In this document: positions 1-64,000 of the stretch, piece after piece
Numbering within the stretch: the first letter of the stretch is position 1
How the letters are laid out: the number at the start of each line of letters is the position of its first letter
Source: an uncultured Muribaculaceae bacterium
GTDB lineage: Bacteria; Pseudomonadota; Alphaproteobacteria; Rs-D84
Length of the DNA stretch: 64,000 nucleotides
Direction of reading: 5' to 3'
Assembly (NCBI GenBank): GCA_964619545.1
Contig: CAZUED010000003.1
Span: forward strand, 163-64,162
Made by a program: the position numbers and the translations under genes
Notes under the pieces: model-generated
Databases searched by the model: none
What the model was told of the DNA's origin: nothing
What the model saw: the letters and a program-made list of their open reading frames with translations, nothing else

Positions 1-124
1 TTCGTTCTGGTGATTATTGAGCACCAGCCACCCTCTGATCCATTCCGAACCAGACAGGGAAACGATGTATCGCCGATGGTACTTTGGCTTAAGCCACGGA
101 AGAGTAGGTCGTCGCCAGAACGAA
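1..124 (+). rRNA. rrf: 5S rRNA (distal gene of an rRNA operon lying upstream of the window)
   Basis: nt 1-12 (ttcgttctggtg) pair with 113-124 (cgccagaacgaa) as helix I; conserved 5S strings ccattccgaac and cgccgatggtac...agagtaggtcg present; intrinsic terminator follows. Confidence 0.85.
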
Positions 125-160
125 ATTCATAAAGACATGTAAAGCCGAGACAATGAAATA

Positions 161-187
161 CCGCCCCATTTTTGGGGCGTTTTTTTA
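161..187 (+). terminator. rho-independent terminator after 5S rRNA
   Basis: cgcccc-attttt-ggggcg hairpin followed by a T-run. Confidence 0.7.
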
Positions 188-474
188 TCCGATGTCATTC
201 CTATCACAATAGTTATAAATTTTAGTTATAATTTTTACATGGTTCAAAATAATCCGGACTTAAATTTTCCAAATTATACGGCACAGAATATGCCGCCAAA
301 AAATCCATGTGAAACCTGTTTGTTTTGGGGAATCACATGTAATCAATTAATATGCTCGAATTTCCAAAAATATAAAGAAGATACGAAAAAATTTGCGCTG
401 AGCAATGAAATTTCTCCCTTTAACAATTTATATTGATGTGATATAATCAGATGAAAGTAGAGAAGGGGTTTTTT

Positions 475-2439
475 ATGAAAAGCCGGTTTTTAGCGTATTT
501 TGTGTTCGCATTTAGCGCTGTTTTTGTATTGCCTGGGGCGGCTGATCCAATTGCTGGATATGGCCAGACTGCGCCTGTTGCAACAACAAGCGCAACACAA
601 TCTCCGCGTGCAACAGGTCAGCGCGGCGGTCGTGCGACCCCCAGCCCCACTGCGGCAGCCAAAGTTGGCGCAACACAATCAGCGTCGCGTAGTGTGTCAT
701 CAAGAAGCGTTGGTGCGCGTGCAACCGCAACATCTGCGCAAAATATAGTTTCGCGTGGCACCAGTTCGCGTACAACAAGCAGTCGCGCGGTACGCGCTCG
801 TACAGCAAGTTCAGCAACAACGGCCAGGGTTTCGCTGACCGGTACCGCAATTCGCGGCAGCAGCACTTCGACCACAACACTTGCTAACAAGCTTTATACC
901 GGGACATATTCTAATATTATTGATCCTACAACCGGTTTAATTTCAGCAGATGCCTACAGCAACTGTCTTGAATCTTATTATGCTTGCATGGATGAAATTT
1001 GTACGGCGCGTAATCCAGGACAACGTCGTTGCGCGTGCGCCGGTCGAGTAAAAACTTTTGCTAATGTAGAAGCGCAATTGCAGACAGCACGTGAAGATTT
1101 ATTAAAAGTTTCGGGACAATTGTCATTATTAATCCTTACCAAGGGCAAGGATGTTACGTCTGCATTTACTTTGACCGAGTCAGAAAAAGTTTTGAATTGC
1201 GTTTCTTGGCGTGATGCCAAAACCGCTGGAAAGACCGATGAATGGTGCGAAAGTCATACCATGCTGTCTGGCACAACAAGTTGCACCAGCTATTCTGGGC
1301 CACCGGCGTTTGTAGCGGAATACTGCTCTAGTAACGATTTTGTTCTGGGTGGATCCGATTGGATGAATGTCTTGAATGGGGCGGATTCTGATATACTTTC
1401 CAGCTTGGAAACCTATGCCAGCACGATAAACCAAGTCAATGTTATTACCACAGATAACACAAACAGCTTGTTCAGTTCATTCATGAATGTCAGCGATATA
1501 GTTGGACAGCTGGACGGCACCGGGAATTTGTTCAGTTCAACAGAAACGGCGCCCGATACTTTGGCCCAGCTGTGGGGGTATAACTTGTTCCAGTACGCCC
1601 ATAACAATGTTTGCAATCGTGTTCTGAATTCTTGCTTTAACGGAATTTATGAAGCATGCGGAAGCAATAACGGAACAACTGGTCCATATAATTATAACAA
1701 TACAATAACTGTTAACAATGATGGATCGGACTTGAATTTTGTTGTTCCAGGATCGTCTTCTTCAACCAGCACGAATACAGCAACTTGCTTTGGTTATACA
1801 AGCAGCAGTGGCGATCCATATTCAACGTTGCGCCGGCCAGTGGCGGATTCGCGCCGCAGCATTTTGCAAAAGTATGCACTGGACGCAAATGCTGATTGCG
1901 ATACGTATGGTGAAGAGTTGAAAAAGCAAGCGACAAATATGGCATATCAAAAGATAGCCGCGACTCAGTACCTGCAGCAAAAGCGTCTTGAATTCGCAAA
2001 TGAAGATGAAACAAATACAACTGCTGAATTAGTTGCTGCCAAAGAGTCTTATCGCAGTTGCGTCAGCGAGGTTTATGATTGCTATGACCAACAGACACGG
2101 ACTAATCCAACCTGGACTGCGGCACGTGTAAAGAACTATTGCTCGCAAAGCGCGGAAGTTCCCAGCTGCTATGAAACGATGGTATGTGATCAAGAAGTTG
2201 GTCGTTTGATTGATGTCGCAGACAGCATAACATGCACAAGTACCCAAGATTGGGCAGCGAACACTTGCCGCAATGTTGTCAGATTGTCAGAAATCTTGAA
2301 TGGCACGGGCGCGGCAGCGGTTTCGACTGGTGCGAACTCGGCAGGTTTGCGCGAGTACTGCTTGCAAAGCACCCCAGGTGTATATGGCGAAGGCAGTATA
2401 CGTGATTTTGGCACCGGCTGGGGTCCAGGAAGTTTATAA
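475..2439 (+). CDS. secreted cysteine-rich protein P1 (signal peptide, R/S/T/A-rich low-complexity region, CxxxYxxCMDxxC...RCxC motif, coiled coil, long Cys-rich region); family not recognised
   Basis: ORF 451-2439; start moved to the ATG at 475 (gaagggg SD upstream; MKSRFLAYFVFAFSAVFVLPGAADP is a classic signal peptide); paralogous to the next gene. Confidence 0.8.
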   Translation: MKSRFLAYFVFAFSAVFVLPGAADPIAGYGQTAPVATTSATQSPRATGQRGGRATPSPTAAAKVGATQSASRSVSSRSVGARATATSAQNIVSRGTSSRTTSSRAVRARTASSATTARVSLTGTAIRGSSTSTTTLANKLYTGTYSNIIDPTTGLISADAYSNCLESYYACMDEICTARNPGQRRCACAGRVKTFANVEAQLQTAREDLLKVSGQLSLLILTKGKDVTSAFTLTESEKVLNCVSWRDAKTAGKTDEWCESHTMLSGTTSCTSYSGPPAFVAEYCSSNDFVLGGSDWMNVLNGADSDILSSLETYASTINQVNVITTDNTNSLFSSFMNVSDIVGQLDGTGNLFSSTETAPDTLAQLWGYNLFQYAHNNVCNRVLNSCFNGIYEACGSNNGTTGPYNYNNTITVNNDGSDLNFVVPGSSSSTSTNTATCFGYTSSSGDPYSTLRRPVADSRRSILQKYALDANADCDTYGEELKKQATNMAYQKIAATQYLQQKRLEFANEDETNTTAELVAAKESYRSCVSEVYDCYDQQTRTNPTWTAARVKNYCSQSAEVPSCYETMVCDQEVGRLIDVADSITCTSTQDWAANTCRNVVRLSEILNGTGAAAVSTGANSAGLREYCLQSTPGVYGEGSIRDFGTGWGPGSL

Positions 2440-2460
2440 AGCACAAGGCGTAGATAATAA

Positions 2461-4704
2461 ATGAATAAAAATTCCAGATTTTGCAAAAAGTTTGGTGCAT
2501 GTTTATCTATGCCTTATGCTGTTTTTTTGATGTTCTGCATGGGTATAGCTGATGCAGCTGAAGTAAGTCGTGCACTTCCCGGAAAACAAGTTGCTATTTC
2601 AACGACATTCCAAAATCAGATACAATCCGAAGATGAAGTACCGGTGATAGAGCCCGGACAAGTTTCTGTACCCATATCGGTTTCACGTACGGCAGCATTG
2701 CCTGCACAAAGAAGTCAAAATGAAATAAGATCACGCACAGCGGCGACAGCTGTTCCACGCGATGCACTGAATGAAGCTGCGCGCCAAGTTGGACGCAGCG
2801 CCAAGGCCGAGGCAGCAAGTATGAATGCAACGGCACCAGTTCGTCGTGCGGGGATTTCTTTACGTCCGACAGCTGCCGAGGTTGGCGGCCGTGCAGCAGT
2901 TGTTACAGCTGGTACAACTACAGCTTCAAGTGTCAGCGCGGCAAGTCGTAGATTAACTTCACGTGCTGCAACTACAGGTCCCGATACAGCTGGGATTGAC
3001 GATACAATAGCTGTGACGGAATCATGCCAAGCGCAATATACCGACTGCATGGATCAGTTCTGCGCTGTCATTGATGCCAACCAAAAAAGATGCAGCTGCA
3101 GTAATCGTCTTTCTTCTTATTCGCGTGTAGAAACATCTGTAAAAGAAGCAAACAATCAGCTGAATGACGTCGCACAACGCATACGCTATGTGGGATTGTC
3201 TGCGGATGAAATTAGTGCGATTATGAGCGCGACCGAGGCTGAGATTGCATTACAAAATACCCGTGATACAACAGAATCACGGAATATGCTGGATGAAATT
3301 GAAAATCTTATTCGTTCGCCGGAAAATGTTGTTGCGCAAAGTTCTTCATCAACGATTGATTTGGACTTGAGTTTTGATGCAGAGGCTGATCCCATGGAGT
3401 TGTTTAATCTTTCCGGATCATCAACAGGGTCATTTTCTAATTTGCGTGGAACGGATTTGCTAAATGCCGCAAAAAAACGTTGCCAATCTGTGCTGACATC
3501 ATGCAAAGCCAAAGGTGCAAACGTCAATCAAATTACAGGTCGGTATGAAATAGAGATAGATAAAGACTGCATAACATATGAAAAAGGTCTGGAAAAGATG
3601 AATCAGACCTTGCGCACAAATGTTCGCAGTGCAACACAAATGTTGCAAAAGGCAAGACTTGCTGTGCTTGAAAATCATAACTCTTACGACGCCAAGGGTT
3701 GTGTTGGTGCTTTGGAACAATGCATGCACGACGAAATGGTTTGCGGAAGCGACTATTCTAAATGCCTTGATCCGACTAAACGCTTTATAGACGAAAGCGG
3801 AAAAGTAGTTTTGGGTCAAAATATTTCCATGATAAGAAACATTATGGCGAATTTTGATAATTCTATAATAGACGAGTCGTTTATAGGTTCAGCATGGGCA
3901 ATGTCGGGAATGTCTGGTTGTGATCAGGCACCAAATAATAATGGCAAATGCATTGTGAAGTATTTGTTGGGAAAAATCGGAATGGGCGAAGATAGCAGCT
4001 CTGGTTTGTGTCGCCCGGTTTTAGACAAGTGTCAAAAACAAACGTATGATGGCCGCGGCAAATATAATCCGAAAAACGCAATAGTCGTGGGCTATATACA
4101 GCGCGCAATGACTAATATTCGTGCTGCCCAGGAAAATATAATTTCAGATTACGCATCGACATGTATGGCGGAAATTGCAACTTGCTATTCCAAGCAGGTT
4201 ACGCAAATCAATGCATGGTCATCAAATGCCAACGTTCAGAATGTGTATTCAGTTCTGAAAGGCGCATGTCGTAATGTTGCACTGACATGCAGCTATGCGG
4301 TTTTCTCGGCCGACCAAACTGTGAATGGTTGCCCAATAACCAGCAATGATATGGCTGGAACCGATGGTGATAGGCAAAGCAAATGTATAGAAAACATTTC
4401 GGATATATTCTATCAATCAATGTTGTGTCCAGATTATTCGACATGGGTCCCGGCACAGACAGGTGCTATCGCAGGCACTATGTATCCTTATTCGCCCGAT
4501 ACACCGATCAGAGTGCATGTTAACGAGCGCTGTGTATGCCAATCAGGATATGGCGTAAATGCGGGTAGTTGTGAACAATGCCCGACCGGATACGCATTCA
4601 ATGCAAATTGCACTTATGCCAGTGCATCCCAAGGTTGTCCGATTATAGGATGCGGTTGCCCAGCGGGTACGACTTGGAATACGACTGCATCTGCGTGCCA
4701 ATAA
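2461..4704 (+). CDS. secreted cysteine-rich protein P2, paralogue of P1, with a C-terminal furin/ephrin-receptor-like Cys-rich tail
   Basis: 747-aa ORF with signal peptide (...FLMFCMGIADA/AEV); shares CQAQYTDCMDQFC...KRCSCSNR with CLESYYACMDEIC...RRCACAGR of P1; exact start uncertain. Confidence 0.8.
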   Translation: MNKNSRFCKKFGACLSMPYAVFLMFCMGIADAAEVSRALPGKQVAISTTFQNQIQSEDEVPVIEPGQVSVPISVSRTAALPAQRSQNEIRSRTAATAVPRDALNEAARQVGRSAKAEAASMNATAPVRRAGISLRPTAAEVGGRAAVVTAGTTTASSVSAASRRLTSRAATTGPDTAGIDDTIAVTESCQAQYTDCMDQFCAVIDANQKRCSCSNRLSSYSRVETSVKEANNQLNDVAQRIRYVGLSADEISAIMSATEAEIALQNTRDTTESRNMLDEIENLIRSPENVVAQSSSSTIDLDLSFDAEADPMELFNLSGSSTGSFSNLRGTDLLNAAKKRCQSVLTSCKAKGANVNQITGRYEIEIDKDCITYEKGLEKMNQTLRTNVRSATQMLQKARLAVLENHNSYDAKGCVGALEQCMHDEMVCGSDYSKCLDPTKRFIDESGKVVLGQNISMIRNIMANFDNSIIDESFIGSAWAMSGMSGCDQAPNNNGKCIVKYLLGKIGMGEDSSSGLCRPVLDKCQKQTYDGRGKYNPKNAIVVGYIQRAMTNIRAAQENIISDYASTCMAEIATCYSKQVTQINAWSSNANVQNVYSVLKGACRNVALTCSYAVFSADQTVNGCPITSNDMAGTDGDRQSKCIENISDIFYQSMLCPDYSTWVPAQTGAIAGTMYPYSPDTPIRVHVNERCVCQSGYGVNAGSCEQCPTGYAFNANCTYASASQGCPIIGCGCPAGTTWNTTASACQ

Positions 4705-4763
4705 AACCCTTGAAAATCGTGTGGTATTTGCTATGCTTTTCCTATTAAAAGGAAGAAAGCATA

Positions 4764-6308
4764 ATGAGTCAAGCATACGCCGTTCTGGCGCGAAAATACC
4801 GCAGTCAAGATTTTGCCAGTCTGATTGGACAGGACGTTCTTGTTAAAACCCTTACTACAGCAATCAATACAGACCGAATCGCGCATGCGTATATTTTTAC
4901 GGGCATTCGTGGAACTGGGAAAACCAGCACCGCTCGCATTCTGGCCAAGGCGCTGAATTGTTTAAGCGCAAATAAAGCAACCGCTGCCCCATGTGGTGTA
5001 TGTGAAAATTGCAAAGCGATTGCTGCCGGTCAGCATATTGATGTTTTGGAAATTGACGCAGCATCGCACACTGGTGTTGATAATATGCGCGACATTTTGG
5101 ATGCAGCCCAGTATCGTCCAACTAATGGCAGATACAAGGTTTACATTATCGACGAAGTGCATATGCTTTCAACCAGTGCATTTAATGCATTATTAAAAAC
5201 TCTGGAAGAGCCGCCCGAGCATGTTATTTTTATTCTGGCGACGACAGAAATACGAAAAGTTCCTGTAACTATTCTTTCCAGATGCCAACGATTTGATCTT
5301 GTACGTGTTTCAGTCGAAACACTTAAGAAACATTTTGCTTGGATTGCCCAGTCGGAAAAAGTGAATTTGACAGATGGTGCAAACGAATTGTTGTCGCGTG
5401 CAGCAGATGGTTCAGTTCGTGATGGTCTGTCTTTATTGGATCAAGCAATTGCGCAAACAGGCGGCAATGTGGATGAGGCTGCAGTGCTGTCCATGTTAAA
5501 ACGCGCGGACCGCGGCGTGGTCGTTGATTTTATGCAGACATTACTGTCGGGCGATGTTGCGGCCGCAATAGACAAGGCGGACTCTTTGTATGCTAATGGC
5601 GCGGATTTATCAATGTTGCTTACTGACATGATGGAATGGACGCACTGGGCGACTCGTATGCACCCCAGCTTGCATGCAGGTGATGCAGCTGCAATTCCAT
5701 ATACGGCTGATCAAAAAGAACAAATAAGAAAAATTAACGAAACGACTAGCCTGAATACTTTGTCGCGCATATGGCAAGTAATGGTTGCCAGTGTACCTGA
5801 AATGCAGACTGCTGGGAATCAAAAGCAATGCTTTGATATGCTGGTTGTTCGTTTAATGCGTGTTGCTGATATGCCGCCCATCAACGAATTAGTAAAGCAA
5901 ACAGCAACGTCTGCACCCCAAGCAAAACAGCAGATACATAAAGTTCCAGCAAAAGACAATGCATTTATAAAAATTTCAACGCCAATTGAACTTTCTGGCG
6001 CCCTTTCTGATGCCAAAGAACCTTTGTTAATGACTCATTGGGCAAATAATGTAGAGGTTGCAGAATTTTCAGATGGGCAAATTAAGTTTTTTGATCGTAA
6101 TGATGATCGTGATTTCCCTACAAAATTGCGTGATTTTTTACGTACCAAAACCGGCAAAGAATGGATTTTGGAAAAGATAGAACCAGAGCAGAAAAATCAG
6201 CCCATGCAAACCCCGACCGAGGCACAGCGCGCAGAACTTGAAGCCGATCCTGTGGTTGCAAACGCGCTGGATTTATTTGCTGGTGCCGAAATTATTTCGG
6301 TAAAATAA
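4764..6308 (+). CDS. dnaX: DNA polymerase III subunit gamma/tau
   Basis: Walker A GIRGTGKTSTARILAKALNC, Zn module CGVCENCKAI, DEVHML, SRCQRF; SD aaggaag upstream. Confidence 0.95.
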   Translation: MSQAYAVLARKYRSQDFASLIGQDVLVKTLTTAINTDRIAHAYIFTGIRGTGKTSTARILAKALNCLSANKATAAPCGVCENCKAIAAGQHIDVLEIDAASHTGVDNMRDILDAAQYRPTNGRYKVYIIDEVHMLSTSAFNALLKTLEEPPEHVIFILATTEIRKVPVTILSRCQRFDLVRVSVETLKKHFAWIAQSEKVNLTDGANELLSRAADGSVRDGLSLLDQAIAQTGGNVDEAAVLSMLKRADRGVVVDFMQTLLSGDVAAAIDKADSLYANGADLSMLLTDMMEWTHWATRMHPSLHAGDAAAIPYTADQKEQIRKINETTSLNTLSRIWQVMVASVPEMQTAGNQKQCFDMLVVRLMRVADMPPINELVKQTATSAPQAKQQIHKVPAKDNAFIKISTPIELSGALSDAKEPLLMTHWANNVEVAEFSDGQIKFFDRNDDRDFPTKLRDFLRTKTGKEWILEKIEPEQKNQPMQTPTEAQRAELEADPVVANALDLFAGAEIISVK

Positions 6309-6318
6309 GGAGAGAAAA

Positions 6319-6777
6319 ATGAGAGAGCAATGCGGACGCAGCCTGATTGAAATGCTTGGAGTGCTGGCCATCGCAGGTGTTATGACCGCTGGTGCAATTG
6401 CTATGTATAACATTGTGCGCACCCGACAGATTCGGATGGTGGCGACCCAAGATATGAAAACAATCGCAAATAATACAAAGCTGTTGTATGCCGCGCGCCG
6501 TGATTATACCGGCATATCCGCAGATTATTTGGTTAAGGCTGGCGCAATGCGCAATGAAAAATCTCCTTTGGCTGGCGCTCAGTTTTCTATTTCTGCAAGT
6601 CCAGGCCCCAAGGAATTCGCAATGGTTTTTGCAGAATTAAATTTTAATGATTGCTCTTGGCTTGCGACGCAGAATTTTGATTGGGCGGACAGAATTAGTG
6701 TGAATGGGTATTTTGAGTCCGCATCGACTTATTGTCGTCAGATGGATAAAAATGAAGTTGCGGTTTGGGTGAAATAA
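6319..6777 (+). CDS. type IV pilin / pseudopilin-like protein
   Basis: N-terminus MREQCG/RSLIEMLGVLAIAGVMTAGAIAMY has a short leader, Gly(-1), Glu(+5) and a hydrophobic alpha1-N; C-terminal Cys pair (DCSW...TYC) fits a pilin D-region; strong SD aaggagag. Confidence 0.7.
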   Translation: MREQCGRSLIEMLGVLAIAGVMTAGAIAMYNIVRTRQIRMVATQDMKTIANNTKLLYAARRDYTGISADYLVKAGAMRNEKSPLAGAQFSISASPGPKEFAMVFAELNFNDCSWLATQNFDWADRISVNGYFESASTYCRQMDKNEVAVWVK

Positions 6778-6826
6778 AAATTAAAGAGCAAAGAGTTCCA
6801 CGGTACATTAATATAAAAGATAAGCT

Positions 6827-7546
6827 ATGAAAGTAAAACTGAAATGTTTTTATAAAACTTCATTTGCAAATTGCTCGTTGCTCTTTTCTCTTTGCGCATT
6901 TTTAAGTGGTTGTGTCACATATCAAACGCCGCCGCGCAATGATTGGCCGATTATTTTACGTGGCGCGACCTTCTCTGAAATGACCGATACTATGAAAATT
7001 GCAAAGCGACCCGTTTTTATTGGTGGTGGTGGAAAAATAATAAACAAAGATGCCGGGCCAGAAAATATAAGTCAATATGGTAAAGAGCCCACGCCAACAG
7101 ACATTAGTCCAGCAGTATTAAAGTATATGGCTTCGCTGGAATATGAGTTATATGATTCTTTATTAAAACCGGGAATCCAGGTTCAGCGCGTGGGCACCGA
7201 TGTTGTTTTATTGCTGACACGTGATTCGTTTATGTATTTGGACGCACCAGAAGTTTCGGATGATGGTGAAGATACATTGAAAATCGTTGCAAAAATACTG
7301 AAAAAATATGATGCTACGTTTATGGAAATTTCGGGTTATACCGATGCAACAATAGACAAGAATGCGGCATCTGCACTTTCGTTGGATATGGCGCAAAGGG
7401 TTGGAATTTTTATGGCAAACCATGATATAAACCCTGCACGTATGTTTATTGTTGGTCGGGGCGCTGCACGTCCTATTGCGGCCCAAGATGATACAGGTCG
7501 GCGCATGAATCGGCGCGTTGAAATCAGATTGTCGCCAGCAAGATAG
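6827..7546 (+). CDS. OmpA-family peptidoglycan-binding lipoprotein
   Basis: lipobox FLSGC; C-terminal OmpA-like domain (ISGYTDAT...ALSLDMAQRV...GRGAARPIA...NRRVEIRL). Confidence 0.8.
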   Translation: MKVKLKCFYKTSFANCSLLFSLCAFLSGCVTYQTPPRNDWPIILRGATFSEMTDTMKIAKRPVFIGGGGKIINKDAGPENISQYGKEPTPTDISPAVLKYMASLEYELYDSLLKPGIQVQRVGTDVVLLLTRDSFMYLDAPEVSDDGEDTLKIVAKILKKYDATFMEISGYTDATIDKNAASALSLDMAQRVGIFMANHDINPARMFIVGRGAARPIAAQDDTGRRMNRRVEIRLSPAR

Positions 7547-7613
7547 CAAATTTTCTGATTGAAATTTATTTTTTATGGATTACAATTAGCAAAGAAAACA
7601 AAAAGGAAGGAAA

Positions 7614-8273
7614 ATGAAAAACCAAAAACCGCTTCCAAAAAAAGCGAAAAACTACAAGAAAATTGGTCTTATCGCTGCTGTGGTTGTCGCCGTGGCTGCA
7701 TTGGGATTTTGGGCTGTTCGGTATTTTACCGCACCGATTTCAATTGAAAAAGCAATCGAGCATGTTTCAACTGAAGCGGTAAGCGGCAGCGACCTGCGTA
7801 TTGCGGTCGTACGTATGGATGCAATTCAGACCCAAGCAAAAGTTTTGGCCGATTTGCATAAACAACGCGAATCTTATGAGAATAAGCTGCGTGATGAATT
7901 GTCAAATCGTCAGAAAGAGCTAGAAAATGAAAAGGCAGAAATAGAAAAATCGCAAGATGTTCTTTCACGTGAAGCTTTACAAAAACGCGTTTCTGATTAT
8001 CAGCAGAAAGTTTCAAAGTTGCAGCAAGATTTGACTACTCGCGCCCAGGCAATAGATGCATCTTTCCAGAAAGCATTGGCCAAGGTACAAAGCGAACATC
8101 TGGATCCGATAATTGACGCTGTTATTACAAAAAAGAACTTGTCATTGGTTATTGATGGCCGTTTGGCTCGCACAGGCGGAGAAATCAAGAATCTGGACAT
8201 TACGGATGACATAGTGATTGCTTTGGATAAAAGAATCCCAAGCGTCAAAATGGAAACTCCAAAAGGGTTCTAA
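7614..8273 (+). CDS. skp: OmpH/Skp-like periplasmic chaperone (membrane-anchored, coiled coil)
   Basis: basic N-terminus plus hydrophobic segment, then long K/E/Q-rich helical region; lies upstream of lpxD-fabZ where skp normally sits; SD aggaagga. Confidence 0.55.
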   Translation: MKNQKPLPKKAKNYKKIGLIAAVVVAVAALGFWAVRYFTAPISIEKAIEHVSTEAVSGSDLRIAVVRMDAIQTQAKVLADLHKQRESYENKLRDELSNRQKELENEKAEIEKSQDVLSREALQKRVSDYQQKVSKLQQDLTTRAQAIDASFQKALAKVQSEHLDPIIDAVITKKNLSLVIDGRLARTGGEIKNLDITDDIVIALDKRIPSVKMETPKGF

Positions 8274-8287
8274 AATAGTTCTGAATT

Positions 8288-8316
8288 AAATCGCCGCAAT
8301 CGCGGCGATTTTTTTA
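8288..8316 (+). terminator. rho-independent terminator after skp-like gene
   Basis: tcgccgc-aatc-gcggcga hairpin plus T-run. Confidence 0.7.
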
Positions 8317-8403
8317 ATATAAAAATGTTTTGTAAAAAACTTTGATTTTGTTGATTTTGCCTTTCTACTTTTGCCTTTTGTTTTTTTGTGTTATAATTCA
8401 CCT

Positions 8404-9147
8404 ATGAAAAAGTTTTTTGCTTCATTGTTTGTTATTAGTTTTTCATTGCTGTTCATGGCGCCTGTGCGTGCATCAGATGCCCCGGATTTCAAGATTTACG
8501 AAGACGTTTCCATAAATAATCAGCCAAAATCCATGCCAGAAATAGAGGAATTATTTCTTAATCCCCGTGCCCAGACAGAAAATCTTTGGGCTGCCGGAAA
8601 AAATTCAATGTTAGAAATTTCTTATACTGGTTGCCCATTTCATACAATTCGTGAATGCCTGATTTGGAAGCGTAAACCAGTAATAATGGAAACAATCCCA
8701 TTGCCAACGCGGCATATTAAAAAAACTGATGATTATCAAACCGCATTGGTAAAAAGGTACGAGGCTCTGATGCAGGCAGCCAGATCTTGTTGCACTGCCG
8801 GCATGGAGAACAAGTTGATAAATTCTGGCGCATCCGCTGGTTTGATTTATAAATTTATGGTTGATGATGCAAACTTTTACGGATTTGGGGATAGATGCTT
8901 GATGATAACAGATGAAGAACTGCAAGAAAACTATTCTGGGACTGCAACCGCAAGGGCGGTGATGGGTGTTCGTGATACATGCCTGTGTCAGCGGCGGGAT
9001 TATTTTGATGCACTACTGGCGCCATTTGACGATTTTCCAGACGAAGAGTATAATTATACTTATCAAGATGGATTGAAGCGCGAGGTAAATGTTTCAATCA
9101 GCAATGATGTACGTGCAGTCAAAGAAATTTTGACACGCTGCCTATAA
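8404..9147 (+). CDS. secreted Cys-containing hypothetical protein
   Basis: ORF 8371-9147; ATG at 8404 gives MKKFFASLFVISFSLLFMAPVRA/SDAP signal peptide; several Cys pairs (SCCTAG, CLCQRR); no family recognised. Confidence 0.65.
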   Translation: MKKFFASLFVISFSLLFMAPVRASDAPDFKIYEDVSINNQPKSMPEIEELFLNPRAQTENLWAAGKNSMLEISYTGCPFHTIRECLIWKRKPVIMETIPLPTRHIKKTDDYQTALVKRYEALMQAARSCCTAGMENKLINSGASAGLIYKFMVDDANFYGFGDRCLMITDEELQENYSGTATARAVMGVRDTCLCQRRDYFDALLAPFDDFPDEEYNYTYQDGLKREVNVSISNDVRAVKEILTRCL

Positions 9148-9215
9148 AAAAGTTAATAATCACTACATTTCCAATAAACTTGCACTGACAATTTCTGTGT
9201 GGTATTATTTCAATC

Positions 9216-10265
9216 ATGAAAAAACTAATACAATTTTTGTTCGGCCAATGTGCTGAAAAAACTACTGCCGGTGCGCTGGCTAAGAAATTTGGCATGGAGC
9301 TGCATGGTAATGCTTCGGTTCCAGTTCGTGGTGTTGCGCCTATTGCGGATGCAAAGCCCGGTGACTTGGCATTCTATTCAACCGAGAGAAATTCCGAAGC
9401 ATTCAAGATTTTACCGATTGAAACATTAAAAAATACCAAGGCATCGGTAATATTGGTACAAAAAGAAAATGTGAAATTTGCCCCAAAATGTGCAACTTTG
9501 CTGCTGACCGACAGCCCTCGCGCAAACATTATAAAAATCATAGGTGAAATTTATAAAGAAAAACCGCGACTGGGTGTTCATTGGGCTGCTAATATAGAGC
9601 ATGGGGTATTTTTCCGTAAACGCCGAAGTGTTTATGTTAGTCAGTTTGCAACTATTGAAAAGGGTGCGGTGATAGAACAGGGGGTGAAAATTTATCCGGG
9701 GGCTTTCATCGGTCGCGGTGTGGTGCTGGGGACTGGAACAATCGTTCATACTGGTGCACATATTGAAAATGCCACCATTGGTGCGAATTGTGTAATTCAC
9801 AGCGGTGCTGTTATTGGCAAGGAAGGATTTGGATATACGCGTCAAAATGGTAAGAATGTATTTATTCCGCACGTTGGTCGCGTGGTTATCGGGGATCGCG
9901 TTTCTGTTGGTGCAAATTCTTGCATAGATCGCGGAATGATGACAGATACAACCATTGGGGCTGGAACAAAGATTGATAACTTGATTCAGATTGCGCATGG
10001 CGTTGTTATAGGTCAAGAGTGTTTTTTAGCCGCAGGCGTTGGTCTGGCCGGTGGGGTTGTAATTGGCGACAGGGCAATGATTGGCGGTCATGTTGGAATT
10101 GCCAATGGTGTTAAAGTTGGTGATGATGCTGAAATAGGCGCGCAAAGTGGTGTTTTTCGCGATATTCCAGCGGGCGAGCGTCATATGGGCTATCCCGCAG
10201 TTCCGGGGATGGAATTTATGCGCGCTCATGCATGGGTCAAGAAAAACATGAGGGATAAGAAATGA
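9216..10265 (+). CDS. lpxD: UDP-3-O-acylglucosamine N-acyltransferase
   Basis: N-terminal LpxD domain plus long left-handed hexapeptide-repeat region; 4-nt overlap with fabZ. Confidence 0.92.
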   Translation: MKKLIQFLFGQCAEKTTAGALAKKFGMELHGNASVPVRGVAPIADAKPGDLAFYSTERNSEAFKILPIETLKNTKASVILVQKENVKFAPKCATLLLTDSPRANIIKIIGEIYKEKPRLGVHWAANIEHGVFFRKRRSVYVSQFATIEKGAVIEQGVKIYPGAFIGRGVVLGTGTIVHTGAHIENATIGANCVIHSGAVIGKEGFGYTRQNGKNVFIPHVGRVVIGDRVSVGANSCIDRGMMTDTTIGAGTKIDNLIQIAHGVVIGQECFLAAGVGLAGGVVIGDRAMIGGHVGIANGVKVGDDAEIGAQSGVFRDIPAGERHMGYPAVPGMEFMRAHAWVKKNMRDKK

Positions 10266-10690
10266 TGGTAGATACAAAGGGTGTAGAAGCTGTAATTCCA
10301 CATCGCGGCAATATGAGATTGGTGGATGAAATTCGCGAATTTAATGAAATCAGTGGTGTTGGTATAAAACATGTCAGGGATGATGAATTTTGGTGTGCCG
10401 GACATTTTCCCGGAAATCCGATAATGCCTGGTGTTTTACAGGTCGAGGCCTTGGCGCAAACTGCATGCTTTATTGTGTTCAAGCAAATGGGTGCAACAGG
10501 TAAGGACACTTTGGGCTATTTTACCACTATGGAAAAAATCAGATTTTCGCACATGGTAAAACCTGGCGATACGCTTGAATTGCATGTAGAAATTTTGGCA
10601 AAAAAATTAAACATGTATAAATTTCATGGAATTGCAATGGTTGGCGGGAAAAAAGTTTCCGAGGCTACATTTTCCGCAATCATGAATTAA
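10262..10690 (+). CDS. fabZ: 3-hydroxyacyl-ACP dehydratase
   Basis: IPHRGNMRLVD and HFPGNPIMPGVLQVEALAQ signature. Confidence 0.95.
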   Translation: MMVDTKGVEAVIPHRGNMRLVDEIREFNEISGVGIKHVRDDEFWCAGHFPGNPIMPGVLQVEALAQTACFIVFKQMGATGKDTLGYFTTMEKIRFSHMVKPGDTLELHVEILAKKLNMYKFHGIAMVGGKKVSEATFSAIMN

Positions 10691-11072
10691 AATCGCTGTA
10701 CGTGCCTTTATCGGCAGTTAAATACTTGTATAAAGCATCGGGCGTCCATATAAATGGCGCCCGAATTTTTAATACGTGTTTTGCGAAAGAAACACAGGTT
10801 ATGTTAGAGCATAAGTTATAGGGCATAACGCATAGATATTTTTTACCTTGTGCCTTATGCTCTAAAAACACCCATCCATTTTGTTCCAGGATTTTTAGGT
10901 CGCGGGTTTGCAGCAGTATAAAGTTTATTTTCCCTGAACCGACTTGTATCATAGTGTATCTATGTCTTATGCCTTTAGCCTTATGCTCTAAAACGATTGC
11001 GCAGTGTCGAAATTTTCGGCAAAAAATGCGTGGCATTATTTTCCTGGTATTATTTGTAAATCCGATAAGCAT
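10680..11072 (-). CDS. hypothetical protein with an internal duplicated (A/W)xxLEHKAxG segment
   Basis: 130-aa ORF convergent with fabZ (11-nt overlap); no family recognised; coding status uncertain. Confidence 0.35.
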   Translation of the reverse strand: MLIGFTNNTRKIMPRIFCRKFRHCAIVLEHKAKGIRHRYTMIQVGSGKINFILLQTRDLKILEQNGWVFLEHKAQGKKYLCVMPYNLCSNITCVSFAKHVLKIRAPFIWTPDALYKYLTADKGTYSDFNS

Positions 11073-11205
11073 GAAAATCTCCGATTTTTATTTAATTTTC
11101 AAAGTGCAATTGTGGTGTCGGCTTCACCGACAACCTATAAATAATTATTTTACCTGTGAGCAACGCGAACACATTAATTGCACATTGCACTTTGCTAATT
11201 GCTCA

Positions 11206-11601
11206 TTAGTTTTCCAGCCATCCTTTGATTTTTGCAGCTTGCGCGATAGTTTGCATTGCATCATTCCACAGGGCAGCTTTGGCATTTTCTGACCATTCAT
11301 GCTGATGTGGAGCGCGCCGCAAGTCTCCAAATTCTTTCAAGACTTCCAGTTGTTTGGGCGTTAGCTTGCCGGCCAGGTAAAGCCGAGTGATAAGAGTTTC
11401 AACATCAATAGCTTCACAAGGATATGGATTTCGTGCCACTGGTCTTCCGATACGCATACGCGCAATGCTGGCAGATGAAAGCGCATCCTTTTGTCGGCAA
11501 GTTAAAAACCAAAACCACATTTGATCGGCGTCTTGAAATTTTCTTTCTGGTGCGTCAAAAGCCGTAGAAGGTATATTTTTTTGTTTTAAGTTGGCGTTCA
11601 T
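11206..11601 (-). CDS. hypothetical protein, possible DNA-binding (LTPKQLEVLKEFG helix)
   Basis: ORF 11206-11616; second ATG at 11601 has a ggagag SD; no confident family assignment. Confidence 0.5.
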   Translation of the reverse strand: MNANLKQKNIPSTAFDAPERKFQDADQMWFWFLTCRQKDALSSASIARMRIGRPVARNPYPCEAIDVETLITRLYLAGKLTPKQLEVLKEFGDLRRAPHQHEWSENAKAALWNDAMQTIAQAAKIKGWLEN

Positions 11602-11739
11602 TTTTTCTCTCTCCATTTTACCCCGTATAATTACTGGGTATGCATTCCTACACTAAAAATAATTGAATTATATCAAATGATACAACTACAAATAGATACT
11701 GCGGTTAGGTTTCTGACATTTTTTGTTTTTTGATAAATT

Positions 11740-11764
11740 AAAAAAATTCGCCACTTGGGCGAAT
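11740..11764 (-). terminator. rho-independent terminator ending the virB8-9-10-P3 operon
   Basis: attcgcc-loop-ggcgaat hairpin followed on the minus strand by a T-run, 27 nt past the P3 stop codon. Confidence 0.7.
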
Positions 11765-11790
11765 CGGAGAATTGTAAATACTAAATAAAA

Positions 11791-13938
11791 TTATCTATCT
11801 TGACCGATTTTGGTAGATGTTCCGGATTTCAGGTTGTCATTGGCTATACGAAGTTGTACTTGGTATGCGTTTATACAATCTGTCATACTGGAATTAGTCA
11901 TAGAATCGCCACATTTTTCAAATTGAGATTCAGATAATTTCAATGTTGTTGACATTCCTTTCAGCAAGTCAGAATCAAATTTAAGCTGCTTTCTGGCATC
12001 TGTTTTATTTGATGCGGAACGTATTACGCTCAAGTTGTTATTCAAGCAAGAAATCATATCTGATGTGCTGTAAACCTCATTACAATCACGAGCACCATTT
12101 AATCTTACATTACCTTTAGAAGATTTGCTTGCACTAGTAGAAGAATCATCAGTAGTATCGCCGCCAGCGGCCTGTAATTTTGATACCAGAATGGATTTCT
12201 CCATCTGAGTCTTTAACCGCTTCATAGTAACGTCCAAAAAGTCATACTGACGTTTCATCTGTTGAGTAATAATTGTCGTTTTCAATGCGATTGTATCCGC
12301 CATCATTTGTTTGTCAGCGGCCGAGGTTGGATTTTTTGTACTTCCAATGTTATAAGCATGGGTGCTGCACAAAGCGATGGCTGAATTGATATAATCATTT
12401 CCGCTGTCTTCTTTGCACCCGTTATCAGCTGTGCCAATGGAAAGAATTGCGTCCAGATTGTTGTTTTTGACACACAGATTGCGATCTGGCAAACGTCTTA
12501 GCTGTGCCAAATTACTTATAACAGCTAACTGATCAGAATTTGTTGCACACCATTTTATTGCGTCGGCTGCAGATTCTTCGCCGCGAATTACACTTGGTGC
12601 GTCCTGGGCAATTATTCTGCGCAAAGTTTCTATATCAATCGTCGATTGCTTTTTGCGATTTTTAAATAACACGGAATTATCAATTGCGTCAGATGCACAT
12701 GCAACGCGAATCCCGCCAGAACTGCCCGCATCCATATCCAGCCAGTTTTGTTGAATGTCCTCTTGATTATTTAACATCTTTAACAAAGTGCAATGGGGCT
12801 GTTGAGATTTTACTCGGCGGTTCCCCTGAGCATCATTTTCGTATGCTATAGGCCAGTATCCGCGGCCGGTTTTTGTATCATAATCGCAAGTTATGCTTGT
12901 CTTATCATCAATTTTTTCAGTTTGATTTTGAGAACATGTCTCGCACATATATTGCCCCCAGACATTGCAAGAGCCATTCAGCATCATGTAAATATCTGTT
13001 ATATCAACGCCCAAAGATTGCGCTAAAACCAACGCATCATACAACTCGTCCAAAACTGCATCATACGGATCAAAGAATTTATTTGCCTTATCCTTGAACG
13101 CTTTGACTCGCCGAGGACCCTGGCAATTATTTCCATTAGAATCACAACGCGCATAATCAAAAACATTTTGCATTGTGTTTTTTAAATCTTTCATCGCAAC
13201 ATCAGAATTTTCAAGCTGGGTCAGTATTTGACCACCAATTTGTTCGCGTGCCAAAACATCTGCCGATACACCCGCATTGACTGCATTAGTAATTGTTTTA
13301 TCGGGTGCTGATGCGCTTGCTGCTTGGGCCGCGGCCTGTGCTTGCTGGGCCGCCAGTTGTTTTTGCTCTTCCAATGCTTGCTGAACAGCCGCGGCGGATT
13401 GAGCAGATTGTTCTTGCATCTGTTGCTGCATCTGCATCATCTGCGCTTGCATTTGTTCTATCTGAGTGTTTGATTGCGCCGCTGCTGCATTTGCAGCCTG
13501 CGTTGTTGCAGCATTTTGCGCCTCGGTTGCTTTTGCAATAGCGGCACTTACCATCTGTGCCGCCAATGTTTGGATTAAATCGTCACCATATTGCTCGCAC
13601 GAAGGATTACTTTTCACGCAACCTTTCACAATCGGAAGCGCCAATTCCATGGTTGTGCAGCCCGCGCACTTTGGCTGGGCGCAACGCAAAATAAGTGAAT
13701 TACAATTTCCAAAATCTGCAACCGGCCTTTGTTGCCCCAGTGGATTAGGGTTTATCGCGGCATTCCACTGATTGTTGTTCAATGCGCCGGCACTGCCGGT
13801 AAATACAGTTCTGTTACCTGAAATTCCGCCAGAATTTGCAAAAGAAGGCCCTGGTCCGCCGATAGGACTGTCGCCATAGGCAGTCCCCAGTGCAAAGCAG
13901 GCGGTACAAACAGATAAAAATCTGATTAAAATCTTCAT
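11791..13938 (-). CDS. secreted cysteine-rich coiled-coil protein P3 (Q/A-rich helix, many Cys pairs)
   Basis: ORF 11791-13998; ATG at 13938 gives MKILIRFLSVCTACFALGTAYG/DSP signal peptide with an agagaga SD; Q/A-rich stretch AQNAATTQAANAAAAQSNTQIEQMQAQMMQMQQQMQEQ; co-directional with and 67 nt after virB10. Confidence 0.8.
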   Translation of the reverse strand: MKILIRFLSVCTACFALGTAYGDSPIGGPGPSFANSGGISGNRTVFTGSAGALNNNQWNAAINPNPLGQQRPVADFGNCNSLILRCAQPKCAGCTTMELALPIVKGCVKSNPSCEQYGDDLIQTLAAQMVSAAIAKATEAQNAATTQAANAAAAQSNTQIEQMQAQMMQMQQQMQEQSAQSAAAVQQALEEQKQLAAQQAQAAAQAASASAPDKTITNAVNAGVSADVLAREQIGGQILTQLENSDVAMKDLKNTMQNVFDYARCDSNGNNCQGPRRVKAFKDKANKFFDPYDAVLDELYDALVLAQSLGVDITDIYMMLNGSCNVWGQYMCETCSQNQTEKIDDKTSITCDYDTKTGRGYWPIAYENDAQGNRRVKSQQPHCTLLKMLNNQEDIQQNWLDMDAGSSGGIRVACASDAIDNSVLFKNRKKQSTIDIETLRRIIAQDAPSVIRGEESAADAIKWCATNSDQLAVISNLAQLRRLPDRNLCVKNNNLDAILSIGTADNGCKEDSGNDYINSAIALCSTHAYNIGSTKNPTSAADKQMMADTIALKTTIITQQMKRQYDFLDVTMKRLKTQMEKSILVSKLQAAGGDTTDDSSTSASKSSKGNVRLNGARDCNEVYSTSDMISCLNNNLSVIRSASNKTDARKQLKFDSDLLKGMSTTLKLSESQFEKCGDSMTNSSMTDCINAYQVQLRIANDNLKSGTSTKIGQDR

Positions 13939-14005
13939 ATTCTCTCTTGAAGCAAGTTTATCATAAAATGCGAGGAAATGCAAGCCTCCCTTTAACAAGT
14001 GGAAG

Positions 14006-16300
14006 CTAAATTATTGGGGGAAAGCAATCACCGCCAGCTGCTGGACAGCAGTTGAATCCTTGGCTACCCATGTCTGTATAAACCTCGCCCGTGCAACAGC
14101 CGTTTAAGTCTGGCGATGTACCATCTTCGCAGGTCAGTGCCGTCGTGGTGGTGGTTGCGGGTGGTGTTTCTTTGGCAAATGGATTTTTTATTGTACCGTC
14201 CGCATTGTATTGCAGGCCCAAAACTTGCTCGTTATATTCTTTTGTTCCCTTAGTTAATTGCTGGCCATTGGTTCCGACAATACCGGTTTGCTGCTGGTTA
14301 TTCCAAATAGCCTGCTGTTGGGCATTATTTATCGCTTGATACTGAATTGCTTTACAATATGCAACAACGGTACGATAGTCATAGCCAGCCTCGGAAATAG
14401 TTTGTGCTGTTACACCCGCACTCAGCTGTCCATTAGTGCCGCAGTATTTCTGTATATCAAATCCGCGAACTTGTCCAACCCATGATGCATCATCATAATT
14501 TGGTATGGCTTCGGACGCTTTATGAGAAACATATTGCGAAGGAGTCAAATTGCAATTTTCAAGCCCATTCACCTTGTCGCAGAAGTTCACAATTAAATCC
14601 TTTGGCGAATAAACCGTTATGCGCGTACCAGCGGCAATAGAAAATGGAGGAACCGTGTTGTCCAGCATATCAACCATTAATTTTTGCGCAACTCTGTTCC
14701 ATGTTGAAATAATTTCATTTTTTGCCAGCTCGGACGAGCGAACTTGACCACTTTGTGTAACCGTATTGTTATCCAGATCAATTTGATTTACGAACTTGTC
14801 TGAAATTGGCGCAATCAAATTAACAGCGGCAGGCACAACTGCCGTTATCATCGGCATTATGAATTGCTCCATATAATCTGTGCTGCCGTGACCTGGAACG
14901 CCAACGCGACCTTGGCTGTCGCCAGCAAAGGGCTCGTCCCCGGCAAAGCTGAATTCAACTCCGTCCGGTCTAACAAAGCGATACCATTTGATTTGCATAC
15001 GACCGATGGCTTTATACGGACCCGGCATTTCACCAGTCAAATAACCCAACATCAATGTTCCGGTCGGAATTATTATAGTGCGTCCGTTATCAGAATAGAC
15101 ATGTCTATCAACTGTTGCCTGAACTGGCAACATGGATTGACGCTCTATCTTTGCATCTGCACGTATTTCATTTACGATTGTCGCAGGAATAGGCTTGTAC
15201 TGGCGCAGAACAAAAGTGCGGTCATAGGGCTCGGTCGATATAAATGCATCGCCCGCAGATGAAGGTACCAGGTTACTTTCTGGTTTATATGCAAATGCTG
15301 GATTTATCTCTGACAAACGTTTTGCACCACCCGCAGCTCTGGGTAATTCTGCCGCTGCTGCATTTACTTGTCTTGCTCGATTTTGTACGCGTGCGTTCGC
15401 CGGATTGGACAATACAGGAACATTCGCGCTTGATGCAATAAATCCGATTCGATCAAAGTCAGAGCCTATTTTTCTGCTGGGATTTTTAAGATCGGTAATA
15501 AATCCGGTATCCAAATTATATTCACCCAGTGGGCTGGTGCAGTCCAAGTCAGAAAAAGGATGAAAAAGATAATGTCCACCTTGGGGACGTATCCATCCGA
15601 TTTGCTTTCCATATGCGTCATAGCCGCCGAATGCAAATTCATAGCAGCGCTCGGTATTTAATGCTGCTGTAGTTACTGGCGCAGGCAAATTTTCTGTTGC
15701 AAATTTTGGCGCAAGGGTTTCGACCGCCTCGGCCACAGGATTAATTTCAGGGGCAGTCAAAACAGGTTCTGGTTCTGGCAATTGCACTGGTTTTTGTGGT
15801 TCTACTTTTTTTGTAGATAAAGCAACAGGAATTTCAGCAGTTTGTGCCATTTTGGCCTCGGCACTGGCGGGGTAATACTCAATAAGTACTTTAATGCCGG
15901 TTGGTTCCAAGTCTGCAGCAGGCGTCCAAGTTAATTCTGCACTGCAAGGAATGCCAAGTGTAATTTCGCCCATATTTGTACAGGTGGTATCTATGCTTAA
16001 TCCATCAATTTTTTGGGATAGTTTTACGCTGGGAATCATTGCGACTGCATTCGAAGAAATTTTAATAGTCTGTGTCTGTTTTTCGCCAACTGGAATGTTT
16101 TGCCATGCGATCTCAGATGGATCCATGGTCAGCTCCAGAACTGGTTTTGATTCGGACTTTGGTTTATCCTTGGAATCGCGACCCATCAGAATAACCAGCA
16201 AAACAACGACTACCAAAAAAGCAGCGAACATCACGATCCACAGCACATGCCGTGGCATGGACTTTTTTACATCGCTGATAGTGGTTGTTATCATCGCCAA
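14006..16300 (-). CDS. virB10: VirB10/TrbI-family T4SS core protein with a ~190-aa Cys-rich C-terminal extension
   Basis: N-terminal TM (VLWIVMFAAFLVVVVLLVILM), Pro-rich linker (VQLPEPEPVLTAPEINP) and TrbI-type domain (LPVQATVDRHVYSDNGRTIIIPTGTLMLGY...GDSQGRVGVPGH...PPFSIAAGTRITVYSPKDL); TTG start with aggag SD. Confidence 0.85.
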   Translation of the reverse strand: MAMITTTISDVKKSMPRHVLWIVMFAAFLVVVVLLVILMGRDSKDKPKSESKPVLELTMDPSEIAWQNIPVGEKQTQTIKISSNAVAMIPSVKLSQKIDGLSIDTTCTNMGEITLGIPCSAELTWTPAADLEPTGIKVLIEYYPASAEAKMAQTAEIPVALSTKKVEPQKPVQLPEPEPVLTAPEINPVAEAVETLAPKFATENLPAPVTTAALNTERCYEFAFGGYDAYGKQIGWIRPQGGHYLFHPFSDLDCTSPLGEYNLDTGFITDLKNPSRKIGSDFDRIGFIASSANVPVLSNPANARVQNRARQVNAAAAELPRAAGGAKRLSEINPAFAYKPESNLVPSSAGDAFISTEPYDRTFVLRQYKPIPATIVNEIRADAKIERQSMLPVQATVDRHVYSDNGRTIIIPTGTLMLGYLTGEMPGPYKAIGRMQIKWYRFVRPDGVEFSFAGDEPFAGDSQGRVGVPGHGSTDYMEQFIMPMITAVVPAAVNLIAPISDKFVNQIDLDNNTVTQSGQVRSSELAKNEIISTWNRVAQKLMVDMLDNTVPPFSIAAGTRITVYSPKDLIVNFCDKVNGLENCNLTPSQYVSHKASEAIPNYDDASWVGQVRGFDIQKYCGTNGQLSAGVTAQTISEAGYDYRTVVAYCKAIQYQAINNAQQQAIWNNQQQTGIVGTNGQQLTKGTKEYNEQVLGLQYNADGTIKNPFAKETPPATTTTTALTCEDGTSPDLNGCCTGEVYTDMGSQGFNCCPAAGGDCFPPII

Positions 16301-16321
16301 CGCAGACTCCTGAGCCTTTTA

Positions 16322-17797
16322 TTATTGAACTCTTACTACATTGCAAGCGGTCCCTTGGAACTTTGTCATTTTATCACAAAGCTTTTGTGCGCTTTCAATG
16401 TCCGACATGGGCCCAATACGCAGGCGATAAAGCCGCGCGGTTGCAGCGCCCGTACCCAGATCTCCAACTCCAGACTCGTCAACTGCGAAATAAACCATAT
16501 TACGATAAGGATTCAGCAGTCCTTGTCCATCATCACCACTGAATTTCGCCAGCAGCTTTGTCCAATAATCATTCAGTGCTTTGACAGAAGTATCGGATTT
16601 CAGCTCAACAGCGACACCTGCTTGATTAGAGGTTATAATTGGAATGTCGCTTTGCGGCAGGAACGAGCCCGCAGTATTGCGAACACTTGGCAGCATATTA
16701 ACGCCAGTCGCACCAGTTGATGCGCCATTTGTCGGCATTACCATCGGCGGTTGAAATCCATTAACCTGTTGGTCAGTGATTGGCTGCAACATTGCACCAG
16801 AATCAACCGGCATATTTCCATAACCAACATTTTGCAAGGATTGTGATGATTGCATGCTTTGCATAACGTTAGATTCAGCCAGTGCCATGACGCTGGAAGT
16901 GTCAGCAATCAAGAAGGGTTTTGCGCGACGCTTGATACAAACAATTCGCTGACCACTGCGCAATACCATATCCCCAACTGCTTCTACAATCAACAGGCGT
17001 CCGTTTTCACCATCAGTACGAAAACCGACTGGCGATTCACCACCTTCGACCAAGATAGAAACAACTGGTCTTTGAGTCATTGCGATAACCTTGTCGCCAA
17101 AATCAATATAGGTAAAGATTCTGTCGCGCCATACGCGTTCAGGCGCAATTACAAAGTCATCAGGATTCGGGACAAAAATGTCTAAATCAAAGCGGAACTC
17201 TGACGGATCAATTTTCATTGTTTTTATCCAGCCGTAATCTTCGCCGTCAACGCCCAAGGTAGAAGTTGAATTTTTCTTTGGGAAAATAGAGTTCATACCA
17301 GAAGTTTGACCAGCAGAAGAGCTGGTTGCATTTGGTATGCTAGAACGCCCATCCAGAACAACATCAACCTGGGAATAAGAAATTTCGCTGGAATTAGCAG
17401 GTTCGGAACGCAGATAGAATAAATATTTATTTCCTGATTTGCCAGTAATAATCAAATTTGTGTCGCTGCCCTGATTTGTTGCAACCGGTGTCATATAAAT
17501 TGTTCTGCCACCTTTTTGCGGATCCATTTGGAACAAACCTTCGTTACCAATGACGCCATCTTCGATAATTTCGCCTTCGGGCAAATTTATCATGGTTACC
17601 ATTCCATTACGCAAACGAATCGGAAGAACTGCGCCTGGCGCCCATGTCAGTTGGGCAAAGCCAGGTTTAGAACTGCCTGTGGCCATATTTGCCTCTGGGT
17701 TATCCCACGCATCCTGGACACCATAATCTTCGGCACTTGCCCCGCCAATACAAAAGGCAAAAATCAAAGGGCAAAGAGCAAATAATTTTATATTCAT
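16322..17797 (-). CDS. virB9: VirB9/TrbG/CagX-family T4SS core protein fused to a C-terminal SPOR-like domain
   Basis: signal peptide; VirB9 N-domain (VLPIRLRNGMVTMINLPEGEIIEDGVIGNEGLFQM...TNLIITGKSGNKYLFYLRS) and C-domain (ERVWRDRIFTYIDFGDK...LVLRSGQRIVCIKRR); SPOR-like tail (YRLRIGPMSDIESAQKLCDKM...CNVVRV). Confidence 0.85.
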   Translation of the reverse strand: MNIKLFALCPLIFAFCIGGASAEDYGVQDAWDNPEANMATGSSKPGFAQLTWAPGAVLPIRLRNGMVTMINLPEGEIIEDGVIGNEGLFQMDPQKGGRTIYMTPVATNQGSDTNLIITGKSGNKYLFYLRSEPANSSEISYSQVDVVLDGRSSIPNATSSSAGQTSGMNSIFPKKNSTSTLGVDGEDYGWIKTMKIDPSEFRFDLDIFVPNPDDFVIAPERVWRDRIFTYIDFGDKVIAMTQRPVVSILVEGGESPVGFRTDGENGRLLIVEAVGDMVLRSGQRIVCIKRRAKPFLIADTSSVMALAESNVMQSMQSSQSLQNVGYGNMPVDSGAMLQPITDQQVNGFQPPMVMPTNGASTGATGVNMLPSVRNTAGSFLPQSDIPIITSNQAGVAVELKSDTSVKALNDYWTKLLAKFSGDDGQGLLNPYRNMVYFAVDESGVGDLGTGAATARLYRLRIGPMSDIESAQKLCDKMTKFQGTACNVVRVQ

Positions 17798-17876
17798 TTC
17801 ACATCCTTCCTAATTTTTTTCTCAAGCGAATTCAGCTGTGACATTTGCCACTTGCCGTTTGCTATTTAAGTTTATG

Positions 17877-18530
17877 CTATTGCATAAAATCGAGCGGATC
17901 ACTTCCCCCTGATTCCACCCGGTATTCCGAGACTTGCAGCCCCAGCGGATTTTCCTGTCTGTTGCCCCATTTCAATTCTGGCGTGTAGGTCAATCCTATT
18001 ACAATAGTAAAATCTTTTGGCGGGGTATGTCCAGCGCTTTCTGATGTGCAAAACCATCTGAATTTTACAGCGAATTTATCACTTCCGCGTGGCTCAATTG
18101 CGGGCGATTGAAACTCTACAGGGCACGAAAACTGAACGTTCGGAGAATCCTGCATGAAAGCAGACCATAACTGAGTTGTTGCAAATCTGGCATAAACCTC
18201 TCTAGATGACCAGATATAAACTGGGCCGTCTGGGCTGCGCCACTTGTACCGCATGGTATTTACATTGGGTGTTATTTCGTTGCGCGCGCGAATATATTCC
18301 TTGATGAAGCTTTCCTTGTAATCGATCATAGTTTTGTTATTTACTGGCAGTTGTTGAATTTCGATTATTTGACCCTCGACACGGCGCGCATTCAGCAAGA
18401 AAACCTGGGTCCTATTCAATGGGAACATGTTAGAGACTGCGAAAATCATGGCCAAAGCAGTTGCAATTGCTGCGGCCAGCACGAAAGACATCATGCGCGC
18501 GGTAAAAGCATTGGGTGTGACAACTGCCAT
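17877..18530 (-). CDS. virB8: VirB8-family T4SS inner-membrane protein
   Basis: short N-tail, one TM (MMSFVLAAAIATALAMIFAV), periplasmic domain with FIKEYIRARNEI and terminal NPLGLQVSEYRV typical of the VirB8 fold. Confidence 0.75.
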   Translation of the reverse strand: MAVVTPNAFTARMMSFVLAAAIATALAMIFAVSNMFPLNRTQVFLLNARRVEGQIIEIQQLPVNNKTMIDYKESFIKEYIRARNEITPNVNTMRYKWRSPDGPVYIWSSREVYARFATTQLWSAFMQDSPNVQFSCPVEFQSPAIEPRGSDKFAVKFRWFCTSESAGHTPPKDFTIVIGLTYTPELKWGNRQENPLGLQVSEYRVESGGSDPLDFMQ

Positions 18531-18729
18531 TTTCTTCAGAATTCTCCCTTCTTTGCGCGATTGTAGTAAATTTCCAGATTACTATGCAAGGGAAAAGTTC
18601 AATTTTCAATTATCAAAGTGCAATTAACGTGTTCGCTGCGCTCACAATTAAATAATTATAAAAGCATCGGTGAATGCCGACACCACAATTGCTAATTGAA
18701 TTTTGTACATTGCACATTAAACTTTTCCC

Positions 18730-18758
18730 TTGCCTTAAAAAAACTAATAGGGTAGAAT
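18730..18758 (+). promoter_or_regulatory. candidate sigma70 promoter for tRNA-Trp/secE/nusG
   Basis: TTGCCT, 17-nt spacer, TAGAAT, about 115 nt upstream of tRNA-Trp. Confidence 0.4.
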
Positions 18759-18873
18759 ACTTTTCGCTTGATTTTGGTAATAAATGTGTTATTGTGCGCG
18801 AACGAAAATAAGATAAACTGGGGTGGAGTTCGCACGATTCCTGCGGTGCAGGCGCGTGGCAGACAAGAGTTTT

Positions 18874-18947
18874 AGGGGCATAGTTCAACGGTAGAATAGA
18901 GGTCTCCAAAACCTTTGGTGTGGGTTCGATTCCTACTGCCCCTGCCA
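18874..18947 (+). tRNA. trnW: tRNA-Trp (anticodon CCA)
   Basis: folded by hand: acceptor AGGGGCA/TGCCCCT, anticodon loop CTCCAAA, T-loop GGTTCGATTCC, encoded CCA end. Confidence 0.9.
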
Positions 18948-19018
18948 AAAAGCTTTTGTGATGGGTATAAAAATGTCCACCAAAAGCCAAGCGACCAGTT
19001 AAAAAGTTTGGAACACGT

Positions 19019-19198
19019 ATGAAGAAATTTCTTGATTACATCAAAGCAGTTCGCCAGGAATGGTTTAAAATTGTGTGGCCATCACGCGATGCGGTTATTC
19101 GCGCGACCATAATGATTTTGGTGTTTTCAGGACTTGCAGCGCTGTTCTTTTTTATCACCGATAGTGCATTGAATGCGCTGGTGGAGTGGATTTTTTAG
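19019..19198 (+). CDS. secE: preprotein translocase subunit SecE (59 aa, below the ORF-track cutoff)
   Basis: MKKFLDYIKAVRQEWFKIVWPSRDAVIRATIMILVFSGLAALFFFITD... is the conserved SecE motif plus a single TM; canonical position between tRNA-Trp and nusG. Confidence 0.85.
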   Translation: MKKFLDYIKAVRQEWFKIVWPSRDAVIRATIMILVFSGLAALFFFITDSALNALVEWIF

Positions 19199-19244
19199 AA
19201 AATGTGCAATCTGCACATAAAACGAATTGAGTGGAGCAATTATG

Positions 19245-19763
19245 AATTGGTATGTCGTGAATGTTCATACAGGATGCGAGGATAAAGTAGCGCGTGAATT
19301 GCGTGAGCAAATCAATACGCGAAAATTAAATCCTTTATTCGGCGAGATACTGGTACCAACTCGCGAAGTATCCGAGGTAAAGGGCGGCAAACGCGTAAAA
19401 ACGGAAAGAAAATTTTTCCCTGGATATATCGTTGTTCAAATGCAAATGACTAACGAGACTTTTTCGTTGGTAAAGTTGCACCCTCAGGTTGTTATGTTCT
19501 TGGGACAAAAGCAAAAACCTGTAGCGATAACAGAGGATGAAGCCCGCCGTCTGATGAAACAGATGGAAGAGGGTTCGGCAAGTTTGGACGAGTCTGAATA
19601 CGAAGTCGGTCAAGAAATTCACATTATTGATGGTCCATTCATGAACTTTAACGGAATTGCCGCCGAGGTTGATAATTTGAAACAGAAAATGGTTGTGAAC
19701 GTTTTAGTGTTCGGCCGTGAAACCAGCGTCAGCTTAGACTTTAACCAGGTGGAAAAAGTTTAG
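19245..19763 (+). CDS. nusG: transcription termination/antitermination factor NusG
   Basis: MNWYVVNVHTGCEDKV..., KOW region GQEIHIIDGPFMNFNGI; start moved to the ATG at 19245 (ggag SD). Confidence 0.93.
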   Translation, partial: NWYVVNVHTGCEDKVARELREQINTRKLNPLFGEILVPTREVSEVKGGKRVKTERKFFPGYIVVQMQMTNETFSLVKLHPQVVMFLGQKQKPVAITEDEARRLMKQMEEGSASLDESEYEVGQEIHIIDGPFMNFNGIAAEVDNLKQKMVVNVLVFGRETSVSLDFNQVEKV

Positions 19764-19896
19764 TTAAATCGAGTGGTTTAATTATAGGGATTTTTATGGT
19801 TTAGGAATGTTCTGAAAACCATATCCTGGAAACGGGAAATAAACGCGGAAGCAGTAGCCACTGCGCACCGCAAACTCTAAAACAACGGAGAAAAAA

Positions 19897-20328
19897 ATGG
19901 CAAAGAAAGAGTTCAAGGGGCTGGTAAAGCTTGTTGCCCCTGCAAAACAGGCGAACCCATCGCCTCCGATTGGCCCAATTTTGGGCGCTAACGGCGTTAA
20001 CATCGCCGAATTCTGCAAACAATTTAATGATGCAACCAAGGACATGGAAGCAGGTATGCCTGTTCCAGTCATTATTACTGTTTATACTGACCGCAGTTTC
20101 GAATTTATTATGAAATTGCCACCAGTGTCGTACTTTATTAAAAAGGCGTTGAAATTGAAATCTGGTTCTAAAAAGCCAGGTCGTGATTTTGTCGGAACTT
20201 TATCAATGGCCGAAGTTCGCAAAATTGCCGAAGGTAAAATGCCAGACTTGAATTGCTCTACCATTGATGCGGCCGCAAAAATCGTTGCCGGACAATGCCG
20301 TTCTATGGGCGTAAAGGTGGAGGAATAA
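19897..20328 (+). CDS. rplK: 50S ribosomal protein L11
   Basis: KLVAPAKQANPSPPIGPILG signature. Confidence 0.97.
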   Translation: MAKKEFKGLVKLVAPAKQANPSPPIGPILGANGVNIAEFCKQFNDATKDMEAGMPVPVIITVYTDRSFEFIMKLPPVSYFIKKALKLKSGSKKPGRDFVGTLSMAEVRKIAEGKMPDLNCSTIDAAAKIVAGQCRSMGVKVEE

Positions 20329-20331
20329 GAT

Positions 20332-21003
20332 ATGAAAACGACAAAAAGAATGAAAGCTTGGGAAGCATTGGATACAAAAAAAATATATGGTCTGAACGAA
20401 GCTATCGAAGTTTTGCGCGGCTATGCCAGCAAAAAATTCGATGAAAGTCTGGAAGTTGCGGTTCGCTTGGGTATTGATGTTACCAAGGCTGACCAAAACA
20501 TTCGCTTGATGTTGGCATTGCCAAATGGCACCGGGAAAAAAGTTCGTGTCGCGGTTATCACCAATGACAAACAAGATGAAGCCAAAAAAGCAGGTGCAGA
20601 TTTGGTTGGTGCAGACGACTTGATTGATAAAATCGCAGCTGGCGAAATGAATTTTGATCGAGTAATTGCATCCCCAGACATGATGCCAAAAATGTCAAAG
20701 GTTGCCCGTGTATTGGGCCCCAAGGGTTTAATGCCGAATCCAAAATTGGGTACAGTTACAAATAATGTTGCCGAAGCAATTAAAACGGCTAAGGCCGGTC
20801 AGGTTGAGCTGCGCGCCGAAAAGAAAGGCATAATTCACGCAGGCTGTGGCAAAATGTCGTTCAAGAATGAAGAATTATCCCAGAACGTTTTGGCGATAAT
20901 TGATACATTGAAAAAGGCAAAGCCAGCCAGCAGCAAAGGCCAGTATATTATTGGTGTTTGTGTGTCCACGACACAGGGGCCTGGGTTAAAGGTAAATATA
21001 TAA
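20332..21003 (+). CDS. rplA: 50S ribosomal protein L1
   Basis: conserved L1 sequence and rplK-rplA synteny. Confidence 0.97.
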   Translation: MKTTKRMKAWEALDTKKIYGLNEAIEVLRGYASKKFDESLEVAVRLGIDVTKADQNIRLMLALPNGTGKKVRVAVITNDKQDEAKKAGADLVGADDLIDKIAAGEMNFDRVIASPDMMPKMSKVARVLGPKGLMPNPKLGTVTNNVAEAIKTAKAGQVELRAEKKGIIHAGCGKMSFKNEELSQNVLAIIDTLKKAKPASSKGQYIIGVCVSTTQGPGLKVNI

Positions 21004-21174
21004 AGAATTCTTGTCCAAGACTGATGGGGGAGAAATCCTTAAAAAAATAACCCCTCAATAGACAAAAGAGATGAATACTCTTTTGGGACAGAATGAAAGG
21101 GTGGAAAAATCCACCCTCCAAAAGAGCCCCAATCGAAAGATTGGAAAAAAGAAACGAAAGCAAAAGGATAAAGC
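21004..21174 (+). promoter_or_regulatory. rplJL leader region (possible L10 autoregulatory leader)
   Basis: 171-nt structured spacer with hairpins (for example gggtgg-aaaaat-ccaccc near 21100) at the position of the known L10 leader; not modelled. Confidence 0.35.
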
Positions 21175-21651
21175 GTGAAAAGAGATGAAAAATCCGCGCT
21201 GGTATCGTCTTTGCAGGAAAACATCAAATCCGCGAATGGTATTTTCGTTATAGAAAACCATGGAACAAGCGTGAAAGATTTCGAGGCTTTGCGTCGCGAA
21301 CTTGCGCCTGTTACTTCGGTATTCAAGGTCGTGAAAAATCGTTTGTTCAAGTTGGCATTGAAAGATTCCGGCTTTGTTGATGTTGAAAAGCTGATGAAGC
21401 GTCCAACGGCGGTTGCTATTGCAACTGACGGCTTGGCTGTGACCAAAGTTTTGGCAAAATTTGCTGAAACTCACCCAACAATAACAATTGTTGGTGGCCA
21501 AATGGATGCTGGTTTGCTGGATGCAAAAGCGGTAGAGCAATTGTCCAAACTTCCGTCATTGCTTGAAATTCGTGGCACGATTGCACGCATACTGATAGAG
21601 CCTGCGTCTCGTATCGCCCGTGTTTCTGCAGAATACGGAAAAAAGAATTAA
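21175..21651 (+). CDS. rplJ: 50S ribosomal protein L10
   Basis: GTG start; conserved L10 N-terminus and synteny. Confidence 0.93.
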   Translation: MKRDEKSALVSSLQENIKSANGIFVIENHGTSVKDFEALRRELAPVTSVFKVVKNRLFKLALKDSGFVDVEKLMKRPTAVAIATDGLAVTKVLAKFAETHPTITIVGGQMDAGLLDAKAVEQLSKLPSLLEIRGTIARILIEPASRIARVSAEYGKKN

Positions 21652-21669
21652 AATCAAAAGGAAACTAAA

Positions 21670-22032
21670 ATGGCAGATATTCAGAAAATTGTAGAAGACT
21701 TGTCAAAATTGAGTGTTTTAGAAGCAGTTGAATTGTCCAAAGCTTTGGAAGAAGCTTGGGGCGTTTCTGCGGCAGCGGCAGTTGCAGTTGCAGCTGGTCC
21801 AGCAGCCGTAGCAGAAGAAAAAACCGAATTTGATGTTGTGTTGGCAGATGCTGGCAGCAATAAATTGGGTGTTATTAAAGCTGTGAAAGACGCAACTGGT
21901 TTGGGTTTGGGCGATGCAAAAGCGTTCGTCGAATCCGCACCAAAAGTTGTGAAAGAAGGATTGTCCAAGGACGATGCTGAAAAATTGAAAGCAACACTGG
22001 AAGCCGCAGGCGCTAAGGTGGAGCTGAAATAA
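21670..22032 (+). CDS. rplL: 50S ribosomal protein L7/L12
   Basis: Ala-rich hinge, C-terminal [12 protein letters not shown]...[11 protein letters not shown]. Confidence 0.97.
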
Positions 22033-22045
22033 AAAAAAGTAAACA

Positions 22046-22087
22046 GCAAAGTGCAAAGTGCAAGTACGCGCTTTGCCTTTGCTTTTG
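22046..22087 (+). terminator. rplL-rpoB intergenic attenuator hairpin
   Basis: 12-bp stem (gcaaagtgcaaag / ctttgcctttgc, one bulge) followed by tttt; matches the known partial terminator position upstream of rpoB. Confidence 0.5.
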
Positions 22088-22208
22088 CGGATAATTCTGA
22101 GATTGCTTTGCAATTTTTGAGTTATTCAATTGCATCTTGCACCCTGCAAAATGCAAATTTTGCAAAAATCGACAGGCGATTTTTGATATGCGACTAAGGA
22201 GCGAACAT

Positions 22209-25200
22209 ATGGCTGTTATCCAAAAATTCAGAAAGTATTTCGGAAAAAGTTTCTTGAAAACACCCCTGCGTGATTTAGTGGAAATTCAATATGATTCTTA
22301 TAGAGATTTTCTGCAAGAAAATGTTGCACCAAATGCGCGTCGCAATGTCGGCTTGCAAAATGTTTTCAAGTCTGCATTCCCGATAAAGGATTATGCGGGT
22401 ATTGCTGATTTAGAGTTTGTTGAATATACTTTGGACAAGCCTTTGTATAATGTCAAAGAATGCATGCTGCGTAATATGACATATAGCGCGCGTTTAAAAT
22501 TAAAGTTGAAACTTATAATTTGGGATGTTGCGGAAAATGGAAAGAAAACACTTCGCGACATCAAAGATCAAGAAATTTTTATGGGCGAAGTTCCATTGAT
22601 GACCGAACGCGGAACCTTTGTTTCGTCTGGTGTTGAACGTGTTATCGTTTCGCAAATGCATCGTGCACAGGGTGTGGTTTTTGGTCTGACCAAGGAAGCG
22701 AAAACTGCTGATGCGACAAACGCAACATATACTGCCCGTATTATTCCAGAACGCGGATCTTGGATTGATTTCGAAGAAGCCAAGGGCGTTATCTATGTTC
22801 GCATAGATCGCAAACGCAAAATCCCTGCATCTGTTTTGTTGCGCGCATTACCAGCTGCAAGTGATGAAAAAAAGTTTGAATCTGATCCCCGTCGCGCAGC
22901 TGTTTCCGGCATGACTGATGTGGAAATTTTGTCAGAATTTTATAAAAAGATTTCTTTATCGTTTGATGGAAAATTCTGGATTGGCGAAACAGCCGATTTT
23001 ATCGAACTTGGAAATTATCGTCTGAATTACGATCTTTTGGACGTTAAATCTAAAAAGCCGATTGCTGAAAAAGGCGAGCGTATTACCGCAAAAAAATGGG
23101 AAAAGCTGGTCGCGGCTAACAAAGAATTTGCAATAACAAAAGAAAGTGTAATCGGAGAATATTTATTTGATCCACTGGCCAATGGCGGCGAAACATTGTT
23201 CCCATCAGCCACAGAAATCACAGAAGAAATACTGGCGGATTTTGAAAAGCTGGATGTTAAAAATATATCAATTATCTCTATAGATAATATGTTTTATGGC
23301 GCACACATGCGTAATACTTTGGCAGCAAGCAAAACCACAACGCGCGACGAAGCATTAATTGAAATTTACAATGTAATTCGTCCGGGAGAGCGCCCAACAC
23401 CAGAAGCCGCTGCAGCATTGTTCGCGCATCAGGGATTTGATTCTTCTTATTATGATTTGTCAGCAGTTGGTCGATTCAAGATGAACAAGCGCTTGAAAAT
23501 TGATTCTGGCAAAAAACCAGAAGATGAAAGATTGTTAAGCAAACAAGATTTTCTGGCGACATTAAAAACTTTGGCAAACATTATTGATCGCAAAGATGTT
23601 ATTGATGACATTGATAACCTGTCGAACCGCCGTGTGCGTACGGTTGGAGAATTGCTGGAACAGCAATTCCGTATTGGTATGGCGCGTATCGAAAGATTAG
23701 TTCGCGAGCATTTGGCATCACCAAACATTTCAAACATGAAGCCCCAGGATGTTATCAATGTAAAGCCTTTGACGGCTTTGGTTGCTGAATTCTTTGGCAC
23801 ATCACAATTGTCGCAGTTTATGGATGCGTATAATCCATTGGCGGAATTAGAACATAAACGTTTGATTTCTGCAATGGGTCCTGGCGGCCTTAATCGCGAC
23901 CGCGCAGGCATTGATGTCCGTGACGTACATCCGACTCACTATGGTCGCTTGTGCCCGATACACACGCCCGAAGGCGCAAACATTGGTTTGATTAACCATC
24001 TTGCATCATATGCCCGTGTTAATCCGTATGGATTTATTGAAACTCCTTACTACATCGTTAAAAACGGAAAAATTACGGAAGAAATTGTCTATTTGACAGC
24101 TGACGAAGAAACTGGTCATCGTATTGCCCAGGGTAATACTGCGACAAACTCGGATGGAAAAATTTCCGAAGAAGTTGTGACTGCACGTGTTGATGGCGAA
24201 TTCGTAAAAATCCCGCGTGAAGAAATTGACCTTATCGACGTTGCACCGCGTCAGGTTGTGTCTATTGCGCCAGGACTGATACCATTTATTGAAAATGACG
24301 ACGCAAACCGCGCACTGATGGGATCAAACATGCAGCGCCAGGCAATTCCGTTAATGCGCGTTGATGCGCCAACAATCGGAACAGGTATTGAACGCGAAGT
24401 TGCACGTGATTCCAGAACTGGCAAAGTTGCAAAGCACAGCGGTGTTGTTGAATCTGTTGATGCAAATCGTATTGTGGTGAAGTGTATGAACAGCCGCAAT
24501 GTTGTAACCGGTGTTGACATCTATAATTTGGAAAAATTCCAGAAATCAAATTCAGAAACAATGATACACCAAAAACCATTGGTAAAGGTTGGCGATCGTA
24601 TTTCTGCCGGTGACATTATTGCCGATGGTGCCAGTATGAATTATGGCGAACTTGCACTGGGTAAGAATGTGTTGGTTGCCTTTGTGCCTTGGCGTGGTTA
24701 TAACTTTGAAGACTCTATAGTTATTTCTGAAAAGATTTCACGCGATGACGTATTTACTAGCATCAAGATTGTTGAAAAAGAGTTCAAGGCTCGTGATACT
24801 CAACTGGGCCCAGAAAGCTTTACACGCGATATTCCAAACGTTGGCGAAGAAGCACTGAAAAATCTGGACGAGTCTGGAATTATCTATATCGGCAGCCATG
24901 TGAAGCAAGGCGACATCTTGGTTGGTCGTGTATCACCTAAATCTGAAAGCTTGCTGACCCCAGAGGAAGCATTGCTACGCAGCATCTTTGGTGAAAAGGC
25001 TTTATCTGTAAAAGATACATCAATGCGCGTTGGTCCGAACGAGGAAGGCGTTGTTATTGGTGTGAACATCTTGACCCGTCATGGTGTGAAGAAAGACGAA
25101 CGCACGCAGATGATAGAGCTGCAAAAGATCGAACAGATAAACAAAAACCGCGAAGAAGAGATTGCAATTTTGGAGCGTGGATTTGCAGCCCAAGCATTCC

Positions 25201-26348
25201 AGATCGCTGAAGGCCTGACAATCGAAGGCGGTATTGGCAGCGTAAAGCCATTTATTGGTAAAAAGCTGACAGCCGAAGTTTTTGAAGGTATCCGCCCATC
25301 TGATATGAAAAAGATTCAGGTCAAAAGCAAAGAAGCCGCAGAAAAATTGGAAGAGTTGCGTGAACAAAATGCAATAACTTTGAAAAACTTGAACGAAAAG
25401 GCCGACGGGGAAGTTGCGCGCGTGACCGAAAGCAACTCGCTTAATGCAGGTGTATTGAAAGAAGTCAAAGTTTATATCGCGCATAAAATGAAACTGCAAC
25501 CCGGCGATAAAATGGCTGGCCGTCACGGAAACAAGGGTATCGTTTCCAAGGTTGTGCCGATTGAAGATATGCCACACATGGAAGATGGAACGCCGGTTGA
25601 TATAGTTTTGAATCCATTGGGTGTGCCCAGCCGTATGAACATTGGTCAGGTATTAGAAGTTCACTTGGGTATGGCCGCACGTGAATTAGGTAAACAAATC
25701 GGCGAAGTGCTGGATGAAGTAAAGGCAAAGCGCGCCGTGACCGATGACTTGCGCACAATGATTGGCAAAATCTATGGCAAGGATGTTACTCAGCAACTTG
25801 AAAAGATGACTGACACTGATGTTCGCGCCCAGGCTGCATTATTGCGCAGTGGTGTATCAATGGCAACACCGACATTTGACGGGGCTATGCCGGAAGACAT
25901 CAAAAAAATGTTAAAGATGGCAAAGCTTCCAGAGAGCGGACAATTCACTTTGTATGATGGAATGACCGGTGAAAAATTTGCACGACCAGTAACAGTTGGT
26001 GTTATGCATATGTTAAAGCTGCATCACTTGGTGGATGAAAAAATCCATGCGCGTTCAGTAGGCAGCTATTCTTTGGTTACACAACAGCCTTTGTCCGGTA
26101 AAGCGCACAATGGTGGACAGCGTTTGGGTGAAATGGAAGTCTGGGCGCTGGAAGCGCACGGCGCGGCCCACCTGATTAAAGAAATGCTGACCGTTAAATC
26201 GGACGACATTGCGGGCAAAAACAAGATGTATGAAACCATAATCAGCGGAAGCTATGACATTCAAACAGGCACGCCCGAGGCATTTAATGTCTTGACCCGT
26301 GAACTGCGCGGACTGGGCTTGGCTATGACACCGCGAAAGCTAGATTAA
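22209..26348 (+). CDS. rpoB: DNA-directed RNA polymerase subunit beta
   Basis: start moved to the ATG at 22209 (aaggag SD); conserved RpoB motifs throughout. Confidence 0.97.
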   Translation: MAVIQKFRKYFGKSFLKTPLRDLVEIQYDSYRDFLQENVAPNARRNVGLQNVFKSAFPIKDYAGIADLEFVEYTLDKPLYNVKECMLRNMTYSARLKLKLKLIIWDVAENGKKTLRDIKDQEIFMGEVPLMTERGTFVSSGVERVIVSQMHRAQGVVFGLTKEAKTADATNATYTARIIPERGSWIDFEEAKGVIYVRIDRKRKIPASVLLRALPAASDEKKFESDPRRAAVSGMTDVEILSEFYKKISLSFDGKFWIGETADFIELGNYRLNYDLLDVKSKKPIAEKGERITAKKWEKLVAANKEFAITKESVIGEYLFDPLANGGETLFPSATEITEEILADFEKLDVKNISIISIDNMFYGAHMRNTLAASKTTTRDEALIEIYNVIRPGERPTPEAAAALFAHQGFDSSYYDLSAVGRFKMNKRLKIDSGKKPEDERLLSKQDFLATLKTLANIIDRKDVIDDIDNLSNRRVRTVGELLEQQFRIGMARIERLVREHLASPNISNMKPQDVINVKPLTALVAEFFGTSQLSQFMDAYNPLAELEHKRLISAMGPGGLNRDRAGIDVRDVHPTHYGRLCPIHTPEGANIGLINHLASYARVNPYGFIETPYYIVKNGKITEEIVYLTADEETGHRIAQGNTATNSDGKISEEVVTARVDGEFVKIPREEIDLIDVAPRQVVSIAPGLIPFIENDDANRALMGSNMQRQAIPLMRVDAPTIGTGIEREVARDSRTGKVAKHSGVVESVDANRIVVKCMNSRNVVTGVDIYNLEKFQKSNSETMIHQKPLVKVGDRISAGDIIADGASMNYGELALGKNVLVAFVPWRGYNFEDSIVISEKISRDDVFTSIKIVEKEFKARDTQLGPESFTRDIPNVGEEALKNLDESGIIYIGSHVKQGDILVGRVSPKSESLLTPEEALLRSIFGEKALSVKDTSMRVGPNEEGVVIGVNILTRHGVKKDERTQMIELQKIEQINKNREEEIAILERGFAAQAFQIAEGLTIEGGIGSVKPFIGKKLTAEVFEGIRPSDMKKIQVKSKEAAEKLEELREQNAITLKNLNEKADGEVARVTESNSLNAGVLKEVKVYIAHKMKLQPGDKMAGRHGNKGIVSKVVPIEDMPHMEDGTPVDIVLNPLGVPSRMNIGQVLEVHLGMAARELGKQIGEVLDEVKAKRAVTDDLRTMIGKIYGKDVTQQLEKMTDTDVRAQAALLRSGVSMATPTFDGAMPEDIKKMLKMAKLPESGQFTLYDGMTGEKFARPVTVGVMHMLKLHHLVDEKIHARSVGSYSLVTQQPLSGKAHNGGQRLGEMEVWALEAHGAAHLIKEMLTVKSDDIAGKNKMYETIISGSYDIQTGTPEAFNVLTRELRGLGLAMTPRKLD

Positions 26349-26360
26349 ATGATAAATGGC

Positions 26361-26411
26361 GAAAGATGAGTGTTTGCATTCATCTTTCATCACATATCAT
26401 TCATCATTATT
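26361..26411 (+). repeat. hairpin plus heptamer tandem repeat in the rpoB-rpoC spacer
   Basis: gaaagatga (26361-69) is the reverse complement of tcatctttc (26380-88); followed by cattcat ctttcat cacatat cattcat cattatt. Confidence 0.5.
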
Positions 26412-26426
26412 CAAGGAGCAAAATAA

Positions 26427-29400
26427 ATGACTAACATGCTGCAAAAGATTTTTGGCCAGATTGAAACGAAGGAGCAGTTTGATGCGCTGCAAATAAAAAT
26501 TGCGTCACCAGAAGAAATTCTGTCTTGGTCTCATGGCGAAGTTAAAAAGCCTGAAACCATCAACTATCATTCGTTAAAGCCGGAATCAGATGGATTGTTT
26601 TGCCAGCAGATTTTTGGCCCCAGCAAAGATTACGAATGCGCATGTGGAAAATACAAACGTGTTAAGTTCCGCGGTGTAGTATGCGAGCGTTGTGGTGTCG
26701 AAGTCGGATCAAGCAGTGTTCGTCGTGAGCGTATGGGACATATTAAATTGGCGACACCCGTATCTCACTTTTGGTTCATGCGCGAAGGAAAAATTGCTAC
26801 TCTTTTGAACAATATGCCGCAAAAAAAGTTAGAGCAGGTTATTTATTATGACGCTTATATTGTGACCGAGCCAGGTCTGACCAAGCTGAAACTTTATGAT
26901 GTTATTTCCGAAGATGAATACCAAGAAGCACTGACTGAATTCGGCGATGGAGCATTCCATGTTGGAATTGGTGCAGACGGCGTACGCAGTGTTATTGCAA
27001 ATTTGGATATGGGGGATGAGCGGACTCGTTTGCGTCAAGAGTTGTCGGAAACAAAATCCGAAGCAAAACGCAAAGGAATTATCAAACATCTGAAATTAGT
27101 TGAAGCATTCATGGATTCTAAAACAGAACCTGCATGGATGTTGCCGGATGTTTTGCCGGTTATTCCACCAGATATGCGTCCTTTGGTTACGCTCGAGGCT
27201 GGACATGTCGCTTCATCTGACTTGAACGATTTGTATCGCCGCGTAATTATTCGCAACAATCGTCTGAAAAAATTGATAGACTTGCGTGCACCAGAAATCA
27301 TCGTGCGCAACGAAAAACGTATGTTACAGGAAGCGGTTGATGCCTTGTTCGATAACGGACACAAAAGCCGCCCATTGGTTTCGCAAAATCGTCAAAAGTT
27401 AAAGTCTTTGTCAGATTCATTGTTGGGGAAGCAGGGTCGCTTCCGTATGAATATGTTAGGTAAACGTGTGGATTATTCTGGACGCAGTGTTATCGTGTCG
27501 GGCCCCAGCTTGAAATTACACCAGGTTGGTTTGCCGAAATCCATGGCACTGGAGCTGTTTAAACCTTTTGTTTATGCACGTTTATTGGCTGGCGACTATG
27601 CTAATACATTAAAGACCGCAAGAAAGATGGTCGAAGCCGGTGAAGACATTGTGTGGGAAATGTTGGAAAAGGTTATTTATCAGCATCCGGTCTTGTTAAA
27701 CCGCGCGCCATCTTTGCATCGTCTTTCAATGCTTGCGTTCGAGCCCATCTTAATCGAAGGTAAAGCAATTCGTCTACATCCGTTGGTTACCAAGGGATTT
27801 AATGCTGACTTTGACGGCGACCAAATGTCTGTCTATGTCCCTATTTCATTGGAAGCACAATTAGAAGCGCGTACATTAATGTTGTCTTCTAATAACGTGT
27901 TGTTACCTGCGAACGGCGAACCGGTTATAGTTCCATCACAAGACATGGTTTTAGGTGTTTATTATTTATCATTGGTAAATGGTGAACATAACGAAAAATC
28001 ACCACGTTTTGCATCAATGGATGAAATTTATATGGCATTGAATGCAAAGACAATTACTTTGCACACTCCAATCATTGCGCGTTATCACGCGGCCGAGGGG
28101 ACTCAAACCGTAAAGACGACTGCTGGTCGTATGATTTTGGGCGAATTGCTGCCGAAAAAACCTGGCATGCCATTTGACTTGGTAAATCAGGAAATGCCAG
28201 TCGGAAAGATAAAATCATTGTTGGCAACTACTTACGAACGTTGTGGCGACAAGGATATGATTGCTTTGGCGGATAATCTGAAAAATACAGGTTTCGAGCA
28301 AGCTGCACGCAGCGGAATTTCCATTGGCTTTGACGATATAAAAATTCCAGAAGAAAAACAGGAAATTATCGCCAATGCAACAACTCAGACAGAAGAAATT
28401 GAAACCCAGTATCAAAATGGATTGATTTCACGCAAAGAAAAATATAACAAAATTGTCGATATGTGGCATGGGGTTACAAACAGACTGGCGGATTTGGCTT
28501 TCTCGAACTTGCGTAAGTCCGAAGGCGATAACTGGAACAGCATCTCGATGATGCAGGCATCTGGTGCCCGTGGATCTAAAACCCAAATTCAGCAGCTGGC
28601 AGGTATGCGTGGAATGATGATGAAGCCGGACGGATCTATTATCGAGGTTCCGATTATCTCGAACTTTAAAGAAGGTCTGTCAATGGCGGAATACTTTACC
28701 AGTACGCACGGCGCGCGCAAAGGTATGTCCGATACAGCATTAAAGACTGCGAACGCGGGTTATCTGACACGCAGAATGGTTATCTTGGCTCAGAATACAT
28801 TTATTACCGAACATGATTGCGGTACAGATGAATCCATAACTGCAAAACCAGTATTTGATGGCTCTATGTTGTCTATTTCACTGGGCGATGTAGTTTTGGG
28901 CAGAACCGCAGCGCAAGATGTTGTGAATCCTGGAACTGGTGAATTAATCGTTAAAAGGGGCGACTTGATTACAAAGGCGGATTCAAAGAAAATTAATGAT
29001 TCCGGTTTGGGCAGTATTGAAATTCGCAGTGGTTTGACATGCAAATCTAATGGTTTGTGCGCAAAATGTTATGGTATGGATTTGTCGCGCGGTACTTTGG
29101 TGCATGTTGGTGAAGCAGTTGGTGTTATCGCTGGACAATCTATTGGTGAGCCCGGAACTCAGTTGACCCTTAGAACCTTCCACGTTGGTGGAATTGCGTC
29201 CTCTGGCAGCGGCAGCAACTTTATCGAAGCGCCAATGAATGGTCGCCTGGAACTGATTGATGCCGACTTGGTCACAAACAGCGCAGGCAAAAACATAGTT
29301 GTATCGCGCAACTCGAAAATAGCGGTCACCGATAACAAAGGTAATCATTTATTTACCGCAAAATTGCCGTATGCTTCGTGGCTGATTGTAAAAGATGGGG

Positions 29401-30551
29401 CAATGGTTGAAAAGGGAACAAAGATTGCAGAATGGGATGCGTACGCTAATCTGATTATTGCTGAAAAAGATGGAAAAGTTCAGTTGTCAGATATGATTGA
29501 GAATATTTCATTCTCGGAAAGTATTGATCCTATGACTGGAATAACCAGTCGCAAAATCTTGAACTGGAAAAACCAGACCAAGAAAGCATTGCAGCCGAAA
29601 GTATCGCTTTTGGGTGCAAATGGCGCAGTGGTTTCTTTGGGTGGTAAGAAATTGGCAGAATATATGTTGCCGATATACTCGGTTCTGAACGTTGCCGAAG
29701 GTGCATCCGTTCGTGCTGGCGATGTCTTGGCGCGTATTCCAATTGAAAGCAAAAAAGTTCATGACATTACCGGCGGATTGCCACGAATCAATGAACTGCT
29801 GGAAGTTCGTCATCCAAAGAATCCAGCGATACTGGCCGAAATTGATGGCGAGATTGAAATCGAAGACAGCGGAAAGAATAAAGTTGTTGTCCGTATTGTT
29901 CCTACCGAGGGAACGCCAGTGGAATATATGATTCCAAAGGGCGAACCACTATTAGTTCGCAGCGGTGACATTGTGAAAAAAGCCGATATGTTGGTCAGTG
30001 GTGATCCAGTCGCACAAGACATCTTGCGCATATTGGGTCAAAAAGCATTGGCGACATTTATGGTGAATCAAATCCAACAAGTTTATCGCTTGCAGGGCGT
30101 GGTTATCAACAATAAGCACATCGAAATCTTGATACGTGAAATGACCAGACGTGTAGAGGTCTCGGAACCGGGCGACACCCAGTTCTTGATGGGACAGGTT
30201 GTTGATCGTGTTGATTTCGAAGAAGAAAACGAACGCGTAGCACGTGAAAATGGGCGCCAAGCCGAAGCCAGCCAAATTTTGGTTGGATTGACCCGTGCCA
30301 GCTTGACCAGCCGTTCATTTATATCTAACGCGGCTTTCCAACAGACAACAAAGATCTTGGTGGATGCAGCGATAAATGGTGCAACCGATAAATTGGCAGG
30401 TATAAACGAAAACCTTATTGTTGGTCGCTTGATACCAGTTGGTACGGGCTCTTATGTTCGTCGAGTTCGCGAAATTGCCAAAGAGGAAGAGCGTCAGGAA
30501 AAACTGGCCAGCGAAAACTCTGGTGGTGAACAGCAAATGTTGGGAATATAA
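26427..30551 (+). CDS. rpoC: DNA-directed RNA polymerase subunit beta'
   Basis: Zn finger [23 protein letters not shown], catalytic NADFDGD. Confidence 0.98.
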   Translation: [1374 protein letters not shown]

Positions 30552-30570
30552 AACCCCAAGGGTAAATAAA

Positions 30571-30600
30571 AAGGGCGCGAAATGCGCCTTTTTATTTTTT
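30571..30600 (+). terminator. rho-independent terminator after rpoC
   Basis: ggcgc-gaaat-gcgcc hairpin plus T-run. Confidence 0.75.
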
Positions 30601-30785
30601 TAATTATTATTTAATTAGTATGTAAAAATTATACATCCGAATCAAACCGCGCCTGTGCGCGGTTTTTGTATAGGCCTTTGTATGTAAAAAAATTGAACAA
30701 AAAATAAAAAAATTACAAAAAAAGGTCGTGCCGATTCGAAAAATAGGCAGATTTCTGGTAAAAATAAAGTTTCTTAAAAATCCTC

Positions 30786-30815
30786 TTGACGGGCGATTCG
30801 TTTTTGTTCTATGAT
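30786..30815 (+). promoter_or_regulatory. candidate sigma70 promoter for the 30882 ORF
   Basis: TTGACG, 18-nt spacer, TATGAT. Confidence 0.4.
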
Positions 30816-30881
30816 TCGTGTGTAGACAAGAGTATAGGCGATAAAAACCGCAGAAAATAGGGAAAAACAAAGGAGGGCGAT

Positions 30882-31211
30882 GTGCCGAAAAACATTAAAG
30901 AAATAATGATTGCGCTGGACAGCGTTCTCACCACAAGTGTTTGGGTAAATGGCGATCGCCAAATAGTTTCATTGGCTGACGAATTGCACATTGGGGTAGG
31001 AACAGCGCCACGTAGTATCGAGGATTTGCCTCGTGCGTCATTGGTGGGTGCATATGTATCTTTGCAAATTCGCACAGATAATTTTGACATTGCAGCAGAA
31101 AGTCTGGAAACAGAGGTTTTGGCATGCAAGGTCAAAGAAATGGTATTTGCGGAAGCAAAAAAGATAATGGACGCATCCGAGACAGAAGAAAAAATTGCCA
31201 AGGCTGCATAA
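30882..31211 (+). CDS. hypothetical protein (109 aa)
   Basis: GTG start 7 nt after aaggaggg; own promoter candidate and a strong terminator at 31264-31291. Confidence 0.55.
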   Translation: MPKNIKEIMIALDSVLTTSVWVNGDRQIVSLADELHIGVGTAPRSIEDLPRASLVGAYVSLQIRTDNFDIAAESLETEVLACKVKEMVFAEAKKIMDASETEEKIAKAA

Positions 31212-31263
31212 GTAAAAAGCGCCAAAGCGAATAAAGTTTCCGGTATCCGGAAGGAAGGGAGAG

Positions 31264-31291
31264 GCCGCGGGCAATTTGCCCGCGGTTTTTT
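31264..31291 (+). terminator. rho-independent terminator
   Basis: perfect 9-bp stem ccgcgggca/tgcccgcgg plus T-run. Confidence 0.75.
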
Positions 31292-31344
31292 GTTTAATTA
31301 CTGATTAATAAAAATAAATAGGCGGTAAGAATTTTTTAGAATTT

Positions 31345-31920
31345 TTAATGTTCAAAGCCAAGTGCGTGTGCCAGCTCTTTTGCAAATAAAGTTCGATAAT
31401 TTACATAAAATGCAAGATTGTCTGCACTATCTTCGCGCGTGTAATCTGGTGAATACCAGTGACCCACTATTTTTACAATGCCATACCATTTACCGCGAAC
31501 TTTCATAAAGCCGTATGCATGACGGCTGTTTTTACTATCTTTCTCTTGAAAATAAAATTTTGATATATCTACGTCTCGCATACATTTCATTTTATTCCAA
31601 AGCGTTCGAACAGCAGAAAAATTTTTATCGTGATTAGTAACAGCAATAGATTCAATTTCCTTTGGATTCACACCAATCATGTTTGCCATTATTTTCTGAA
31701 AGTTTTTCCAACAAGCAGCATCATAGCAAATAGTTGTTTGTTTGCGCGCTTTGCCATGATACTTATATTCCCAAGCCCAACCATTCGCAATGGCTTTTTC
31801 AACAAGTTCGGTCATTTCATGTTGAGATATATTGGTAACGGCCATGGGATTTTGTATATTATATTCGCATTGATGTTTTTTTTGATTTTTTAACACAGGA
31901 ATAGTTATAGACTCACTCAT
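31345..31920 (-). CDS. hypothetical protein (191 aa)
   Basis: intact ORF in an AT-rich orphan region; no family recognised. Confidence 0.5.
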   Translation of the reverse strand: MSESITIPVLKNQKKHQCEYNIQNPMAVTNISQHEMTELVEKAIANGWAWEYKYHGKARKQTTICYDAACWKNFQKIMANMIGVNPKEIESIAVTNHDKNFSAVRTLWNKMKCMRDVDISKFYFQEKDSKNSRHAYGFMKVRGKWYGIVKIVGHWYSPDYTREDSADNLAFYVNYRTLFAKELAHALGFEH

Positions 31921-32011
31921 AATACTCAGTCCTTATTTATTTTGGTCAAGATTATAGTCGTATATTATATTTCGTCAAGAGTTTTATAAATTGTTGCAAT
32001 ATGTAAATGTT

Positions 32012-32044
32012 AAAAAAATCGCCGCGTTTGCGGCGATTTTTTTC
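32012..32044. terminator. bidirectional hairpin terminator downstream of rpmA
   Basis: atcgccgc-gttt-gcggcgat flanked by an A-run and a T-run. Confidence 0.7.
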
Positions 32045-32053
32045 TTTTACAAT

Positions 32054-32308
32054 TTATTCAGCAACAACTGAAACTGTTTTACGATCGCGAACGCCACGTT
32101 TGAATTCTACGTGTCCGTTAACTTTCGCAAACAATGTGTGATCTTTGCCCATGCCGACATTTAATCCCGGATGAACAGTTGTTCCACGTTGTCTGACAAT
32201 AATGTTGCCAGCAATTACTTTCTGACCGCCGCCTTTTTTGACGCCCAACCGACGTCCGGCCGAGTCGCGTCCATTCGTAGATGCTGAACCTGCTTTCTTA
32301 TGTGCCAT
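32054..32308 (-). CDS. rpmA: 50S ribosomal protein L27
   Basis: [24 protein letters not shown] signature. Confidence 0.97.
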
Positions 32309-32342
32309 AATTTGCTCCTTTCAGTCGCAAATAGTCTATAGA

Positions 32343-32645
32343 CTATCCCTTGATTTCTGTTATCTTCAAGACCGTGATGTTTTGGCGGTGGCCTTTGGTT
32401 CTGCGATAGTTGTGACGACGTTTTTTCTTGAAAACCAAGATTTTGTCCGCACGTTCTTGCGCAATAACCTGGGCGGATACTTTCGCGCCTGAAACCAACG
32501 GATTTCCAATTTTATCGCCGACCATCAAAACCTGGTCAAAGTCAATTTTTTCATCAGCTTTCAGCTTTTCTACCTTTATGGTATCACCGGTTTTAACACG
32601 GTATTGCTTTCCACCGGTCTGAAATATTGCATAAATTTCTGCCAT
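32343..32645 (-). CDS. rplU: 50S ribosomal protein L21
   Basis: [14 protein letters not shown]-type N-terminus; rplU-rpmA synteny. Confidence 0.96.
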
Positions 32646-32955
32646 ATTTTTACCCTTTTTTGCTCAGTTTGTAAAAAACTTTATGCAATAATAGCGTTTT
32701 TATAGCAAAAGTCAAGCTAAAATTCGTCGACTATAAAATTGTAAATATATTTTTTATTTATAGGTTTTAAGACAAAAATACCAATAATTTCGGTTATAAC
32801 AGATGGTCAAGGGCCATCGTATGTTTACTTATACATTTTTTGTGCAAAAAACTAACGAATCGCCAAAGGAAAAAATGCCCGAAAACGAGGCTATTCATAA
32901 AATCAAGCACCAAATACACATAATTGTAAAAAAAATTATCGCCCGGTACGCTAAA

Positions 32956-32971
32956 ATACTATATCTTGTGT
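32956..32971 (+). promoter_or_regulatory. candidate single NrdR box upstream of nrdJ
   Basis: ATACTATATCTTGTGT matches the published acaCwAtATaTwGtgt palindrome at 14 of 16 positions, ~105 nt upstream of the RNR start; no convincing second box found. Confidence 0.3.
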
Positions 32972-33076
32972 CTTAGAGGCTGGTTTGGCCACTACCTGTT
33001 GATTTTTTGTGATTCTGGGGAGGGCGCAAAAACAATAGTAAATATGTTTAAAAAGTAATATAAAGGGCCGATAATA

Positions 33077-34948
33077 ATGAACGAATCATTGAAACTTTTA
33101 TCCGATTTGGTTTATTACATGAAATACAGCCGGTATTTGCCAGATTTAAAGCGCCGTGAAACATGGAAAGAAACAGTTTTGCGTAATAAAGAAATGATGA
33201 TGGCTAAATATGCCCATATCCCCAATGTTTTTCCATATATTGATAAAGCTTTTGATCTTGTGTTGGAAAAAAAGATTTTGCCATCTGGCCGTTCTTTGCA
33301 ATTTGGTGGCGAAGGCATTCTGAAAAACAACAATAAAATTTATAATTGTTCTGCCATAGGGATTGATTCCATCAAGGCTTTTACTGATTTGATGTTTTTG
33401 TTGCTTTGTGGGTGTGGTGCTGGAATTTCTGTGCGTCATGTTTTCATAGATAAACTGCCATTATTGATACCAAAGTCTGGTAAAAAAGTAAAATTTAAAC
33501 CGGACGATTCTATCGAAGGTTGGGCGGATTGTTTGAACGAACTTTTGCATGCTTCGTTTGAAACCGGTGCGGATGTAGAGTTTGATTTTTCAGCTGTTCG
33601 GCCAAAGGGTGCATTAATTAGATCTTCGTTGTGCAGCGCACCAGGACCAGAGCCGTTGGCAGAAATGTTGAAAAACATCAAAACATTTATAGATAAAAAA
33701 ATTGCGGCCGAAGATTACAAAATGACATCGCTTGATTGCTTTGACATTTGTTGTTTGGCGGCCGATGCAGTTTTGTCTGGTGGAATTCGCCGTAGCGCAT
33801 TGATTACCCTGTTTGACAAGGATGATGAATTAATGCTGCATGCGAAAGAAGGTAAGTGGTGGGAAACTGCTCCTTGGCGTGGAAATTCTAATAACTCGGT
33901 TCAATTTGATCGTGCGACCACGACCAAGGAAGAGTTTGATAAGATTTTTGAACAATGCAAAAAATCCGAATGTGGCGAACCTGGATTCGTTTGGACCAAT
34001 AATCCAGAGTGGTGTGTGAATCCGTGCTGTGAAATTTCAATGCCCAGCCATGGTTTTTGCAATCTTTCATCTATAAATTTGGGCAGTGTTGAATCCCAGG
34101 AAGATTTTAATGATCGTGCTTATTGGTGTTCGGTCCTTGGGACTTTGCAGGCTGGATTTACAGATCTGAAATACATTGATTCTAAATGGAAAGAAACTGC
34201 CGAAGACATGTCTTTAATTGGCGTTTCCATAACTGGTATTGCATCTCATCCTGACATTACGCAACTCAGCTTTGAAGAAGCAGTATCGCATGTAAAAAAG
34301 GCAAATGAAGAAGTTGCAAAAATTTTGGGCATAAAACCGGCTGACAGATTAACCAATGTAAAGCCTGATGGAACTGGTGCACCAGTATTGGGAACCAGCA
34401 GCGGAATTCACAGCTGGCATGCAAAGCATTACTATCGTCGTATTCGCGTGAACAAGCTGGAGCCGATATATGAATACATGGTCAAAAATTTCCCAGACTT
34501 GGTAGAAGATGACAAGCGTAAATCCACAGACGGGGTTATAACTTTGGTTATTCGTGCACCCGAGGGAGCAGTTACTCGTCGTAATGAAACAGCCATAGAA
34601 TTTTTGGAACGTGTGAAGTATATTTTTGAACATTGGGTAAAGCCTGGACACATCCGCGGCGACAATTACAACAATGTTTCATGCACATGCAATGTAAAGA
34701 ATCACGAATGGGACGAGGTTCGCGAATGGATGTGGGAAAATCGTGAAAACTATACTGGAATTTCTTTATTGCCTTATTCGGATGCCAGTTATGAACAAGC
34801 CCCATTCGAAGATACTAATGAAGATGTATACAGAGAGTTTGCTGCAAAAAATTATAATTTCGAATTTGATAAGATAAAAGAAGAAAAAAATTGGGTGAAC
34901 TTTGGCGCAGCGATGGCATGTTCGGGCGGCGGATGCGAGGTTTTCTGA
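33077..34948 (+). CDS. nrdJ: class II (adenosylcobalamin-dependent) ribonucleotide reductase, monomeric RTPR-like type
   Basis: N-terminal YSRY...RRETWKETVLR, active-site NPCCEISMPSHGFCNLSSINL, C-terminal Cys pair CSGGGCEV. Confidence 0.8.
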   Translation: MNESLKLLSDLVYYMKYSRYLPDLKRRETWKETVLRNKEMMMAKYAHIPNVFPYIDKAFDLVLEKKILPSGRSLQFGGEGILKNNNKIYNCSAIGIDSIKAFTDLMFLLLCGCGAGISVRHVFIDKLPLLIPKSGKKVKFKPDDSIEGWADCLNELLHASFETGADVEFDFSAVRPKGALIRSSLCSAPGPEPLAEMLKNIKTFIDKKIAAEDYKMTSLDCFDICCLAADAVLSGGIRRSALITLFDKDDELMLHAKEGKWWETAPWRGNSNNSVQFDRATTTKEEFDKIFEQCKKSECGEPGFVWTNNPEWCVNPCCEISMPSHGFCNLSSINLGSVESQEDFNDRAYWCSVLGTLQAGFTDLKYIDSKWKETAEDMSLIGVSITGIASHPDITQLSFEEAVSHVKKANEEVAKILGIKPADRLTNVKPDGTGAPVLGTSSGIHSWHAKHYYRRIRVNKLEPIYEYMVKNFPDLVEDDKRKSTDGVITLVIRAPEGAVTRRNETAIEFLERVKYIFEHWVKPGHIRGDNYNNVSCTCNVKNHEWDEVREWMWENRENYTGISLLPYSDASYEQAPFEDTNEDVYREFAAKNYNFEFDKIKEEKNWVNFGAAMACSGGGCEVF

Positions 34949-34949
34949 T

Positions 34950-35405
34950 ATGAAGCTGAAAATCGTATTTGAATCTGAAAAAATCCGCGATGCATATCTG
35001 AATGGTCAGAAAAAATTCGCTTGGGCTAATGGGGATTCAGGAATTGATTTGCGCAGCGCAGAAGATGCATTTGATTTGCAGCCAGGGGAAAGAAAGTTGG
35101 TCAGTTCGGGGGTTCGAACTCAACTGATTGCGGAAAATGATTTGTGGGAGATTCAGCTTCGCCCAAGATCAGGAATGAATGCCAATGGTATTTATGTGGC
35201 ATTTGGAACGATAGATTATTCTTATACTGGTGTTATCGGGGCTGTGATGACGAATCAAACTTTACAGCCAGTCAGGGTCGAGTTTGGTGATCGTATCGCG
35301 CAAATCGTGGTATGTCCAATAGCAAAGCCAGAAATAGAATTTGTTGAAAACTTGAATAAAACAGACAGAAGCGGCAATGGATTTGGGTCAACAGGGATAA
35401 AATGA
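34950..35405 (+). CDS. dut: dUTP diphosphatase (trimeric dUTPase)
   Basis: motifs DSGIDL, RPRSG, GTIDYSYTG, GDRIAQIV, RSGNGFGSTG; ATG at 34950 directly after the nrdJ stop. Confidence 0.88.
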   Translation: MKLKIVFESEKIRDAYLNGQKKFAWANGDSGIDLRSAEDAFDLQPGERKLVSSGVRTQLIAENDLWEIQLRPRSGMNANGIYVAFGTIDYSYTGVIGAVMTNQTLQPVRVEFGDRIAQIVVCPIAKPEIEFVENLNKTDRSGNGFGSTGIK

Positions 35406-35432
35406 ACCATTAAAAAAATTAAAGGGTTTGTC

Positions 35433-35975
35433 ATGGCACAAATTACAACCAAGAAAGGTGATTACGGAATGACTCAGCTGAATCCAGACAGGATTGCCAG
35501 CAAGACTCATCCTGTGATTGAAATTATGGGGTCCGTGGACGAGCTTTCATGCGCCCTGGGATTGTGTGATGACAAGTATGATGGTATACAGACCTTTTTG
35601 TCGGAAATGATGGGATACCTGTATTATAAAACGATTGATGAAAGACGTGTTGCGCAACAGATTTGGCAACTGGAAGATTATATTACGACTCACAATAATT
35701 CTATACCTCCGTTTTTTGTAAATCCACGTGGCTATGTCAGCTTGGCGCGCGCAATATGCCGTCGCGCAGAAAGACGTGTTGTGGAATTTATGGAGGCCGA
35801 GCGTAATGCATCCCTGGAAGAAAGATATGGATTGAATTTGCAGCCTATCCAGCAATACCTGAACAGATTGAGTGATTATCTGTTTGTAAAAAGCTTTGAA
35901 CGTGTCGTTGCTGAACCCAGCCTGTTCCAAGATGAGCTGGCGACAAATCCACAAGTATTTGCAGCTGTTGCATAA
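35433..35975 (+). CDS. PduO-type ATP:cob(I)alamin adenosyltransferase
   Basis: N-terminal TTKKGDYGMTQL (TxxGDxGxTxL) and ARAICRRAERRVV motifs. Confidence 0.8.
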   Translation: MAQITTKKGDYGMTQLNPDRIASKTHPVIEIMGSVDELSCALGLCDDKYDGIQTFLSEMMGYLYYKTIDERRVAQQIWQLEDYITTHNNSIPPFFVNPRGYVSLARAICRRAERRVVEFMEAERNASLEERYGLNLQPIQQYLNRLSDYLFVKSFERVVAEPSLFQDELATNPQVFAAVA

Positions 35976-36002
35976 AAAATCCGCCAATTTGGCGGATTTT
36001 TT
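35974..36002. terminator. bidirectional hairpin terminator
   Basis: atccgcc-aattt-ggcggat flanked by an A-run and a T-run, between convergent genes. Confidence 0.75.
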
Positions 36003-36117
36003 ATTCTGTTGGATAATTTCGTGGGAACTGGTCACCACCTGGGTGTTTCAGGTTGGATTTTACACCACAACCACCCAGCACAATAACCAGCATTAAAAAT
36101 AAAATTACTTTCTTCAT
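36001..36117 (-). CDS. small lipoprotein, LptM/YifL-like (38 aa, below the ORF-track cutoff)
   Basis: MKKVILFLMLVIVLGGCGVKSNLKHPGGDQFPRNYPTE: lipobox LGGC followed by GxK...P, as in the small LptM-type lipoproteins. Confidence 0.55.
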   Translation of the reverse strand: MKKVILFLMLVIVLGGCGVKSNLKHPGGDQFPRNYPTE

Positions 36118-36237
36118 ATCCCGATTATACATTAGAAAAGTGAAAAATAAACAAAAAATGTCACTTGCACGGCATTCGCAATTAAGTTATTATTCGCATG
36201 CTATAACAGATTATCAAATTATAAAAAAGGAAGGAAA

Positions 36238-36744
36238 ATGAGATTTGGAAAAGTTCTTATTGGATTGGGCTTTGCGGTTATTACTCAGGGCGCAATCGCC
36301 GGACAAAATATTGAAATTTATTATTCGCCATCATGCCCCCATTGTCACCATGCAATGGAGTTTATTGATAAAACTTTGAGCGTGCAGTACAAAGATTTGC
36401 AGGTCAACAAGGTAAATGTTGTCGAACAAAAAAATCGTGATGCATTCATGAATGTTTTGAAAAAATGTGAATACAAATCTGGTGGTGTTCCAGTGATGGT
36501 CGTAAATGGTAAATGCTTCCAAGGTTATGCCGAATTCATGAATACAGAAATAATGCAGGCAATGGGCCCGGCCGATGTTGCTAGTGATAAAGCTGTCGCA
36601 ACAGAAAAATCTGAATCTGTTGCCCAGCTTCCGCCCGAACAAATACAGCCGGCAGACAAGGGAACATCAACAATGCTTTATGTTTTGCTGGGTTTGTTGG
36701 TAGCAGCGCTGGGCGTAGTATTGTTCGTTAAGAAGAAAAAATAA
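36238..36744 (+). CDS. exported glutaredoxin/thioredoxin-fold protein (CPHC) with a C-terminal membrane anchor
   Basis: signal peptide, YYSPSCPHCHHAMEFI active-site-like motif, GVPVMVVNGKCFQGY (cis-Pro region), C-terminal TM LYVLLGLLVAALGVVLFV plus KKKK. Confidence 0.7.
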   Translation: MRFGKVLIGLGFAVITQGAIAGQNIEIYYSPSCPHCHHAMEFIDKTLSVQYKDLQVNKVNVVEQKNRDAFMNVLKKCEYKSGGVPVMVVNGKCFQGYAEFMNTEIMQAMGPADVASDKAVATEKSESVAQLPPEQIQPADKGTSTMLYVLLGLLVAALGVVLFVKKKK

Positions 36745-36806
36745 ATAAATAGGGGATAGGATTAGAATGCAGAAATTTTTCTGTTTATTAACTATTACTT
36801 ACAAAA

Positions 36807-37562
36807 ATGTTTGACTTAACTACTCTTGATTATATTTACATAGGATTGTTGTTGGTATCGACAATTTGGGCGTCGATTCGCGGTGGTGTGTATGAAACTG
36901 TGGCGACGATTTCTTGGATTGTTGCGGCATTGGCGGCGCGTTTTATATCACCCTTACTGGATGGATTGCTGCAAGGCTGGTTCAATCTGAATGAATCTAC
37001 GATTGGAACATTGGTTACTTCGTATTTTATCGTCTTTTTTGTAATTTTGGTCATATTTGGGCTGTTTAATCAAAAGCTGCGTGACCGCGTGCAAGATAGT
37101 ATGCTGAATGTAACCGACCATGCATTTGGAATTATTTTCGGCATTATTCGCGGTATAGCGGTAATGGGTTTGGTTTATTGGGTTTTACTTTGGTATTATT
37201 CAGACACAAAATTGCCTTCTTATATTACGACTTCGCGGACGCGACCAGTTATGCAGCTGACTACAAAGAAAATACATGACTGGTTTATCCCGGGTGACAA
37301 TAAATTATTAGAACGTGATATACAGGGCGAGCAAGAGGCACAAAAGATATATGAAAATCTGATAAATCCAGCAGTAAGCCCAAAAACCACATCACAACAA
37401 AATGCACAAACATCCAATGAAAAACCTGTGAAAGCTGAACCAGTTGCCAATACCACGAATGCTTCTGCTGAAATAAATTTGGATAAACCTGCCGAGGTTG
37501 GATATAAGGATTCCGAGCGCCAAGCCCTGGATAACCAGTTAATCCAAATTGAATCAAAGTAA
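36807..37562 (+). CDS. cvpA: CvpA-family membrane protein with a long hydrophilic tail
   Basis: N-terminal DYIYIGLLLVSTIWASIRGGVYE and 4 TM segments typical of CvpA. Confidence 0.7.
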   Translation: MFDLTTLDYIYIGLLLVSTIWASIRGGVYETVATISWIVAALAARFISPLLDGLLQGWFNLNESTIGTLVTSYFIVFFVILVIFGLFNQKLRDRVQDSMLNVTDHAFGIIFGIIRGIAVMGLVYWVLLWYYSDTKLPSYITTSRTRPVMQLTTKKIHDWFIPGDNKLLERDIQGEQEAQKIYENLINPAVSPKTTSQQNAQTSNEKPVKAEPVANTTNASAEINLDKPAEVGYKDSERQALDNQLIQIESK

Positions 37563-37571
37563 TAATAAATA

Positions 37572-37604
37572 AAAAAAAATCGCGCTGTTTAGCGCGATTT
37601 TTTA
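37572..37604. terminator. bidirectional hairpin terminator (cvpA / frr)
   Basis: atcgcgct-gttt-agcgcgat flanked by an A-run and a T-run. Confidence 0.75.
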
Positions 37605-38162
37605 TACACTCATTATATCTTGTTCTTTTTGTTTGGCCAGTTTATCTACTTCGGCCGCGCGCGCATCAAAAACTTTTTGTAAATCTTCTTCGTATCTGTG
37701 CTGATCGTCTTCGGAAATGTCTTTATCGTCTTTGGCGCGTTTTATTTTACCCATAGCATCCTGGCGGATGTTTCGCATAGAAATTTTTGCATCCTCGGCA
37801 TATTTTCCAGCAACTTTCACCAGTTCTTTGCGGCGTTCTTCTGTCAAAGGCGGCAGATTCAGGCGAATTACTCCGCCGGCGGTCATTGGGTTCAGTCCCA
37901 GGCCAGATTCACGAATTGCCTTTTCAACAGCAGCAGCGTTTGATAAATCCCACACGGAAATGGATAAAACCTGGGATTCGGGTGCGGAAACGGTTGCCAG
38001 CTGATCAACAGGCATTTCAGTTCCATATACGGGTACGCGAATACCATCCAGTAAATGTACGGACGCACGGCCTGTGCGCAGTCCTGCGAATTCTGTTTTT
38101 AATACTTCTATAGTTTGCAGCGTTTTTACCTCTGCTTCGGATTTTAAATTATCGTAATCCAT
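37602..38162 (-). CDS. frr: ribosome recycling factor
   Basis: conserved Frr sequence (LRTGRASVHLLDGI..., PPLTEERRKELVK). Confidence 0.96.
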   Translation of the reverse strand: MDYDNLKSEAEVKTLQTIEVLKTEFAGLRTGRASVHLLDGIRVPVYGTEMPVDQLATVSAPESQVLSISVWDLSNAAAVEKAIRESGLGLNPMTAGGVIRLNLPPLTEERRKELVKVAGKYAEDAKISMRNIRQDAMGKIKRAKDDKDISEDDQHRYEEDLQKVFDARAAEVDKLAKQKEQDIMSV

Positions 38163-38240
38163 TAAAGCTCCTTTTGGACTATAATCTTAGCAAAATCGTT
38201 TGACTTTTGGCAAGTGTAAATATAGAATGCGCAGATGTTC

Positions 38241-38316
38241 GGGGTTGTAGCTCAGTTGGTAGAGCACTTGCATGGCATGCAAGGGGTCGTCGGTTCGAGT
38301 CCGATCAGCTCCACCA
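38241..38316 (+). tRNA. trnA: tRNA-Ala (anticodon GGC)
   Basis: folded by hand: acceptor GGGGTTG/CAGCTCC with the G3:U70 Ala identity pair, anticodon loop ATGGCAT, encoded CCA. Confidence 0.88.
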
Positions 38317-38355
38317 TGTTTTTTGAAAGACAAAAAATAATAAAAAGGTTCAGCT

Positions 38356-39048
38356 ATGAAAATAACGTCTTTATTTGATGTTCTTTCGCAGATTGGTAAA
38401 CCTGATTCAGGAAATCAAGATTATTTTTTTGCAAAACAAAGCTTTAATAGTTTCGACAGTTTTATAGTCGTAGGTGTTGGTCATAAATCAAGAATTTCCA
38501 ACATAGATAATTTCCGTACTTTTGATAATTATGTTTTAGATCATTTATATAAGTTTAACTTGGATTCATACGAATTAGTCGAAGAAATAGAAAAACATAA
38601 AATACATAAAAGAAGCATTTGTAAATCGCCAGAGAAAGAAGATACGTATTTCATGGGTGCGATAGAGGTTAAGGCTTTTAAGCAGCATCTTGAGATGGGA
38701 AATGGATTGTTAAGAAAATTCCCACAGATAGATAAAAAAATCATTCCTAATGGAATTGGTAAAAAATTTCATTTTTTTACGGATTTCCCAACTGATGATT
38801 ATTTAAGCGAAATGCCGTTCTTCCCAGGAATTGGGAAGGGTACTTTTGCATATTTTCAACCAGAAAACAAAGAAGAGTTACTTAATCAAATGCGCAATCT
38901 GGATGAATGGGTAGGGCGAAAGAAATCCATAACAGAAGAAGAGTTTGCATACGTAAAAAATTATAAAGAGTATTTGAATAAACGTGGCAAGAATTTACAA
39001 CAAAATGTAAATATGCCGGGAATGTTGGATGGACGTAGGGAAAAGTAA
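38356..39048 (+). CDS. hypothetical protein (230 aa, AT-rich orphan)
   Basis: intact ORF between tRNA-Ala and tRNA-His, visibly more AT-rich than its neighbours; no family recognised. Confidence 0.5.
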   Translation: MKITSLFDVLSQIGKPDSGNQDYFFAKQSFNSFDSFIVVGVGHKSRISNIDNFRTFDNYVLDHLYKFNLDSYELVEEIEKHKIHKRSICKSPEKEDTYFMGAIEVKAFKQHLEMGNGLLRKFPQIDKKIIPNGIGKKFHFFTDFPTDDYLSEMPFFPGIGKGTFAYFQPENKEELLNQMRNLDEWVGRKKSITEEEFAYVKNYKEYLNKRGKNLQQNVNMPGMLDGRREK

Positions 39049-39114
39049 GATTGGACTTTTATATATTTTCCTTGAAAATCTAAATTTTGGATGCTAGGCT
39101 TGCAAAGCTTCGAC

Positions 39115-39191
39115 GGCGGATGTAGCTCAGTTGGTAGAGCGCCGGTTTGTGGTACCGGTTGTCGCGGGTTCGAACCCCGTCATTCGCCCCA
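39115..39191 (+). tRNA. trnH: tRNA-His (anticodon GTG) with encoded G-1
   Basis: folded by hand: G-1 opposite C73, acceptor GCGGATG/CATTCGC, anticodon loop TTGTGGT, encoded CCA. Confidence 0.88.
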
Positions 39192-39196
39192 TTATT

Positions 39197-39235
39197 AAAA
39201 AAAACCGCCGCAATTCGCGGCGGTTTTTATTTTTT
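39197..39235 (+). terminator. terminator hairpin; copy 1 of a ~34-nt direct repeat
   Basis: aaaaaaccgccgcaattcgcggcggtttttattt; near-identical copy at 39603-39634. Confidence 0.7.
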
Positions 39236-39311
39236 ACTAGATTTATCATATTTCAAGGGTTAATATGCTCGACCCAATAATTATAAGAAATAAAAAATAA
39301 AAGAGATAGAA

Positions 39312-39587
39312 ATGGCAAAAAATAAAAAAATAGATGGTTTTCGTATGCTTGTGTTAAAGAATGGACTTATAGATTTTAGTTCTACAATGAGTTTTATTTG
39401 TTTAAATTGTTCAAAGGGACAATGCGCAGGTGAATGTGAAAAAATAAAAGAGATTAAAAAAATTGAAGATATTAAAATTCAAGAAAATGATGAATTGAGT
39501 AAGGGCGATATTATATTTGATAATAGTGGTCGACTTATGAGTGTTATGAATAAGCTTTTAAATGAAAAATTACAAAATCAAAAGTAA
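39312..39587 (+). CDS. hypothetical protein (91 aa) with a CxxCxxxxCxxxC cluster
   Basis: very AT-rich ORF bracketed by the duplicated hairpin repeat; CLNCSKGQCAGEC. Confidence 0.4.
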   Translation: MAKNKKIDGFRMLVLKNGLIDFSSTMSFICLNCSKGQCAGECEKIKEIKKIEDIKIQENDELSKGDIIFDNSGRLMSVMNKLLNEKLQNQK

Positions 39588-39602
39588 TAAATAACAGCTA
39601 TT

Positions 39603-39634
39603 AAAAAACCGCCGCAATCCGCGGCGGTTTTTAT
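39603..39634. terminator. terminator hairpin; copy 2 of the direct repeat (also serves ispA)
   Basis: aaaaaaccgccgcaatccgcggcggtttttattt, one mismatch to copy 1; abuts the ispA stop at 39635. Confidence 0.7.
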
Positions 39635-40519
39635 TTATGACTCTCGGGTAATCATATAATCCATCAACTCTCGCAAATCGTCTGCGCGGTTATCAAAAAT
39701 GCTTAAGGCTGACTTTGCATCAACCGCAAATTGCCGGGCGTACTTTCTTGCGCCGTCCAATCCGTACAGCGAAATGTATGTTGCTTTGCCCGCCGCATCA
39801 TCTTTGCGCAAAGTTTTACCCACCTTTGATTCGTCGCCAATTGCGTCCAGAATGTCATCGGTAATCTGAAAGCACAATCCCATTGCGTCGGTGAATTTCT
39901 TTAATGCTGCGCGCTGCACATCACTTGCATTTCCCAATGTTGCACCAAACATGGTGCAAGCGTTAAAGATACAACCTGTTTTCAATGATTGAATTTCATT
40001 TACTTCTTCCAATGTTTGAAAGCTTCCCGTTTCAGCCTGAACATCCATCCATTCACCTAACAGCATTCCTTCGGTCATTTGCGAAAGTATACGGGCAAGT
40101 TCCATCCGAGTTTTAAAATTATCAGAAATCTTTTCATCAGTTGCCAGGATAAAGTAAGGACGATTTAACAAATAATCGCCGCCCAGCATTCCATCACACT
40201 CTCCGAATTTAGCCCAAGCAGATGCGCGCCCACGGCGCAGCCGGTCATTATCAATGCAAGGCATATCATCGTGTATTAATGAAAAGTTATGCACCATTTC
40301 AATGCATGCACCAGCCCGCAATGCAGGTTCATAATCAACACCAAACAATTTTGCAGATTGAATACACAAGAAAGTACGCAAACGTTTACCAGCGTCCAAT
40401 GCGGAATAGCGCGCGACATTAGCGGGCGCACCAGTCCAATCGGCACGAGAACTTGGAATCATTTCATCCAATACTTTATCAACATCATTTGCTATGCGTG
40501 AAAGTTCGGTTTTAAGCAT
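39635..40519 (-). CDS. ispA: polyprenyl (farnesyl/geranylgeranyl) diphosphate synthase
   Basis: first and second Asp-rich motifs LIHDDMPCIDNDRLRRG and FQITDDILD. Confidence 0.9.
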   Translation of the reverse strand: MLKTELSRIANDVDKVLDEMIPSSRADWTGAPANVARYSALDAGKRLRTFLCIQSAKLFGVDYEPALRAGACIEMVHNFSLIHDDMPCIDNDRLRRGRASAWAKFGECDGMLGGDYLLNRPYFILATDEKISDNFKTRMELARILSQMTEGMLLGEWMDVQAETGSFQTLEEVNEIQSLKTGCIFNACTMFGATLGNASDVQRAALKKFTDAMGLCFQITDDILDAIGDESKVGKTLRKDDAAGKATYISLYGLDGARKYARQFAVDAKSALSIFDNRADDLRELMDYMITRES

Positions 40520-40536
40520 TTGCCCCCCCTATAATT

Positions 40537-41595
40537 TTAATTCCATCCAAATACTCGTGCAAAATCATTCCACATCGTGAATGCGAACAAAGCCATTATT
40601 AAAATCCAGCCAAATAAAATCACAAAGTCCATACCGCGACCTTGCAATTTTTTACGAATCACACCCTCGACCCCCAGAATTAAAAGATAGCCACCATCCA
40701 AAACCGGCAAAGGCAACAGATTGATGATTGCCAAGTTAACCGACAAAAGTCCGATTATTGACAGCAATGCGAAAATGCCAGAGCTCATGGCTTTGCCGCT
40801 GACCTCGGCAATAGTAATAAAGCTGCCCAATTGTTTGGAAGAACGTTCGCCAGTTATTATTTGCTTTAATACACGGACAAGGGTTTTGCTTTGCACCCAT
40901 GTTTCGCGTGCGCCGCTGTATGCGGCCTGGAAAATGTTTTTCTTTTGTAATTCAGATCTTGTTCCATCCGCGACCAAACCCCATCTGTCACCCGGTGCAA
41001 TTTTAACCTGGACCAGTGATTCGCCGCGAATCAAGACTACATCCGCATCGCGTTTACCAGCCAGTTCTTTACCTAAAATAATTTCACCCCAGTTGGTAAT
41101 TTTCGCACCATCAATTCTTGCAATAGTATCACCTGCACGCACGCCTGCAATAAATGCAGGGCTGCCCTGGATAACCTGACCAACAACTGGCAATTGTACC
41201 ATACGTGGTTTTGCTGCAAACATTGCCGTATAAATTCCCCATGCCAGAAGGAAATTCATGATAACGCCGGCCGCAACAATCAATGCTTGTTTCCAAGCTG
41301 GGACAGAAAGGTAATGACCTTTCTTTTTTGCGGCGGAAAGTTTGGCGTATTTTTTACGATCAAACATATCTTCTTGGCCATATGCCGCGCAATACCCACC
41401 AAGTGGCAAAACAGAAATTTTCCACAATGTGCCATGCTTGTCATGCCATTTAATCAGTGCAGGTCCGAATCCGATAGAAAAAGTATTAACACGAACACCC
41501 GCCCAGCGCGCGGCCAGAAAGTGTCCCAGCTCGTGAATAAATACCACGACACCCAGAACAATCAATAAAGCAATAATCATTAAAAAAATATTCAT
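40537..41595 (-). CDS. rseP: RIP zinc metalloprotease RseP
   Basis: HELGHF, PDZ region, NLLPLPVLDGG. Confidence 0.93.
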   Translation of the reverse strand: MNIFLMIIALLIVLGVVVFIHELGHFLAARWAGVRVNTFSIGFGPALIKWHDKHGTLWKISVLPLGGYCAAYGQEDMFDRKKYAKLSAAKKKGHYLSVPAWKQALIVAAGVIMNFLLAWGIYTAMFAAKPRMVQLPVVGQVIQGSPAFIAGVRAGDTIARIDGAKITNWGEIILGKELAGKRDADVVLIRGESLVQVKIAPGDRWGLVADGTRSELQKKNIFQAAYSGARETWVQSKTLVRVLKQIITGERSSKQLGSFITIAEVSGKAMSSGIFALLSIIGLLSVNLAIINLLPLPVLDGGYLLILGVEGVIRKKLQGRGMDFVILFGWILIMALFAFTMWNDFARVFGWN

Positions 41596-41617
41596 TAAAT
41601 TTTTCCTTACTTATTAT

Positions 41618-42247
41618 TTACAGCATAACCAACCAGACCAATGGCAAAACCAAAATCCAGCCATCAAAGCGATCTATAAATCCACCATGTCCCGGCAGAG
41701 ATTTTCCAAAATCATCAATGCCAATTTTACGTTTCAAAGTACTGGCAATCATTCCTCCGTATTGTGACAGCAAGGAAATTGAAATTCCAATCCACATCAG
41801 CTGGGGCATAAAAGTATCTGTTCCCAGCAAACCATAAAGTACTGCAGCGGCTGTTCCGCATGCGATACCTGCGATTTGTCCGGACCATGTTTTGTTCGGA
41901 GAAACTTTTGGCCACATTTTATCACCGCCTATTTTGCGTCCAAAAAACCAAGCACCTATGTCAGCTGCAGATATAATCAACAACAGCAGTAAAATTATCC
42001 AAGGCCGAGTACCCACAAAATAAGCACTGACACCAACCAAAATCAGCCAAGCGCCAAATGCTACGCGCAATGTGCACAACTTTTTATCCTTTATCTTCAG
42101 CATCATGGTTTCAAGAATCATAATTGCAACAACCAATGGCGCCAAATAACGTACAACAGGAATTCCATAGTGTTCGGCAATCCCCGCGCCCAATGCAGCC
42201 AAGAACATTGCACCGCCGGTTAAAATTCTTTTCAAGGTATTAGTCAT
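41618..42247 (-). CDS. cdsA: phosphatidate cytidylyltransferase
   Basis: signature STLKRKIGIDDFGKSLPGHGGFIDRFDG. Confidence 0.92.
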   Translation of the reverse strand: MTNTLKRILTGGAMFLAALGAGIAEHYGIPVVRYLAPLVVAIMILETMMLKIKDKKLCTLRVAFGAWLILVGVSAYFVGTRPWIILLLLLIISAADIGAWFFGRKIGGDKMWPKVSPNKTWSGQIAGIACGTAAAVLYGLLGTDTFMPQLMWIGISISLLSQYGGMIASTLKRKIGIDDFGKSLPGHGGFIDRFDGWILVLPLVWLVML

Positions 42248-42259
42248 TATATTTTCTCC

Positions 42260-42958
42260 TTATTTTCCAAATCTTCTTTGTCTGTCAGAGTATTCATCCA
42301 GCATTTTCTGAAAATCGCGTTTACCCAGTGCAGGCCAGTATTTTGGATAAAACATCAGCTCGGCATATGCCAGCTTCCACAGCATGAAATTAGAAATGCG
42401 TTGTTCATGACTGGTTCGGACAACCAAATCAATTGGCAATAATTCGCCCGAATCCATAAAACACTCCAAGTCATCTATATTAACAGAATTTCCATCAGCA
42501 ATCGCAGCATTCACAGCGCGTAAAATTTCGTCTTGGCCACCATAATCCAGTGCCATTACGATTGTGCCTGCTGTATTTTCAGATGTTTGTTTTTCTATTT
42601 TCTCAAAAATTTTGATGACTTTCGCAGAAAACCTGTCACGACGCCCTATAATTTTGACACGAATGTTTTTTTTATCAGCGCGGTCCGCATGCTGCTGCAA
42701 TTCTGCCGCTAGTAAATTCATCAAGTATTCTACTTCATTTTTTGGGCGCAGCCAATTTTCCGTAGAAAATAAAAAATAGCTGACCGTTGAAACGCCGCAT
42801 CCAATAAAAAACTCGGCCGACTTATCAACAATGTCAGCGCCCACTTTATATCCTGCAACAGCTGGTATTCCGCGATGCTTTGCCCAGCGGCGATTACCAT
42901 CGCATATAAACGCGATATGCTGTGGTATTTTGAGTTTTTTCTTTTTTATAAAAAACAT
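42260..42958 (-). CDS. uppS: undecaprenyl diphosphate synthase
   Basis: HIAFICDGNRRWA and RTSHEQRISNFMLWKLAYAEL. Confidence 0.94.
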   Translation of the reverse strand: MFFIKKKKLKIPQHIAFICDGNRRWAKHRGIPAVAGYKVGADIVDKSAEFFIGCGVSTVSYFLFSTENWLRPKNEVEYLMNLLAAELQQHADRADKKNIRVKIIGRRDRFSAKVIKIFEKIEKQTSENTAGTIVMALDYGGQDEILRAVNAAIADGNSVNIDDLECFMDSGELLPIDLVVRTSHEQRISNFMLWKLAYAELMFYPKYWPALGKRDFQKMLDEYSDRQRRFGK

Positions 42959-43057
42959 GAACTTTCCTTACTCCGGCAATTTTATATTGTCAAATGGCAA
43001 AAAACAAGTTCTTTTAATCCTTGAAAAGCAAACTATAAATTGCTAGATTGCACAGCG

Positions 43058-45364
43058 ATGAAAAAACCATTATTTGTTATTCTGGGTATATTATCCTTTA
43101 TACCTGTATCTCACGCTGAAATAATTTCGCGGGTGGATGTCGTCGGCAATCGCCGAATGGACGCAGAATCCGTGCGATTACTTGCCGATGTCAAGACTGG
43201 TCAGAACTTGACCACCGAGGGCGTAAATCAGGCTGTAAAGCGTCTGCAGCAGTCTGGCTATTTTTCCAGTGTTCGTGCGCAAATAGATAATGGAGTTCTT
43301 AAAATAAATGTATCGGAATCACCAACTATAGACAAAGTAACAATCGAGGGTAATGACGATATTTCAACAGATGATTTACGAAAAGAACTGCGATTGAAAG
43401 AGCGTGGCACATTCGATGAATCGGTAATTGGCGCAGATGTTCAACGGATTTTGATGGTCTATCAACGTAAGGGATTTTTCGGAACACGTGTAAATCCACA
43501 AAAAATAGAGCAGGCTGATGGCCGCGTAAATGTTGTCTATGAAATTACCGAGGGGCATCCGACTTATGTGAAAGAAATTGATTTTAATGGGAATAAAAAG
43601 TTTTCATCAAGAACACTAAGGGGTGAGTTGCTATCGCGTGAGCATGCTTGGTGGCGCTTTATGTCACAATTTGATGTGTATGACGAAGATCGGATTCAAT
43701 ACGATGCCCAGTTGTTGCGGCAGTTTTACATGCGTAATGGATTTGCCGATGTTCAAGTTAAAATAGCAAGGGGGGCATTTACACCAGATCGTCAGTATTA
43801 TTCTGTTGTTTTCCAAGTAGAAGAGGGTGCGCGTTACAAGGTTGGAACACTGAAAATAGAAAATCCGTTCAAAGATGTTGATAACGAAGATTTGTATGAT
43901 GCATTGAAAATTGGCAAAGGTGACATTTATAATGTTGATCAGGTCGAGGCAACTATCGCTGCATTACGTGGTGTTGTTGCGGGCAGTGGATACTCTTTCA
44001 TAAACGTTGATGTTGTGCCAGAAAAAGATGATTTTGCGCGGACAATTTCTATGACTTTCAAGATTCAGAAAACGAATCGAATTTATTTGGACAGCATAAA
44101 CATACTGGGAAATGTCCGAACATTTGACAGCGTCATAGATCAACAGCTGGGTATTCGTGCAGGCGACCCGTTTTCATTACAGGAAATAGAGGCTGGTCGC
44201 CAAAGAATGATGCGTTCTCGTTATTATAAAGACGTCCAGATGATTCCATCACGCGTTGCAGATGCAAACTTGATGAATTTGGATGTTCAGATTGAAGAAC
44301 AGCCGACCGGTGAATTATCCGGCGGAGTTGGTTGGTCCAGCATCAATGGCTTTATGGTTGATGCAGGAATTACTGAAACTAACTTTATGGGTCGTGGTCA
44401 GATAGTTCAGTTAAAGGGAAGTCTTGCGCAATATACAAAACAAGCCACTTTTAGCTTTACCGAGCCATATCTATTTGGGCGTGAACTTTCCGCCGGATTT
44501 GATGTAAATTACACGGTTTATAATTATGGTAAATTGGGCAGCTATGGATACGATCGGGACAGCATCAGTGTAGCTGGAAGACTGGGGTGGAAACTGACAG
44601 ATCACTGGACCCAGGGATTGCGTTTGTCTGCAATGTATGATCAGAACTATGATTTGCATGCAACCAATGGTTGGCAACAAGCAAATCTGTATACTTTGGG
44701 GACAAATTTCAAGTATCAAAATTTGGATACGGATTTTACGCAAAATACTCATACTGGTGTGGTTGCAAATTTGGGAGTTGCTTATACTGGATTTGGTATC
44801 AGTACAGAACCATTTATGCGATATAACGGCGACATTACTGGTCTGTTGAATTTCTTTGATAACAGGTGGCAGTTAAAATCAAGTTTGGAATTTGGATATG
44901 TTCAACCACTGGATGGCGATTATATCAGTCGCGTGTATCGTTATTTCTTGGGCGGTGAATCTTTACGTGGTTTCCAAATTGCCGGGATGGGTTCCAGAAA
45001 TTGGGCTTATCAGAATTATGCGCTGGGTGGATTATGGAAGGCAAATGGCAGTACCCAATTAAATTTCCCGGTATTTATTCCTGATGAATACCAGGTTAAG
45101 GGTTTTGTCTTTGCGGACTATGGTATGGTTGGCAAGCCACCAAAAGATGAGTATAAATACCGTCCAACAATAGGGTATTCCTGTCCAGCATCAAACCCAG
45201 GATGTGATAACTTTATCGATCAGGATTTACGCACTAGCGTTGGTGTTGGCGTGTATTGGAATACACCGATGGGGCCGATGAATTTTTCATGGGGTTGGCC
45301 GCTGAAGCTGAATGAATACGACCGAGAACAAAGATTTTTGCTATCATTTGAAACTCAGTTTTAA
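43058..45364 (+). CDS. bamA: outer membrane protein assembly factor BamA
   Basis: signal peptide from the ATG at 43058, POTRA repeats, Omp85 barrel ending ...FETQF. Confidence 0.93.
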   Translation: MKKPLFVILGILSFIPVSHAEIISRVDVVGNRRMDAESVRLLADVKTGQNLTTEGVNQAVKRLQQSGYFSSVRAQIDNGVLKINVSESPTIDKVTIEGNDDISTDDLRKELRLKERGTFDESVIGADVQRILMVYQRKGFFGTRVNPQKIEQADGRVNVVYEITEGHPTYVKEIDFNGNKKFSSRTLRGELLSREHAWWRFMSQFDVYDEDRIQYDAQLLRQFYMRNGFADVQVKIARGAFTPDRQYYSVVFQVEEGARYKVGTLKIENPFKDVDNEDLYDALKIGKGDIYNVDQVEATIAALRGVVAGSGYSFINVDVVPEKDDFARTISMTFKIQKTNRIYLDSINILGNVRTFDSVIDQQLGIRAGDPFSLQEIEAGRQRMMRSRYYKDVQMIPSRVADANLMNLDVQIEEQPTGELSGGVGWSSINGFMVDAGITETNFMGRGQIVQLKGSLAQYTKQATFSFTEPYLFGRELSAGFDVNYTVYNYGKLGSYGYDRDSISVAGRLGWKLTDHWTQGLRLSAMYDQNYDLHATNGWQQANLYTLGTNFKYQNLDTDFTQNTHTGVVANLGVAYTGFGISTEPFMRYNGDITGLLNFFDNRWQLKSSLEFGYVQPLDGDYISRVYRYFLGGESLRGFQIAGMGSRNWAYQNYALGGLWKANGSTQLNFPVFIPDEYQVKGFVFADYGMVGKPPKDEYKYRPTIGYSCPASNPGCDNFIDQDLRTSVGVGVYWNTPMGPMNFSWGWPLKLNEYDREQRFLLSFETQF

Positions 45365-45423
45365 GCTTGACTATCCGCGTTAAAATTCTTTATAATTTTT
45401 GATGAAAAGATAAAGGTGGGAAG

Positions 45424-45570
45424 ATGAAAAAAATTCTTTTGGGTTTGTTGGTTGTTTTCGCATTGGCTGGATGCGGGCAAGTTTATGATCGTGAACCAGT
45501 TGGTGTCGGATTTGACAATAATGAATTAAAATTATCTCCTTGCGCATGCATGCAGGTCTATCGCGCATAA
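45424..45570 (+). CDS. small lipoprotein (48 aa, below the ORF-track cutoff); VirB7-like candidate by position
   Basis: MKKILLGLLVVFALAGCGQVYDREPVGVGFDNNELKLSPCACMQVYRA: lipobox LAGC, SD aaaggtggg, extra Cys pair, 12 nt upstream of a VirB8-fold gene. Confidence 0.6.
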   Translation: MKKILLGLLVVFALAGCGQVYDREPVGVGFDNNELKLSPCACMQVYRA

Positions 45571-45582
45571 AGGCGCGAACTG

Positions 45583-46275
45583 GTGAGCGTCATGGATTTT
45601 CCGGCAGATTATGATACAAAGATGTTTCCGGAAACACGCTACCTTGGGATGGCGCGGGCTTTTGCGATTTGGTCCGCGATTTTGTTTTTATTAATTGCTG
45701 GACTTTCTTGGGCATTGGTTTGGACGATGCGTGCCAGCAGGGTAGAACCTGTTTTGGTTTCAATTTCTGCCGATGGTGCAACTTGGACGGCAGTATTGGA
45801 CGGAACAGGTCGCTTAAATTATTCTGTATCGCGCGCAATGCAAGAGGCAACAGTCGGAAAATTCACAAAACTTTGGTTCAGTATTTCGCGTGATGCAAAA
45901 GAAAATGAATCTAACTGGTGTCAATGCGAACAAACAAAATGTTGGGATGACGATGCGGCTGCGCCGCAGTGCAAAGTTTGTTGCGCTTCGGGCACCAGTT
46001 TATTTTCTAATTTCTTACAAGTTGTGAATGGTGACTTTCGTGAGCGGGCCGCGGCCGGCGAAGAATGGTCGATTGTTTCTGATTCGATTCGTGCAACACC
46101 TGTGGGTGAAATCTCTGACAATGGTGGATTATGGCGTGTTACTGCCAGTGTGAAAATGGGCGCGGGTCGGACGCAAAAGATAGAGGCGTTTGCACGTATC
46201 ATCAAAGCATCCGAAGGCTATCCATCAACAATGGGTTATTATGTCGCAGATTTTCATGCATATCCCGGGGAATAA
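45583..46275 (+). CDS. VirB8-fold bitopic membrane protein with a Cys-rich insert
   Basis: N-tail, TM (FAIWSAILFLLIAGLSWALVW), RVEPVLVSISADG..., terminal EGYPSTMGYYVADFHAY resembling the VirB8 NPLGxxV motif; insert WCQCEQTKCWDDDAAAPQCKVCC. Confidence 0.6.
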   Translation: MSVMDFPADYDTKMFPETRYLGMARAFAIWSAILFLLIAGLSWALVWTMRASRVEPVLVSISADGATWTAVLDGTGRLNYSVSRAMQEATVGKFTKLWFSISRDAKENESNWCQCEQTKCWDDDAAAPQCKVCCASGTSLFSNFLQVVNGDFRERAAAGEEWSIVSDSIRATPVGEISDNGGLWRVTASVKMGAGRTQKIEAFARIIKASEGYPSTMGYYVADFHAYPGE

Positions 46276-46283
46276 AAAATTAA

Positions 46284-46934
46284 ATGAAAACACTAGTATC
46301 ATTTTTTTTCGGAATTATTTTGATGGCTTTGGTCTTGGCTATTGCACTAACGGGCGGCAAGTCATTTGATGCCAGTCGAAATTTTTCTATAAATTCTGTA
46401 ATTTTTCAGCCTGCGGATTTATCGCGAGATCGGATTGAAAAGCCAATACCACTGGATGTTTTATCAGACGAGTTTGTGCGCGACAGCCTGATAAAAAAAT
46501 TTGTGAACGAGTATTTTTACATAGCGCCAGATAGCTTTGATATGGCGCGTCGTAGAAGAACAGACAGCACACTTGCAAGAATGTCCGATCCCGCAGTATT
46601 TGATCAATGGAATGAAAAGTTTGCCGAAGATATGGAAAATCTGGCAGATCAAAATGTAATGCGTCGGGTTATTGTAAATAGCATTAATCTGCCAGCTAAC
46701 AGCGAGTATTTCCAAGTGTCATATGACTTGCTGACATGGGATGTTGCGAACGACATCACTCGTCAGCCATTAATCCAAAAAAACAAATCAATGTCTGTTC
46801 GATTGGATTTCGAAAAAGGGGTTCGGCAACAGCAAACAAACGGCGCACGTTTTGATGTAAAAAAATATTTGGTTGATGGTGGTGATCCTGCTACAATTTT
46901 CAGATTCCGAGTGTTGGAAGTAGTTGTGAAATAA
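46284..46934 (+). CDS. VirB8-fold bitopic membrane protein (second paralogue)
   Basis: N-terminal TM, SLIKKFVNEYFYI (compare FIKEYIRARNEI in 17877-18530), YFQVSYDLLTWDV, terminal DPATIFRFRVLEVVV. Confidence 0.55.
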   Translation: MKTLVSFFFGIILMALVLAIALTGGKSFDASRNFSINSVIFQPADLSRDRIEKPIPLDVLSDEFVRDSLIKKFVNEYFYIAPDSFDMARRRRTDSTLARMSDPAVFDQWNEKFAEDMENLADQNVMRRVIVNSINLPANSEYFQVSYDLLTWDVANDITRQPLIQKNKSMSVRLDFEKGVRQQQTNGARFDVKKYLVDGGDPATIFRFRVLEVVVK

Positions 46935-46944
46935 GGGATAAATA

Positions 46945-47805
46945 ATGATGGTTGAAGTAAAAATACTTTTTAGAAAATTAATTAAATCGCTGGTGATAAT
47001 TGGTGTTGCCTTCATCCTTAATCCCTCATCCTTCATCCTTTCTGCGCAAGCTGCGGAAGAGGCGGATCCATTCATAATAAATGCGGCGCTGGGCGAAGAT
47101 GCGAAATTGCCAGATGCAAAAATTTCCGCACCCGAGCCAGTTCAGTTTGATACAGCGCCATTACCACTTAATGATGGCGCAGGCTTTTATGATGTTTCTG
47201 ACTTTGACATTTCGGGCATATATTTGGGTATGCCTTTCGAGGATGTTCAAACTTTGTTTTTCAAAAGCCATTCTCTTTATACGCCACTGAAAAATAATTC
47301 TATAATTTATACATTGGCAGGTGATTGGCGTATTAATTTGGACTATGAATGTCGCCAGCAAGGTATAGTTGTTCCAGCTGGTTTGGAAAATTGCATTTTG
47401 TCTGCGGCGCGAAAACGCGGATTGTTGTACCCGGCCCAGCTTCGTCTGATACGTGAATCCACTGGTGAAACGATAGACATTTATTTTACTAGCAATGCTA
47501 CAGATAACGTGGTTTGGCGGGTAGTATATAAAAATGATGTAAATGATTTAGAAGGCGCGGCAGAAAAGTTTTCGCGTCAACGGGATAATAAAATTTTGTC
47601 TTTTTGGCAGGATGTTGTCGATAAATACGGCCAGCCAAACAGCGGAAATGATAAATGGGCATCCAGTGATAATTCTTTTGATCCGATGCTGACGGCATAC
47701 TATGGCATGCTGGATTTGACCGACCAAGGCTTGATGGCGTCTGATGCAGCAAAGAATGTATCCGATGCGCGTGAAAATTTCCGGGCAAAACCTTATGCGT
47801 TCTAA
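46945..47805 (+). CDS. secreted hypothetical protein (286 aa)
   Basis: long signal peptide ending SAQA/AEEADP; same operon-like spacing as the two VirB8-fold genes; no family recognised. Confidence 0.6.
   Translation: MMVEVKILFRKLIKSLVIIGVAFILNPSSFILSAQAAEEADPFIINAALGEDAKLPDAKISAPEPVQFDTAPLPLNDGAGFYDVSDFDISGIYLGMPFEDVQTLFFKSHSLYTPLKNNSIIYTLAGDWRINLDYECRQQGIVVPAGLENCILSAARKRGLLYPAQLRLIRESTGETIDIYFTSNATDNVVWRVVYKNDVNDLEGAAEKFSRQRDNKILSFWQDVVDKYGQPNSGNDKWASSDNSFDPMLTAYYGMLDLTDQGLMASDAAKNVSDARENFRAKPYAF
47009..47043 (+). repeat. five tandem degenerate heptamers inside the signal-peptide coding region
   Basis: ccttcat ccttaat ccctcat ccttcat cctttct; the same heptamer family occurs at 57161-57181. 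Confidence 0.6.
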
Positions 47806-48145
47806 AAACACTTATCGCGCGGGACTTTTTGCTGAGTTTTTGGCACGAGTTTATTTGCGTATTCATGGATTCAGTATTGTAAAATCCAGATACATAACGG
47901 GTCAACATACCAAACGTGCAGAAATTGATATAATTGCAATACGCGGAAATTTAATTGCGTTTATAGAGGTTAAAAATCGACCAAATGTCCGCACTGCATT
48001 TGATGCGATCGGTCATACCCAGGCGTTAAGGTTGCGACGTGCCGCCGAAACATGGATTGCAAAAAATCGTTGGCATGGTGATGCCAGATTTGATGTAATA
48101 GTTGTAACCCGTTTACATATTCGGTGGTTTAAAAACGCTTTGTAA
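47795..48145 (+). CDS. yraN: YraN-family (UPF0102) endonuclease-like protein
   Basis: GLFAEFLARVYLRIHGFSIV...EIDIIAIRGNLIAFIEVKNR; ATG at 47795 overlaps the upstream stop. Confidence 0.8.
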   Translation: MRSKNTYRAGLFAEFLARVYLRIHGFSIVKSRYITGQHTKRAEIDIIAIRGNLIAFIEVKNRPNVRTAFDAIGHTQALRLRRAAETWIAKNRWHGDARFDVIVVTRLHIRWFKNAL

Positions 48146-48228
48146 AATAAAATTTACATAATGGGTTTTTTAGTTTATAATTGCCCTGTTCTGCCAAGGC
48201 AGTTCTAAACCAATAAAGGAGAAAATAA

Positions 48229-48378
48229 ATGAAAAAAGCATTATTGTTGGGATTTGCAGTTTTAACATTGGCTGCTTGCACAGGTTCTTATAAATCTGGA
48301 AATTGCGAATATGATTTCTTGCTGCACAAAGACATCTCGATTTCCAAAGTAATTGGCAACGCAACAGGCGGCTGCTAA
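48229..48378 (+). CDS. small lipoprotein (49 aa, below the ORF-track cutoff)
   Basis: MKKALLLGFAVLTLAACTGSYKSGNCEYDF...ATGGC; lipobox LAAC, SD aaaggag, terminator follows. Confidence 0.55.
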   Translation: MKKALLLGFAVLTLAACTGSYKSGNCEYDFLLHKDISISKVIGNATGGC

Positions 48379-48392
48379 AAATTAGAATAAAT

Positions 48393-48420
48393 AAAACGCG
48401 GCGGTTGCCGCGTTTTATTT
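48393..48420 (+). terminator. rho-independent terminator
   Basis: aacgcggc-ggtt-gccgcgtt plus T-run. Confidence 0.7.
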
Positions 48421-48764
48421 TATCACTGCTGATTTTATCAAGGATAAGTCTTCTTTAATTCCGTCTATTTTTAATTGCAGCTGACCAATACCCGATTCCA
48501 GAATTGTTGTTCTGTTTTCCAGCGTGGTTATGCGGGCATCAGATTTTTTATTTTTTCCATCTCTTCGTTTGACAGCATAGATTGCATATCAAATGCAGCT
48601 GCAATAAAAGATTGTTCTTGAATATCGTATGGGTTGGAAGTTTTTTTGTCAGCCAATTTCTTTTCAACAACTGCTATCAATTCTTTTTTATGTTTTTCAA
48701 ACATCCGAGTGGCATTTATAGATTCTGCAACTTTTTTTCAATCATCTGTAAGCACTAATGGCAT
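48415..48764 (-). pseudogene. disrupted small coiled-coil gene downstream of the terminase (in-frame TGA plus frameshift)
   Basis: good SD (aaagga) and ATG at 48764; codon 9 is TGA (48738-48740) beside an A7 run; reading continues KKVAESINATRMFEKHKKEL...EEMEKIK, then shifts frame at the A-runs 48541-48558 into SDARITTLENRTTILESGIGQLQLKIDGIKEDLSLIKSAV. Confidence 0.6.
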
Positions 48765-48819
48765 AATTCATCCTTTGTAGTACAGGTCAATTATACTTTT
48801 AAATAATGAGTTTTCAATA

Positions 48820-49656
48820 TTAAATCCTAAACTCGGTTTTTGCCTGGACGGGACGCAAAGTTTGACCAAGTGGACGAACCGGGGCTGCGTTCAGGTCCAG
48901 CGCCCCAGCAATCGCGTCCAGACCGTCATCGTGCCCCGAATCGCCCATCGGCGTCCAACCCAGCATTTCAGACAGCAATGGAGTCGCCTGAATTCTTTGG
49001 TGGGCCCAAATACGACCCGTCGTCAGTAGTGGCTCTACCGCGTTCAGAATCCGAGATTCCTTGCGCGTGTGATTTATGATTTTTTGGATAACAACAGATT
49101 GGTCGTGTTTTTTTGCGACTTCGCGCAAAATCTCGGGCAAGGCGTTTCCCAGCCCATTTACTTCTATCCCGATTATATGCGCGCCATGTATTTTCATAAA
49201 TCCCAAAACTTTCTCGCACTGAGTCGCCAGTGGATGCAAATCATTGTCATCCACAATCAAGTACCGAACATCATGAATAAATGCGCGCCGATTTTTATCG
49301 TCTCGGTAAAGCAAGACACATACACTGGAATCGGCCCCTTTACGCCCGCCTGATGGATCCCAATAGCACGATACGCCCGTTATCAAAAATTCTTTATCAA
49401 TTCCCAGTTTCGCTGTGCGAGCATCAAACTCTCCGTCATAAAAATAAAGCGCGCCTGGATCCAGCCGCGCTTTATCTTCCGAAATATATTCCAGCATCAT
49501 TTGACTGGAAAAATGACGTGGTCCGACCGTTTCCCTTAATTCTTCTATTTTTTCCAGTGGAAAAATATCTGGCCATGCAGGTATGCCGCCAGAATCAATT
49601 ATCGGTAGGCGGAATAATTGGTATCCGCGTAAAAATGGCAAGGTCTGTTCATTCAT
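48820..49656 (-). CDS. phage terminase large subunit, C-terminal nuclease half (fragment of a split gene)
   Basis: WPDIFPLEKIEELRETVGPRHFSSQMMLEY, then RNaseH-like motifs CYWDPSGG, IIGIEVNGLGN, HDDGLDAIAGAL; no SD, and it starts right after the dnaB terminator. Confidence 0.7.
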   Translation of the reverse strand: MNEQTLPFLRGYQLFRLPIIDSGGIPAWPDIFPLEKIEELRETVGPRHFSSQMMLEYISEDKARLDPGALYFYDGEFDARTAKLGIDKEFLITGVSCYWDPSGGRKGADSSVCVLLYRDDKNRRAFIHDVRYLIVDDNDLHPLATQCEKVLGFMKIHGAHIIGIEVNGLGNALPEILREVAKKHDQSVVIQKIINHTRKESRILNAVEPLLTTGRIWAHQRIQATPLLSEMLGWTPMGDSGHDDGLDAIAGALDLNAAPVRPLGQTLRPVQAKTEFRI

Positions 49657-49663
49657 GGGAAAA

Positions 49664-49686
49664 TAAAAAAAACGCGCTATGCGCGT
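49664..49686 (-). terminator. rho-independent terminator after dnaB
   Basis: acgcgc-tat-gcgcgt hairpin followed on the minus strand by a T-run. Confidence 0.65.
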
Positions 49687-49726
49687 CTGTTTGATGCCTC
49701 AATTATATCAAATTTTTCATAAAAAA

Positions 49727-51268
49727 TCAATCTAAAAATGGAACGTCAGCCATATCAGGCACTTCGGCATTACCATTGCTTGCGCTAGCAGGTGCAGAAT
49801 AAGATGGTTCTTCCGATTGATAACCTTCATCCAAATCATCAAACAAAGAATATTCCCCACTGAATTTCAGTTTAATCGTTTCTGGTTTTCCATGACGATT
49901 TTTACCGATAATCAATTCGGCCTTACCGCGTGATGCGTCCAGACGCTTGCGCCAATTGTCTGCCTTGTTGGTTGTAAATTTTTCGGAATGGTCACCGACA
50001 ACATCAGATGGATCGCGACCCTGCAAGTAATACTCTTCACGATAAGTGAACATAACAATGTCGGCATCTTGTTCAATAGACCCAGATTCGCGCAAGTCCG
50101 ACAGCAATGGTCGTTTGTCATCGCGTGATTCGACTGCGCGGGAAAGCTGAGACAGCGCGATAACCGGCGCATCCAATTCCTTGGCCAACATTTTCAGACC
50201 CCGGGTGATTTCTGATAATTCATTAACACGGCTGTCGTTTTTACGAAGAGTTGGTGACTGCATCAACTGCAAATAATCGATAACGATAAGTGCAATACCG
50301 CCATGCTTACGGGCAATACGGCGTGCGCGTGCGCGCATCATAGGGACACTCATCCCCGGGGTATCATCAACCAGCAAAGGAACATTAGATAGTGCATCAG
50401 AATACTGCGACATCCGCAGAAACTCTTGATCATTCAGGCTGCCGTTACGCATAGAACTGGATGGAATTTTCGCCTGGGACGACAGAACGCGAGCCGCCAG
50501 TTGAGATGCTGACATTTCAAGGCTGAAAAACACGACCGCGCCACGATACTTTTTATTTGCGCGATTTGCCATAATTGCGCTGGCCGCGTTAAAGGCAATA
50601 TTCATCGCAACCGTGGTCTTTCCCATAGCAGGACGACCAGCAATTATTACCAAATCAGACTTGTGCAATCCGCTGATAGATTTATCCAAATCACGCAGAC
50701 CTGTGGTCAGACCCGATAATTTTCCATCGGCCTTATAAGCAATTTCGGCTTCTTCTAATGCAACGCGAAGTGCCGCCCCCAGTGGAGATGCCCCGCGGTC
50801 GGACGATCCGGTGGTGGATAAATCAAACAGTTTTTGTTCGGCTATTTCTATTTGTCTGTCTACCGGATTGTCTAAATCTTCGACAAATGCCGAATCGGTA
50901 ATGTTTTGACCTATATTAATCAGGTGACGCCGCAAAGCATTATCATAAACTATTTTGGCATAGCTTTCTATATTTACAACAGATGCGCCGGCACTCGCCA
51001 GTTCTGACAAATACTCGACCCCGCCGACAGAATCAAGAACACCTTGTTGTGTCAGATAGTTTTTTGCCGTAATGATGTCAAATGGGATTCCGGCGGCGAA
51101 TTGCTTTTCGGCAAGTTTAAAAATCTCTTGGTGGGCGGGATGAGTAAAATGTTCAGAGTGTAAAAAATCGCTGACTTTTTCCAGTGCGCGGTTGTTCATC
51201 AAGACTGCTGCCAGCACGGCTTGCTCAGCTTCCAAATTAGTCGGTAAAGACTTGGGAGTAAAATCCAT
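49727..51268 (-). CDS. dnaB: replicative DNA helicase DnaB (with an acidic C-terminal tail)
   Basis: DnaB N-domain (PTNLEAEQAVLAAVL), Walker A GRPAMGKTT, IDYLQLM, SQLSRAVE; ~45-aa acidic tail ...EVPDMADVPFLD. Confidence 0.93.
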   Translation of the reverse strand: MDFTPKSLPTNLEAEQAVLAAVLMNNRALEKVSDFLHSEHFTHPAHQEIFKLAEKQFAAGIPFDIITAKNYLTQQGVLDSVGGVEYLSELASAGASVVNIESYAKIVYDNALRRHLINIGQNITDSAFVEDLDNPVDRQIEIAEQKLFDLSTTGSSDRGASPLGAALRVALEEAEIAYKADGKLSGLTTGLRDLDKSISGLHKSDLVIIAGRPAMGKTTVAMNIAFNAASAIMANRANKKYRGAVVFFSLEMSASQLAARVLSSQAKIPSSSMRNGSLNDQEFLRMSQYSDALSNVPLLVDDTPGMSVPMMRARARRIARKHGGIALIVIDYLQLMQSPTLRKNDSRVNELSEITRGLKMLAKELDAPVIALSQLSRAVESRDDKRPLLSDLRESGSIEQDADIVMFTYREEYYLQGRDPSDVVGDHSEKFTTNKADNWRKRLDASRGKAELIIGKNRHGKPETIKLKFSGEYSLFDDLDEGYQSEEPSYSAPASASNGNAEVPDMADVPFLD

Positions 51269-51371
51269 GTCTCAAACCATACAACACGAATTTTAATTTG
51301 CAATGATTTTTCTTGCTTTGTTATAAAAAAAAAACTACTCTGTTTGTCAATAAGAACAAGAGGATTCAGTC

Positions 51372-52388
51372 ATGGCATGGGAAGAAATCTGTTTTCCAAA
51401 TAACCTTAGAAATATAAGGTTGTCGCGCGGAATGCGTATGACCGAAGTCGCCAAAAAATCCGGCCTTTCGCTGTCAGCAATGTCCAAGGTTGAAAAGGGG
51501 GTGCGCCGGTTAAAACAAAGTCAACTGATGCAGCTTTGCACAATTCTGGACTGCAAGTTGGCCGACATCTTTATAAAGGCTGACGATGAAAAGGCTACCA
51601 AATGGCAATCTGAAATGCAACGTCGCTTGACTGAAAATGAAACCGCTGGTTTGAAGGTATTTGGTGCGGGGATACGGGTTTTACGCCGTGAAGTTGGTAA
51701 GACTATCGCCCAGGCGGCCCATGATGCTAAGATGACGCTAAGCGTATATCACAAGATAGAAACTGGCCAGCGAGAGGTTTATGAAAACGAAATAGAAAAT
51801 TTGGCAAAGGCAATGGGTAAATCGATTGATGAAATGTTCAAGGCAATCGCAGGACTTTATAATTCTGGTGCGCTGAACAGACAAATCGACAAGGCCGAAG
51901 AACGTGTTCGCGAAGCGCTGAAAGTTGGTAAGTCCGAATCTAATTTAGATATGGGCAGCGCGATTTATGGCGCAACGGTTTATGATTCTGTGCGGAAAAA
52001 TTTGGTTCCGGTATATGGAACCGCGAATGGAAAAAATATAGTATTTATGAAATCTGATGACAATATGCTGCCACCATTGCCAAAGATAAAAAGCGGCAGT
52101 GGGATATATGCTGTTCAGGCACCTGCTGGTCGGTTGGGACCGCTGTTTCCGCACAAATCACATTTGCTTGCAAATCCTGGTATAATGCCTGTGGCTGGTG
52201 ATTTAGCGGTTTTGTTTGATGATGATTACGAAAATATCGAGCCTCGTACCCAGGCGACCGCACGGATTGTCATGCTGAAAGAGGATAAAAATGGCACGCT
52301 AATCGGTGTTCAGTCTTATCCAGAAGAGAAAATACAGATAAAGAACGGCAAAAAGCGACTGCATAAAATTGTGCAGATTGTCTGTTAA
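51372..52388 (+). CDS. transcriptional regulator with two tandem XRE-type HTH domains and a C-terminal S24/LexA-like domain lacking the catalytic Ser
   Basis: HTH1 LRNIRLSRGMRMTEVAKKSGLSLSAMSKVEKG, HTH2 IRVLRREVGKTIAQAAHDAKMTLSVYHKIETG; C-terminus VPVYGTANG...AGRLGPLFP...GDLAVLF...RLHKIVQIV resembles the LexA/CI fold but has GRLGP where GDSMxP is expected. Confidence 0.65.
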   Translation: MAWEEICFPNNLRNIRLSRGMRMTEVAKKSGLSLSAMSKVEKGVRRLKQSQLMQLCTILDCKLADIFIKADDEKATKWQSEMQRRLTENETAGLKVFGAGIRVLRREVGKTIAQAAHDAKMTLSVYHKIETGQREVYENEIENLAKAMGKSIDEMFKAIAGLYNSGALNRQIDKAEERVREALKVGKSESNLDMGSAIYGATVYDSVRKNLVPVYGTANGKNIVFMKSDDNMLPPLPKIKSGSGIYAVQAPAGRLGPLFPHKSHLLANPGIMPVAGDLAVLFDDDYENIEPRTQATARIVMLKEDKNGTLIGVQSYPEEKIQIKNGKKRLHKIVQIVC

Positions 52389-52411
52389 TAATTTGTAAAA
52401 TAGAGAGAGAA

Positions 52412-53047
52412 ATGAGAGAACTGACTTCCATAATAGCGCAGCGCTTGTTGAACTTGTATCGCCAGGCTCATGTGATTGATGGCGGCTGGGCAGCTGTTAA
52501 TAAGGCATTGTTGGCCGAGGCAGATAATGAAGTTCTGGCCGATTTGCAAAAATTGCCGAACGGGGGAAAGTTGGTTCAGCATATAAAAAATTTGCAATCT
52601 GGAAAAACGGAAGTCAGCGGAATAGAACGCGAAGTTATACCATATGGTGGTAAGATGGACAGCGCGGTAAAGGCAACGCAAATTTCCAACAAGGATTTGA
52701 AAGAGTTAGAATCTGCGCTGGCAGAATTTCAATCAGACGAAGAACATATTGAAAAAATTAAAAATTTATCATTTGTTCAATCTTTTGGTGAAAAGTGGAT
52801 TTCCGGGGTTCGGTCATCATTATCTGGCAAGCCAGAGTTAGAGAAAAAATGGCTTGAAGTTTCCAGATCCGCACGGGCATATGATTTATGGAATAAAGCC
52901 TATGCCGTTTTAATTCCGCCAGTTTCGGACAGAGCACGTGCCGAGATTCAGGCAGAATTATCTGAATATGAAACTTATCTGCCGATGTTTGGCGAAGACG
53001 GAACGCAACTTTTATCGCGACTCCGCTCATTTGTAAGCAGTTTGTAA
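52412..53047 (+). CDS. hypothetical protein (211 aa)
   Basis: intact ORF 24 nt after the regulator gene; terminator follows; no family recognised. Confidence 0.55.
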   Translation: MRELTSIIAQRLLNLYRQAHVIDGGWAAVNKALLAEADNEVLADLQKLPNGGKLVQHIKNLQSGKTEVSGIEREVIPYGGKMDSAVKATQISNKDLKELESALAEFQSDEEHIEKIKNLSFVQSFGEKWISGVRSSLSGKPELEKKWLEVSRSARAYDLWNKAYAVLIPPVSDRARAEIQAELSEYETYLPMFGEDGTQLLSRLRSFVSSL

Positions 53048-53077
53048 AAAAAACGCGGTGGTTCCCCGCGTTTTTTA
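53046..53077. terminator. bidirectional hairpin terminator at the right edge of the terminase-splitting segment
   Basis: aacgcgg-loop-ccgcgtt flanked by an A-run and a T-run; the stop codon of the terminase N-half lies inside the T-run. Confidence 0.65.
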
Positions 53078-53680
53078 ATTTTCAACCTTATAAATTGTGT
53101 CAACTGCATGTGGTGTGCCGATATAAATCATGGTGCCGCTAGGGGAAAGAATAAAGTCCAGTTCCCGCAGACGCATGCGTAACATTTCTCGTTTTTGAGA
53201 AGTATTGCTGGTGTTGGGAACTTCCACGTCATCGCAGATAATCATATCGGCGCGCTGACCTGTTATATTTCCATGAATACCTTGGCAGACTACAGAAGGT
53301 TCCCGAATTCCAACTTGGCGCGAGATTGTAATTTTATGCATTCCCCATTCTTTTTTAACGTTTGGCAATAAATCTCGGCATTCTGGATGATTTTCCAGAA
53401 TATGTTTTATATGTGACACCATTCTTGATGCCAGATTGGATTCTGCAGAAAGAATAAGTATACGTGTTTGTGGTCTTATAGAAAGTACCCATGCGGCGAA
53501 AATGCCAACAACTGATGATTTTCCTGAATGTCTAAATGCCAATAAAAGCGCCCGACGGGGCGGATTTTCAAGGCTGTTTACCAGAAATCTCAAAATGTTT
53601 TTATGATGTGTTGGTGTTTCCATTCCCAGTATCTGGTTCCATGCATCTAAAAAATTTTTCGCGGATTCATAAAGTTCCAT
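53075..53680 (-). CDS. phage terminase large subunit, N-terminal ATPase half (fragment of a split gene)
   Basis: Walker A-like AFRHSGKSSV, Walker B MIICDDVE, coupling motif IYIGTPH; reading frame ends 10 codons later in the neighbouring terminator; start taken at the ATG at 53680 (ORF extends to 53731). Confidence 0.7.
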   Translation of the reverse strand: MELYESAKNFLDAWNQILGMETPTHHKNILRFLVNSLENPPRRALLLAFRHSGKSSVVGIFAAWVLSIRPQTRILILSAESNLASRMVSHIKHILENHPECRDLLPNVKKEWGMHKITISRQVGIREPSVVCQGIHGNITGQRADMIICDDVEVPNTSNTSQKREMLRMRLRELDFILSPSGTMIYIGTPHAVDTIYKVEN

Positions 53681-54215
53681 AATCATCAATACTTTCACTG
53701 GGGCCTGTATCTGCCGGGGTTCCATAATCATTTATCATTCGCGGCATGGCAGTACTCAGCACTGATAAAAGATTATTATAAAGCCCCAGTGCAGCGCCTC
53801 CACCAGTTTTATCTTCTATTAATTCTTTAATGACATCCATCTGATGCACGACATTGTCATGAATATTTTGCCACTGGGCAATACTGATTTCAACTGAGTT
53901 TAAATCTCGGAAAGCCTCTAGTATAAAATTAAAATCTGCGTTCAGGTTTTCGGGATCAATTTTTGCAGCTGGCTGATAATCGATAAAGCGGGATAGACTT
54001 ATCTTGCGAAATATATCTATACGAGAATTTTGCACGGGTGGATTTGCAAAAGAAATTATTCCACCAATCATATTCTCATCATATTGCAAATTATATTCAG
54101 TAGAATCCAAAATAACTTCATTGATTGCCACATGAACGTCTAATGGCTGAAAAAAAGGAAAAGCAAAGGCAAAGCAATATGCTTCGCCGTCACCGACATA
54201 AGAAATCTTGTACAT
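53667..54215 (-). CDS. T7 gp17-like tail-fibre N-terminal (tail-attachment) domain only, 182 aa
   Basis: YKISYVGDGEAYCFAFAFPFFQPLDVHVAINEV...ISFANPPVQNSRIDIFRKISL...PENLNADFNFILEAFRDL follows the T7 fibre N-domain pattern; no shaft or receptor-binding part. Confidence 0.5.
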   Translation of the reverse strand: MYKISYVGDGEAYCFAFAFPFFQPLDVHVAINEVILDSTEYNLQYDENMIGGIISFANPPVQNSRIDIFRKISLSRFIDYQPAAKIDPENLNADFNFILEAFRDLNSVEISIAQWQNIHDNVVHQMDVIKELIEDKTGGGAALGLYNNLLSVLSTAMPRMINDYGTPADTGPSESIDDYGTL

Positions 54216-54232
54216 TTTATAACCTTTGTTTG

Positions 54233-54580
54233 TCAGGCAATCAATCCATCCAGTCTGGAAATGAATGATTTCAACAGATTGGATTTTGGTGTTTTTATTT
54301 TATAAAGCTTGTCCAGATTGGATTTCTTTTTTTCATCAAATGGTTCTTCGGTTTCTTCACGCAGTCTTTTCAGAACAGCCTCTTCGGTCATTCCTTTATT
54401 TGTCATTCCTGCGCTGCCGTATTTTGCACGTTGTGCGGCTAATGTTTTTTTTACCAGATTGATTTTTGCTTTTTCATCCGCCGCAATTTTTTCTAAAATT
54501 CTTTTTCGTTCTGACACGTTTTCTTTTTTGTCTTGTTTTTGATTTAAGATGTCTGTGACATCTGATACAAGTTGTCCCAT
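54233..54580 (-). CDS. Lys-rich helical hypothetical virion-associated protein (115 aa)
   Basis: intact ORF between the gp12-like and fibre-like genes; no family recognised. Confidence 0.5.
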   Translation of the reverse strand: MGQLVSDVTDILNQKQDKKENVSERKRILEKIAADEKAKINLVKKTLAAQRAKYGSAGMTNKGMTEEAVLKRLREETEEPFDEKKKSNLDKLYKIKTPKSNLLKSFISRLDGLIA

Positions 54581-54590
54581 TTTTTTCTCC

Positions 54591-56315
54591 TTAGATTAAA
54601 TACCAGCCTTCTACTGATATGCCCAGTATGCTTACAGGTAATGGTTCGCTACCCGATATAGTCCAAAGAGGACAGGTAGTATCGTCAATTGTTCCCAATG
54701 AACCTACAGAAACATCTCCGCAGTATCCAGGCGAGTCTACACCAAGTGCATCATTTGGAAGTTGTGCACGAACTGCATTTATAAATAAAGATTTGGTATT
54801 CAGGCATCGTGCGGAAATTTTATGCACTCGAATTTTTTTCGGAGCTCGTCCACTGGCGAATAAAGGCATCGCAGCAGCCGTATGTGAAAATCCGAATTGA
54901 CCAGAATCAAGAGTTTCTGCTGCTGAAAATTTTTCTATGAATACGCCTGATTCGCGCGCGACTATTACAAATGTTTCACCATTCAGCACAGCGACAGATT
55001 TGAATGATCCCAGTGTTTTGTAGATGCCCCAGGCAGAAATTTCCAATGCCGAGTTTTTATTCAGTACTGCCATGGAACCATCTGTCATCACCACAAACAA
55101 CTGGCGTGTTTTATCATTATATGCCAGATCCACGGGATGCTTCATCAAGTGACCGGAAATCGCGCACAAGTTTGGTGCATTGTAGTTTTCACCTAACTCA
55201 TCCATAATCATTTCTCTGATTTCGTTGCCACCTTTGGAAACAAAAATAGTGCTGCGGTCTATCTTTTGTGGCTGCAGATAAATCGAAGAAATACTTCCTG
55301 CATTGGTATGTTGTCTGATGTCCATGGATGATGGAGTTAATGGTTTTGCGCTGATTGCCCATTCGCCTGCTGTGGTTAAAATTTGTAAATTATCGCTGGA
55401 TACAACCGTGCAAATTTGTTGGCGTGCAGATGAAAGCAGTGTCAGAAAAATGGCTTGGTCATCCAATCCTGTTTCAGCATTAAAGTTTTGATGATCACCA
55501 ACGCATGACATCCAAACCCCACATGGCCACGCGCGCGAACCCCCAAATACCAATCGGTCCTGATGAAAAGTGATGCTGCGTGGCCATCCGCGGCGGACAC
55601 CAAATGCGGCTTCGCGCCAATCAGAAATTGCCGCACTGGGCAGCGAGTAAGTTCCATTAGTGTATGCAACGATAGTGGTAGAATTTACATACTCGTAAAT
55701 GACCCATTGCTTACCCATCAAGTAAAGTCTGCCATTGAGATTTTCAGGTGTCCAAAAAGCGGCACTGGCAGTAAAAGTAGCATAGTTATTCCCATTCGCA
55801 TTACTTGATACAGAAATTTTTATACCAGCTGCATCGTCAAATTTCATAAATGGCATATTTCGTGACATATCATCGTTTGTTGAAAAATCAAATGTGGACA
55901 GATAAAACGCGCCACCTGTTTTTTTCAGAACTCGTGGCTGAAAATCCTGATGCACGAAAATCATGGTATCAAAACGTTGCGCATATTGCATGTTACACAA
56001 TGCATCCGCGCCCCAAGGCGAGATCAAGGCCTGGACCATATTCTGACCATCATAAATTTTCATCTGACCATCAGAAATAGCCAGCATATAATTTTCTGAA
56101 TCGGAAATAGAAAAAGGAATCAAAATTGCACCATTTTTTGTCGCAGCAATCCGAATTGTTCCATTCCGCCGTGAAATAGCCCCCGATGCCAAGACATCCA
56201 TATTTTCCATACGCGACAAGCCGCGGGATGAAACATCCAAATCACCACGCGCAAAAAATTCTGGCGATACTTCCCCCAATGCGAAAGAGTTCTGATTGTG
56301 AATAAATTTTCCCAT
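54591..56315 (-). CDS. T7 gp12-like tail tubular protein B (nozzle)
   Basis: N-terminus HNQNSFALGEVSPEFFARGDLDVSSRGLSRMENMDVLASGAISRRNG parallels T7 gp12 (NLKGGISQQPDILRYPDQGSRQVNGW...GLQKRP); C-terminus PVSILGISVEGWYLI parallels NIIGCGWEGNYL; beta-rich. Confidence 0.6.
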   Translation of the reverse strand: MGKFIHNQNSFALGEVSPEFFARGDLDVSSRGLSRMENMDVLASGAISRRNGTIRIAATKNGAILIPFSISDSENYMLAISDGQMKIYDGQNMVQALISPWGADALCNMQYAQRFDTMIFVHQDFQPRVLKKTGGAFYLSTFDFSTNDDMSRNMPFMKFDDAAGIKISVSSNANGNNYATFTASAAFWTPENLNGRLYLMGKQWVIYEYVNSTTIVAYTNGTYSLPSAAISDWREAAFGVRRGWPRSITFHQDRLVFGGSRAWPCGVWMSCVGDHQNFNAETGLDDQAIFLTLLSSARQQICTVVSSDNLQILTTAGEWAISAKPLTPSSMDIRQHTNAGSISSIYLQPQKIDRSTIFVSKGGNEIREMIMDELGENYNAPNLCAISGHLMKHPVDLAYNDKTRQLFVVMTDGSMAVLNKNSALEISAWGIYKTLGSFKSVAVLNGETFVIVARESGVFIEKFSAAETLDSGQFGFSHTAAAMPLFASGRAPKKIRVHKISARCLNTKSLFINAVRAQLPNDALGVDSPGYCGDVSVGSLGTIDDTTCPLWTISGSEPLPVSILGISVEGWYLI

Positions 56316-56842
56316 TAGAACCTCGTTGATATAAGTGAAAAGTCAGGTATGTCATTGCTGGGTGACACAGTGCTGTCTATGAATTTTGCCGCGCGCAGCT
56401 CGGATTCAAACAATGCTGCAATGGTGCGTAATAAATTCTGGTCGCCGGTCAATGGCATACAGAATTCCCGTGCAAGTTGCAATGCAGCGACATTTGAAAA
56501 ATATGAAGGATAATTTTCTGGTCCCATTCGCACAACAGCAGTGATTGAAATTTTATCGGCCGGTGCAGAAATTCTGTTCCCGCTAGTTTGATAAAGCAAG
56601 CAATCACAATCCAAAACACGAAGAATTTCTACTGGCAAAAGAAAATCACCATCTGTGGTCTTGCTTAAATTGAATTTTTTCTGGGCAAATTTCCACGGAT
56701 GCGACGCCAGCAAAGAATCAATCGTAGTATCAAATAGGGTCTTTGCGACTTTGGCTGCAGCACTATCGTCGTTAAAAGACTGAATGGGATTTTCACCAAT
56801 TTTCAATAAAGCAATAGAACACAGATCAATTTTAGTAAGCAT
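56315..56842 (-). CDS. T7 gp11-like tail tubular protein A / adaptor
   Basis: DLCSIALLKIGENPIQSFNDDSAAAKVAKTLFDTTIDSLLASHPWKFA matches the characteristic N-terminal pattern of this family; stop overlaps the next start. Confidence 0.6.
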   Translation of the reverse strand: MLTKIDLCSIALLKIGENPIQSFNDDSAAAKVAKTLFDTTIDSLLASHPWKFAQKKFNLSKTTDGDFLLPVEILRVLDCDCLLYQTSGNRISAPADKISITAVVRMGPENYPSYFSNVAALQLAREFCMPLTGDQNLLRTIAALFESELRAAKFIDSTVSPSNDIPDFSLISTRF

Positions 56843-56865
56843 GGGGAACTCCTGACTTTTAACTT

Positions 56866-57108
56866 TTATGCCAAAGCACTGGTTGTTACATTCTGGGATG
56901 TGATGTTAATTTTTTTGATTACGGTGTTGTCGGAAGCATTGATAATTACAATGTCGCCAATATTCATCAAAGTGCGGACCGGATTAAAAAAACCAGTAGT
57001 ACTGATGGTCGCAATACTTTCTTGGGCGGCATAGTGCCACAGAGTAAATCCATTTGCATACGCAATAACGGACAAGTTTTTGTTTTGGAAATACATGAAA
57101 AACTCCAT
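56866..57108 (-). CDS. small hypothetical phage protein (80 aa)
   Basis: ORF 56866-57150, start taken at MEFFMYFQ...; sits between the capsid and gp11-like genes. Confidence 0.45.
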   Translation of the reverse strand: MEFFMYFQNKNLSVIAYANGFTLWHYAAQESIATISTTGFFNPVRTLMNIGDIVIINASDNTVIKKINITSQNVTTSALA

Positions 57109-57112
57109 TGTT

Positions 57113-57180
57113 TGAGGGATGAAGGAGGAAGTTTGAGGTAAAAAAATCAATAAAACTAAAACCTAATCCTTCATCCCTCA
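57113..57180. repeat. 14-bp perfect inverted repeat built from heptamers, just downstream of the capsid gene
   Basis: tgagggatgaagga (57113-26) is the reverse complement of tccttcatccctca (57167-80); 40-nt loop with further pairing; no T-run after it on the transcribed strand. Confidence 0.7.
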
Positions 57181-57188
57181 TTCTTTAA

Positions 57189-58004
57189 TTATTCGGCGCA
57201 ATTGATTTTGACGATCCCGTCCTGATCAATCAGCACGCTGCCCTGGGACATGCTGTTGCTGATAAAGTGCGCAGCGCGTTCGCCATTCCAAAAGATGTCA
57301 GATTTGACTTCTTGGCCACATGCATGACCGATAGCGGACGAGTGATACATAAAGCACTTACGCATATTGGTACCGGTTGGCAGGCCGTTATGCATAATCC
57401 AATTGATGCCCAACCACTTACGCAGTTCGAATCCACCAATCAAAGGTGTTTCGTTGCCGACGTATTCAGCCGAAACGAATTCATCCATAGACAAAAGCTC
57501 ATTCCACTGATGAACACCGACGACGCAGAATCTGCGACCATCGTCAGGAACGTCTTTAGAGTTCAATGCTTCGACCGCGGACAAAATAATTTCTTTGGTC
57601 AAAGCGGCAGTTCCATCTCCGACAGCGGTTGTTGCATTGGCCATAGATGTTATAATCAGCTCGTCAGTCTTGCGACCCAATGCATATGCACCTGCGCTTG
57701 CGACAACCCGACGTTCATCAATGTTGATTTTTAATTCATCCAAAGCATCAACCCAATCGCCCGCATAATAGTCCTGCAATACGCATTCAACAGGCTCGTG
57801 GTCCAAGTTCATGACAGGAACTAATCCGTGGCGAGATTTGGTAGTGGCAGTACCACGACCAACTTTTTGGAAAGTTGTACTGCTGCCTATAACGCCGGAT
57901 TTACTGCGTATTGTGTTGCGAAGCTTTGTCCCCATTTGTTGATAAGCAAGATGAACATCGGCCTCGAATTGTTTTACGAATATCTGGTCTATTGATTCAG
58001 ACAT
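57189..58004 (-). CDS. T7-like (HK97-fold) major capsid protein, 271 aa
   Basis: FVKQFEADVHLAYQQMGTKLRNTIRSKSGVIGSSTTFQKVGRGTA...LDELKINIDERRVVASAGAYALGRKTDELII parallels the T7 gp10 N-terminal pattern; strong SD aaggag. Confidence 0.7.
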   Translation of the reverse strand: MSESIDQIFVKQFEADVHLAYQQMGTKLRNTIRSKSGVIGSSTTFQKVGRGTATTKSRHGLVPVMNLDHEPVECVLQDYYAGDWVDALDELKINIDERRVVASAGAYALGRKTDELIITSMANATTAVGDGTAALTKEIILSAVEALNSKDVPDDGRRFCVVGVHQWNELLSMDEFVSAEYVGNETPLIGGFELRKWLGINWIMHNGLPTGTNMRKCFMYHSSAIGHACGQEVKSDIFWNGERAAHFISNSMSQGSVLIDQDGIVKINCAE

Positions 58005-58023
58005 AGTTTCTCCTTTTTGATTG

Positions 58024-58049
58024 AAAAAAACCGGACATTATTGTCCGGT
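58024..58049 (-). terminator. rho-independent terminator ~20 nt upstream of the capsid start codon
   Basis: minus strand reads gaccggaca-ataa-tgtccggt + ttttttt, then caatcaaaaaggagaaactATG. Confidence 0.6.
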
Positions 58050-58264
58050 CATAAATAATTTGTTTTTCAGGTTCCGCGCAAAAGCGCGCCGTAAAAACAA
58101 ATATGCGGGTTCGTCAGAATTGTATGTCTTTTTCTGATGCTATGTTTTGCCTTATTATATACCAATTGTCCTTAAATCCGTTTTAGTGGTAGTTGCGAGA
58201 AAACAGCACATTACAGCACTTCATAGGTTGTAATGGGGCATTTTAGCACTAGAAAAGCGGTAAT

Positions 58265-58292
58265 AAAAAATCCCGCTTTGCGGGATTTTTTA
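58265..58292 (-). terminator. rho-independent terminator after the KPAAKK-repeat gene
   Basis: tcccgc-ttt-gcggga hairpin with flanking A and T runs, 20 nt past the stop codon. Confidence 0.7.
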
Positions 58293-58311
58293 TTTCAATA
58301 ATGTAATTACA

Positions 58312-58764
58312 TTATTTCTTTTTAGCAACTGGCTTTTTCGCCGGGGCTTTCTTAGCAACAGGCTTTTTAGCAGCTGGTTTTTTCGCAGCTGGCTTTTTCG
58401 CCGGGGCTTTCTTAGCGACAGGCTTTTTGGCAACCGGCTTTTTAACCGCAACTTTCTTAGCAGCAGGTTTTTTAGCAGCAGGTTTTTTAGCAGCAGGTTT
58501 CTTTGCCATTGGCTTTTTAGCAACAGGTGCTTTTACTGCCAATTTCATAACTTTTTTTGCAGCTGGTTTTTTTGCTGGAGCTTTCTTAGCAACAGGCTTT
58601 TTAGCGGCAACTTTTTTTACAGCTGGTTTTTTTGCAACTGCTTTTTTCACAGCTGGTTTTTTAGCAGCAGGTTTTTTAGCAGCTGGTTTTTTTACAACGG
58701 GCTTTTTAGCAGCTGGTTTTGCAGTTGCTTTCTTTGCCGCTGGTTTCAAGAATGAAAATGCCAT
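58312..58764 (-). CDS. histone H1-like Lys/Ala/Pro-repeat protein (150 aa)
   Basis: MAFSFLKPAAKKATAKPAAKKPVVKKPAAKK... is almost entirely (A/V)KKPAAKKP repeats; strong SD aaggaaggagaag before the ATG at 58764; own terminator. Confidence 0.7.
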   Translation of the reverse strand: MAFSFLKPAAKKATAKPAAKKPVVKKPAAKKPAAKKPAVKKAVAKKPAVKKVAAKKPVAKKAPAKKPAAKKVMKLAVKAPVAKKPMAKKPAAKKPAAKKPAAKKVAVKKPVAKKPVAKKAPAKKPAAKKPAAKKPVAKKAPAKKPVAKKK

Positions 58765-58876
58765 TCTCTTCTCCTTCCTTTTTTTGTTTTTATAGAACAA
58801 AAAATTTTTGTTCTTGATTACATTTTATCTGAAACAAAAAAATTAGTAAAGCGAAAAGAAAAAAATTACATAAAAT

Positions 58877-59530
58877 TTATGAATATAATTTTTTGAAACC
58901 AGTTTCTATTTTACGAATATATTCTGAATCATGATCACGCCAATATTTTGGATCTTTCATCATGTTGCGTAATTCATTATCAGATAGTTTTTCTGATGCA
59001 TGATTTCCAGTTGCAACATCTGGTTCCATTGATTGCATCATTTTATAAATGCTTTGGATTCCCTGGGGTGTAGAGCACAATGACTCAAATGCATCAGATG
59101 GTAAAAACTTTTCACCGAATGCATTGATAGCCTGCATGGCATCTTTCATCTTTTCTTCGCTACCGAAAAAATTTTGTAATGTGGCGATTGATTCTGACTG
59201 GGCGCGCAAAGAGAAAATTTCTGACAATGCTGGGGATAAAAATTCTTCAGCTATCGAATAAATTTTTTCAACTTGCTTTGGAGTCAATCCTGCATCAAAA
59301 AATTTTTTGCGAATCGTTTCATCATCAAACATCGGATTTGATGGATATTCGTCAGCAGTCTTTGGAACCCCCAATGTGCGCATAAATTTTTCACGTGAAT
59401 TTTCGTCGGCATCTTCGCCTGGGATGGATACCATGGTCCCGATTTTCTTTTCCAGTTCGGAATAAGACTTAATCAAAGCATCGCTGTTTAATGTTCCATC
59501 ATCGTTTTGGAATTTTTCTGGAATTTGCAT
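58877..59530 (-). CDS. phage scaffolding (capsid assembly) protein
   Basis: MQIPEKFQNDDGTLNSDALIKSYSELEKKIG is a typical N-terminus of podovirus scaffold proteins; helical and acidic; SD aaagggga before the ATG at 59530. Confidence 0.6.
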   Translation of the reverse strand: MQIPEKFQNDDGTLNSDALIKSYSELEKKIGTMVSIPGEDADENSREKFMRTLGVPKTADEYPSNPMFDDETIRKKFFDAGLTPKQVEKIYSIAEEFLSPALSEIFSLRAQSESIATLQNFFGSEEKMKDAMQAINAFGEKFLPSDAFESLCSTPQGIQSIYKMMQSMEPDVATGNHASEKLSDNELRNMMKDPKYWRDHDSEYIRKIETGFKKLYS

Positions 59531-59720
59531 TCTTTCCCCTTTGAGTTGATTTGCGTAAGAAATATATCCCCGCAAGAGTAAAAATTGAATTCATAGTCGT
59601 AAAAACATTTTCATCACCAACAAGATATGCCGTGATTGCGGATAAAATTCCAACGCCGGAAATTATGTAAGTCCGTTGTCCTGCAAAGAATCCGCCACTT
59701 AAAATTTTTGACATTCGCAT
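59499..59720 (-). CDS. small 2-TM membrane protein with a basic C-tail (holin-like)
   Basis: two hydrophobic segments (IISGVGILSAITAYLV, IFTLAGIYFL) and the tail RKSTQRGKNANSRKIPKR; ggag SD; immediately follows the hydrolase gene. Confidence 0.45.
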   Translation of the reverse strand: MRMSKILSGGFFAGQRTYIISGVGILSAITAYLVGDENVFTTMNSIFTLAGIYFLRKSTQRGKNANSRKIPKR

Positions 59721-59737
59721 AAAAAACTCCGTTCAGG

Positions 59738-60148
59738 TTATTTATAGAAAAGCAGCCCATCAATATCTGCAATACTTCCTTTATCTGTTGCCCAATCTGG
59801 CAAAATGTCTTCGCGATGAAATCGAACTGCGCTACGAACAGAATCAGGCAGTTTCCCATTAATCATTCTTTTTAAGACACGCAAACACATTTGGAATTTT
59901 GGGTCATCTTCGGAAATTAAAAGATCGCTGTGGCGGGAAGATTCTTTTTGCAAACATTCAAATAAAGATTCGTCCGCTGCAATACAAGAAAAAGGCTGCA
60001 TAGATTGTTGATAAATATTTCCAATCATAGACGCCATGGCTTCAACCGCTGGCAAACTTGACGTGCGCGTTTCGGCATAAATAATTTTTCCCAGTTGGAC
60101 AAGTATTGTTTTTTCATCCTGAAACTCATTACGAGGCATTGTTTGCAT
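59738..60148 (-). CDS. SleB/Hydrolase_2-like cell-wall hydrolase (endolysin candidate)
   Basis: LGKIIYAETRTSSLPAVEAMASMIGN and ...AVRFHREDILPDWA...ADIDGLLFYK follow the SleB-type pattern common in alphaproteobacterial phages and GTAs; SD aggaag before the ATG at 60148. Confidence 0.5.
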   Translation of the reverse strand: MQTMPRNEFQDEKTILVQLGKIIYAETRTSSLPAVEAMASMIGNIYQQSMQPFSCIAADESLFECLQKESSRHSDLLISEDDPKFQMCLRVLKRMINGKLPDSVRSAVRFHREDILPDWATDKGSIADIDGLLFYK

Positions 60149-60205
60149 TCGGACTTCCTTTGTATAAGAAAGACCCGCGCAGCAATGCACGGGTCAAAAT
60201 AACAT

Positions 60206-60228
60206 AAAAAAAACGCGCATGGGCGCGA
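60206..60228 (-). terminator. rho-independent terminator after birA
   Basis: cgcgc-atgg-gcgcg hairpin followed on the minus strand by a T-run. Confidence 0.6.
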
Positions 60229-60292
60229 TTAAATTTTTATTGTTTGATAGATTAATCATATCACAAAATCACAAAAAAAGCAACAAGAAAAA

Positions 60293-60976
60293 TTAAATGC
60301 TGATCTCGTCCCCATATGCCATTATGTATTCTTGTCCAGCGCGCAGCACCAATGCGCCATCATCATTCAGTCCGCATAAAACTGCCTGGCGTCCACGATA
60401 GGTAATAGTTTCGTTCAGATTTGCTGCCAAATCCATCCATCTATTTTTAACAATGACGAAGCCGCGAGATAACCAAATATCCATCTGTTTTGCCAAGGTT
60501 GCCAATAATTCGTCGCGAGAAATCTGGTTTGTATAATCTGAAACTTTAGTTGTTTGGTAATCAGCTCTTACACTGGGATTTGATTTAATGTTTATTCCAA
60601 TTCCGATTATTACAAATTCTTTGGCATATTCGATTAAAATCCCACTAATTTTTTTGCCATCTATTAAAATGTCATTAGGCCATTTTATTTGTGGCTGTAT
60701 ACCGAAAGAAATTAAAGTTTCTGCAACAGCAACGGCAACAGCGTATGAAAGTCTGGGCTCGCGATTTTCGATTTTATAAATAAAGCTGGCATACAGATTG
60801 CCATGATGAGAAACCCAAGTGCGACGATAGCGTCCGCGACCATTACTTTGTGAATCAGCTAAAATAATGGTGCGATCGGTTGCGTTTCCCAAACGAATCA
60901 AGTCCTGGGCATACGATTGAGTGCTGGGAATTTTATCAAAAGAGATAAGTTTATAATTTATATTTTCCACCTTCAT
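60293..60976 (-). CDS. birA: biotin--[acetyl-CoA-carboxylase] ligase (no N-terminal HTH)
   Basis: GRGRYRRTWVS (GRGRxGRxW) and KWPNDILIDGKKISGILIE. Confidence 0.9.
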   Translation of the reverse strand: MKVENINYKLISFDKIPSTQSYAQDLIRLGNATDRTIILADSQSNGRGRYRRTWVSHHGNLYASFIYKIENREPRLSYAVAVAVAETLISFGIQPQIKWPNDILIDGKKISGILIEYAKEFVIIGIGINIKSNPSVRADYQTTKVSDYTNQISRDELLATLAKQMDIWLSRGFVIVKNRWMDLAANLNETITYRGRQAVLCGLNDDGALVLRAGQEYIMAYGDEISI

Positions 60977-61358
60977 TTTTTATAAATTCTTTTCCAAAGA
61001 TTTTACGCAGCTGATAGATTGTCGTGCCCACCGCGTTTGTTGCGGCGCCTGGTGCATAGCCTAACTGCTGTTGCAGTTCACCGGCGTTTGCACCAAATGC
61101 GCCCGCGTGGTGCAGTGCAATAATTATTTTTTTCTGCGAACCTGAAAGAGTTGTAACACCGCAGATTTTTTTAATAATTGATACTTCGCGTGCATCACGC
61201 AGACGCAAAATTTCGGCTTTTAATTCAGCGGGAGAAAGTTTTTTATTTGCGGAAAAAATTACATCAGCAGATTCGCGTGCAGCAAACCCCGCGCCCAGGT
61301 CGGTCAGAATCCCGCGCCAAACCATATCATCAGTCCAAATCGTAATTCCATTAAACAC
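60951..61358 (-). CDS. OmpR/PhoB-type winged-helix DNA-binding domain protein without a receiver domain
   Basis: C-terminal LSGSQKKIIIALHHAG...NAVGTTIYQLRKIFGKEFIKNEGGKYKL matches the Trans_reg_C pattern; start uncertain. Confidence 0.5.
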   Translation of the reverse strand: MFNGITIWTDDMVWRGILTDLGAGFAARESADVIFSANKKLSPAELKAEILRLRDAREVSIIKKICGVTTLSGSQKKIIIALHHAGAFGANAGELQQQLGYAPGAATNAVGTTIYQLRKIFGKEFIKNEGGKYKL

Positions 61359-61395
61359 TGATTAGATTATAGACTAAAAAATCCCGCTGCCGCAA

Positions 61396-61420
61396 ATAAA
61401 AATCGCCCATACGGGCGACT
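61396..61420 (-). terminator. rho-independent terminator after ppdK
   Basis: tcgccc-atac-gggcga hairpin followed on the minus strand by a T-rich run. Confidence 0.6.
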
Positions 61421-61421
61421 T

Positions 61422-64000
61422 TTATTTTTTGCCATATTTGACAGCTGCTTGGGCAGCGGCCAGTCTTGCAATTGGCACTCGGAATGGACTGCAAGAAACA
61501 TAGTCCAAACCAGCTTTGTGGAAGAATTCCACAGATTCTGGGTCTCCGCCGTGTTCTCCGCAAACGCCCAAGTGTATTTCATGACCTTTGGCTTCACGTG
61601 CCATTTTAACTGCGCCTGCAACCAGTTGTCCAACACCTGCTTGATCAATGCTGGCAAATGGGTCTGCAACATAGACTCCACGAGCGCGATACTCGTCCAA
61701 GATTGCGCCAGTGTCATCACGAGACATTCCAAGAGTTGTTTGAGTTAAATCGTTTGTTCCAAAACCGAAAAACTCTGCGCTTTGGGCAATTTCATTTGCC
61801 AATAAAGCAGCGCGTGGCAATTCAATCATGCATCCGACCTTGTATTTAACCCTTTCACCGGATTCAGCAAAAATCTGTGCAGCGGTTGAATCAATAATGG
61901 CCTTTACAATGTCTTGTTCTTTTTTCGAGCCTATCAAAGGAACTTCGATTTCAGGCAAAACTTTTACGCCAGATTTTACGCACTCGATAGCTGCGCCCAA
62001 GATAGCGCGGGTCTGCATTTCGCAAATTTCTGGATAAGTGATCGCCAAGCGGCAACCACGATGTCCCAGCATTGGATTTTGTTCATGCAACGCTGCGGTG
62101 CGCTCTTTAACGAACGACGCAGGCTTTCCAATATGATCGGCCAACAATTTGATGTCTTCTTCTGTATGTGGCAAGAATTCATGAAGTGGTGGATCGATCA
62201 AGCGGATAACGACAGGCAATCCATCCATAATTTTGAACAATTCAACAAAGTCCGCACGTTGATAAGGTAACAACTTGTTTAGTGCATTACGGCGACCTTC
62301 GGTTGTTTCTGCCAAAATCATTTCGCGCATATCCATAATACGTGAAGGATCAAAGAACATGTGCTCGGTACGAGCCAAACCAATTCCTTCGGCGCCGAAT
62401 TCCAATGCTTGTTTTGCATCACGTGGAGTTTCAGCGTTTGCACGAACTTCCAAAGTTTTGATTGAATCAACCCACTCCATCAACTTACCAAAGTTTCCAG
62501 TCATTTCGACAGAAACTGTTGGAACCTGACCCAAGATGATTTCACCCTTTGCGCCATCAATAGAAATCCAATCACCTTCGTTGATAACGTCGCCCTTGGT
62601 GGTTTTCATAGTTTTTGAAGCATAGTCAATTTTGATGTCTGCGCTACCTGAAACGCAAGGAGTCCCCATACCGCGTGCAACGACAGCAGCGTGAGAAGTC
62701 ATTCCACCACGAGCAGTGATAACGCCCTGGGCTGCGTCCATTCCAGCAATGTCTTCAGGGGAAGTTTCAATACGGACAAGGATAACTTTTTCACCACGAC
62801 CTGCCCATTCAACAGCGTCTTCGGCATTGAAAACTGCGCGTCCAACAGCCGCACCAGGGGATGCAGGCAAACCAGTTGCAATTACATTCTTGTTTGCTTT
62901 TGGATCAAGCATAGGATGCAACAAGTGATTTAATTGATCTGCACCAACGCGCAGTATTGCTTCTTCTTTATTCAGCAATCCTTCGCTAACCATTTCAACA
63001 GCGATACGAACTGCGGCGGCGGCGGTACGCTTTCCATTACGAGTTTGCAGCATCCACAATTTTCCATGCTCGATAGTAAATTCCATATCTTGCATGTCTT
63101 TGTAATGCTGTTCCAGTTTGTTGCGAGCAGCAACCAGTTCGGTATAAACAGCAGGCATAGCTTCTTCCAAAGACAAGCGTCCGCTGTCATCTTTCGCCAT
63201 AGGCTGTGGAGTGCGAATTCCAGCAACAACGTCTTCACCTTGGGCATTGATTAAGTATTCTCCGTAAAAGCGATTTTCGCCGGTCGCCGGATCGCGCGAA
63301 AAACATACGCCAGTTGCGCAATCATCACCGGCGTTTCCAAAGACCATCGCTTGAACATTGACGGCAGTTCCCCAATCGCCCGGAATGTTGTTTAATTTAC
63401 GATAAGTGATTGCTTTCTTTGACATCCAAGAACCGAACACTGCGCCAATACCGGCTTTTAATTGAGCCCATGGATCTTGTGGAAATTCTTTACCAATGTT
63501 TTTTCCAATTTCTTTGAATTTTTCAACCAACTCTTTCAAGTCATTGGCGGTCAGTTCGTTATCAAATTTGTATCCTTTGGATTCTTTCATGTGTTCCAAG
63601 GCATGCTCGAACAAGTCAATGTCTGCGCCCAAAACTACGTCAGAAAACATCATGATAAAACGACGATAAGAATCATAAGCAAAACGTTCATCGTTTGCAG
63701 CAGCGGCCAAAGCCTGTACCGTTTCGTCATTCAAACCCAAATTCAAAACCGTATCCATCATGCCCGGCATAGAAACGCGAGCTCCACTGCGAACAGAAAC
63801 TAACAAAGGATTAGTTTTATCAGCGAATTTTTTACCCATAACTTTTTCAATGTGGGAAATGCCCTCGCGAACTTGGTCATCTAAATCAGCAGGGTAAGAA
63901 TTGTTGTTTTCGTAATAGTACGTGCAAACTTCAGTAGTAACTGAAAAACCGGCAGGGACAGGCAGTCCAACAAGATTCATCTCGGCCAGGTTAGCGCCTT
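61422..64000 (-). CDS. ppdK: pyruvate, phosphate dikinase (5' end beyond the window)
   Basis: window end reads KGANLAEMNLVGLPVPAGF; catalytic GGMTSHAAVVARGMG and C-terminal PEP-utilising TIM barrel present. Confidence 0.95.
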   Translation of the reverse strand, partial: GANLAEMNLVGLPVPAGFSVTTEVCTYYYENNNSYPADLDDQVREGISHIEKVMGKKFADKTNPLLVSVRSGARVSMPGMMDTVLNLGLNDETVQALAAAANDERFAYDSYRRFIMMFSDVVLGADIDLFEHALEHMKESKGYKFDNELTANDLKELVEKFKEIGKNIGKEFPQDPWAQLKAGIGAVFGSWMSKKAITYRKLNNIPGDWGTAVNVQAMVFGNAGDDCATGVCFSRDPATGENRFYGEYLINAQGEDVVAGIRTPQPMAKDDSGRLSLEEAMPAVYTELVAARNKLEQHYKDMQDMEFTIEHGKLWMLQTRNGKRTAAAAVRIAVEMVSEGLLNKEEAILRVGADQLNHLLHPMLDPKANKNVIATGLPASPGAAVGRAVFNAEDAVEWAGRGEKVILVRIETSPEDIAGMDAAQGVITARGGMTSHAAVVARGMGTPCVSGSADIKIDYASKTMKTTKGDVINEGDWISIDGAKGEIILGQVPTVSVEMTGNFGKLMEWVDSIKTLEVRANAETPRDAKQALEFGAEGIGLARTEHMFFDPSRIMDMREMILAETTEGRRNALNKLLPYQRADFVELFKIMDGLPVVIRLIDPPLHEFLPHTEEDIKLLADHIGKPASFVKERTAALHEQNPMLGHRGCRLAITYPEICEMQTRAILGAAIECVKSGVKVLPEIEVPLIGSKKEQDIVKAIIDSTAAQIFAESGERVKYKVGCMIELPRAALLANEIAQSAEFFGFGTNDLTQTTLGMSRDDTGAILDEYRARGVYVADPFASIDQAGVGQLVAGAVKMAREAKGHEIHLGVCGEHGGDPESVEFFHKAGLDYVSCSPFRVPIARLAAAQAAVKYGKK

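What the first reader, a model, noticed from the sequence alone, without database searches (positions are those of the whole stretch)
45424..47805. Second T4SS-like locus after bamA: small Cys-bearing lipoprotein, two VirB8-fold paralogues and a secreted 286-aa protein
Seen: a 48-aa lipoprotein missed by the ORF track (lipobox LAGC, extra Cys pair SPCAC) is followed at gaps of about 8-12 nt by two bitopic proteins, then a signal-peptide protein. The two bitopic proteins share layout and motifs with the VirB8 homologue at 17877-18530: a TM, then xxFVxxY, then a terminal (N/D/Y)PxxxxxxxVxxF/Y strand. The first has a Cys-rich insert (WCQCEQTKCWDDDAAAPQCKVCC). Established: VirB7 is a small lipoprotein that disulfide-bonds to VirB9. 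Duplicated VirB8 genes flanking virB7 are a hallmark of Rickettsiales rvh systems, and DotI/DotJ are adjacent VirB8-fold paralogues in type IVB systems. Inference: with this locus the window holds three VirB8-fold genes and a VirB7 candidate, which supports an expanded and divergent T4SS-like apparatus.
Basis: partly seen in the sequence, partly recalled or inferred. Interest (0 to 1): 0.65.

Follow-up and report, generated by a model that had tools for sequence, protein, structure and literature searches.

The report
Lipoprotein plus two VirB8 paralogues operon
A small operon conserved across a whole group of uncultured gut Alphaproteobacteria encodes a near-invariant 32-residue outer-membrane lipoprotein, two very divergent copies of the type IV secretion protein VirB8 and an unknown secreted protein, so this lineage has three VirB8 genes, as rickettsiae have two.

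Summary
Four tightly spaced + strand genes follow bamA: a 48-aa lipoprotein, two bitopic proteins and a 286-aa signal-peptide protein.

Both bitopic proteins are VirB8 homologues.
- Profile-profile comparison gives E=5e-8 between the two, and 5e-10 and 4e-19 against diverse canonical VirB8.
- An exhaustive profile search with the second family reaches Pfam-positive VirB8 proteins.

The four genes keep the same order and strand in 75 of 75 complete loci from species genomes (Candidatus Enterousia and relatives). A TTGAC-N17-20-TAnAAT promoter-like motif is found upstream in 70 of 75. The cluster stays intact where linkage to bamA is lost.

The mature lipoprotein is about 92% identical across species, while the VirB8 paralogues are about 40% identical. 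It carries two invariant Cys. The lineage's VirB9 has one invariant unpaired Cys.

A conserved virB8-virB9-virB10 trio lies 27 kb away. No T4SS ATPase was seen, and whole genomes could not be scanned. The fourth protein matches nothing known.

Best reading: a satellite operon of a scattered, vertically inherited T4SS-like machine. The VirB7 role of the lipoprotein is plausible but untested.

The parts
45367..45396 (+). Sigma-70-like promoter TTGACT-18 nt-TATAAT in the bamA-to-lipoprotein spacer
   Evidence: Best match in the region, 11 of 12 positions. TTGAC and TATAAT columns are conserved in the DNA alignment of 10 loci, including loci not adjacent to bamA. TTGAC-N17-20-TAnAAT is found upstream in 70 of 75 species loci.
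45424..45570 (+). 48-aa prolipoprotein. The mature 32-aa peptide is CGQVYDREPVGVGFDNNELKLSPCACMQVYRA. VirB7-like candidate.
   Evidence: Lipobox LAGC (Pfam LPAM_1, E=4e-4). Present in 75/75 complete loci. Mature part has 92% mean pairwise identity and pN 0.074 against pS 0.80. Conserved ribosome-binding site. Residue +2 is Gly.
45592..46275 (+). VirB8 paralogue A (227 aa from ATG; the ORF lister starts at GTG 45583): conserved cytoplasmic tail, one TM helix, and a periplasmic VirB8-fold domain with a Cys-rich insert
46284..46934 (+). VirB8 paralogue B (216 aa): almost no cytoplasmic tail, one TM helix, a periplasmic VirB8-fold domain, no Cys
46945..47805 (+). Secreted 286-aa protein of unknown fold with a highly conserved ~200-aa C-terminal domain, invariant Cys136/Cys150 and the C-terminus ...NFRAKPYAF
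   Evidence: 794 homologues at E<=1e-3. 280 GTDB species loci. 67% mean pairwise identity. Cys invariant in 97/97 sequences. No Pfam, NCBIfam, PHROG or PDB match, and no hhalign match to VirB8/9/10.
17877..18530 (-). Canonical virB8 (217 aa) with an intact NPLG motif
   Evidence: Pfam VirB8 E=6.6e-14. NPLG is kept in the clade family. Conserved beside secE-nusG in relatives.
16322..17797 (-). virB9 (491 aa) with a C-terminal SPOR domain and an invariant unpaired Cys287
   Evidence: Pfam CagX E=1.6e-21, SPOR E=5e-4. Cys287, Cys474 and Cys485 are present in 59/59 homologues.
14006..16300 (-). virB10 (764 aa) with a Cys-rich C-terminal tail
   Evidence: Pfam TrbI E=2.6e-18. Follows virB9 in all 28 long related loci.

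Best explanation
The four genes form one operon with its own promoter. It encodes periplasm-facing parts of a chromosomal, vertically inherited T4SS-like envelope machine shared by the Enterousia-like Alphaproteobacteria. Its virB8-virB9-virB10 core lies 27 kb away.

Shown: two of the products are bitopic inner-membrane proteins with a VirB8-fold periplasmic domain, and they are true but very divergent VirB8 homologues. The first product is a near-invariant 32-residue lipoprotein. The whole cluster is kept as a unit.

Inferred:
- The lipoprotein sits in the outer membrane (Gly at +2) and plays the VirB7 role. It would staple to the VirB9 C-terminal domain, possibly through a disulfide between one Cys of its invariant CAC and the invariant odd Cys287 of VirB9, as Agrobacterium VirB7 Cys24 bonds VirB9 Cys262.
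- The two paralogues have degenerate NPXG dimer motifs (DPAT, and xxMG). They would assemble with canonical VirB8 into a hetero-oligomeric ring around the channel, as DotI does with DotJ.
- Paralogue A would be stiffened by two or three disulfides in its insert, and would use its conserved cytoplasmic tail to contact an inner-membrane or cytoplasmic partner.
- The secreted fourth protein would be a periplasmic partner of unknown fold with one disulfide.
For: Operon: promoter at 45367-45396, conserved in relatives. Gaps of 8-21 nt here and overlapping stop/start codons in relatives. No convincing terminator before yraN.

Unit: same order and strand in 75/75 complete species loci. It stays intact where bamA is distant or absent (L008, L010, at least 9 GTDB loci).

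Same machine: virB8-9-10 is conserved in the same clade and on the same contigs, for example Ga0099364_10000018 in L037 and L096.

Disulfide logic: VirB9 Cys287 is invariant and unpaired in 59/59 homologues. The lipoprotein CAC is invariant. Paralogue A carries 4 or 6 Cys. The fourth protein carries 2.

Precedents: rvhB7 directly precedes rvhB8-I, and RvhB8-II has a degenerate NPXG motif (PMC4676284). DotI and DotJ form a heterocomplex (PMC4454188).
Against: No VirB4, VirB11, VirD4, VirB6 or pilin gene was seen in the 64-kb window or in about 20-kb flanks of 28 related virB9 loci. Whole genomes could not be searched.

The cluster is never next to another T4SS gene. It usually sits beside bamA among housekeeping genes.

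The lipoprotein has no sequence similarity to known VirB7 families.

The fourth protein matches nothing.

Both paralogues lack the canonical NPXG motif.

The structure models rest on shallow alignments of 16-17 sequences.

No interaction was tested.
Confidence: 0.6

Rival explanations
1. The operon is a T4SS-derived but now independent envelope complex. VirB8-fold proteins, the lipoprotein and the secreted protein would have been recruited to a housekeeping job, such as tethering the inner and outer membranes or assisting BamA-dependent outer-membrane protein assembly. Protein or DNA secretion would play no part.
For: bamA lies within 400 nt upstream on the same strand in 48 of 75 loci, and somewhere in the flank in 68 of 75. 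The surrounding genes are housekeeping genes. Conservation is order-wide with vertical inheritance. No ATPase or channel gene was seen. Conservation of the lipoprotein and the fourth protein is very high, as expected for core envelope factors.
Against: The operon has its own conserved promoter and survives loss of bamA linkage. The homology is to VirB8 specifically, not just to NTF2 folds. The same genomes keep virB8-9-10. No VirB8-family protein is known to me to work outside T4SS or conjugation machines (own knowledge).
Confidence: 0.22
2. The operon is part of a second, separate T4SS, for example a conjugative or type IVB-like system with DotI/DotJ-like subunits, whose other genes lie elsewhere.
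Confidence: 0.08
3. The cluster is a decaying remnant of a lost T4SS, or the small ORF is not a real gene.
For: The paralogues are very divergent, and the window copies fall below the Pfam cut-off.
Against: All four genes are intact in 75/75 complete loci. pN/pS is 0.09-0.5 with saturated synonymous change. The lipoprotein is 92% identical across species. Promoter and ribosome-binding site are conserved.
Confidence: 0.02

Closest known systems
Rickettsiales vir homolog (rvh) T4SS: RvhB7, RvhB8-I, RvhB8-II
   Different: Here there are three VirB8 genes, not two. The two divergent ones are in tandem, in their own operon with an unknown secreted protein, 27 kb from virB9/virB10. In Rickettsia all of these lie in one islet with virB9, virB10, virB11 and virD4. 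Orthology to RvhB8-I/II was not tested. Duplicated VirB4/VirB9 and expanded VirB6, which define rvh, were not seen or could not be searched.
Canonical VirB8 (A. tumefaciens VirB8, R388 TrwG, pKM101 TraE)
   Different: The NPXG dimer motif is lost in both paralogues. Paralogue A has a 4-6 Cys insert. Paralogue B has almost no cytoplasmic tail. Neither gene is inside a T4SS gene cluster.
Legionella DotI-DotJ (type IVB)
   Different: DotJ is only a partial paralogue of DotI, whereas both proteins here have full periplasmic domains. The accompanying VirB9 and VirB10 are type IVA-like. No Dot/Icm genes were seen.
VirB7 lipoproteins (A. tumefaciens VirB7, pKM101 TraN)
   Same: A mature lipoprotein of about 30-45 residues with a lipobox, encoded just upstream of a virB8-type gene. 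It carries free Cys that could bond VirB9, as in the Agrobacterium VirB7-VirB9 disulfide (own knowledge).
   Different: No sequence similarity. A CAC pair replaces the single Cys. It is far more conserved than VirB7 usually is. Binding to VirB9 is untested.

Membership tests
VirB8 (Pfam PF04335), paralogue A, 45592-46275 | Sequence match to the family model | tested here: inconclusive
   The window protein scores 20.3 bits against a cut-off of 23.2 (E=5e-4). 13 of 20 orthologues match, best E=6.8e-9. hhalign against diverse VirB8 gives E=5e-10, probability 96.6%. Homology is supported at the family level, but the window copy is below the curated cut-off.
VirB8 (Pfam PF04335), paralogue A, 45592-46275 | Short cytoplasmic tail, one TM helix and a periplasmic NTF2-like domain closest to solved VirB8 | tested here: met
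VirB8 (Pfam PF04335), paralogue B, 46284-46934 | Sequence match to the family model | tested here: inconclusive
   The window protein has no Pfam hit. 10 of 79 diverse family members hit VirB8, best E=9.6e-6. The family profile finds Pfam-positive VirB8 proteins at E=3e-8 to 6e-4 among 1.84 billion proteins. hhalign gives E=4e-19, partly circular because those VirB8 sequences were picked from that search. Against the clade's own VirB8 family the E-value is only 0.0017.
VirB8 (Pfam PF04335), paralogue B, 46284-46934 | One TM helix and a periplasmic NTF2-like domain closest to solved VirB8 | tested here: met
VirB8 (both paralogues) | NPXG motif at the canonical dimer interface | tested here: not met
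   The clade's canonical VirB8 keeps NPLG. Paralogue B has DPA[AT]. Paralogue A keeps only the Gly (STMG). About 10% of VirB8 proteins, and RvhB8-II, also lack the motif (PMC4676284), so this marks divergence and does not exclude membership.
VirB8 (both paralogues) | Encoded within a T4SS gene cluster with VirB4 and the other Vir genes | tested here: not met
   No virB8/9/10 lies within about 6 kb in 75 loci. No T4SS Pfam domain was found in the neighbours. virB8-9-10 is 27 kb away on the same contig.
VirB7 | Small lipoprotein with a lipobox, predicted to be sorted to the outer membrane | tested here: met
   LAGC lipobox (LPAM_1, E=4e-4). The mature peptide is 32 aa. Residue +2 is Gly in all 75 sequences. 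Sorting follows the E. coli +2 rule (own knowledge).
VirB7 | Sequence similarity to a described VirB7/TraN/TrbH family | tested here: not met
   The Pfam and NCBIfam hits cover only the signal peptide and lipobox (LPAM_1; LptM, EexN and Cor below cut-off).
VirB7 | Binds the VirB9 C-terminal domain (a disulfide in Agrobacterium) | not testable with these tools
   Circumstantial only. The CAC in the lipoprotein is invariant, and VirB9 has an invariant unpaired Cys287 in 59/59 homologues. No multimer prediction was available.
rvh-type T4SS (Rickettsiales) | Duplicated VirB4, VirB8 and VirB9, expanded VirB6, no VirB5, genes in scattered islets | tested here: inconclusive
   VirB8 multiplicity and scattering are met. 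VirB4, VirB6 and VirB9-II could not be searched genome-wide. The fourth protein is not a detectable VirB9 paralogue (E=0.056).
PilN/PilO/PilP-like alignment module (type IV pili, T2SS) | Two bitopic paralogues with ferredoxin-like periplasmic domains plus a lipoprotein | tested here: not met
LptM (LPS translocon maturation lipoprotein) | Match to the conserved mature N-terminal region | tested here: not met
   NCBIfam gives 22.1 bits against a cut-off of 27.7. Pfam LptM_cons gives 14.1 against 27.3. The matches cover only residues 1-19, the signal peptide and lipobox.

The most novel reading that the evidence does not exclude
In the R388 machine each of the six 'arch' units is a trimer of VirB8 in three non-equivalent positions, and each inner-membrane protomer holds three differently shaped VirB8 tails (PMC9259494). 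The three VirB8 genes of this lineage (canonical VirB8, paralogue A with a conserved cytoplasmic tail, paralogue B with almost no tail) may have divided these three positions among themselves. That would give a heterotrimeric arch, clamped to the outer-membrane core by a hyper-conserved lipoprotein and a new periplasmic protein. A bolder version is that the lineage has no T4SS ATPases at all, and this is a T4SS-derived envelope-spanning scaffold with a new, non-secretory role.
Probability: 0.2. Interest if true: 0.75.

Novelty: new variant of a known kind. Interest (0 to 1): 0.55.

Why it matters
VirB8 is an essential T4SS subunit, and its stoichiometry and placement were resolved only recently. 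Lineages that split it into paralogues are natural experiments on which VirB8 positions do what. Until now the rickettsial rvh system was treated as the unique case of coexpressed divergent VirB8 paralogues (PMC4676284).

Here a whole clade of common but uncultured gut and termite Alphaproteobacteria (at least 280 species-level genomes carry the fourth gene) shows a comparable arrangement with three paralogues. It also has a 32-residue lipoprotein conserved at 92% and an unknown, 67%-conserved secreted protein.

This gives testable candidates for new T4SS accessory subunits. It may also bear on how the scattered rvh-type architecture arose. No paper in the searchable library links this clade with type IV secretion.

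Tried and rejected
- Shallow profile comparisons (18-20 sequences) were inconclusive: paralogue A against B, E=0.066; each against the single window VirB8, E=0.4 and 0.011. They became significant only with 90-sequence alignments.
- Profile searches of all three protein families against PDB sequences found nothing meaningful.
- The fourth protein has no Pfam, NCBIfam or PHROG hit, either for the window copy or for 33 relatives. It has no hhalign similarity to the clade's VirB9, VirB10, VirB8, either paralogue, or the two conserved ORFs after virB10. The idea that it is a truncated VirB9 like RvhB9-II therefore has no support.
- Apparent fusion proteins in the exhaustive search (P0240, P0267) look like chimeric gene calls and give no Rosetta-stone evidence.
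- The LptM reading of the lipoprotein was rejected because only the lipobox matches.
- The PilN/O/P analogy was rejected on fold.
- The afdb50 fold library was unavailable.
- Literature searches for Enterousia, Rs-D84 or RF32 together with secretion systems found nothing relevant.
- Whole-genome presence of VirB4, VirB11, VirD4 and VirB6 could not be tested.
Full report
**1. What is there**

The + strand after bamA (43040-45364; POTRA and Omp85 domains) carries four closely spaced ORFs.
- 45424-45570: a 48-aa prolipoprotein with lipobox LAGC, matching Pfam LPAM_1.
- 45583/45592-46275: a 230-aa protein from GTG, or 227 aa from ATG.
- 46284-46934: a 216-aa protein.
- 46945-47805: a 286-aa protein with a signal peptide.

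Orthologues of the second ORF begin at MDFPADYD, and a GGTGAG ribosome-binding site precedes the ATG at 45592. The ATG start is therefore the likely one.

The best sigma-70-like site in the region, TTGACT-18-TATAAT, lies at 45367-45396 between bamA and the lipoprotein gene. No convincing terminator follows until after the DUF4223 lipoprotein gene, at 48389-48420.

**2. Conservation**

The second protein has 18 database relatives and the third has 16. The fourth has 794.

Contigs carrying these relatives all show the same four genes in the same order. This includes L010, where the cluster sits between the genes for HU and ClpB with no bamA or yraN nearby. It also includes L008, where four opposite-strand genes separate the cluster from bamA and an extra gene splits genes 3 and 4.

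A scan of one genome per GTDB species found 280 loci encoding the fourth protein. The best 80 come from MAGs named Candidatus Enterousia, or labelled Alphaproteobacteria or Rickettsiales bacterium, from animal guts and termites. Some are evidently mislabelled bins.
- In 75 of 75 loci that are not cut by a contig end, all four genes are present, on one strand and in order. Median gaps are 27, -1 and 8 nt.
- A TTGAC-N17-20-TAnAAT motif precedes the lipoprotein gene in 70 of 75 (DNA alignment).
- bamA lies within 400 nt upstream in 48 of 75. It is further away, inverted or absent from the flank in the rest.

The operon is therefore a unit that is usually, but not necessarily, parked beside bamA.

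**3. The small ORF is real**

The mature peptide CGQ[VI]YDREPVG[VI]G[YF]Dxx ELKLSPCAC... is almost invariant. Across 64 species its mean pairwise identity is 92%. The fourth protein is 67% identical, and the two bitopic proteins are 42% and 40%.

Synonymous sites are saturated (pS about 0.8), while pN is 0.074 for the mature part. The ribosome-binding site is conserved. Residue +2 is always Gly. By the E. coli sorting rule (own knowledge) this predicts an outer-membrane lipoprotein.

**4. Both bitopic proteins are VirB8 homologues**

*Paralogue A.*
- The Pfam VirB8 match is just below cut-off in the window (E=5e-4). It is present in 13 of 20 orthologues, best E=6.8e-9.
- The AlphaFold2 model has mean pLDDT 77: a long N-terminal helix followed by an alpha+beta domain.

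*Paralogue B.*
- The window copy has no Pfam hit. Its model has pLDDT 80, above 90 over most of the domain.
- An exhaustive HMMER search of 1.84 billion representative proteins with its family profile found 127 proteins. The weakest full-length hits (E=3e-8 to 6e-4) are canonical VirB8: 8 of 10 pass the Pfam VirB8 cut-off.
- Ten of 79 diverse family members hit Pfam VirB8 directly.

*Profile-profile comparison.* With 90-sequence alignments, hhalign gives three results.
- A against B: E=5e-8, probability 95%, 144 columns.
- A against a diverse VirB8 set: E=5e-10.
- B against the same set: E=4e-19.

The last value is partly circular, because that VirB8 set came from the search made with B. The A result is not circular. 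Controls against the clade's VirB9 give E about 0.05. Comparisons with the clade's own, less diverse VirB8 alignment are weak (0.0086 and 0.0017).

**5. How the paralogues differ from canonical VirB8**

The clade's canonical VirB8 keeps the NPXG motif as NPLG. Paralogue B has DPA[AT], and paralogue A keeps only the Gly. This resembles RvhB8-II, whose degenerate motif changes the dimer interface (PMC4676284).

Paralogue A carries a Cys-rich insert. Its periplasmic Cys count is 4 in 59 sequences and 6 in 27. The window's subclade has gained Cys113 and Cys133 together. Gain in pairs is the pattern expected of disulfides. Paralogue A also has a conserved cytoplasmic tail, [DN][FY]Pxx[FY][DN]TxxFPxxR. 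Paralogue B has essentially no tail and no Cys.

**6. The rest of the apparatus**

On the - strand lie virB8 (17877-18530), virB9 (16322-17797; 491 aa with a C-terminal SPOR domain) and virB10 (14006-16300; 764 aa). This trio is conserved next to secE-nusG in all 28 long related metagenome loci. It occurs on the same contigs as the four-gene operon; contig Ga0099364_10000018, for example, appears in both L037 and L096.

VirB9 has three invariant Cys. Two are in the SPOR domain. The third, Cys287, stands alone at the end of the VirB9 domain and is present in 59/59 homologues. That unpaired Cys and the invariant CAC of the lipoprotein are candidates for a VirB7-VirB9-type disulfide. This is an inference by analogy with Agrobacterium (own knowledge).

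No T4SS ATPase, VirB6 or pilin gene was found in the window or in these flanks. Whole genomes could not be searched.

**7. The fourth protein**

It has a highly conserved domain of about 200 aa, invariant Cys136 and Cys150, and the C-terminus NFRAKPYAF. It matches no Pfam, NCBIfam, PHROG or PDB sequence, and it does not match VirB8, VirB9 or VirB10. Its fold is unknown, because both prediction jobs went to the two paralogues.

**8. Interpretation**

The window has three VirB8-family genes and a strong VirB7 candidate.

The most economical reading is a satellite operon of a scattered, vertically inherited T4SS-like machine. This parallels rvh, where rvhB7 precedes rvhB8-I and a second, divergent VirB8 is coexpressed (PMC4676284). 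It also parallels DotI-DotJ, which form a heterocomplex (PMC4454188).

R388 arches are six trimers of VirB8 in three non-equivalent positions, with three distinct VirB8 tails per protomer (PMC9259494). Three paralogues could therefore have divided these positions among themselves. That is speculation.

The main rival is a T4SS-derived envelope complex with a housekeeping role, suggested by the frequent bamA linkage and the missing ATPases. Only whole-genome scans and interaction tests can separate the two readings.

Noticed in passing
window 451-2439 (+), 2461-4704 (+), 11791-13998 (-): Three large (662, 747 and 735 aa) secreted proteins, rich in Cys and in S/T/A/Q, with no Pfam or PHROG match. 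The first two clearly share a motif like C..Y..CMD.[IF]C......RC.C, and they look like paralogues. The 735-aa one lies directly downstream of virB10, but only in close relatives.
   Followed up: partly
window 16322-17797 (-) and 14006-16300 (-): VirB9 is unusually long (491 aa) and ends in a peptidoglycan-binding SPOR domain with an invariant Cys pair. VirB10 is 764 aa with a Cys-rich C-terminal tail (...CEDGTSPDLNGCCTGEVYTDMGSQGFNCCPAAGGDC...).
   Followed up: partly
window 48820-49656 (-), 54591-56315 (-), 57189-58004 (-); relatives L003, L007, L008, L011: Podovirus-like genes sit at fixed chromosomal positions across the clade, interleaved with dnaB and housekeeping genes: a terminase nuclease-domain-only ORF, a tail protein (phrog_376, E=1.6e-82), Phage_capsid_2, and in relatives a head-tail connector, Bbp19 and a T7-like capsid. 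This may be a domesticated phage or a gene-transfer-agent-like element.
   Followed up: no
window 48229-48378 (+), with promoter-like site 48153-48181 and terminator-like hairpin 48389-48420: A second tiny lipoprotein (DUF4223, 49 aa) has a mature sequence, CTGSYKSGNCEYDFLLHKDISISK[IV]IGNATGGC, that is nearly invariant in the relatives examined. It usually lies just after yraN, downstream of the operon.
   Followed up: partly
window 47744-48145 (+): yraN (UPF0102, a nuclease-like protein) overlaps the end of the fourth gene and lies just downstream in 40 of 75 species loci. It may be co-transcribed, although it has no obvious functional link.
   Followed up: partly
window 7614-10690 (+) versus 43040-45364 (+): The usual bamA-skp-lpxD-fabZ linkage is broken. 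skp-lpxD-fabZ lies 33 kb from bamA, next to the virB10 side of the T4SS locus, and uppS-cdsA-rseP are divergent from bamA.
   Followed up: no
window 11206-11616 (-) and 10680-11072 (-): Two small ORFs (136 and 130 aa, no family match) follow virB10 in most related loci (32 and 30 of 70). They may belong to the T4SS locus.
   Followed up: partly

Follow-up and report, generated by a model that had tools for sequence, protein, structure and literature searches.

A T7-type large terminase encoded in two pieces around a host dnaB operon in gut Alphaproteobacteria of the order Rs-D84

A split phage packaging enzyme is kept by a whole order of small-genome gut Alphaproteobacteria, around the dnaB operon of the host. 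In the window (the whole stretch of DNA that was analysed, 64,000 nucleotides), a T7-type large terminase (TerL) is present as two open reading frames on the same strand, TerL-N and TerL-C, with a 3.4-kb segment between them (Table 1). The reading that we favour, and hold to be reasonably probable, is that they are two parts of one anciently split T7-type TerL, belonging to an inherited podovirus-derived cluster, and that the parts most likely reassemble. The order comprises Ca. Enterousia and relatives, with genomes of about 1 Mb (PMC12306168).

TABLE 1. Features of the split terminase and its surroundings in the window
Feature	Position	Strand	Description
Host flank	43040..48145	+	BamA, VirB8-like, two unknowns, YraN (UPF0102)
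Deletion scar	48418..48704	-	Portal, Bbp19 and start of holin-like p90 gone relative to relatives
p90 remnant	48418-48530	-	Startless, C-terminal; p90 residues 24-90 only
58-aa orphan ORF	48528-48704	-	Left inside the deletion scar
TerL-C	48820..49656	-	Residues 1 to ~96, rest of ATPase domain and linker; ~97-278, RNase H-like nuclease
TerL-C leader	49657..49730	-	Promoter-like site, hairpin, T-run, then ATG without SD
dnaB	49727..51268	-	Bacterial-type replicative helicase, acidic C-terminal tail; Pfam DnaB and DnaB_C
dnaB/HTH338 divergent intergenic region	51269..51371	.	Degenerate palindrome copy and ~40-nt dnaB leader
HTH338	51372..52388	+	Two XRE-type HTH (residues 12-65, 97-151) and conserved C-terminal domain
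unk211	52412..53047	+	211 aa, clade-restricted, all-helical; final gene of the dnaB-HTH-unk211 cassette
Bidirectional hairpin, A- and T-runs	53045..53074	.	Between convergent stops of TerL-N and unk211
TerL-N	53075..53731	-	ATPase-core piece: Walker A FRHSGKS, Walker B CDDVE, motif III GTPH
Tail module, 5' of TerL-N	53667..56842	-	p182, p115, tail tubular proteins B and A
p182	53667-54215	-	T7 fibre N-terminal-like; orthologue with faint Phage_T7_tail match
p115	54233-54580	-	Tail module; order conserved
Tail tubular protein B	54591-56315	-	Pfam/PHROG scans of tail tubes: Tube; phrog_376, phrog_394
Tail tubular protein A	56315-56842	-	Pfam/PHROG scans of tail tubes: Tube; phrog_376, phrog_394
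Head and lysis module	56866..60190	-	Phage_T7_Capsid, HC2, Hydrolase_2 Pfam matches
p94	56866-57150	-	Head and lysis module
Major capsid protein	57189-58004	-	Phage_capsid_2, 5e-69
Lys/Ala-rich HC2-like protein	58312-58800	-	Head and lysis module
T7-type scaffold	58877-59575	-	Head and lysis module
p73	59505-59714	-	Head and lysis module
Endolysin-like protein	59738-60190	-	Hydrolase_2
Opposite host flank	LipB 60293-60976	-	Plus PPDK

The two pieces of the terminase

TerL-N and TerL-C match the same terminase families in PHROG and NCBIfam. On the PHROG 38 profile, TerL-N spans 270–458 and TerL-C 481–710; on NCBIfam termin_lrg_T7 (NF033889, length 500), they occupy positions 3–189 and 323–500. 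The score of TerL-N against the latter is 226 bits (cut-off 150), and that of TerL-C alone is 97.7, under the whole-protein cut-off, as expected for a fragment. In Pfam, TerL-N is a Terminase_6N, and TerL-C combines Terminase-T7_RNaseH-like and Terminase_6C (Terminase_6C at 98–253; PF22530 at 122–216, score 32.3 vs. a cut-off of 27). With the joined N + C sequence as tblastn query, one unbroken alignment runs over the junction to Autographiviridae TerL genes (~26% identity), and the joined sequence is co-linear with the T7-type TerL family along its whole length. The junction is clean in the alignment to full-length homologues (468–499 aa), with at most three residues missing: TerL-N ends in ...IGTPHAVDTIYKVEN followed by the stop codon, TerL-C starts with MNEQTLPFLRGY..., and the unsplit homologues read ...GTPHTxDTIYxTxx-xGFLxGF... 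across the same region. An earlier sequence-only reading had proposed that the two pieces come from one former gene with little or no sequence lost, and the alignments agree with it on both points.

That reading had divided the enzyme into an ATPase half and a nuclease half. The motifs of each are indeed present, but the break does not lie at the ATPase/nuclease boundary: it occurs about 10 residues past motif III, within the ATPase domain. A full-length homologue was modelled with AF2 (pLDDT 88.5): there, motif III terminates the strand 179–188, the break falls at about residue 202, in a loop, and after it come a strand (210–214) and helices (231–250), with the nuclease starting from about residue 268. 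ATPase-only crystal structures align across 249–279 columns, well beyond the break point, and TerL-N aligns to residues 27–212 of the T7 gp19 structure 4BIJ. The part of the ATPase domain beyond the break, made up of a strand and the lid helices, is encoded in TerL-C. The Walker A, Walker B, and motif III sequences of TerL-N are 100% conserved in 56 orthologues, and the acidic residues D100, E165, D243, D244, and D247 of TerL-C are invariant in 81 orthologues.

TerL-N and TerL-C start and stop with codons of their own, and the TerL is thus not encoded as a single polypeptide. The true start of TerL-N is probably Met16 or Met18 (53686 or 53680), since nine relatives have an in-frame stop upstream and the homologues are about 200 aa long. 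A hairpin with a T-run is present at either junction. The one between TerL-N and unk211 has folding energies of −14.1 and −14.7 kcal/mol (z = −2.8 and −3.7); at this junction in most relatives the hairpin is absent and the stop codons abut or overlap. In the TerL-C leader, the promoter-like site is of the extended −10 type (TTGATT-17-TGATATAAT, 49730–49702; 10/12 match with TG), and the hairpin at 49688–49670 is terminator-like (z = −3.1). TerL-C had been placed directly behind a dnaB terminator; there is a hairpin with a T-run at that place, but it is more than a terminator of dnaB: TGATATAAT and the leader hairpin recur in L001 and L010, whose dnaB runs on the opposite strand. The ATG of TerL-C has no SD in the window, as the earlier reading had it, and an SD-like GGAG stands upstream of that ATG in many species.

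The genes between the pieces

The DnaB encoded between the pieces had been suspected of being phage-derived. It passes two bacterial equivalog cut-offs, NF006606 (607.5 vs. 540) and TIGR00665 (500.8 vs. 385.25), fails phage_DnaB TIGR03600 (411 vs. a cut-off of 498.65), and co-diverges with BamA (r = 0.89). On these scores, DnaB is a host-type replicative helicase and not a phage-type one. Its acidic tail is real and kept order-wide, but the near-terminal Phe, which had been pointed out with it, is confined to the subgroup of the window. There is no second dnaB within the 64-kb window. That it may be the sole copy of the genome gains indirect support from the genome size of about 1 Mb, from its dN/dS of 0.039, and from the co-divergence with BamA. 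The orientation of dnaB seen there is found in six of 79 loci and is inverted relative to most relatives; the dnaB leader of about 40 nt was relocated together with the gene during the inversion.

The HTH338 gene is preceded in relatives by a palindrome, TTGAC-N8-10-GTCAA, of which a degenerate copy is found in the window at about 51333–51351. A perfect palindrome occurs in 55 of 81 loci, invariably between HTH338 and dnaB. It was not found elsewhere in the loci, so that nothing so far ties HTH338 to the phage-like genes. HTH338 (Pfam HTH_3 twice, HTH_31) has a mean column identity of 75% over 23 species and a dN/dS of 0.050. We considered it as a LexA/CI-type S24 repressor and, judging from its sequence, rejected this: Pfam and PDB profile searches gave HTH matches and no S24 domain, and the 23 orthologues have no invariant Ser at the expected position, with G276-D277 and H331-K332 invariant. 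The list of intervening genes given earlier (dnaB, a double-HTH regulator, a 211-aa unknown) stands, but without its S24-like label.

For unk211, no family was found in Pfam, PHROG, or NCBIfam. Its 549 homologues are all unnamed (dN/dS 0.083), and the AF2 model (pLDDT 81.8) has no fold match in PDB or BFVD.

As a mobile insertion the 3.4-kb segment was rejected: no recombinase or transposase is found in it by Pfam or NCBIfam, in line with the earlier reading, and it has neither terminal repeats nor a target-site duplication. Practically all relatives whose sequence extends over this region have the segment at the same place, between the TerL pieces. The cassette reads antisense to the terminase in most species and fits in with next to no intergenic DNA. 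The DNA between the TerL pieces is a host replicative-helicase operon and not a mobile insertion.

Distribution, age, and selection

TerL-C is encoded in 237 species genomes of Rs-D84. Stand-alone pieces are found in hundreds of protein clusters (N, 185–224 aa; C, 270–314 aa), with more than 100 clusters of TerL-C at 53%–83% identity; among the 803 homologues of TerL-N, the best 120 are all 185–224 aa long. The breakpoint residue is identical in all 80 loci examined, where TerL-N ends in ...GTPHxxDTIY(K/R)x.. and TerL-C begins with M..PFLRGY. TerL-N is intact in 64 of 68 informative loci. Most loci have about 3.3 kb between the pieces; the window has 3.4 kb, L039 has 4.3 kb, and L001 has 6.1 kb. 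In one lineage from termite guts the gap widens to about 15.6 kb, and each piece is still intact.

Both TerL-N (dN/dS 0.072) and TerL-C (0.110) are under purifying selection. The values are 0.042 and 0.041 for capsid and portal, 0.04–0.19 for the phage-derived cluster genes, and 0.039 and 0.055 for the host genes DnaB and BamA. Capsid and portal surpass both DnaB and BamA in conservation, their divergence relative to that of DnaB being 0.70x and 0.82x, respectively. Distances of the cluster genes correlate with those of DnaB (r = 0.66–0.83). Of the two terminase pieces, TerL-C is the faster-evolving one (mean distance 0.39 vs. 0.25 for TerL-N). Together, these comparisons indicate that the split predates the radiation of Rs-D84 and is not a recent breakage.

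The phage-derived cluster

Nearly all of the 80 loci have the same order, namely, endolysin, scaffold, capsid, tail tube A/B, and TerL-N, then the unknown gene, HTH, and dnaB, and then TerL-C, portal, Bbp19, and a holin-like gene, between identical host flanks. These flanks are common to most relatives, including a closed chromosome of 958,618 bp (L071). The particle genes that were read include an XhlA-like protein; p182 is missing in about a third of the species. We did not recognise a small terminase (TerS), nor internal core proteins or a full-length receptor-binding fibre. Deletions do occur in a few lineages: the capsid-to-TerL-N block is deleted in L003, L068, and L008, and the portal in L008 and the window, so that the cluster is dispensable at least occasionally.

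By all these comparisons, the cluster appears to be podovirus-derived, chromosomally fixed, and vertically inherited. No integrase, excision gene, or replication module of its own was found in the window cluster (Pfam, PHROG) or in L001, L003, L088, and L090 (Pfam), and the only replication gene in the region is the host-type dnaB. Since integrase and replication genes are lacking, the cluster is a candidate for a "viriform" like the gene transfer agents (GTAs), known here from its genes alone. As in GTAs, the structural and packaging genes are fixed, vertical, and under purifying selection (in about 80 species).

State of the cluster in the window

The genome of the window is a derived variant, with dnaB inverted and with portal, Bbp19, and the start of p90 deleted. 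In nearly all loci the portal follows TerL-C; here, neither portal nor Bbp19 is present anywhere in the window. Neither this deletion beside TerL-C nor the break within the ATPase fold had been noticed in the sequence-only reading. With portal, Bbp19, and the holin-like start deleted, particle production by this genome is doubtful, and DNA-filled particles are probably impossible here unless a portal is encoded elsewhere.

The window cluster could then be a remnant in decay, in which the split itself is ancient, the portal has been lost, and the TerL pieces are functionless and simply not yet degraded. We give this a substantial chance, somewhat short of even; it partly overlaps with the favoured reading and does not exclude it. 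The missing genes, with nothing but a startless remnant of p90 left, speak for decay, as do the recurrence of this arrangement in a separate assembly (run SRR8925824), the loss of both portal and capsid-to-TerL-N block in the related L008, and the position of TerL-C, without SD, immediately after a hairpin and T-run. On the other side, the remaining cluster genes of the window are intact (dN/dS vs. L006, 0.06–0.11), a relative-rate test shows no acceleration of the window lineage, and its TerL retains every invariant residue. Moreover, the window comes from a single contig of about 65 kb, and a portal may lie elsewhere in the genome.

Reassembly and its alternatives

In the favoured reading, an anciently split TerL whose parts reassemble, TerL-N and TerL-C would be translated independently. 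TerL-N would supply the nucleotide-binding core; TerL-C would add the final strand of the ATPase with its lid helices, together with the linker and the nuclease. Because the break is inside the ATPase domain, non-covalent reassembly (fragment complementation) is the most likely outcome, giving a packaging ATPase-nuclease that would work on the portal. Physical reassembly, DNA packaging, and particle release are what we infer from the genes. Such a split is not trivially functional, since Kanamaru and colleagues reportedly found in 2004 that the separately expressed ATPase and nuclease domains of T4 gp17 keep partial activities and do not package in trans.

It is unlikely that each piece was instead recruited separately for a cellular job, for example, as an ATPase or as an RNase H-like nuclease in repair or defence, without the two acting jointly. 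In favour of this, the pieces are encoded separately, with as much as 15.6 kb between them, they differ in evolutionary rate, and TerL-C persists in L003, L068, and L008, all of which are without TerL-N. Against this, TerL-N lacks the last strand and lid of the ATPase, and TerL-C carries about 96 conserved residues of that domain, an arrangement that makes sense if the two pieces complete the fold in trans, and not otherwise. The pieces also stay, with their order kept, in a complete cluster of capsid, portal, and tail-tube genes under even stronger selection.

The chance that the pieces are joined at expression, by a split intein, by RNA splicing or trans-splicing, or by programmed excision of the dnaB cassette (as for the skin and nifD elements), is slight. 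The tight fit of the cassette in most species does look intron-like, and there is a precedent among terminases. The coding sequence of herpesvirus pUL15, also a packaging ATPase-nuclease, is interrupted by several kilobases with the opposite-strand genes UL16 and UL17 inside, and its two exons are spliced into one mRNA for one protein. The hinge region of pUL15 is discussed in PMC6843332. In Rs-D84, on the contrary, there is no splicing signal, and the stop and start codons at the break and the N-terminal extension of TerL-C are conserved in the loci compared. Alignment to full-length homologues leaves no intein-sized surplus at the ends of the pieces, and Rfam gives no intron or ribozyme family, either at the gathering threshold or at E ≤ 1. 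No repeats flank the 3.4-kb segment, the words shared between junctions do not exceed those in shuffled controls (67 loci), and a recombinase is absent. The distance between the pieces varies from 3.3 to 15.6 kb, and excision would take out the essential dnaB too.

Even less probable is the view, offered in the sequence-only reading beside that of a two-piece terminase, that an insertion or rearrangement by the dnaB-carrying segment has recently inactivated a prophage terminase. The window alone does show a phage gene broken by 3.4 kb of unrelated genes and a TerL-C without SD. However, the stand-alone pieces are widespread (237 species genomes), the break is identical in relatives, the catalytic residues are invariant, and the dN/dS values are low for both pieces (0.07 and 0.11), which makes recent inactivation unlikely; there are also no inverted repeats, and the genes in between diverge in step with the host. 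Of the two options, that of a two-piece terminase is the one that the comparative data support. An assembly or binning artefact, with phage and host DNA fused in a chimeric contig, is scarcely credible, although the DNA comes from a metagenome-assembled genome: the same architecture recurs in about 80 assemblies made independently in many studies, one of them a closed circular chromosome, and in independent ENA, JGI, and Logan contigs.

Comparison with known systems

Like the T7-type TerL (gp19; 4BIJ, 8DGC), the Rs-D84 enzyme consists of an ASCE ATPase with Walker A/B and motif III followed by an RNase H-like nuclease, and it comes with a T7-type scaffold, capsid, portal, and tail tube A/B. 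It differs from it in being two polypeptides, broken inside the ATPase domain, and in being encoded by chromosomal, vertically inherited genes outside any replicating phage genome. The identity to the TerL of any cultured phage is only about 26%.

Other cases are known of one ancestral protein made from two genes that are obliged to cooperate. Cyanobacterial DnaE is a split-intein enzyme, and for the Caulobacter GTA, Tran and Le (2024, cited in PMC12946183) are said to have described a GafA that is split into GafY and GafZ. Unlike these, the TerL of Rs-D84 is broken within a catalytic fold and not between domains; its covalent religation is not expected, since intein halves are absent.

To our knowledge, neither a split terminase nor an enclosed essential host operon has been described for any GTA. 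The GTAs include RcGTA and CcGTA of Alphaproteobacteria and the podovirus-like FpGTA of Faecalibacterium (PMC12946183, PMC9662315). Like the Rs-D84 cluster, they consist of head, tail, packaging, and lysis genes of phage origin, lack functions for replication and integration, and are fixed, vertically inherited, and under purifying selection; FpGTA I is, in addition, a cluster of the short-tailed-phage type, of about 10 kb, in a gut bacterium. For GTAs, particles are known, whereas the Rs-D84 cluster is known at the gene level. GTAs of the RcGTA type are HK97 siphovirus-like, FpGTA has a Firmicutes host, and in both the TerL is intact.

L086, L087, and L091 have an intact TerL in compact chromosomal clusters that are podovirus-like and about 10 kb long; the version in Roseospira (L085) is larger. 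Their genes for portal, Bbp19, scaffold, capsid, tail tube A/B, TerL (40%–45% identity), and Hydrolase_2 are homologous to those of Rs-D84, but TerL is a single gene of 479–499 aa. In these clusters, which occur in other host contexts, the portal comes first and the endolysin last, with an S24 (LexA/CI-type) repressor alongside. In Rs-D84, the portal and endolysin blocks are on swapped sides, and dnaB lies inside TerL.

Two parts of one large terminase

Two ORFs of the window, TerL-N (the ATPase-core piece) and TerL-C (the C-terminal piece), belong to a single large terminase of the T7 type, as the sequence-only reading had proposed. Both match PHROG 38 (TerL-N over profile positions 270-458, TerL-C over 481-710) and the 500-position NCBIfam model termin_lrg_T7 (over 3-189 and 323-500, respectively); in Pfam, TerL-N matches Terminase_6N, and TerL-C matches Terminase-T7_RNaseH-like and Terminase_6C. 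Large terminases of Autographiviridae cover the N/C junction of the joined sequence in one alignment (~26% identity), and TerL-N aligns with residues 27-212 of T7 gp19 (4BIJ).

Coordinates of the features discussed, in the window and in related loci
Feature	Locus	Coordinates	Strand	Remarks
TerL-N	window	53075-53731	-	218 aa; part of T7-type large terminase
TerL-C	window	48820-49656	-	278 aa; part of T7-type large terminase
dnaB	window	49727-51268	-	between the TerL pieces
Codons of the DnaB acidic tail	window	49727-49830		conserved across the order
Inverted dnaB segment	window	49657-51371		includes ~40 nt of dnaB leader
HTH338	window	51372-52388	+	regulator, two XRE-type HTH domains
Palindrome before HTH338	window	~51333-51351		degenerate
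unk211	window	52412-53047	+	211 aa, without family
First 15 codons of listed TerL-N	window	53686-53731		overlap the end of p182
HC2-like ORF	window	58312-58800		162 aa, between scaffold and capsid
VirB8-like and two unknown proteins	window	45583-47805		between BamA and YraN
Deletion beside TerL-C	window	48418-48704		portal, Bbp19, 5' part of p90
p90 remnant	window	48418-48530		startless; follows TerL-C with a 58-aa orphan ORF
TerL-C of nearest relative	L006	8876-9712		
Start-codon overlap	L071	~9968-9969		CATG
Locus of termite-gut lineage	L088	10001-10609		contig Ga0123353_10000004
Locus of termite-gut lineage	L047	10001-10822		contig Ga0123353_10000004
Cluster with intact TerL	L086	3320-12373		
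Cluster with intact TerL	L087	3664-12546		
Cluster with intact TerL	L091	3403-12572		

Aligned with full-length homologues of 468-499 aa (40-45% identity), the two pieces are separated by a clean break with at most three residues absent, and the earlier impression that little sequence was lost holds. TerL-N ends in ...IGTPHAVDTIYKVEN followed by the stop codon and TerL-C begins with MNEQTLPFLRGY..., where the intact homologues read ...GTPHTxDTIYxTxx-xGFLxGF... across the break.

The first 15 codons of the TerL-N ORF as listed are probably untranslated. A stop codon interrupts the corresponding stretch in nine relatives, and an exact look-up of TerL-N as called from 53731 gave no match, the deposited gene beginning further downstream.

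The nuclease profiles of Pfam start only at residue 98 of TerL-C. In the AlphaFold model of a full-length homologue, P0040 (pLDDT 88.5), a strand at 179-188 is closed by motif III (GTPH, 189-192); the equivalent of the break falls at ~202/203 in a loop, followed by a strand at 210-214 and helices at 231-250, and the nuclease extends from ~268 with its first catalytic Asp at 300. In Foldseek, crystal structures of the ATPase alone (P74-26, 250-258 residues; the N-domain of T4 gp17) align over 249-279 columns, past the break. The break thus lies inside the ATPase fold and not at the ATPase/nuclease boundary, so that TerL-C carries the last ATPase strand, the lid helices, the linker, and the nuclease, and neither piece has a complete ATPase fold.

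Spread and conservation of the split

The joined sequence matched more than 100 clusters of C pieces encoded on their own (270-314 aa, 53-83% identity) from "Alphaproteobacteria/Rickettsiales bacterium" MAGs, on contigs up to ~400 kb. With TerL-N, 803 homologues were found, on contigs up to 857 kb, and the best 120 of these 803 are all of 185-224 aa (69-100% identity). Relatives occur in 237 genomes in a scan of one genome per GTDB species; the best 80 loci were fetched, with ~157 species outside this set, and they include several species of Ca. Enterousia and one closed 958,618-bp chromosome. In PMC12306168, Ca. Enterousia is placed in Rs-D84, an uncultured order with reduced genomes, and the Enterousia MAGs measure 0.75-1.0 Mb.

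The break falls at the same residue position in every locus examined. TerL-N is intact in 64 of the 68 loci covering its position (the exceptions being three deletions and one frameshift). Walker A (FRHSGKS), Walker B (CDDxE), and GTPH do not vary among 56 TerL-N sequences, nor do D100, E165, D243, D244, and D247 among 81 TerL-C sequences. The pieces are mostly ~3.3 kb apart, with wider gaps in L039 (4.3 kb) and L001 (6.1 kb). In one termite-gut lineage (L088 and L047, on the same contig) the gap reaches ~15.6 kb with both pieces intact, the intervening cassette having gained extra genes. Among these are genes for a DUF5131 protein, a DEAD/Cas3-like helicase, and a methyltransferase.

From these comparisons the split is ancient and conserved across Rs-D84. 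Of the two explanations first offered for it, an inactivating insertion finds no support, the split being conserved in relatives and the cassette having neither recombinase nor flanking repeats; a two-piece terminase is supported by the common break, the intact motifs, and purifying selection.

The dnaB cassette between the pieces

The DnaB encoded between the pieces clears the cut-offs of the bacterial equivalogs (NF006606, 607.5 vs. 540; TIGR00665, 500.8 vs. 385), stays below that of the phage_DnaB model (411 vs. 499), and co-diverges with BamA (r = 0.89); the suggestion of a phage origin is thus not borne out. Its acidic C-terminal tail, ...PD(M/I)xD(I/V)P(D/F)..., which had prompted that suggestion, is indeed present and order-wide, but the near-terminal Phe occurs only in the subgroup of the window. 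The tail is reminiscent of the C-terminal DDDIPF tip of SSB.

There is no recombinase in the cassette, as already noted from the sequence. Repeat searches around the 3.4-kb segment found no target-site duplications or inverted repeats above chance, and words shared between the junctions of 67 loci do not exceed those in shuffled controls; a 13-nt junction match in the window consists of the T-runs of two terminators. From the lack of recombinase and flanking repeats, together with the host type of the DnaB, we conclude that the cassette is the operon of the host replicative helicase and not a mobile insertion.

HTH338, the two-HTH regulator beside dnaB, had been described as S24-like, which neither Pfam nor the PDB profile search bears out. 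Directly upstream of its gene, between HTH338 and dnaB, 55 of 81 loci have a palindrome TTGAC-N8-10-GTCAA, which overlaps the promoter predicted for HTH338. The palindrome was not found at any other intergenic site of the 20-kb loci, and nothing there links HTH338 to the phage-like genes. This confinement to its own upstream region suggests that the palindrome is an autoregulatory operator of HTH338. The third protein, unk211, is clade-restricted (homologue search) and all-helical (AF2 model), with no match in Pfam, PHROGs, NCBIfam, the PDB profile search, or a Foldseek search of the AF2 model against PDB and BFVD.

Antisense embedding of the cassette

dnaB and TerL are on opposite strands in 73 of 79 loci. 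The start codons of dnaB and TerL-C overlap as a divergent CATG in 48 of these 73 loci, and in 16 more if TerL-C starts at an upstream in-frame ATG (examples are L012, L013, L024, and L071, with about 60 other loci). Each gene must thus have its ribosome-binding region and promoter inside the coding sequence of the other; in the CATG loci, the GGAG before TerL-C is dnaB codons 4-5 read on the opposite strand. Where TerL-N and unk211 converge, their stop codons overlap by 4 nt in 24 loci and are separated by 0-6 nt in ~21 more. In most species, therefore, the cassette sits antisense inside the terminase, essentially without spacer, and transcription of the particle genes and of the dnaB operon necessarily gives overlapping RNAs. 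A head-to-head overlap of start codons between an essential gene and a phage-derived one is an unusual regulatory architecture; a regulatory role for the transcript overlap is speculation.

Gene order and constraint

Synteny was established by tblastn of all cluster and flank proteins onto the fetched loci. The near-universal order (p-numbers denote cluster proteins) is the host gene LipB, then endolysin, p73, scaffold, (HC2-like), capsid, p94, tube A, tube B, p115, [p182], and TerL-N; then unk211, HTH, and dnaB, all in the opposite orientation (-); then TerL-C, portal, Bbp19, and p90 (a protein with membrane and coiled-coil segments, weakly matching XhlA); and finally the host genes for YraN, two unknowns, the VirB8-like protein, and BamA. 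In the window, a T7-like morphogenesis module lies at higher coordinates on the TerL strand, with a Hydrolase_2 endolysin-like protein, a small ORF, the scaffold, a Lys/Ala-rich HC2-like protein, the major capsid protein, p94, tail tubular proteins A and B, p115, and p182. The host flanks are BamA, the VirB8-like protein, two unknowns, and YraN on one side, and LipB and PPDK on the other. ORFs of rpoB/rpoC size, tRNAs, and a 5S rRNA are also present, which makes the window chromosomal DNA.

The HC2-like ORF encodes a Lys/Ala-rich, histone H1-like protein. It was missed by tblastn through low-complexity filtering, and a scaffold-capsid gap of 489-872 nt is present in 51/51 loci covering both genes. 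The protein may be an internal DNA-condensing head protein. On the host side, the VirB8-like protein and its two neighbors keep their positions across the order and evolve fast (mean distances 0.39-0.62).

Median dN/dS (Nei-Gojobori, species pairs with 86-98.5% DnaB identity) is 0.039 for DnaB, 0.041 for the portal, 0.042 for the capsid, 0.055 for BamA, 0.072 for TerL-N, ~0.10 for tail tubes A and B, and 0.110 for TerL-C. Pairwise protein distances of every cluster gene correlate with those of DnaB (r = 0.66-0.83), with divergence relative to DnaB of 0.70x for the capsid, 0.82x for the portal, and about equality for TerL-N. The capsid and the portal show higher conservation than either DnaB or BamA. 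Since the distances track DnaB, with capsid and portal evolving more slowly, the cluster is co-inherited vertically under strong constraint and is not a decaying prophage.

Relatives with an intact terminase

The full-length TerL homologues sit in compact chromosomal clusters of ~10 kb flanked by host genes (L086, L087, and L091), and their proteins have homologues in the Rs-D84 cluster; Roseospira has a larger version (L085). Their order is S24 repressor (-), small genes, portal, Bbp19, scaffold, capsid, tube A, tube B, two small genes, TerL, Hydrolase_2, and three small genes. Compared with this portal-first order, the portal and endolysin blocks have swapped sides in Rs-D84, and from this gene order the TerL split probably arose in a rearrangement and not by simple insertion. 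The three compact clusters lie in different host contexts and are without integrase or replication genes; they may be undescribed GTA-like elements or mini-prophages.

Peculiarities of the window

In the window and its closest relatives only (6 of 79 loci), dnaB is inverted and on the same strand as TerL. Some of the dnaB leader moved with the gene, and the inverted segment shows no inverted repeats at its ends. The subgroup of the window has a spacer of 70-110 nt before TerL-C, with an extended -10 (TGATATAAT) followed in turn by a hairpin, a T-run, and the TerL-C ATG. The same spacer is present in the neighboring termite group, in which dnaB is not inverted. What had been taken for the terminator of dnaB does end that gene here, but, being shared with the termite group, it is a conserved leader element of TerL-C and not merely dnaB's.

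A deletion beside TerL-C has removed the portal, Bbp19, and the 5' part of p90, and no portal was found anywhere in the 64-kb window. An independent assembly (L150, run SRR8925824) has the identical arrangement. The loss of the portal gene at this locus is a caveat on the TerL finding for this genome. When the window is compared with L006, its nearest relative, dS is 1.26 and dN 0.13 for TerL-C, against dS 0.4-0.7 and dN ~0.04 for the neighboring genes (~2x at synonymous and ~3x at non-synonymous sites), and the distances of TerL-C to outgroups are equal for the two. Relaxed selection in the window lineage after portal loss would call for an acceleration, and none was found in the relative-rate comparison; with dS and dN both raised and the outgroup distances equal, TerL-C looks like a recombination tract beside the portal deletion rather than a gene in decay.

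How the pieces may work, and comparison with known systems

Devices that would join the pieces, recombination signals included, are not apparent. An intein has no room at the break, with at most three residues missing against the full-length homologues, and Rfam has no intron or ribozyme at the gathering threshold or at E <= 1, where only sub-threshold sRNA-like hits on terminator hairpins occur. The best-supported reading is that TerL-N and TerL-C would be translated independently and the two polypeptides would reassemble non-covalently; it is favored by start and stop codons that are conserved, by spacing that varies, by where the break falls, and by the lack of a joining device. Association of the pieces, packaging, and particle release are what we infer on this reading. 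Large terminases are single-chain motors, in which ATPase and nuclease are thought to need covalent coupling, and separately expressed domains of T4 gp17 reportedly do not package DNA in trans, so that function of a split TerL is not a given. An order-wide split inside the ATPase fold is in this respect a natural experiment on motor assembly and on which parts must be contiguous. In the literature searched, we found no report of a conserved split or bipartite terminase.

The cluster has the genomic features of a GTA, an agent defined by particles that carry random host DNA: It is a fixed part of the chromosome, is inherited vertically, evolves under purifying selection, and has no integration or replication genes. 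GTAs known from Alphaproteobacteria are HK97 siphovirus-like, in contrast to this podovirus/T7-like cluster. FpGTA of Faecalibacterium, the only podovirus-like GTA reported (PMC12946183), has an intact TerL, unlike the Rs-D84 cluster. If a GTA, the latter would have no T7-like precedent in Alphaproteobacteria and, among podovirus-like GTAs of any host, would be only the second; no phage-like element in Rs-D84/Enterousia and no T7-like GTA is reported in the literature searched. The split marks an undescribed phage-derived cluster in widespread, uncultured Alphaproteobacteria of gut, rumen, and termites with genomes of ~1 Mb. Genomes this reduced rarely retain ~10 kb of dispensable DNA, and the particle is therefore probably important to these organisms.

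A wider scheme, which we regard as rather unlikely in its entirety, would make the cluster a new podovirus-type GTA or other viriform, constrained beyond core replication genes, with a motor rebuilt from two polypeptides broken inside the ATPase fold and late genes running antisense through the dnaB operon. Because the particle genes are antisense to that operon, their firing would run into the genes of the helicase and of the regulator beside it and shut both down, which would serve as a built-in commitment switch of a terminally differentiating producer cell.

In IMG/VR, TerL-C is found on 58 contigs filed as viral (~4.5-21 kb, many near 10 kb), and no free phage with a closely related intact TerL was found there. 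All 58, matched by the stand-alone C piece, are the same chromosomal cluster; dnaB lies beside TerL-C in the three of them that were checked, and bacterial-genome loci of the same species include the host dnaB. Their classification as ordinary viruses or proviruses is probably mistaken.

Follow-up and report, generated by a model that had tools for sequence, protein, structure and literature searches.

The stretch of DNA analysed here (64 kb in full, called the window below, all coordinates being positions within it) contains a cluster of T7-type podovirus head, tail, lysis and packaging genes (Table 1). The cluster begins with a SleB-like hydrolase gene, which has terminator-like sites of birA (60227-60172) upstream of it, and ends at a terminator at 48420-48389. 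The eleven minus-strand ORFs listed in an earlier note on this DNA all exist, and their assignments are backed by profile searches; the bounds proposed there (53075-60148) are too short, since the element reaches 48415 and includes the nuclease half of the terminase. A genome scan recovered 514 stretches encoding a capsid relative, and the synteny and conservation counts given below refer to the best 80 of these loci. They come from MAGs of Alphaproteobacteria from guts and termites, many of which carry the name Candidatus Enterousia (order Rs-D84); all relatives of the element are MAGs. The nearest phages of the gene set are podophages with a PF19821 capsid, e.g. Pelagibacter phage Hodr.

Table 1. 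Features of the cluster, listed from high to low position in the window.
Feature	Position	Strand	Evidence
SleB-like cell-wall hydrolase, endolysin candidate	59738-60190	-	phrog_938 endolysin, E 4e-6
73-aa holin-like protein, two hydrophobic segments	59499-59720	-	read from sequence
T7-type scaffolding protein	58877-59575	-	PF05396, E 5e-9; phrog_3742, E 8e-15
KPAAKK (Lys/Ala/Pro-repeat) histone-H1-like basic protein, between scaffold and capsid	58312-58800	-	PF07382 HC2, E 2e-21
Structured 5' leader of capsid gene	58029-58135	-	hairpin A, hairpin B, intrinsic terminator
Major capsid protein	57189-58004	-	PF19821, E 5e-69; phrog_3437, E 9e-73
o94, small conserved head/neck-region protein	56866-57150	-	phrog_18004, E 8e-10
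Tail adaptor, T7 gp11 / tubular protein A type	56315-56842	-	phrog_394, E 5e-33; PF17212, E 8e-5
Tail nozzle, T7 gp12 / tubular protein B type, 574 aa	54591-56315	-	phrog_376, E 9e-83
o115, 115-aa basic helical protein	54233-54580	-	phmmer to post-nozzle ORFs
Tail-fibre stub, N-terminal tail-binding domain only	53667-54215	-	weak PHROG matches and phmmer
Terminase large subunit, ATPase half, separate gene	53075-53731	-	phrog_38 positions 270-458, E 1e-40
o211, clade-restricted all-helical protein	52412-53047	+	
HTH338, regulator with two Cro/C1-type HTH domains	51372-52388	+	PF01381, PF13560, PF13443
DnaB, cellular replicative helicase, between terminase halves	49727-51268	-	NF006606, 607 bits (cut-off 540)
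Terminase large subunit, nuclease half, separate gene	48820-49656	-	phrog_38 positions 481-710, E 5e-39; PF22530
Deletion scar	48415-48809	-	comparison with L088 and L176

The hydrolase is homologous to a 136-aa protein of phage Hodr and is found in 64 related loci; its match to Pfam Hydrolase_2 (PF07486, E 0.0025) is sub-threshold. The holin-like protein, for which profile searches gave no family match, shows 51-82% identity over 64 loci. In relatives, these two lysis genes are joined by one for an 81-aa membrane/coiled-coil protein and, in some lineages, by a second lysozyme. The relatives' head genes encode the scaffold, the KPAAKK protein and the capsid, the last behind a terminator-ending RNA leader. 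In the 65 loci measured, the space between scaffold and capsid is taken by a KPAAKK-type gene, with medians of 126 aa and 77% K+A+P; one locus or more yielded an ORF low in K+A+P (minimum 0.20). In the window this gene is followed by its own terminator (58290-58262). The leader consists of hairpin A (~58135-58105), hairpin B (58103-58057) and an intrinsic terminator (58050-58029) ~25 nt ahead of the capsid start. It is conserved in 79 of the 80 loci, 72 of the 79 having a T-run terminator, and in hairpin B 80% of cells are paired, against at most 55% when the pairing is slid, with GC/AU swaps present. A covariance model of the leader finds a single copy per locus and zero copies in the phage relatives, and no Rfam family matches it. 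In the phage relative L002 the scaffold-capsid gap is too small for a KPAAKK gene. Judged from these comparisons, the KPAAKK protein and the terminator-ending leader are additions specific to the bacterial element.

Homologues of o94, the true start of which is probably at 57096, lie between capsid and adaptor in every phage relative. The nozzle has 574 aa in the window versus 632-918 aa in the phage relatives; a weak match to Phage_nozzle (PF25675) is recorded for the relatives' nozzle. The following protein, o115 (mean column identity 74%, 36 sequences), matches post-nozzle ORFs of L145, L173, L096 and L171 (phmmer E 3e-7 to 2e-3), and is a probable internal or tail-associated virion protein in the T7 gp13 position, not a small terminase. 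The fibre stub matches the N-termini of the phage relatives' 237-852-aa fibres (phmmer E 1e-11 to 1e-13); it is present in 56 of the 80 loci and missing from about a quarter of related genomes, and in L048, L092 and L006 the ATPase half comes straight after o115. Large core proteins are absent wherever examined, and profile searches and phage-relative comparison recognised no small terminase in the element or its relatives.

The two-gene terminase and its interior block

The two terminase halves jointly span the single ~500-aa TerL of the phage relatives, with at most 8 residues between them, and are separated by a three-gene block of o211, the regulator HTH338 and dnaB. The break lies at the ATPase-nuclease linker and is universal among the clade genomes examined. 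In the ATPase half, Walker A (FRHSGKS), Walker B (DDVE) and GTPH show little or no variation (76 sequences), and dN/dS is 0.02-0.11; little or no variation is likewise seen in the nuclease half for the putative catalytic acidic residues D100 in YWDPS, E164 and HDDGLDA (66 sequences). At L006 and L094 the halves are unlinked, yet both are conserved. Because the split is universal in the clade and the catalytic motifs are kept in both halves, it is ancestral and under purifying selection, and not, as first proposed, a sign of decay. No functional precedent for a split large terminase was found in the literature.

Within the block, HTH338 (mean distance 0.227, syntenic in 71 loci) has a C-terminal 149 aa with no match in Pfam. 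Assignment of the helicase as a phage_DnaB was rejected (411, below the cut-off of 499), and in the window's lineage dnaB is inverted compared with its orientation in most relatives. Genes for a type IV secretion system lie nearby.

Conservation and inheritance in related genomes

The 80 loci share one common gene order, adjoining birA and with the cell's dnaB inside; in some termite-gut lineages the cluster is divided over two loci. Besides the lysis and head genes, relatives contain o94, the adaptor, the nozzle, the gp13-position protein and sometimes a fibre stub, followed among the packaging genes by the two-gene terminase, a shortened T7-type portal (PF12236) directly after the nuclease half, and then Bbp19. 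A portal is present in 62 of the 66 loci with the nuclease half, and two of the other four have a flank of 669-1,562 nt, with no match. The adaptor (79/79 loci), the nozzle (76/79) and TerL_C (65/66) are full-length. A dN/dS comparison across relatives, which the earlier note had suggested, gave NG86 values of 0.00-0.23 for every gene in 14 genome pairs (scaffold 0.02-0.23), i.e. purifying and not neutral, in the same range as BirA, DnaB and BamA. With mean protein distances of 0.134 for the capsid (81 genomes), 0.171 for DnaB, 0.177 for the portal and 0.332 for BirA, the capsid is more conserved than DnaB and the portal about as conserved.

Distances of the cluster genes correlate with those of DnaB and BirA (r 0.55-0.80), cluster GC3 tracks that of the host (r 0.93 over a range of 0.25-0.70), and synonymous divergence is in line with that of flanking host genes. 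No integrase, replication or RNA polymerase gene was found in the cluster or its 10-kb flanks, and no att repeats in cluster or flanks; the lack of these genes, of core proteins and of a small terminase, remarked on earlier for the window, extends to the relatives examined. The gene set thus appears as a fixed, vertically inherited chromosomal feature of reduced-genome gut alphaproteobacteria of the order Rs-D84 (Candidatus Enterousia and relatives). That it is a mobile, PICI-like satellite or an active temperate phage re-integrating at one site is very improbable, despite the CI-like double-HTH regulator and the listing of many of the loci as viral contigs in IMG/VR. Such a reading is contradicted by the missing mobility genes (no integrase, primase/replication gene or att repeat), by the essential cellular dnaB within the element, and by the host-matched synonymous divergence and GC3; the IMG/VR contigs, which contain dnaB, are short pieces cut from this same place in the chromosome.

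Portal loss in the window's lineage

A tblastn search of the entire 64-kb window with the portals of Hodr, L002 and L003/L070 as its three queries found no portal, bearing out the earlier note, which had expected the portal upstream of the scaffold; in relatives it follows the nuclease half. In the scar, what is left of the 5' part of a small accessory gene (48809-48540) runs into what is left of the 3' part of the 81-aa membrane/coiled-coil gene (48554-48415). The scar accounts for the supposed pseudogene at 48415-48764, previously taken as a sign of decay. The deletion, of 2.2-3.3 kb, was mapped to the base: compared with L088, 3,280 bp (9987-13266) are replaced in the window, and compared with L176, 1104-3273 are missing. 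Lost with it were the genes for the portal, for a peptidoglycan hydrolase and for Bbp19, along with part of one for a small membrane protein. Independent assemblies (SRR31702759/60 and SRR8925824; three or more samples) show the same layout without a portal, which is therefore not an assembly artefact. The capsid leader of the window has its 5' part replaced, with hairpin A damaged, and in another strain of the same species the adaptor-nozzle-fibre block is gone via a microhomology-mediated deletion. Within the deleted lineage, the phage-derived genes have 4 nonsynonymous versus 1 synonymous change, too few for significance.

The portal deletion is recent, and the window strain can at most make portal-less shells; this copy is most likely non-functional and starting to decay. 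Some termite-gut lineages do have a two-locus cluster, so dispersal occurs, and the remaining ORFs of the window are intact; nevertheless it is very unlikely that the element still works here with the portal and other deleted genes elsewhere in the genome, as in multi-locus GTAs. Fused gene remnants were left in place, unlike in a clean relocation, the capsid leader is damaged, and a 15-billion-protein collection contains no portal of this lineage (of the portals 86-100% identical to those of the nearest relatives, none comes from it), though its capsid and TerL_C do occur there, from four samples.

The deleted portal, the gene remnant, the terminase in two pieces, the second deletion variant and the few, statistically insufficient substitutions could together suggest an ordinary defective prophage, recent, T7-like, decaying neutrally and functionless in any lineage. 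At the level of the family, neutral decay is refuted by the kept gene order and full-length ORFs over the 80 loci, the dN/dS of 0.00-0.23, a capsid more conserved than DnaB, co-divergence with host genes, ameliorated GC3, and a universal terminase split with catalytic motifs kept in both halves, leaving this explanation scarcely credible. The decaying remnant favoured in the earlier note thus describes the window genome (portal deletion, leader damage, second deletion in the same species) but not the family. For the family, the domesticated GTA-like element given there as the minority option is strongly supported by synteny, dN/dS, co-divergence, ameliorated GC and the lack of mobility and replication genes, the window copy being inactivated.

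A podovirus-type GTA-like candidate and its known counterparts

The locus is probably an undescribed podovirus-type GTA-like element, i.e. an anciently domesticated, vertically inherited podovirus gene set that has been inactivated in the window's lineage. In the proposed mechanism, the leader terminator would be read through in a subpopulation and procapsids would assemble on the portal; the two terminase polypeptides would rejoin non-covalently and package chromosomal DNA; the adaptor and nozzle would close the head, and the lysis genes would let the particles out. These may then deliver DNA of the host to sibling cells, in the manner of a gene transfer agent. Against this stands the lack of core/ejection proteins beyond the gp13-position protein, together with truncated or absent fibres, which leaves entry into a Gram-negative recipient without an explanation. 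The capsid protein is no shorter than in the phage relatives; there is no sign of a GTA-style small head, and the entire cluster might fit into the head.

A less likely but serious alternative is a domesticated particle that serves some purpose other than gene exchange (programmed lysis releasing DNA-filled or empty shells, an adhesion or delivery device toward a partner cell, or a bacteriocin-like agent). It would fit the missing ejection proteins, complete fibres and recognisable small terminase, the highly basic KPAAKK protein added within the head module, the type IV secretion system nearby, and the predicted dependence of Rs-D84 bacteria on partners (PMC12306168). By contrast, both terminase active sites and the portal are under strong constraint, which indicates DNA packaging, and the tail is of a minimal podovirus kind, in which profile searches found neither a toxin nor an effector domain.

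The phage relatives are temperate T7-like podophages with a PF19821 capsid: Hodr (OQ414635), the uncultured MT838907 and the IMG/VR contigs L096, L145 and L173. They share with the element, in the same relative order, the portal, Bbp19, scaffold, capsid (46-66% identity), o94, adaptor and nozzle, and also the post-nozzle protein, fibre N-domain, terminase and SleB-like hydrolase. The podophages differ in having a single ~500-aa TerL, portals of 507-585 aa (407-413 in the element), fibres of full length (596-852 aa) and additional genes for virion proteins or replication, and lack the dnaB/HTH338/o211 block and the leader RNA. Capsid-forming PICIs and other phage satellites likewise have a partial virion gene set in a bacterial chromosome, but are mobile, with integrase, replication and helper-exploitation genes; the element lacks these and co-diverges with its host.

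The GTA of Bartonella (BaGTA) is similarly a domesticated phage cluster, conserved in a host-associated alphaproteobacterial lineage and physically tied to a replication function. BaGTA, which is not T7-like, is linked to a run-off replication origin, whereas the association here is with the dnaB gene itself. The source virus of RcGTA had a long non-contractile tail. RcGTA-type GTAs occur in Alphaproteobacteria (Rhodobacter, Caulobacter, Dinoroseobacter) and also in protist endosymbionts (PMC9254644). Like RcGTA, the element is a phage-derived head/tail/terminase cluster, chromosomally fixed and passed on vertically in a large clade of Alphaproteobacteria, evolving under purifying selection, lacking genes for replication and integration, in some cases spread over several loci, and kept even in very small genomes. 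Unlike RcGTA, it would be an independent domestication, from a T7-like podovirus (PF19821 capsid, PF12236 portal, gp11/gp12-type tail), with a two-gene terminase, an embedded dnaB, no recognised small terminase and a capsid protein not visibly reduced. FpGTA of the gut bacterium Faecalibacterium (Firmicutes) is also a short-tailed, podovirus-like GTA-like element, with a ~10 kb head/packaging operon and separate tail/lysis genes, for which particles, ~9-kb DNA and proteomics were reported (PMC12946183, 2026). Unlike the Rs-D84 element, it has this experimental support, a terminase that is not split and a candidate for the small terminase; no link between the two was found.

The literature found agrees with the earlier note that no T7-type GTA has been described. 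Being inherited vertically and kept intact in hundreds of species, the gene set is a candidate for such an agent and, if the proposed reading is true, would represent a new T7-like kind of GTA, separate from the domestication that gave rise to RcGTA.

The T7-like cluster and its relatives

The window is bacterial chromosome, with rpoB/rpoC-sized ORFs, tRNAs, 5S rRNA and genes for BamA, DnaB, BirA and pyruvate phosphate dikinase (PPDK). All eleven minus-strand ORFs listed in the earlier note are present beside birA, between 60190 and 53075, and profile searches back their assignments, including the T7-like succession of scaffold, capsid, tubular protein A and tubular protein B; the coordinates that the note gave were too narrow, the element reaching on to 48415. 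The large terminase (TerL) is encoded by two separate genes, for an ATPase half and a nuclease half, which lie 3.4 kb apart and enclose a 211-aa protein (o211), a double-HTH regulator (HTH338) and dnaB. A LexA/CI-type peptidase assignment for the C-terminal domain of HTH338 found no Pfam support.

Features of the cluster and its surroundings in the window
Feature	Position	Strand	Match
135-aa ORF (o135)	60951-61358
Hydrolase	59738-60190	-	phrog_938 endolysin, E 4e-6
T7 scaffold	58877-59575	-	PF05396
HC2-like KPAAKK protein	58312-58800	-	PF07382
Capsid leader RNA	58029-58135	-
Major capsid	57189-58004	-	PF19821, E 5e-69
Small ORF (o94)	56866-57150	-	phrog_18004
Adaptor	56315-56842	-	phrog_394, PF17212
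Nozzle	54591-56315	-	phrog_376, E 9e-83
Fibre N-domain	53667-54215	-	weak PHROG hits
Terminase ATPase half	53075-53731	-	phrog_38 positions 270-458
Terminase nuclease half	48820-49656	-	phrog_38 positions 481-710, PF22530

The 135-aa ORF overlaps the 5' end of birA; it is found in synteny in all relatives, with 31-73% identity, and by eye its C-terminus resembles a winged-helix DNA-binding domain, without a supporting family match. Elsewhere in the window, T4SS parts at 14006-17797 and 45583-46275 comprise a TrbI/VirB10-like protein (764 aa), a CagX/VirB9-like protein (491 aa) and a weak VirB8-like protein that adjoins BamA, so the genome, though reduced, retains a T4SS.

The capsid has 3,908 homologues in a large protein collection, the best 120 of which are 71-92% identical, many of them on contigs of hundreds of kb from alphaproteobacterial MAGs. 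A scan of one genome per species gave 514 stretches encoding a capsid relative; the best 80 of these come from MAGs of gut and termite origin, many of which bear the name Candidatus Enterousia, a member of the order Rs-D84, whose genomes are mostly <1 Mb (PMC12306168). Tblastn with all window proteins against these best 80 of 514 loci revealed one arrangement beside birA, with dnaB inside: o135 and birA, then hydrolase, holin-like protein, scaffold, KPAAKK protein, capsid, o94, adaptor, nozzle, a 115-aa protein (o115), in some loci a fibre stub, and the TerL ATPase half, followed by o211, HTH338, dnaB and the TerL nuclease half. The adaptor is full-length in 79 of 79 related loci, the nozzle in 76 of 79, DnaB in 68 of 68 and the nuclease half in 65 of 66. 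In the lineage of the window (dnaB at 49727-51268) and its relatives L003 and L004, dnaB is inverted; most relatives compared (L007, L009 and others) have it in the same orientation as HTH338 and o211 and divergent from the nuclease half. Three public MAGs tagged ‘uncultured Muribaculaceae’ (CAYJAG01, CAZPLT01 and CAYJKO01; loci L003, L004 and L063) contain these contigs of alphaproteobacterial origin, suggesting that the MAGs are mislabelled or contaminated. MAG JAFTTY01 (L010, L029, L069) is probably a mixed bin, because it contains three different cluster copies, one nearly identical to that of another MAG.

In the human faecal phage fragment L002 (MT838907; capsid 64% identical), the gene order is portal, Bbp19-like, scaffold, capsid, o94, adaptor and nozzle. 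With its portal as query, a 407-413-aa portal (PF12236) was found after the TerL nuclease half in 62 related loci, directly adjoining it in most and at most about 1.3 kb away in the rest; their identity to the portal of the nearest relative is 75-100%. The T7-type portal of the relatives is displaced to a position after the terminase, and downstream of it lie a peptidoglycan hydrolase in some lineages, Bbp19 (PF25181), an 81-86-aa coiled-coil protein with a single membrane segment, and then host genes. The slot after the portal varies by lineage, usually holding a peptidoglycan hydrolase (L086-L091, L094, L176, L177), with GH108 (395 aa), Phage_lysozyme (166 or 398 aa) and a 145-aa protein among its variants, and is empty in many Enterousia genomes; the post-portal hydrolase may be what is left of a lysin once associated with the virion.

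Inheritance, constraint and remodelling of the element

The dN/dS comparison proposed in the earlier note indicated purifying selection: values (Nei-Gojobori, 14 genome pairs) were 0.00-0.23 for every cluster gene, the same range as for BirA, DnaB, BamA and PPDK, and synonymous divergence agrees with that of the host genes on either side. Mean protein distance over about 80 species is 0.134 for the capsid, 0.171 for DnaB, 0.177 for the portal, 0.227 for the TerL ATPase half, 0.332 for BirA and 0.397 for the nozzle, and pairwise distances of cluster proteins correlate with those of DnaB and BirA (r 0.55-0.80; BirA versus DnaB, r 0.70). The GC3 of the phage-derived genes follows that of the host over 0.25-0.70 (r 0.93). 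The embedded DnaB is of the cellular type, since it scores 607 bits with the alphaproteobacterial equivalog model NF006606, above the cut-off of 540, and does not pass the phage_DnaB model. As the earlier note had observed, the cluster lacks integrase, replication and RNA polymerase genes; none occurs in the cluster or the 10-kb flanks of the window and the relatives L086-L095, and no T7-like RNA polymerase, DNA polymerase or primase-helicase was found in the window’s cluster or the relatives’ flanks. Many IMG/VR contigs with this capsid are cut-outs of the same chromosomal locus, dnaB included.

These results describe a vertically inherited, constrained, virus-derived gene set with nothing for self-propagation. 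A satellite of the PICI or cf-PICI kind fits poorly with an element that has no integrase, att sites, replication module or mobility and co-diverges with its host. The decaying prophage remnant favoured in the earlier note is at odds, for the family, with this order-wide constraint, as patchy distribution, disrupted ORFs and relaxed selection are not seen across the order; it holds in part for the window’s species, in which two different deletions and a damaged leader occur. The domesticated element resembling a gene transfer agent (GTA), which that note also considered, agrees with a locus that is fixed, vertically inherited, constrained and without mobility genes, but the copy in the window is incomplete.

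Compared with its phage relatives the element is reduced in several parts. The portal has 407-413 aa versus 507-585 aa in the phages, the nozzle 574 versus 632-918 aa, and the tail fibre, missing from about a quarter of loci, 182 versus 596-852 aa. The large post-nozzle ORFs of the phages (320-1,247 aa) have no counterpart, and neither gp14-16-type core/ejection proteins nor full fibres were found in the element, in line with the earlier note; only a 115-aa post-nozzle homologue and the 182-aa fibre stub are present. The capsid protein is not visibly reduced. No small terminase is recognisable in the element; in the phages it was not identified by homology, although a short ORF precedes TerL in two of them (L173, L145). 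As candidates for it, o115 is homologous to the post-nozzle protein of the phage relatives, and o211, the 81-aa (o81) and 120-aa (o120) proteins and Bbp19 give no terminase signal. Relative to the phages the element has gained a structured capsid leader and the basic KPAAKK-repeat protein, which fills the scaffold-capsid gap in the 65 loci measured (median 126 aa, median 77% K+A+P), with at least one locus holding a low-KAP ORF (minimum 0.20).

The phage relatives L096, L145, L147, L173 and L175 encode a single TerL of ~500 aa, to which the window’s halves align at residues about 8-205 and about 209-470, with nothing missing. The split is universal in the bacterial element. Walker A, Walker B and GTPH are invariant or nearly so, as are the acidic positions D100, E164 and HDDGLDA of the nuclease half, which we take to be catalytic residues. 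With motifs kept in both halves, the split is ancestral and loses the value as a mark of decay that the earlier note gave it. Among 1.8 billion representative proteins searched, nearly all TerL relatives are full-length. Some termite-gut lineages carry the two halves at separate loci. Joining of the halves by a split intein or intron was considered and rejected: aligned to the intact phage protein they cover it with at most 8 residues between them and no extra sequence, and they are unlinked in some genomes. An intein would have no space, and each half must work as a polypeptide of its own. A terminase split at the same position, without dnaB, also occurs in L155 (IMGVR_UViG_3300039008_000341; 31% GC; 8416-13039), where two prepilin-like genes separate the nuclease half from a full-length portal gene, and a basic membrane protein replaces the KPAAKK gene; L155 may be a more distant domesticated lineage.

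Deletions in the window’s species

The absence of a portal recorded in the earlier note was upheld by a search for a cryptic one: three portal queries, taken to tblastn E = 10 for the two Rs-D84 portals, gave no match anywhere in the 64 kb. Comparison with the nearest species explains the gap. Window 49692-48810 aligns up to position 9986 of L088 and window 48554 onward aligns from position 13267, such that 255 bp of the window replace 3,280 bp of L088 with genes for the portal, a GH108 hydrolase, a 174-aa protein and Bbp19, together with the 5' portion of the 81-aa gene. In L176, the other nearest species, a 120-aa gene lies between terminase and portal, and the window’s 255 bp are its 5' remnant, with the deletion junction at window 48540-48554. 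The pseudogene of the earlier note is therefore the scar of this deletion, made of fused gene remnants. The junction is identical in assemblies from SRR31702759/60 and SRR8925824. No portal in the large protein collection is attributable to the window’s lineage: the portal clusters closest to those of the relatives hold only sequences of the two sister species, whose own nuclease halves are only 78-82% DNA-identical to that of the window. The particle gene set is incomplete in the window, its deleted portal, Bbp19 and hydrolase genes being present in relatives. Since portal loss should block packaging and tail attachment, the window strain’s copy is best regarded as a natural knock-out of recent origin.

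A contig from ERR15663783 (L085), with an identical capsid protein, joins window 57012 to 53696 over the 10-nt microhomology GAAAGTATTG; this 3.3-kb deletion removes the 3' end of o94, the adaptor, nozzle, o115 and fibre stub, and is a second, independent, microhomology-mediated lesion of the element in the window’s species. The window’s capsid leader departs from those of L003 and L085 upstream of about 58128, its 5' part being replaced and the conserved GG of hairpin A gone. In the deleted lineage, phage-derived genes have 4 nonsynonymous to 1 synonymous changes versus 5:8 in other genes, a non-significant difference that is suggestive only. The TerL nuclease half is 81% identical to that of L088, versus 87-94% for neighbouring genes, and both its dN (0.13) and dS (1.29) are about double those of its neighbours, which looks like a recombination tract beside the deletion rather than relaxed selection.

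Capsid leader RNA and possible function

The capsid gene is preceded by a structured leader RNA of two hairpins followed by an intrinsic terminator, present in 79 of the 80 related genomes (L003-L082) and ending in a T-run terminator in 72 of the 79. Hairpin B is backed by covariation: 80% of cells are paired, versus at most 55% with slid partners, with compensatory GC/AU swaps, and the observed score was reached by none of 500 shuffles. Hairpin A is provisional, because a strict pattern fits only 14 of 75 leaders. Searched with a covariance model, each locus has exactly one copy and the phage relatives have none; no Rfam family matches. The leader may act as a riboswitch or as an antitermination element in cis. 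A 33-nt element common to the capsid and portal upstream regions, considered as an operator, is only a common terminator hairpin.

The intact gene set has all that a procapsid, a DNA-packaging enzyme, a minimal short tail and lysis require. It would make DNA-filled particles carrying host DNA, and so act as a GTA, with expression gated at the capsid leader. The weak points of this reading are the missing small terminase, the missing ejection proteins, the truncated fibres and a capsid protein that is not visibly reduced; delivery to recipient cells is its weakest step, because ejection proteins and full fibres are lacking. The particles might instead serve a function other than gene exchange.

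The families found in the element are of T7 type (PF19821, PF12236, PF05396, PF17212, PF22530), not those of RcGTA head and long-tail genes, and it has no tape-measure or tail-tube gene. Among published systems, FpGTA of Faecalibacterium (PMC12946183) was the one podovirus-like, GTA-like element to turn up, and no link between the two was found. A literature search on Enterousia, Rs-D84 capsids, T7-like GTAs and split terminases returned no description of the element, and no paper tying Rs-D84 or Enterousia to capsids, phages or GTAs. The element is therefore seen as an independent domestication, with several unusual features. In a bolder reading, which falls somewhat short of probable, Rs-D84, with its <1-Mb genomes, would hold an independently domesticated T7-like GTA, unrecognised until now, with a two-polypeptide motor, an acquired histone-H1-like DNA-binding protein in its head module and a capsid operon gated by a new RNA (a riboswitch or processive-antitermination leader), the window being a natural portal knock-out.

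If DNA-carrying particles are made, this would be the first GTA from a T7-like virus, and Alphaproteobacteria would have invented a GTA a second time, independently, in a group of gut bacteria that is widespread but uncultured. The conserved leader offers a practical way to study what switches production on, and the portal-deleted and tail-deleted strains are natural mutants that can be compared with intact relatives from the same samples. The terminase split, constrained throughout the divergence of the clade, is a natural experiment on whether ATPase and nuclease domains must be covalently linked. Retention of about 12 kb of virus genes in such small genomes implies that they bring a real benefit, possibly gene exchange that counters mutational decay.
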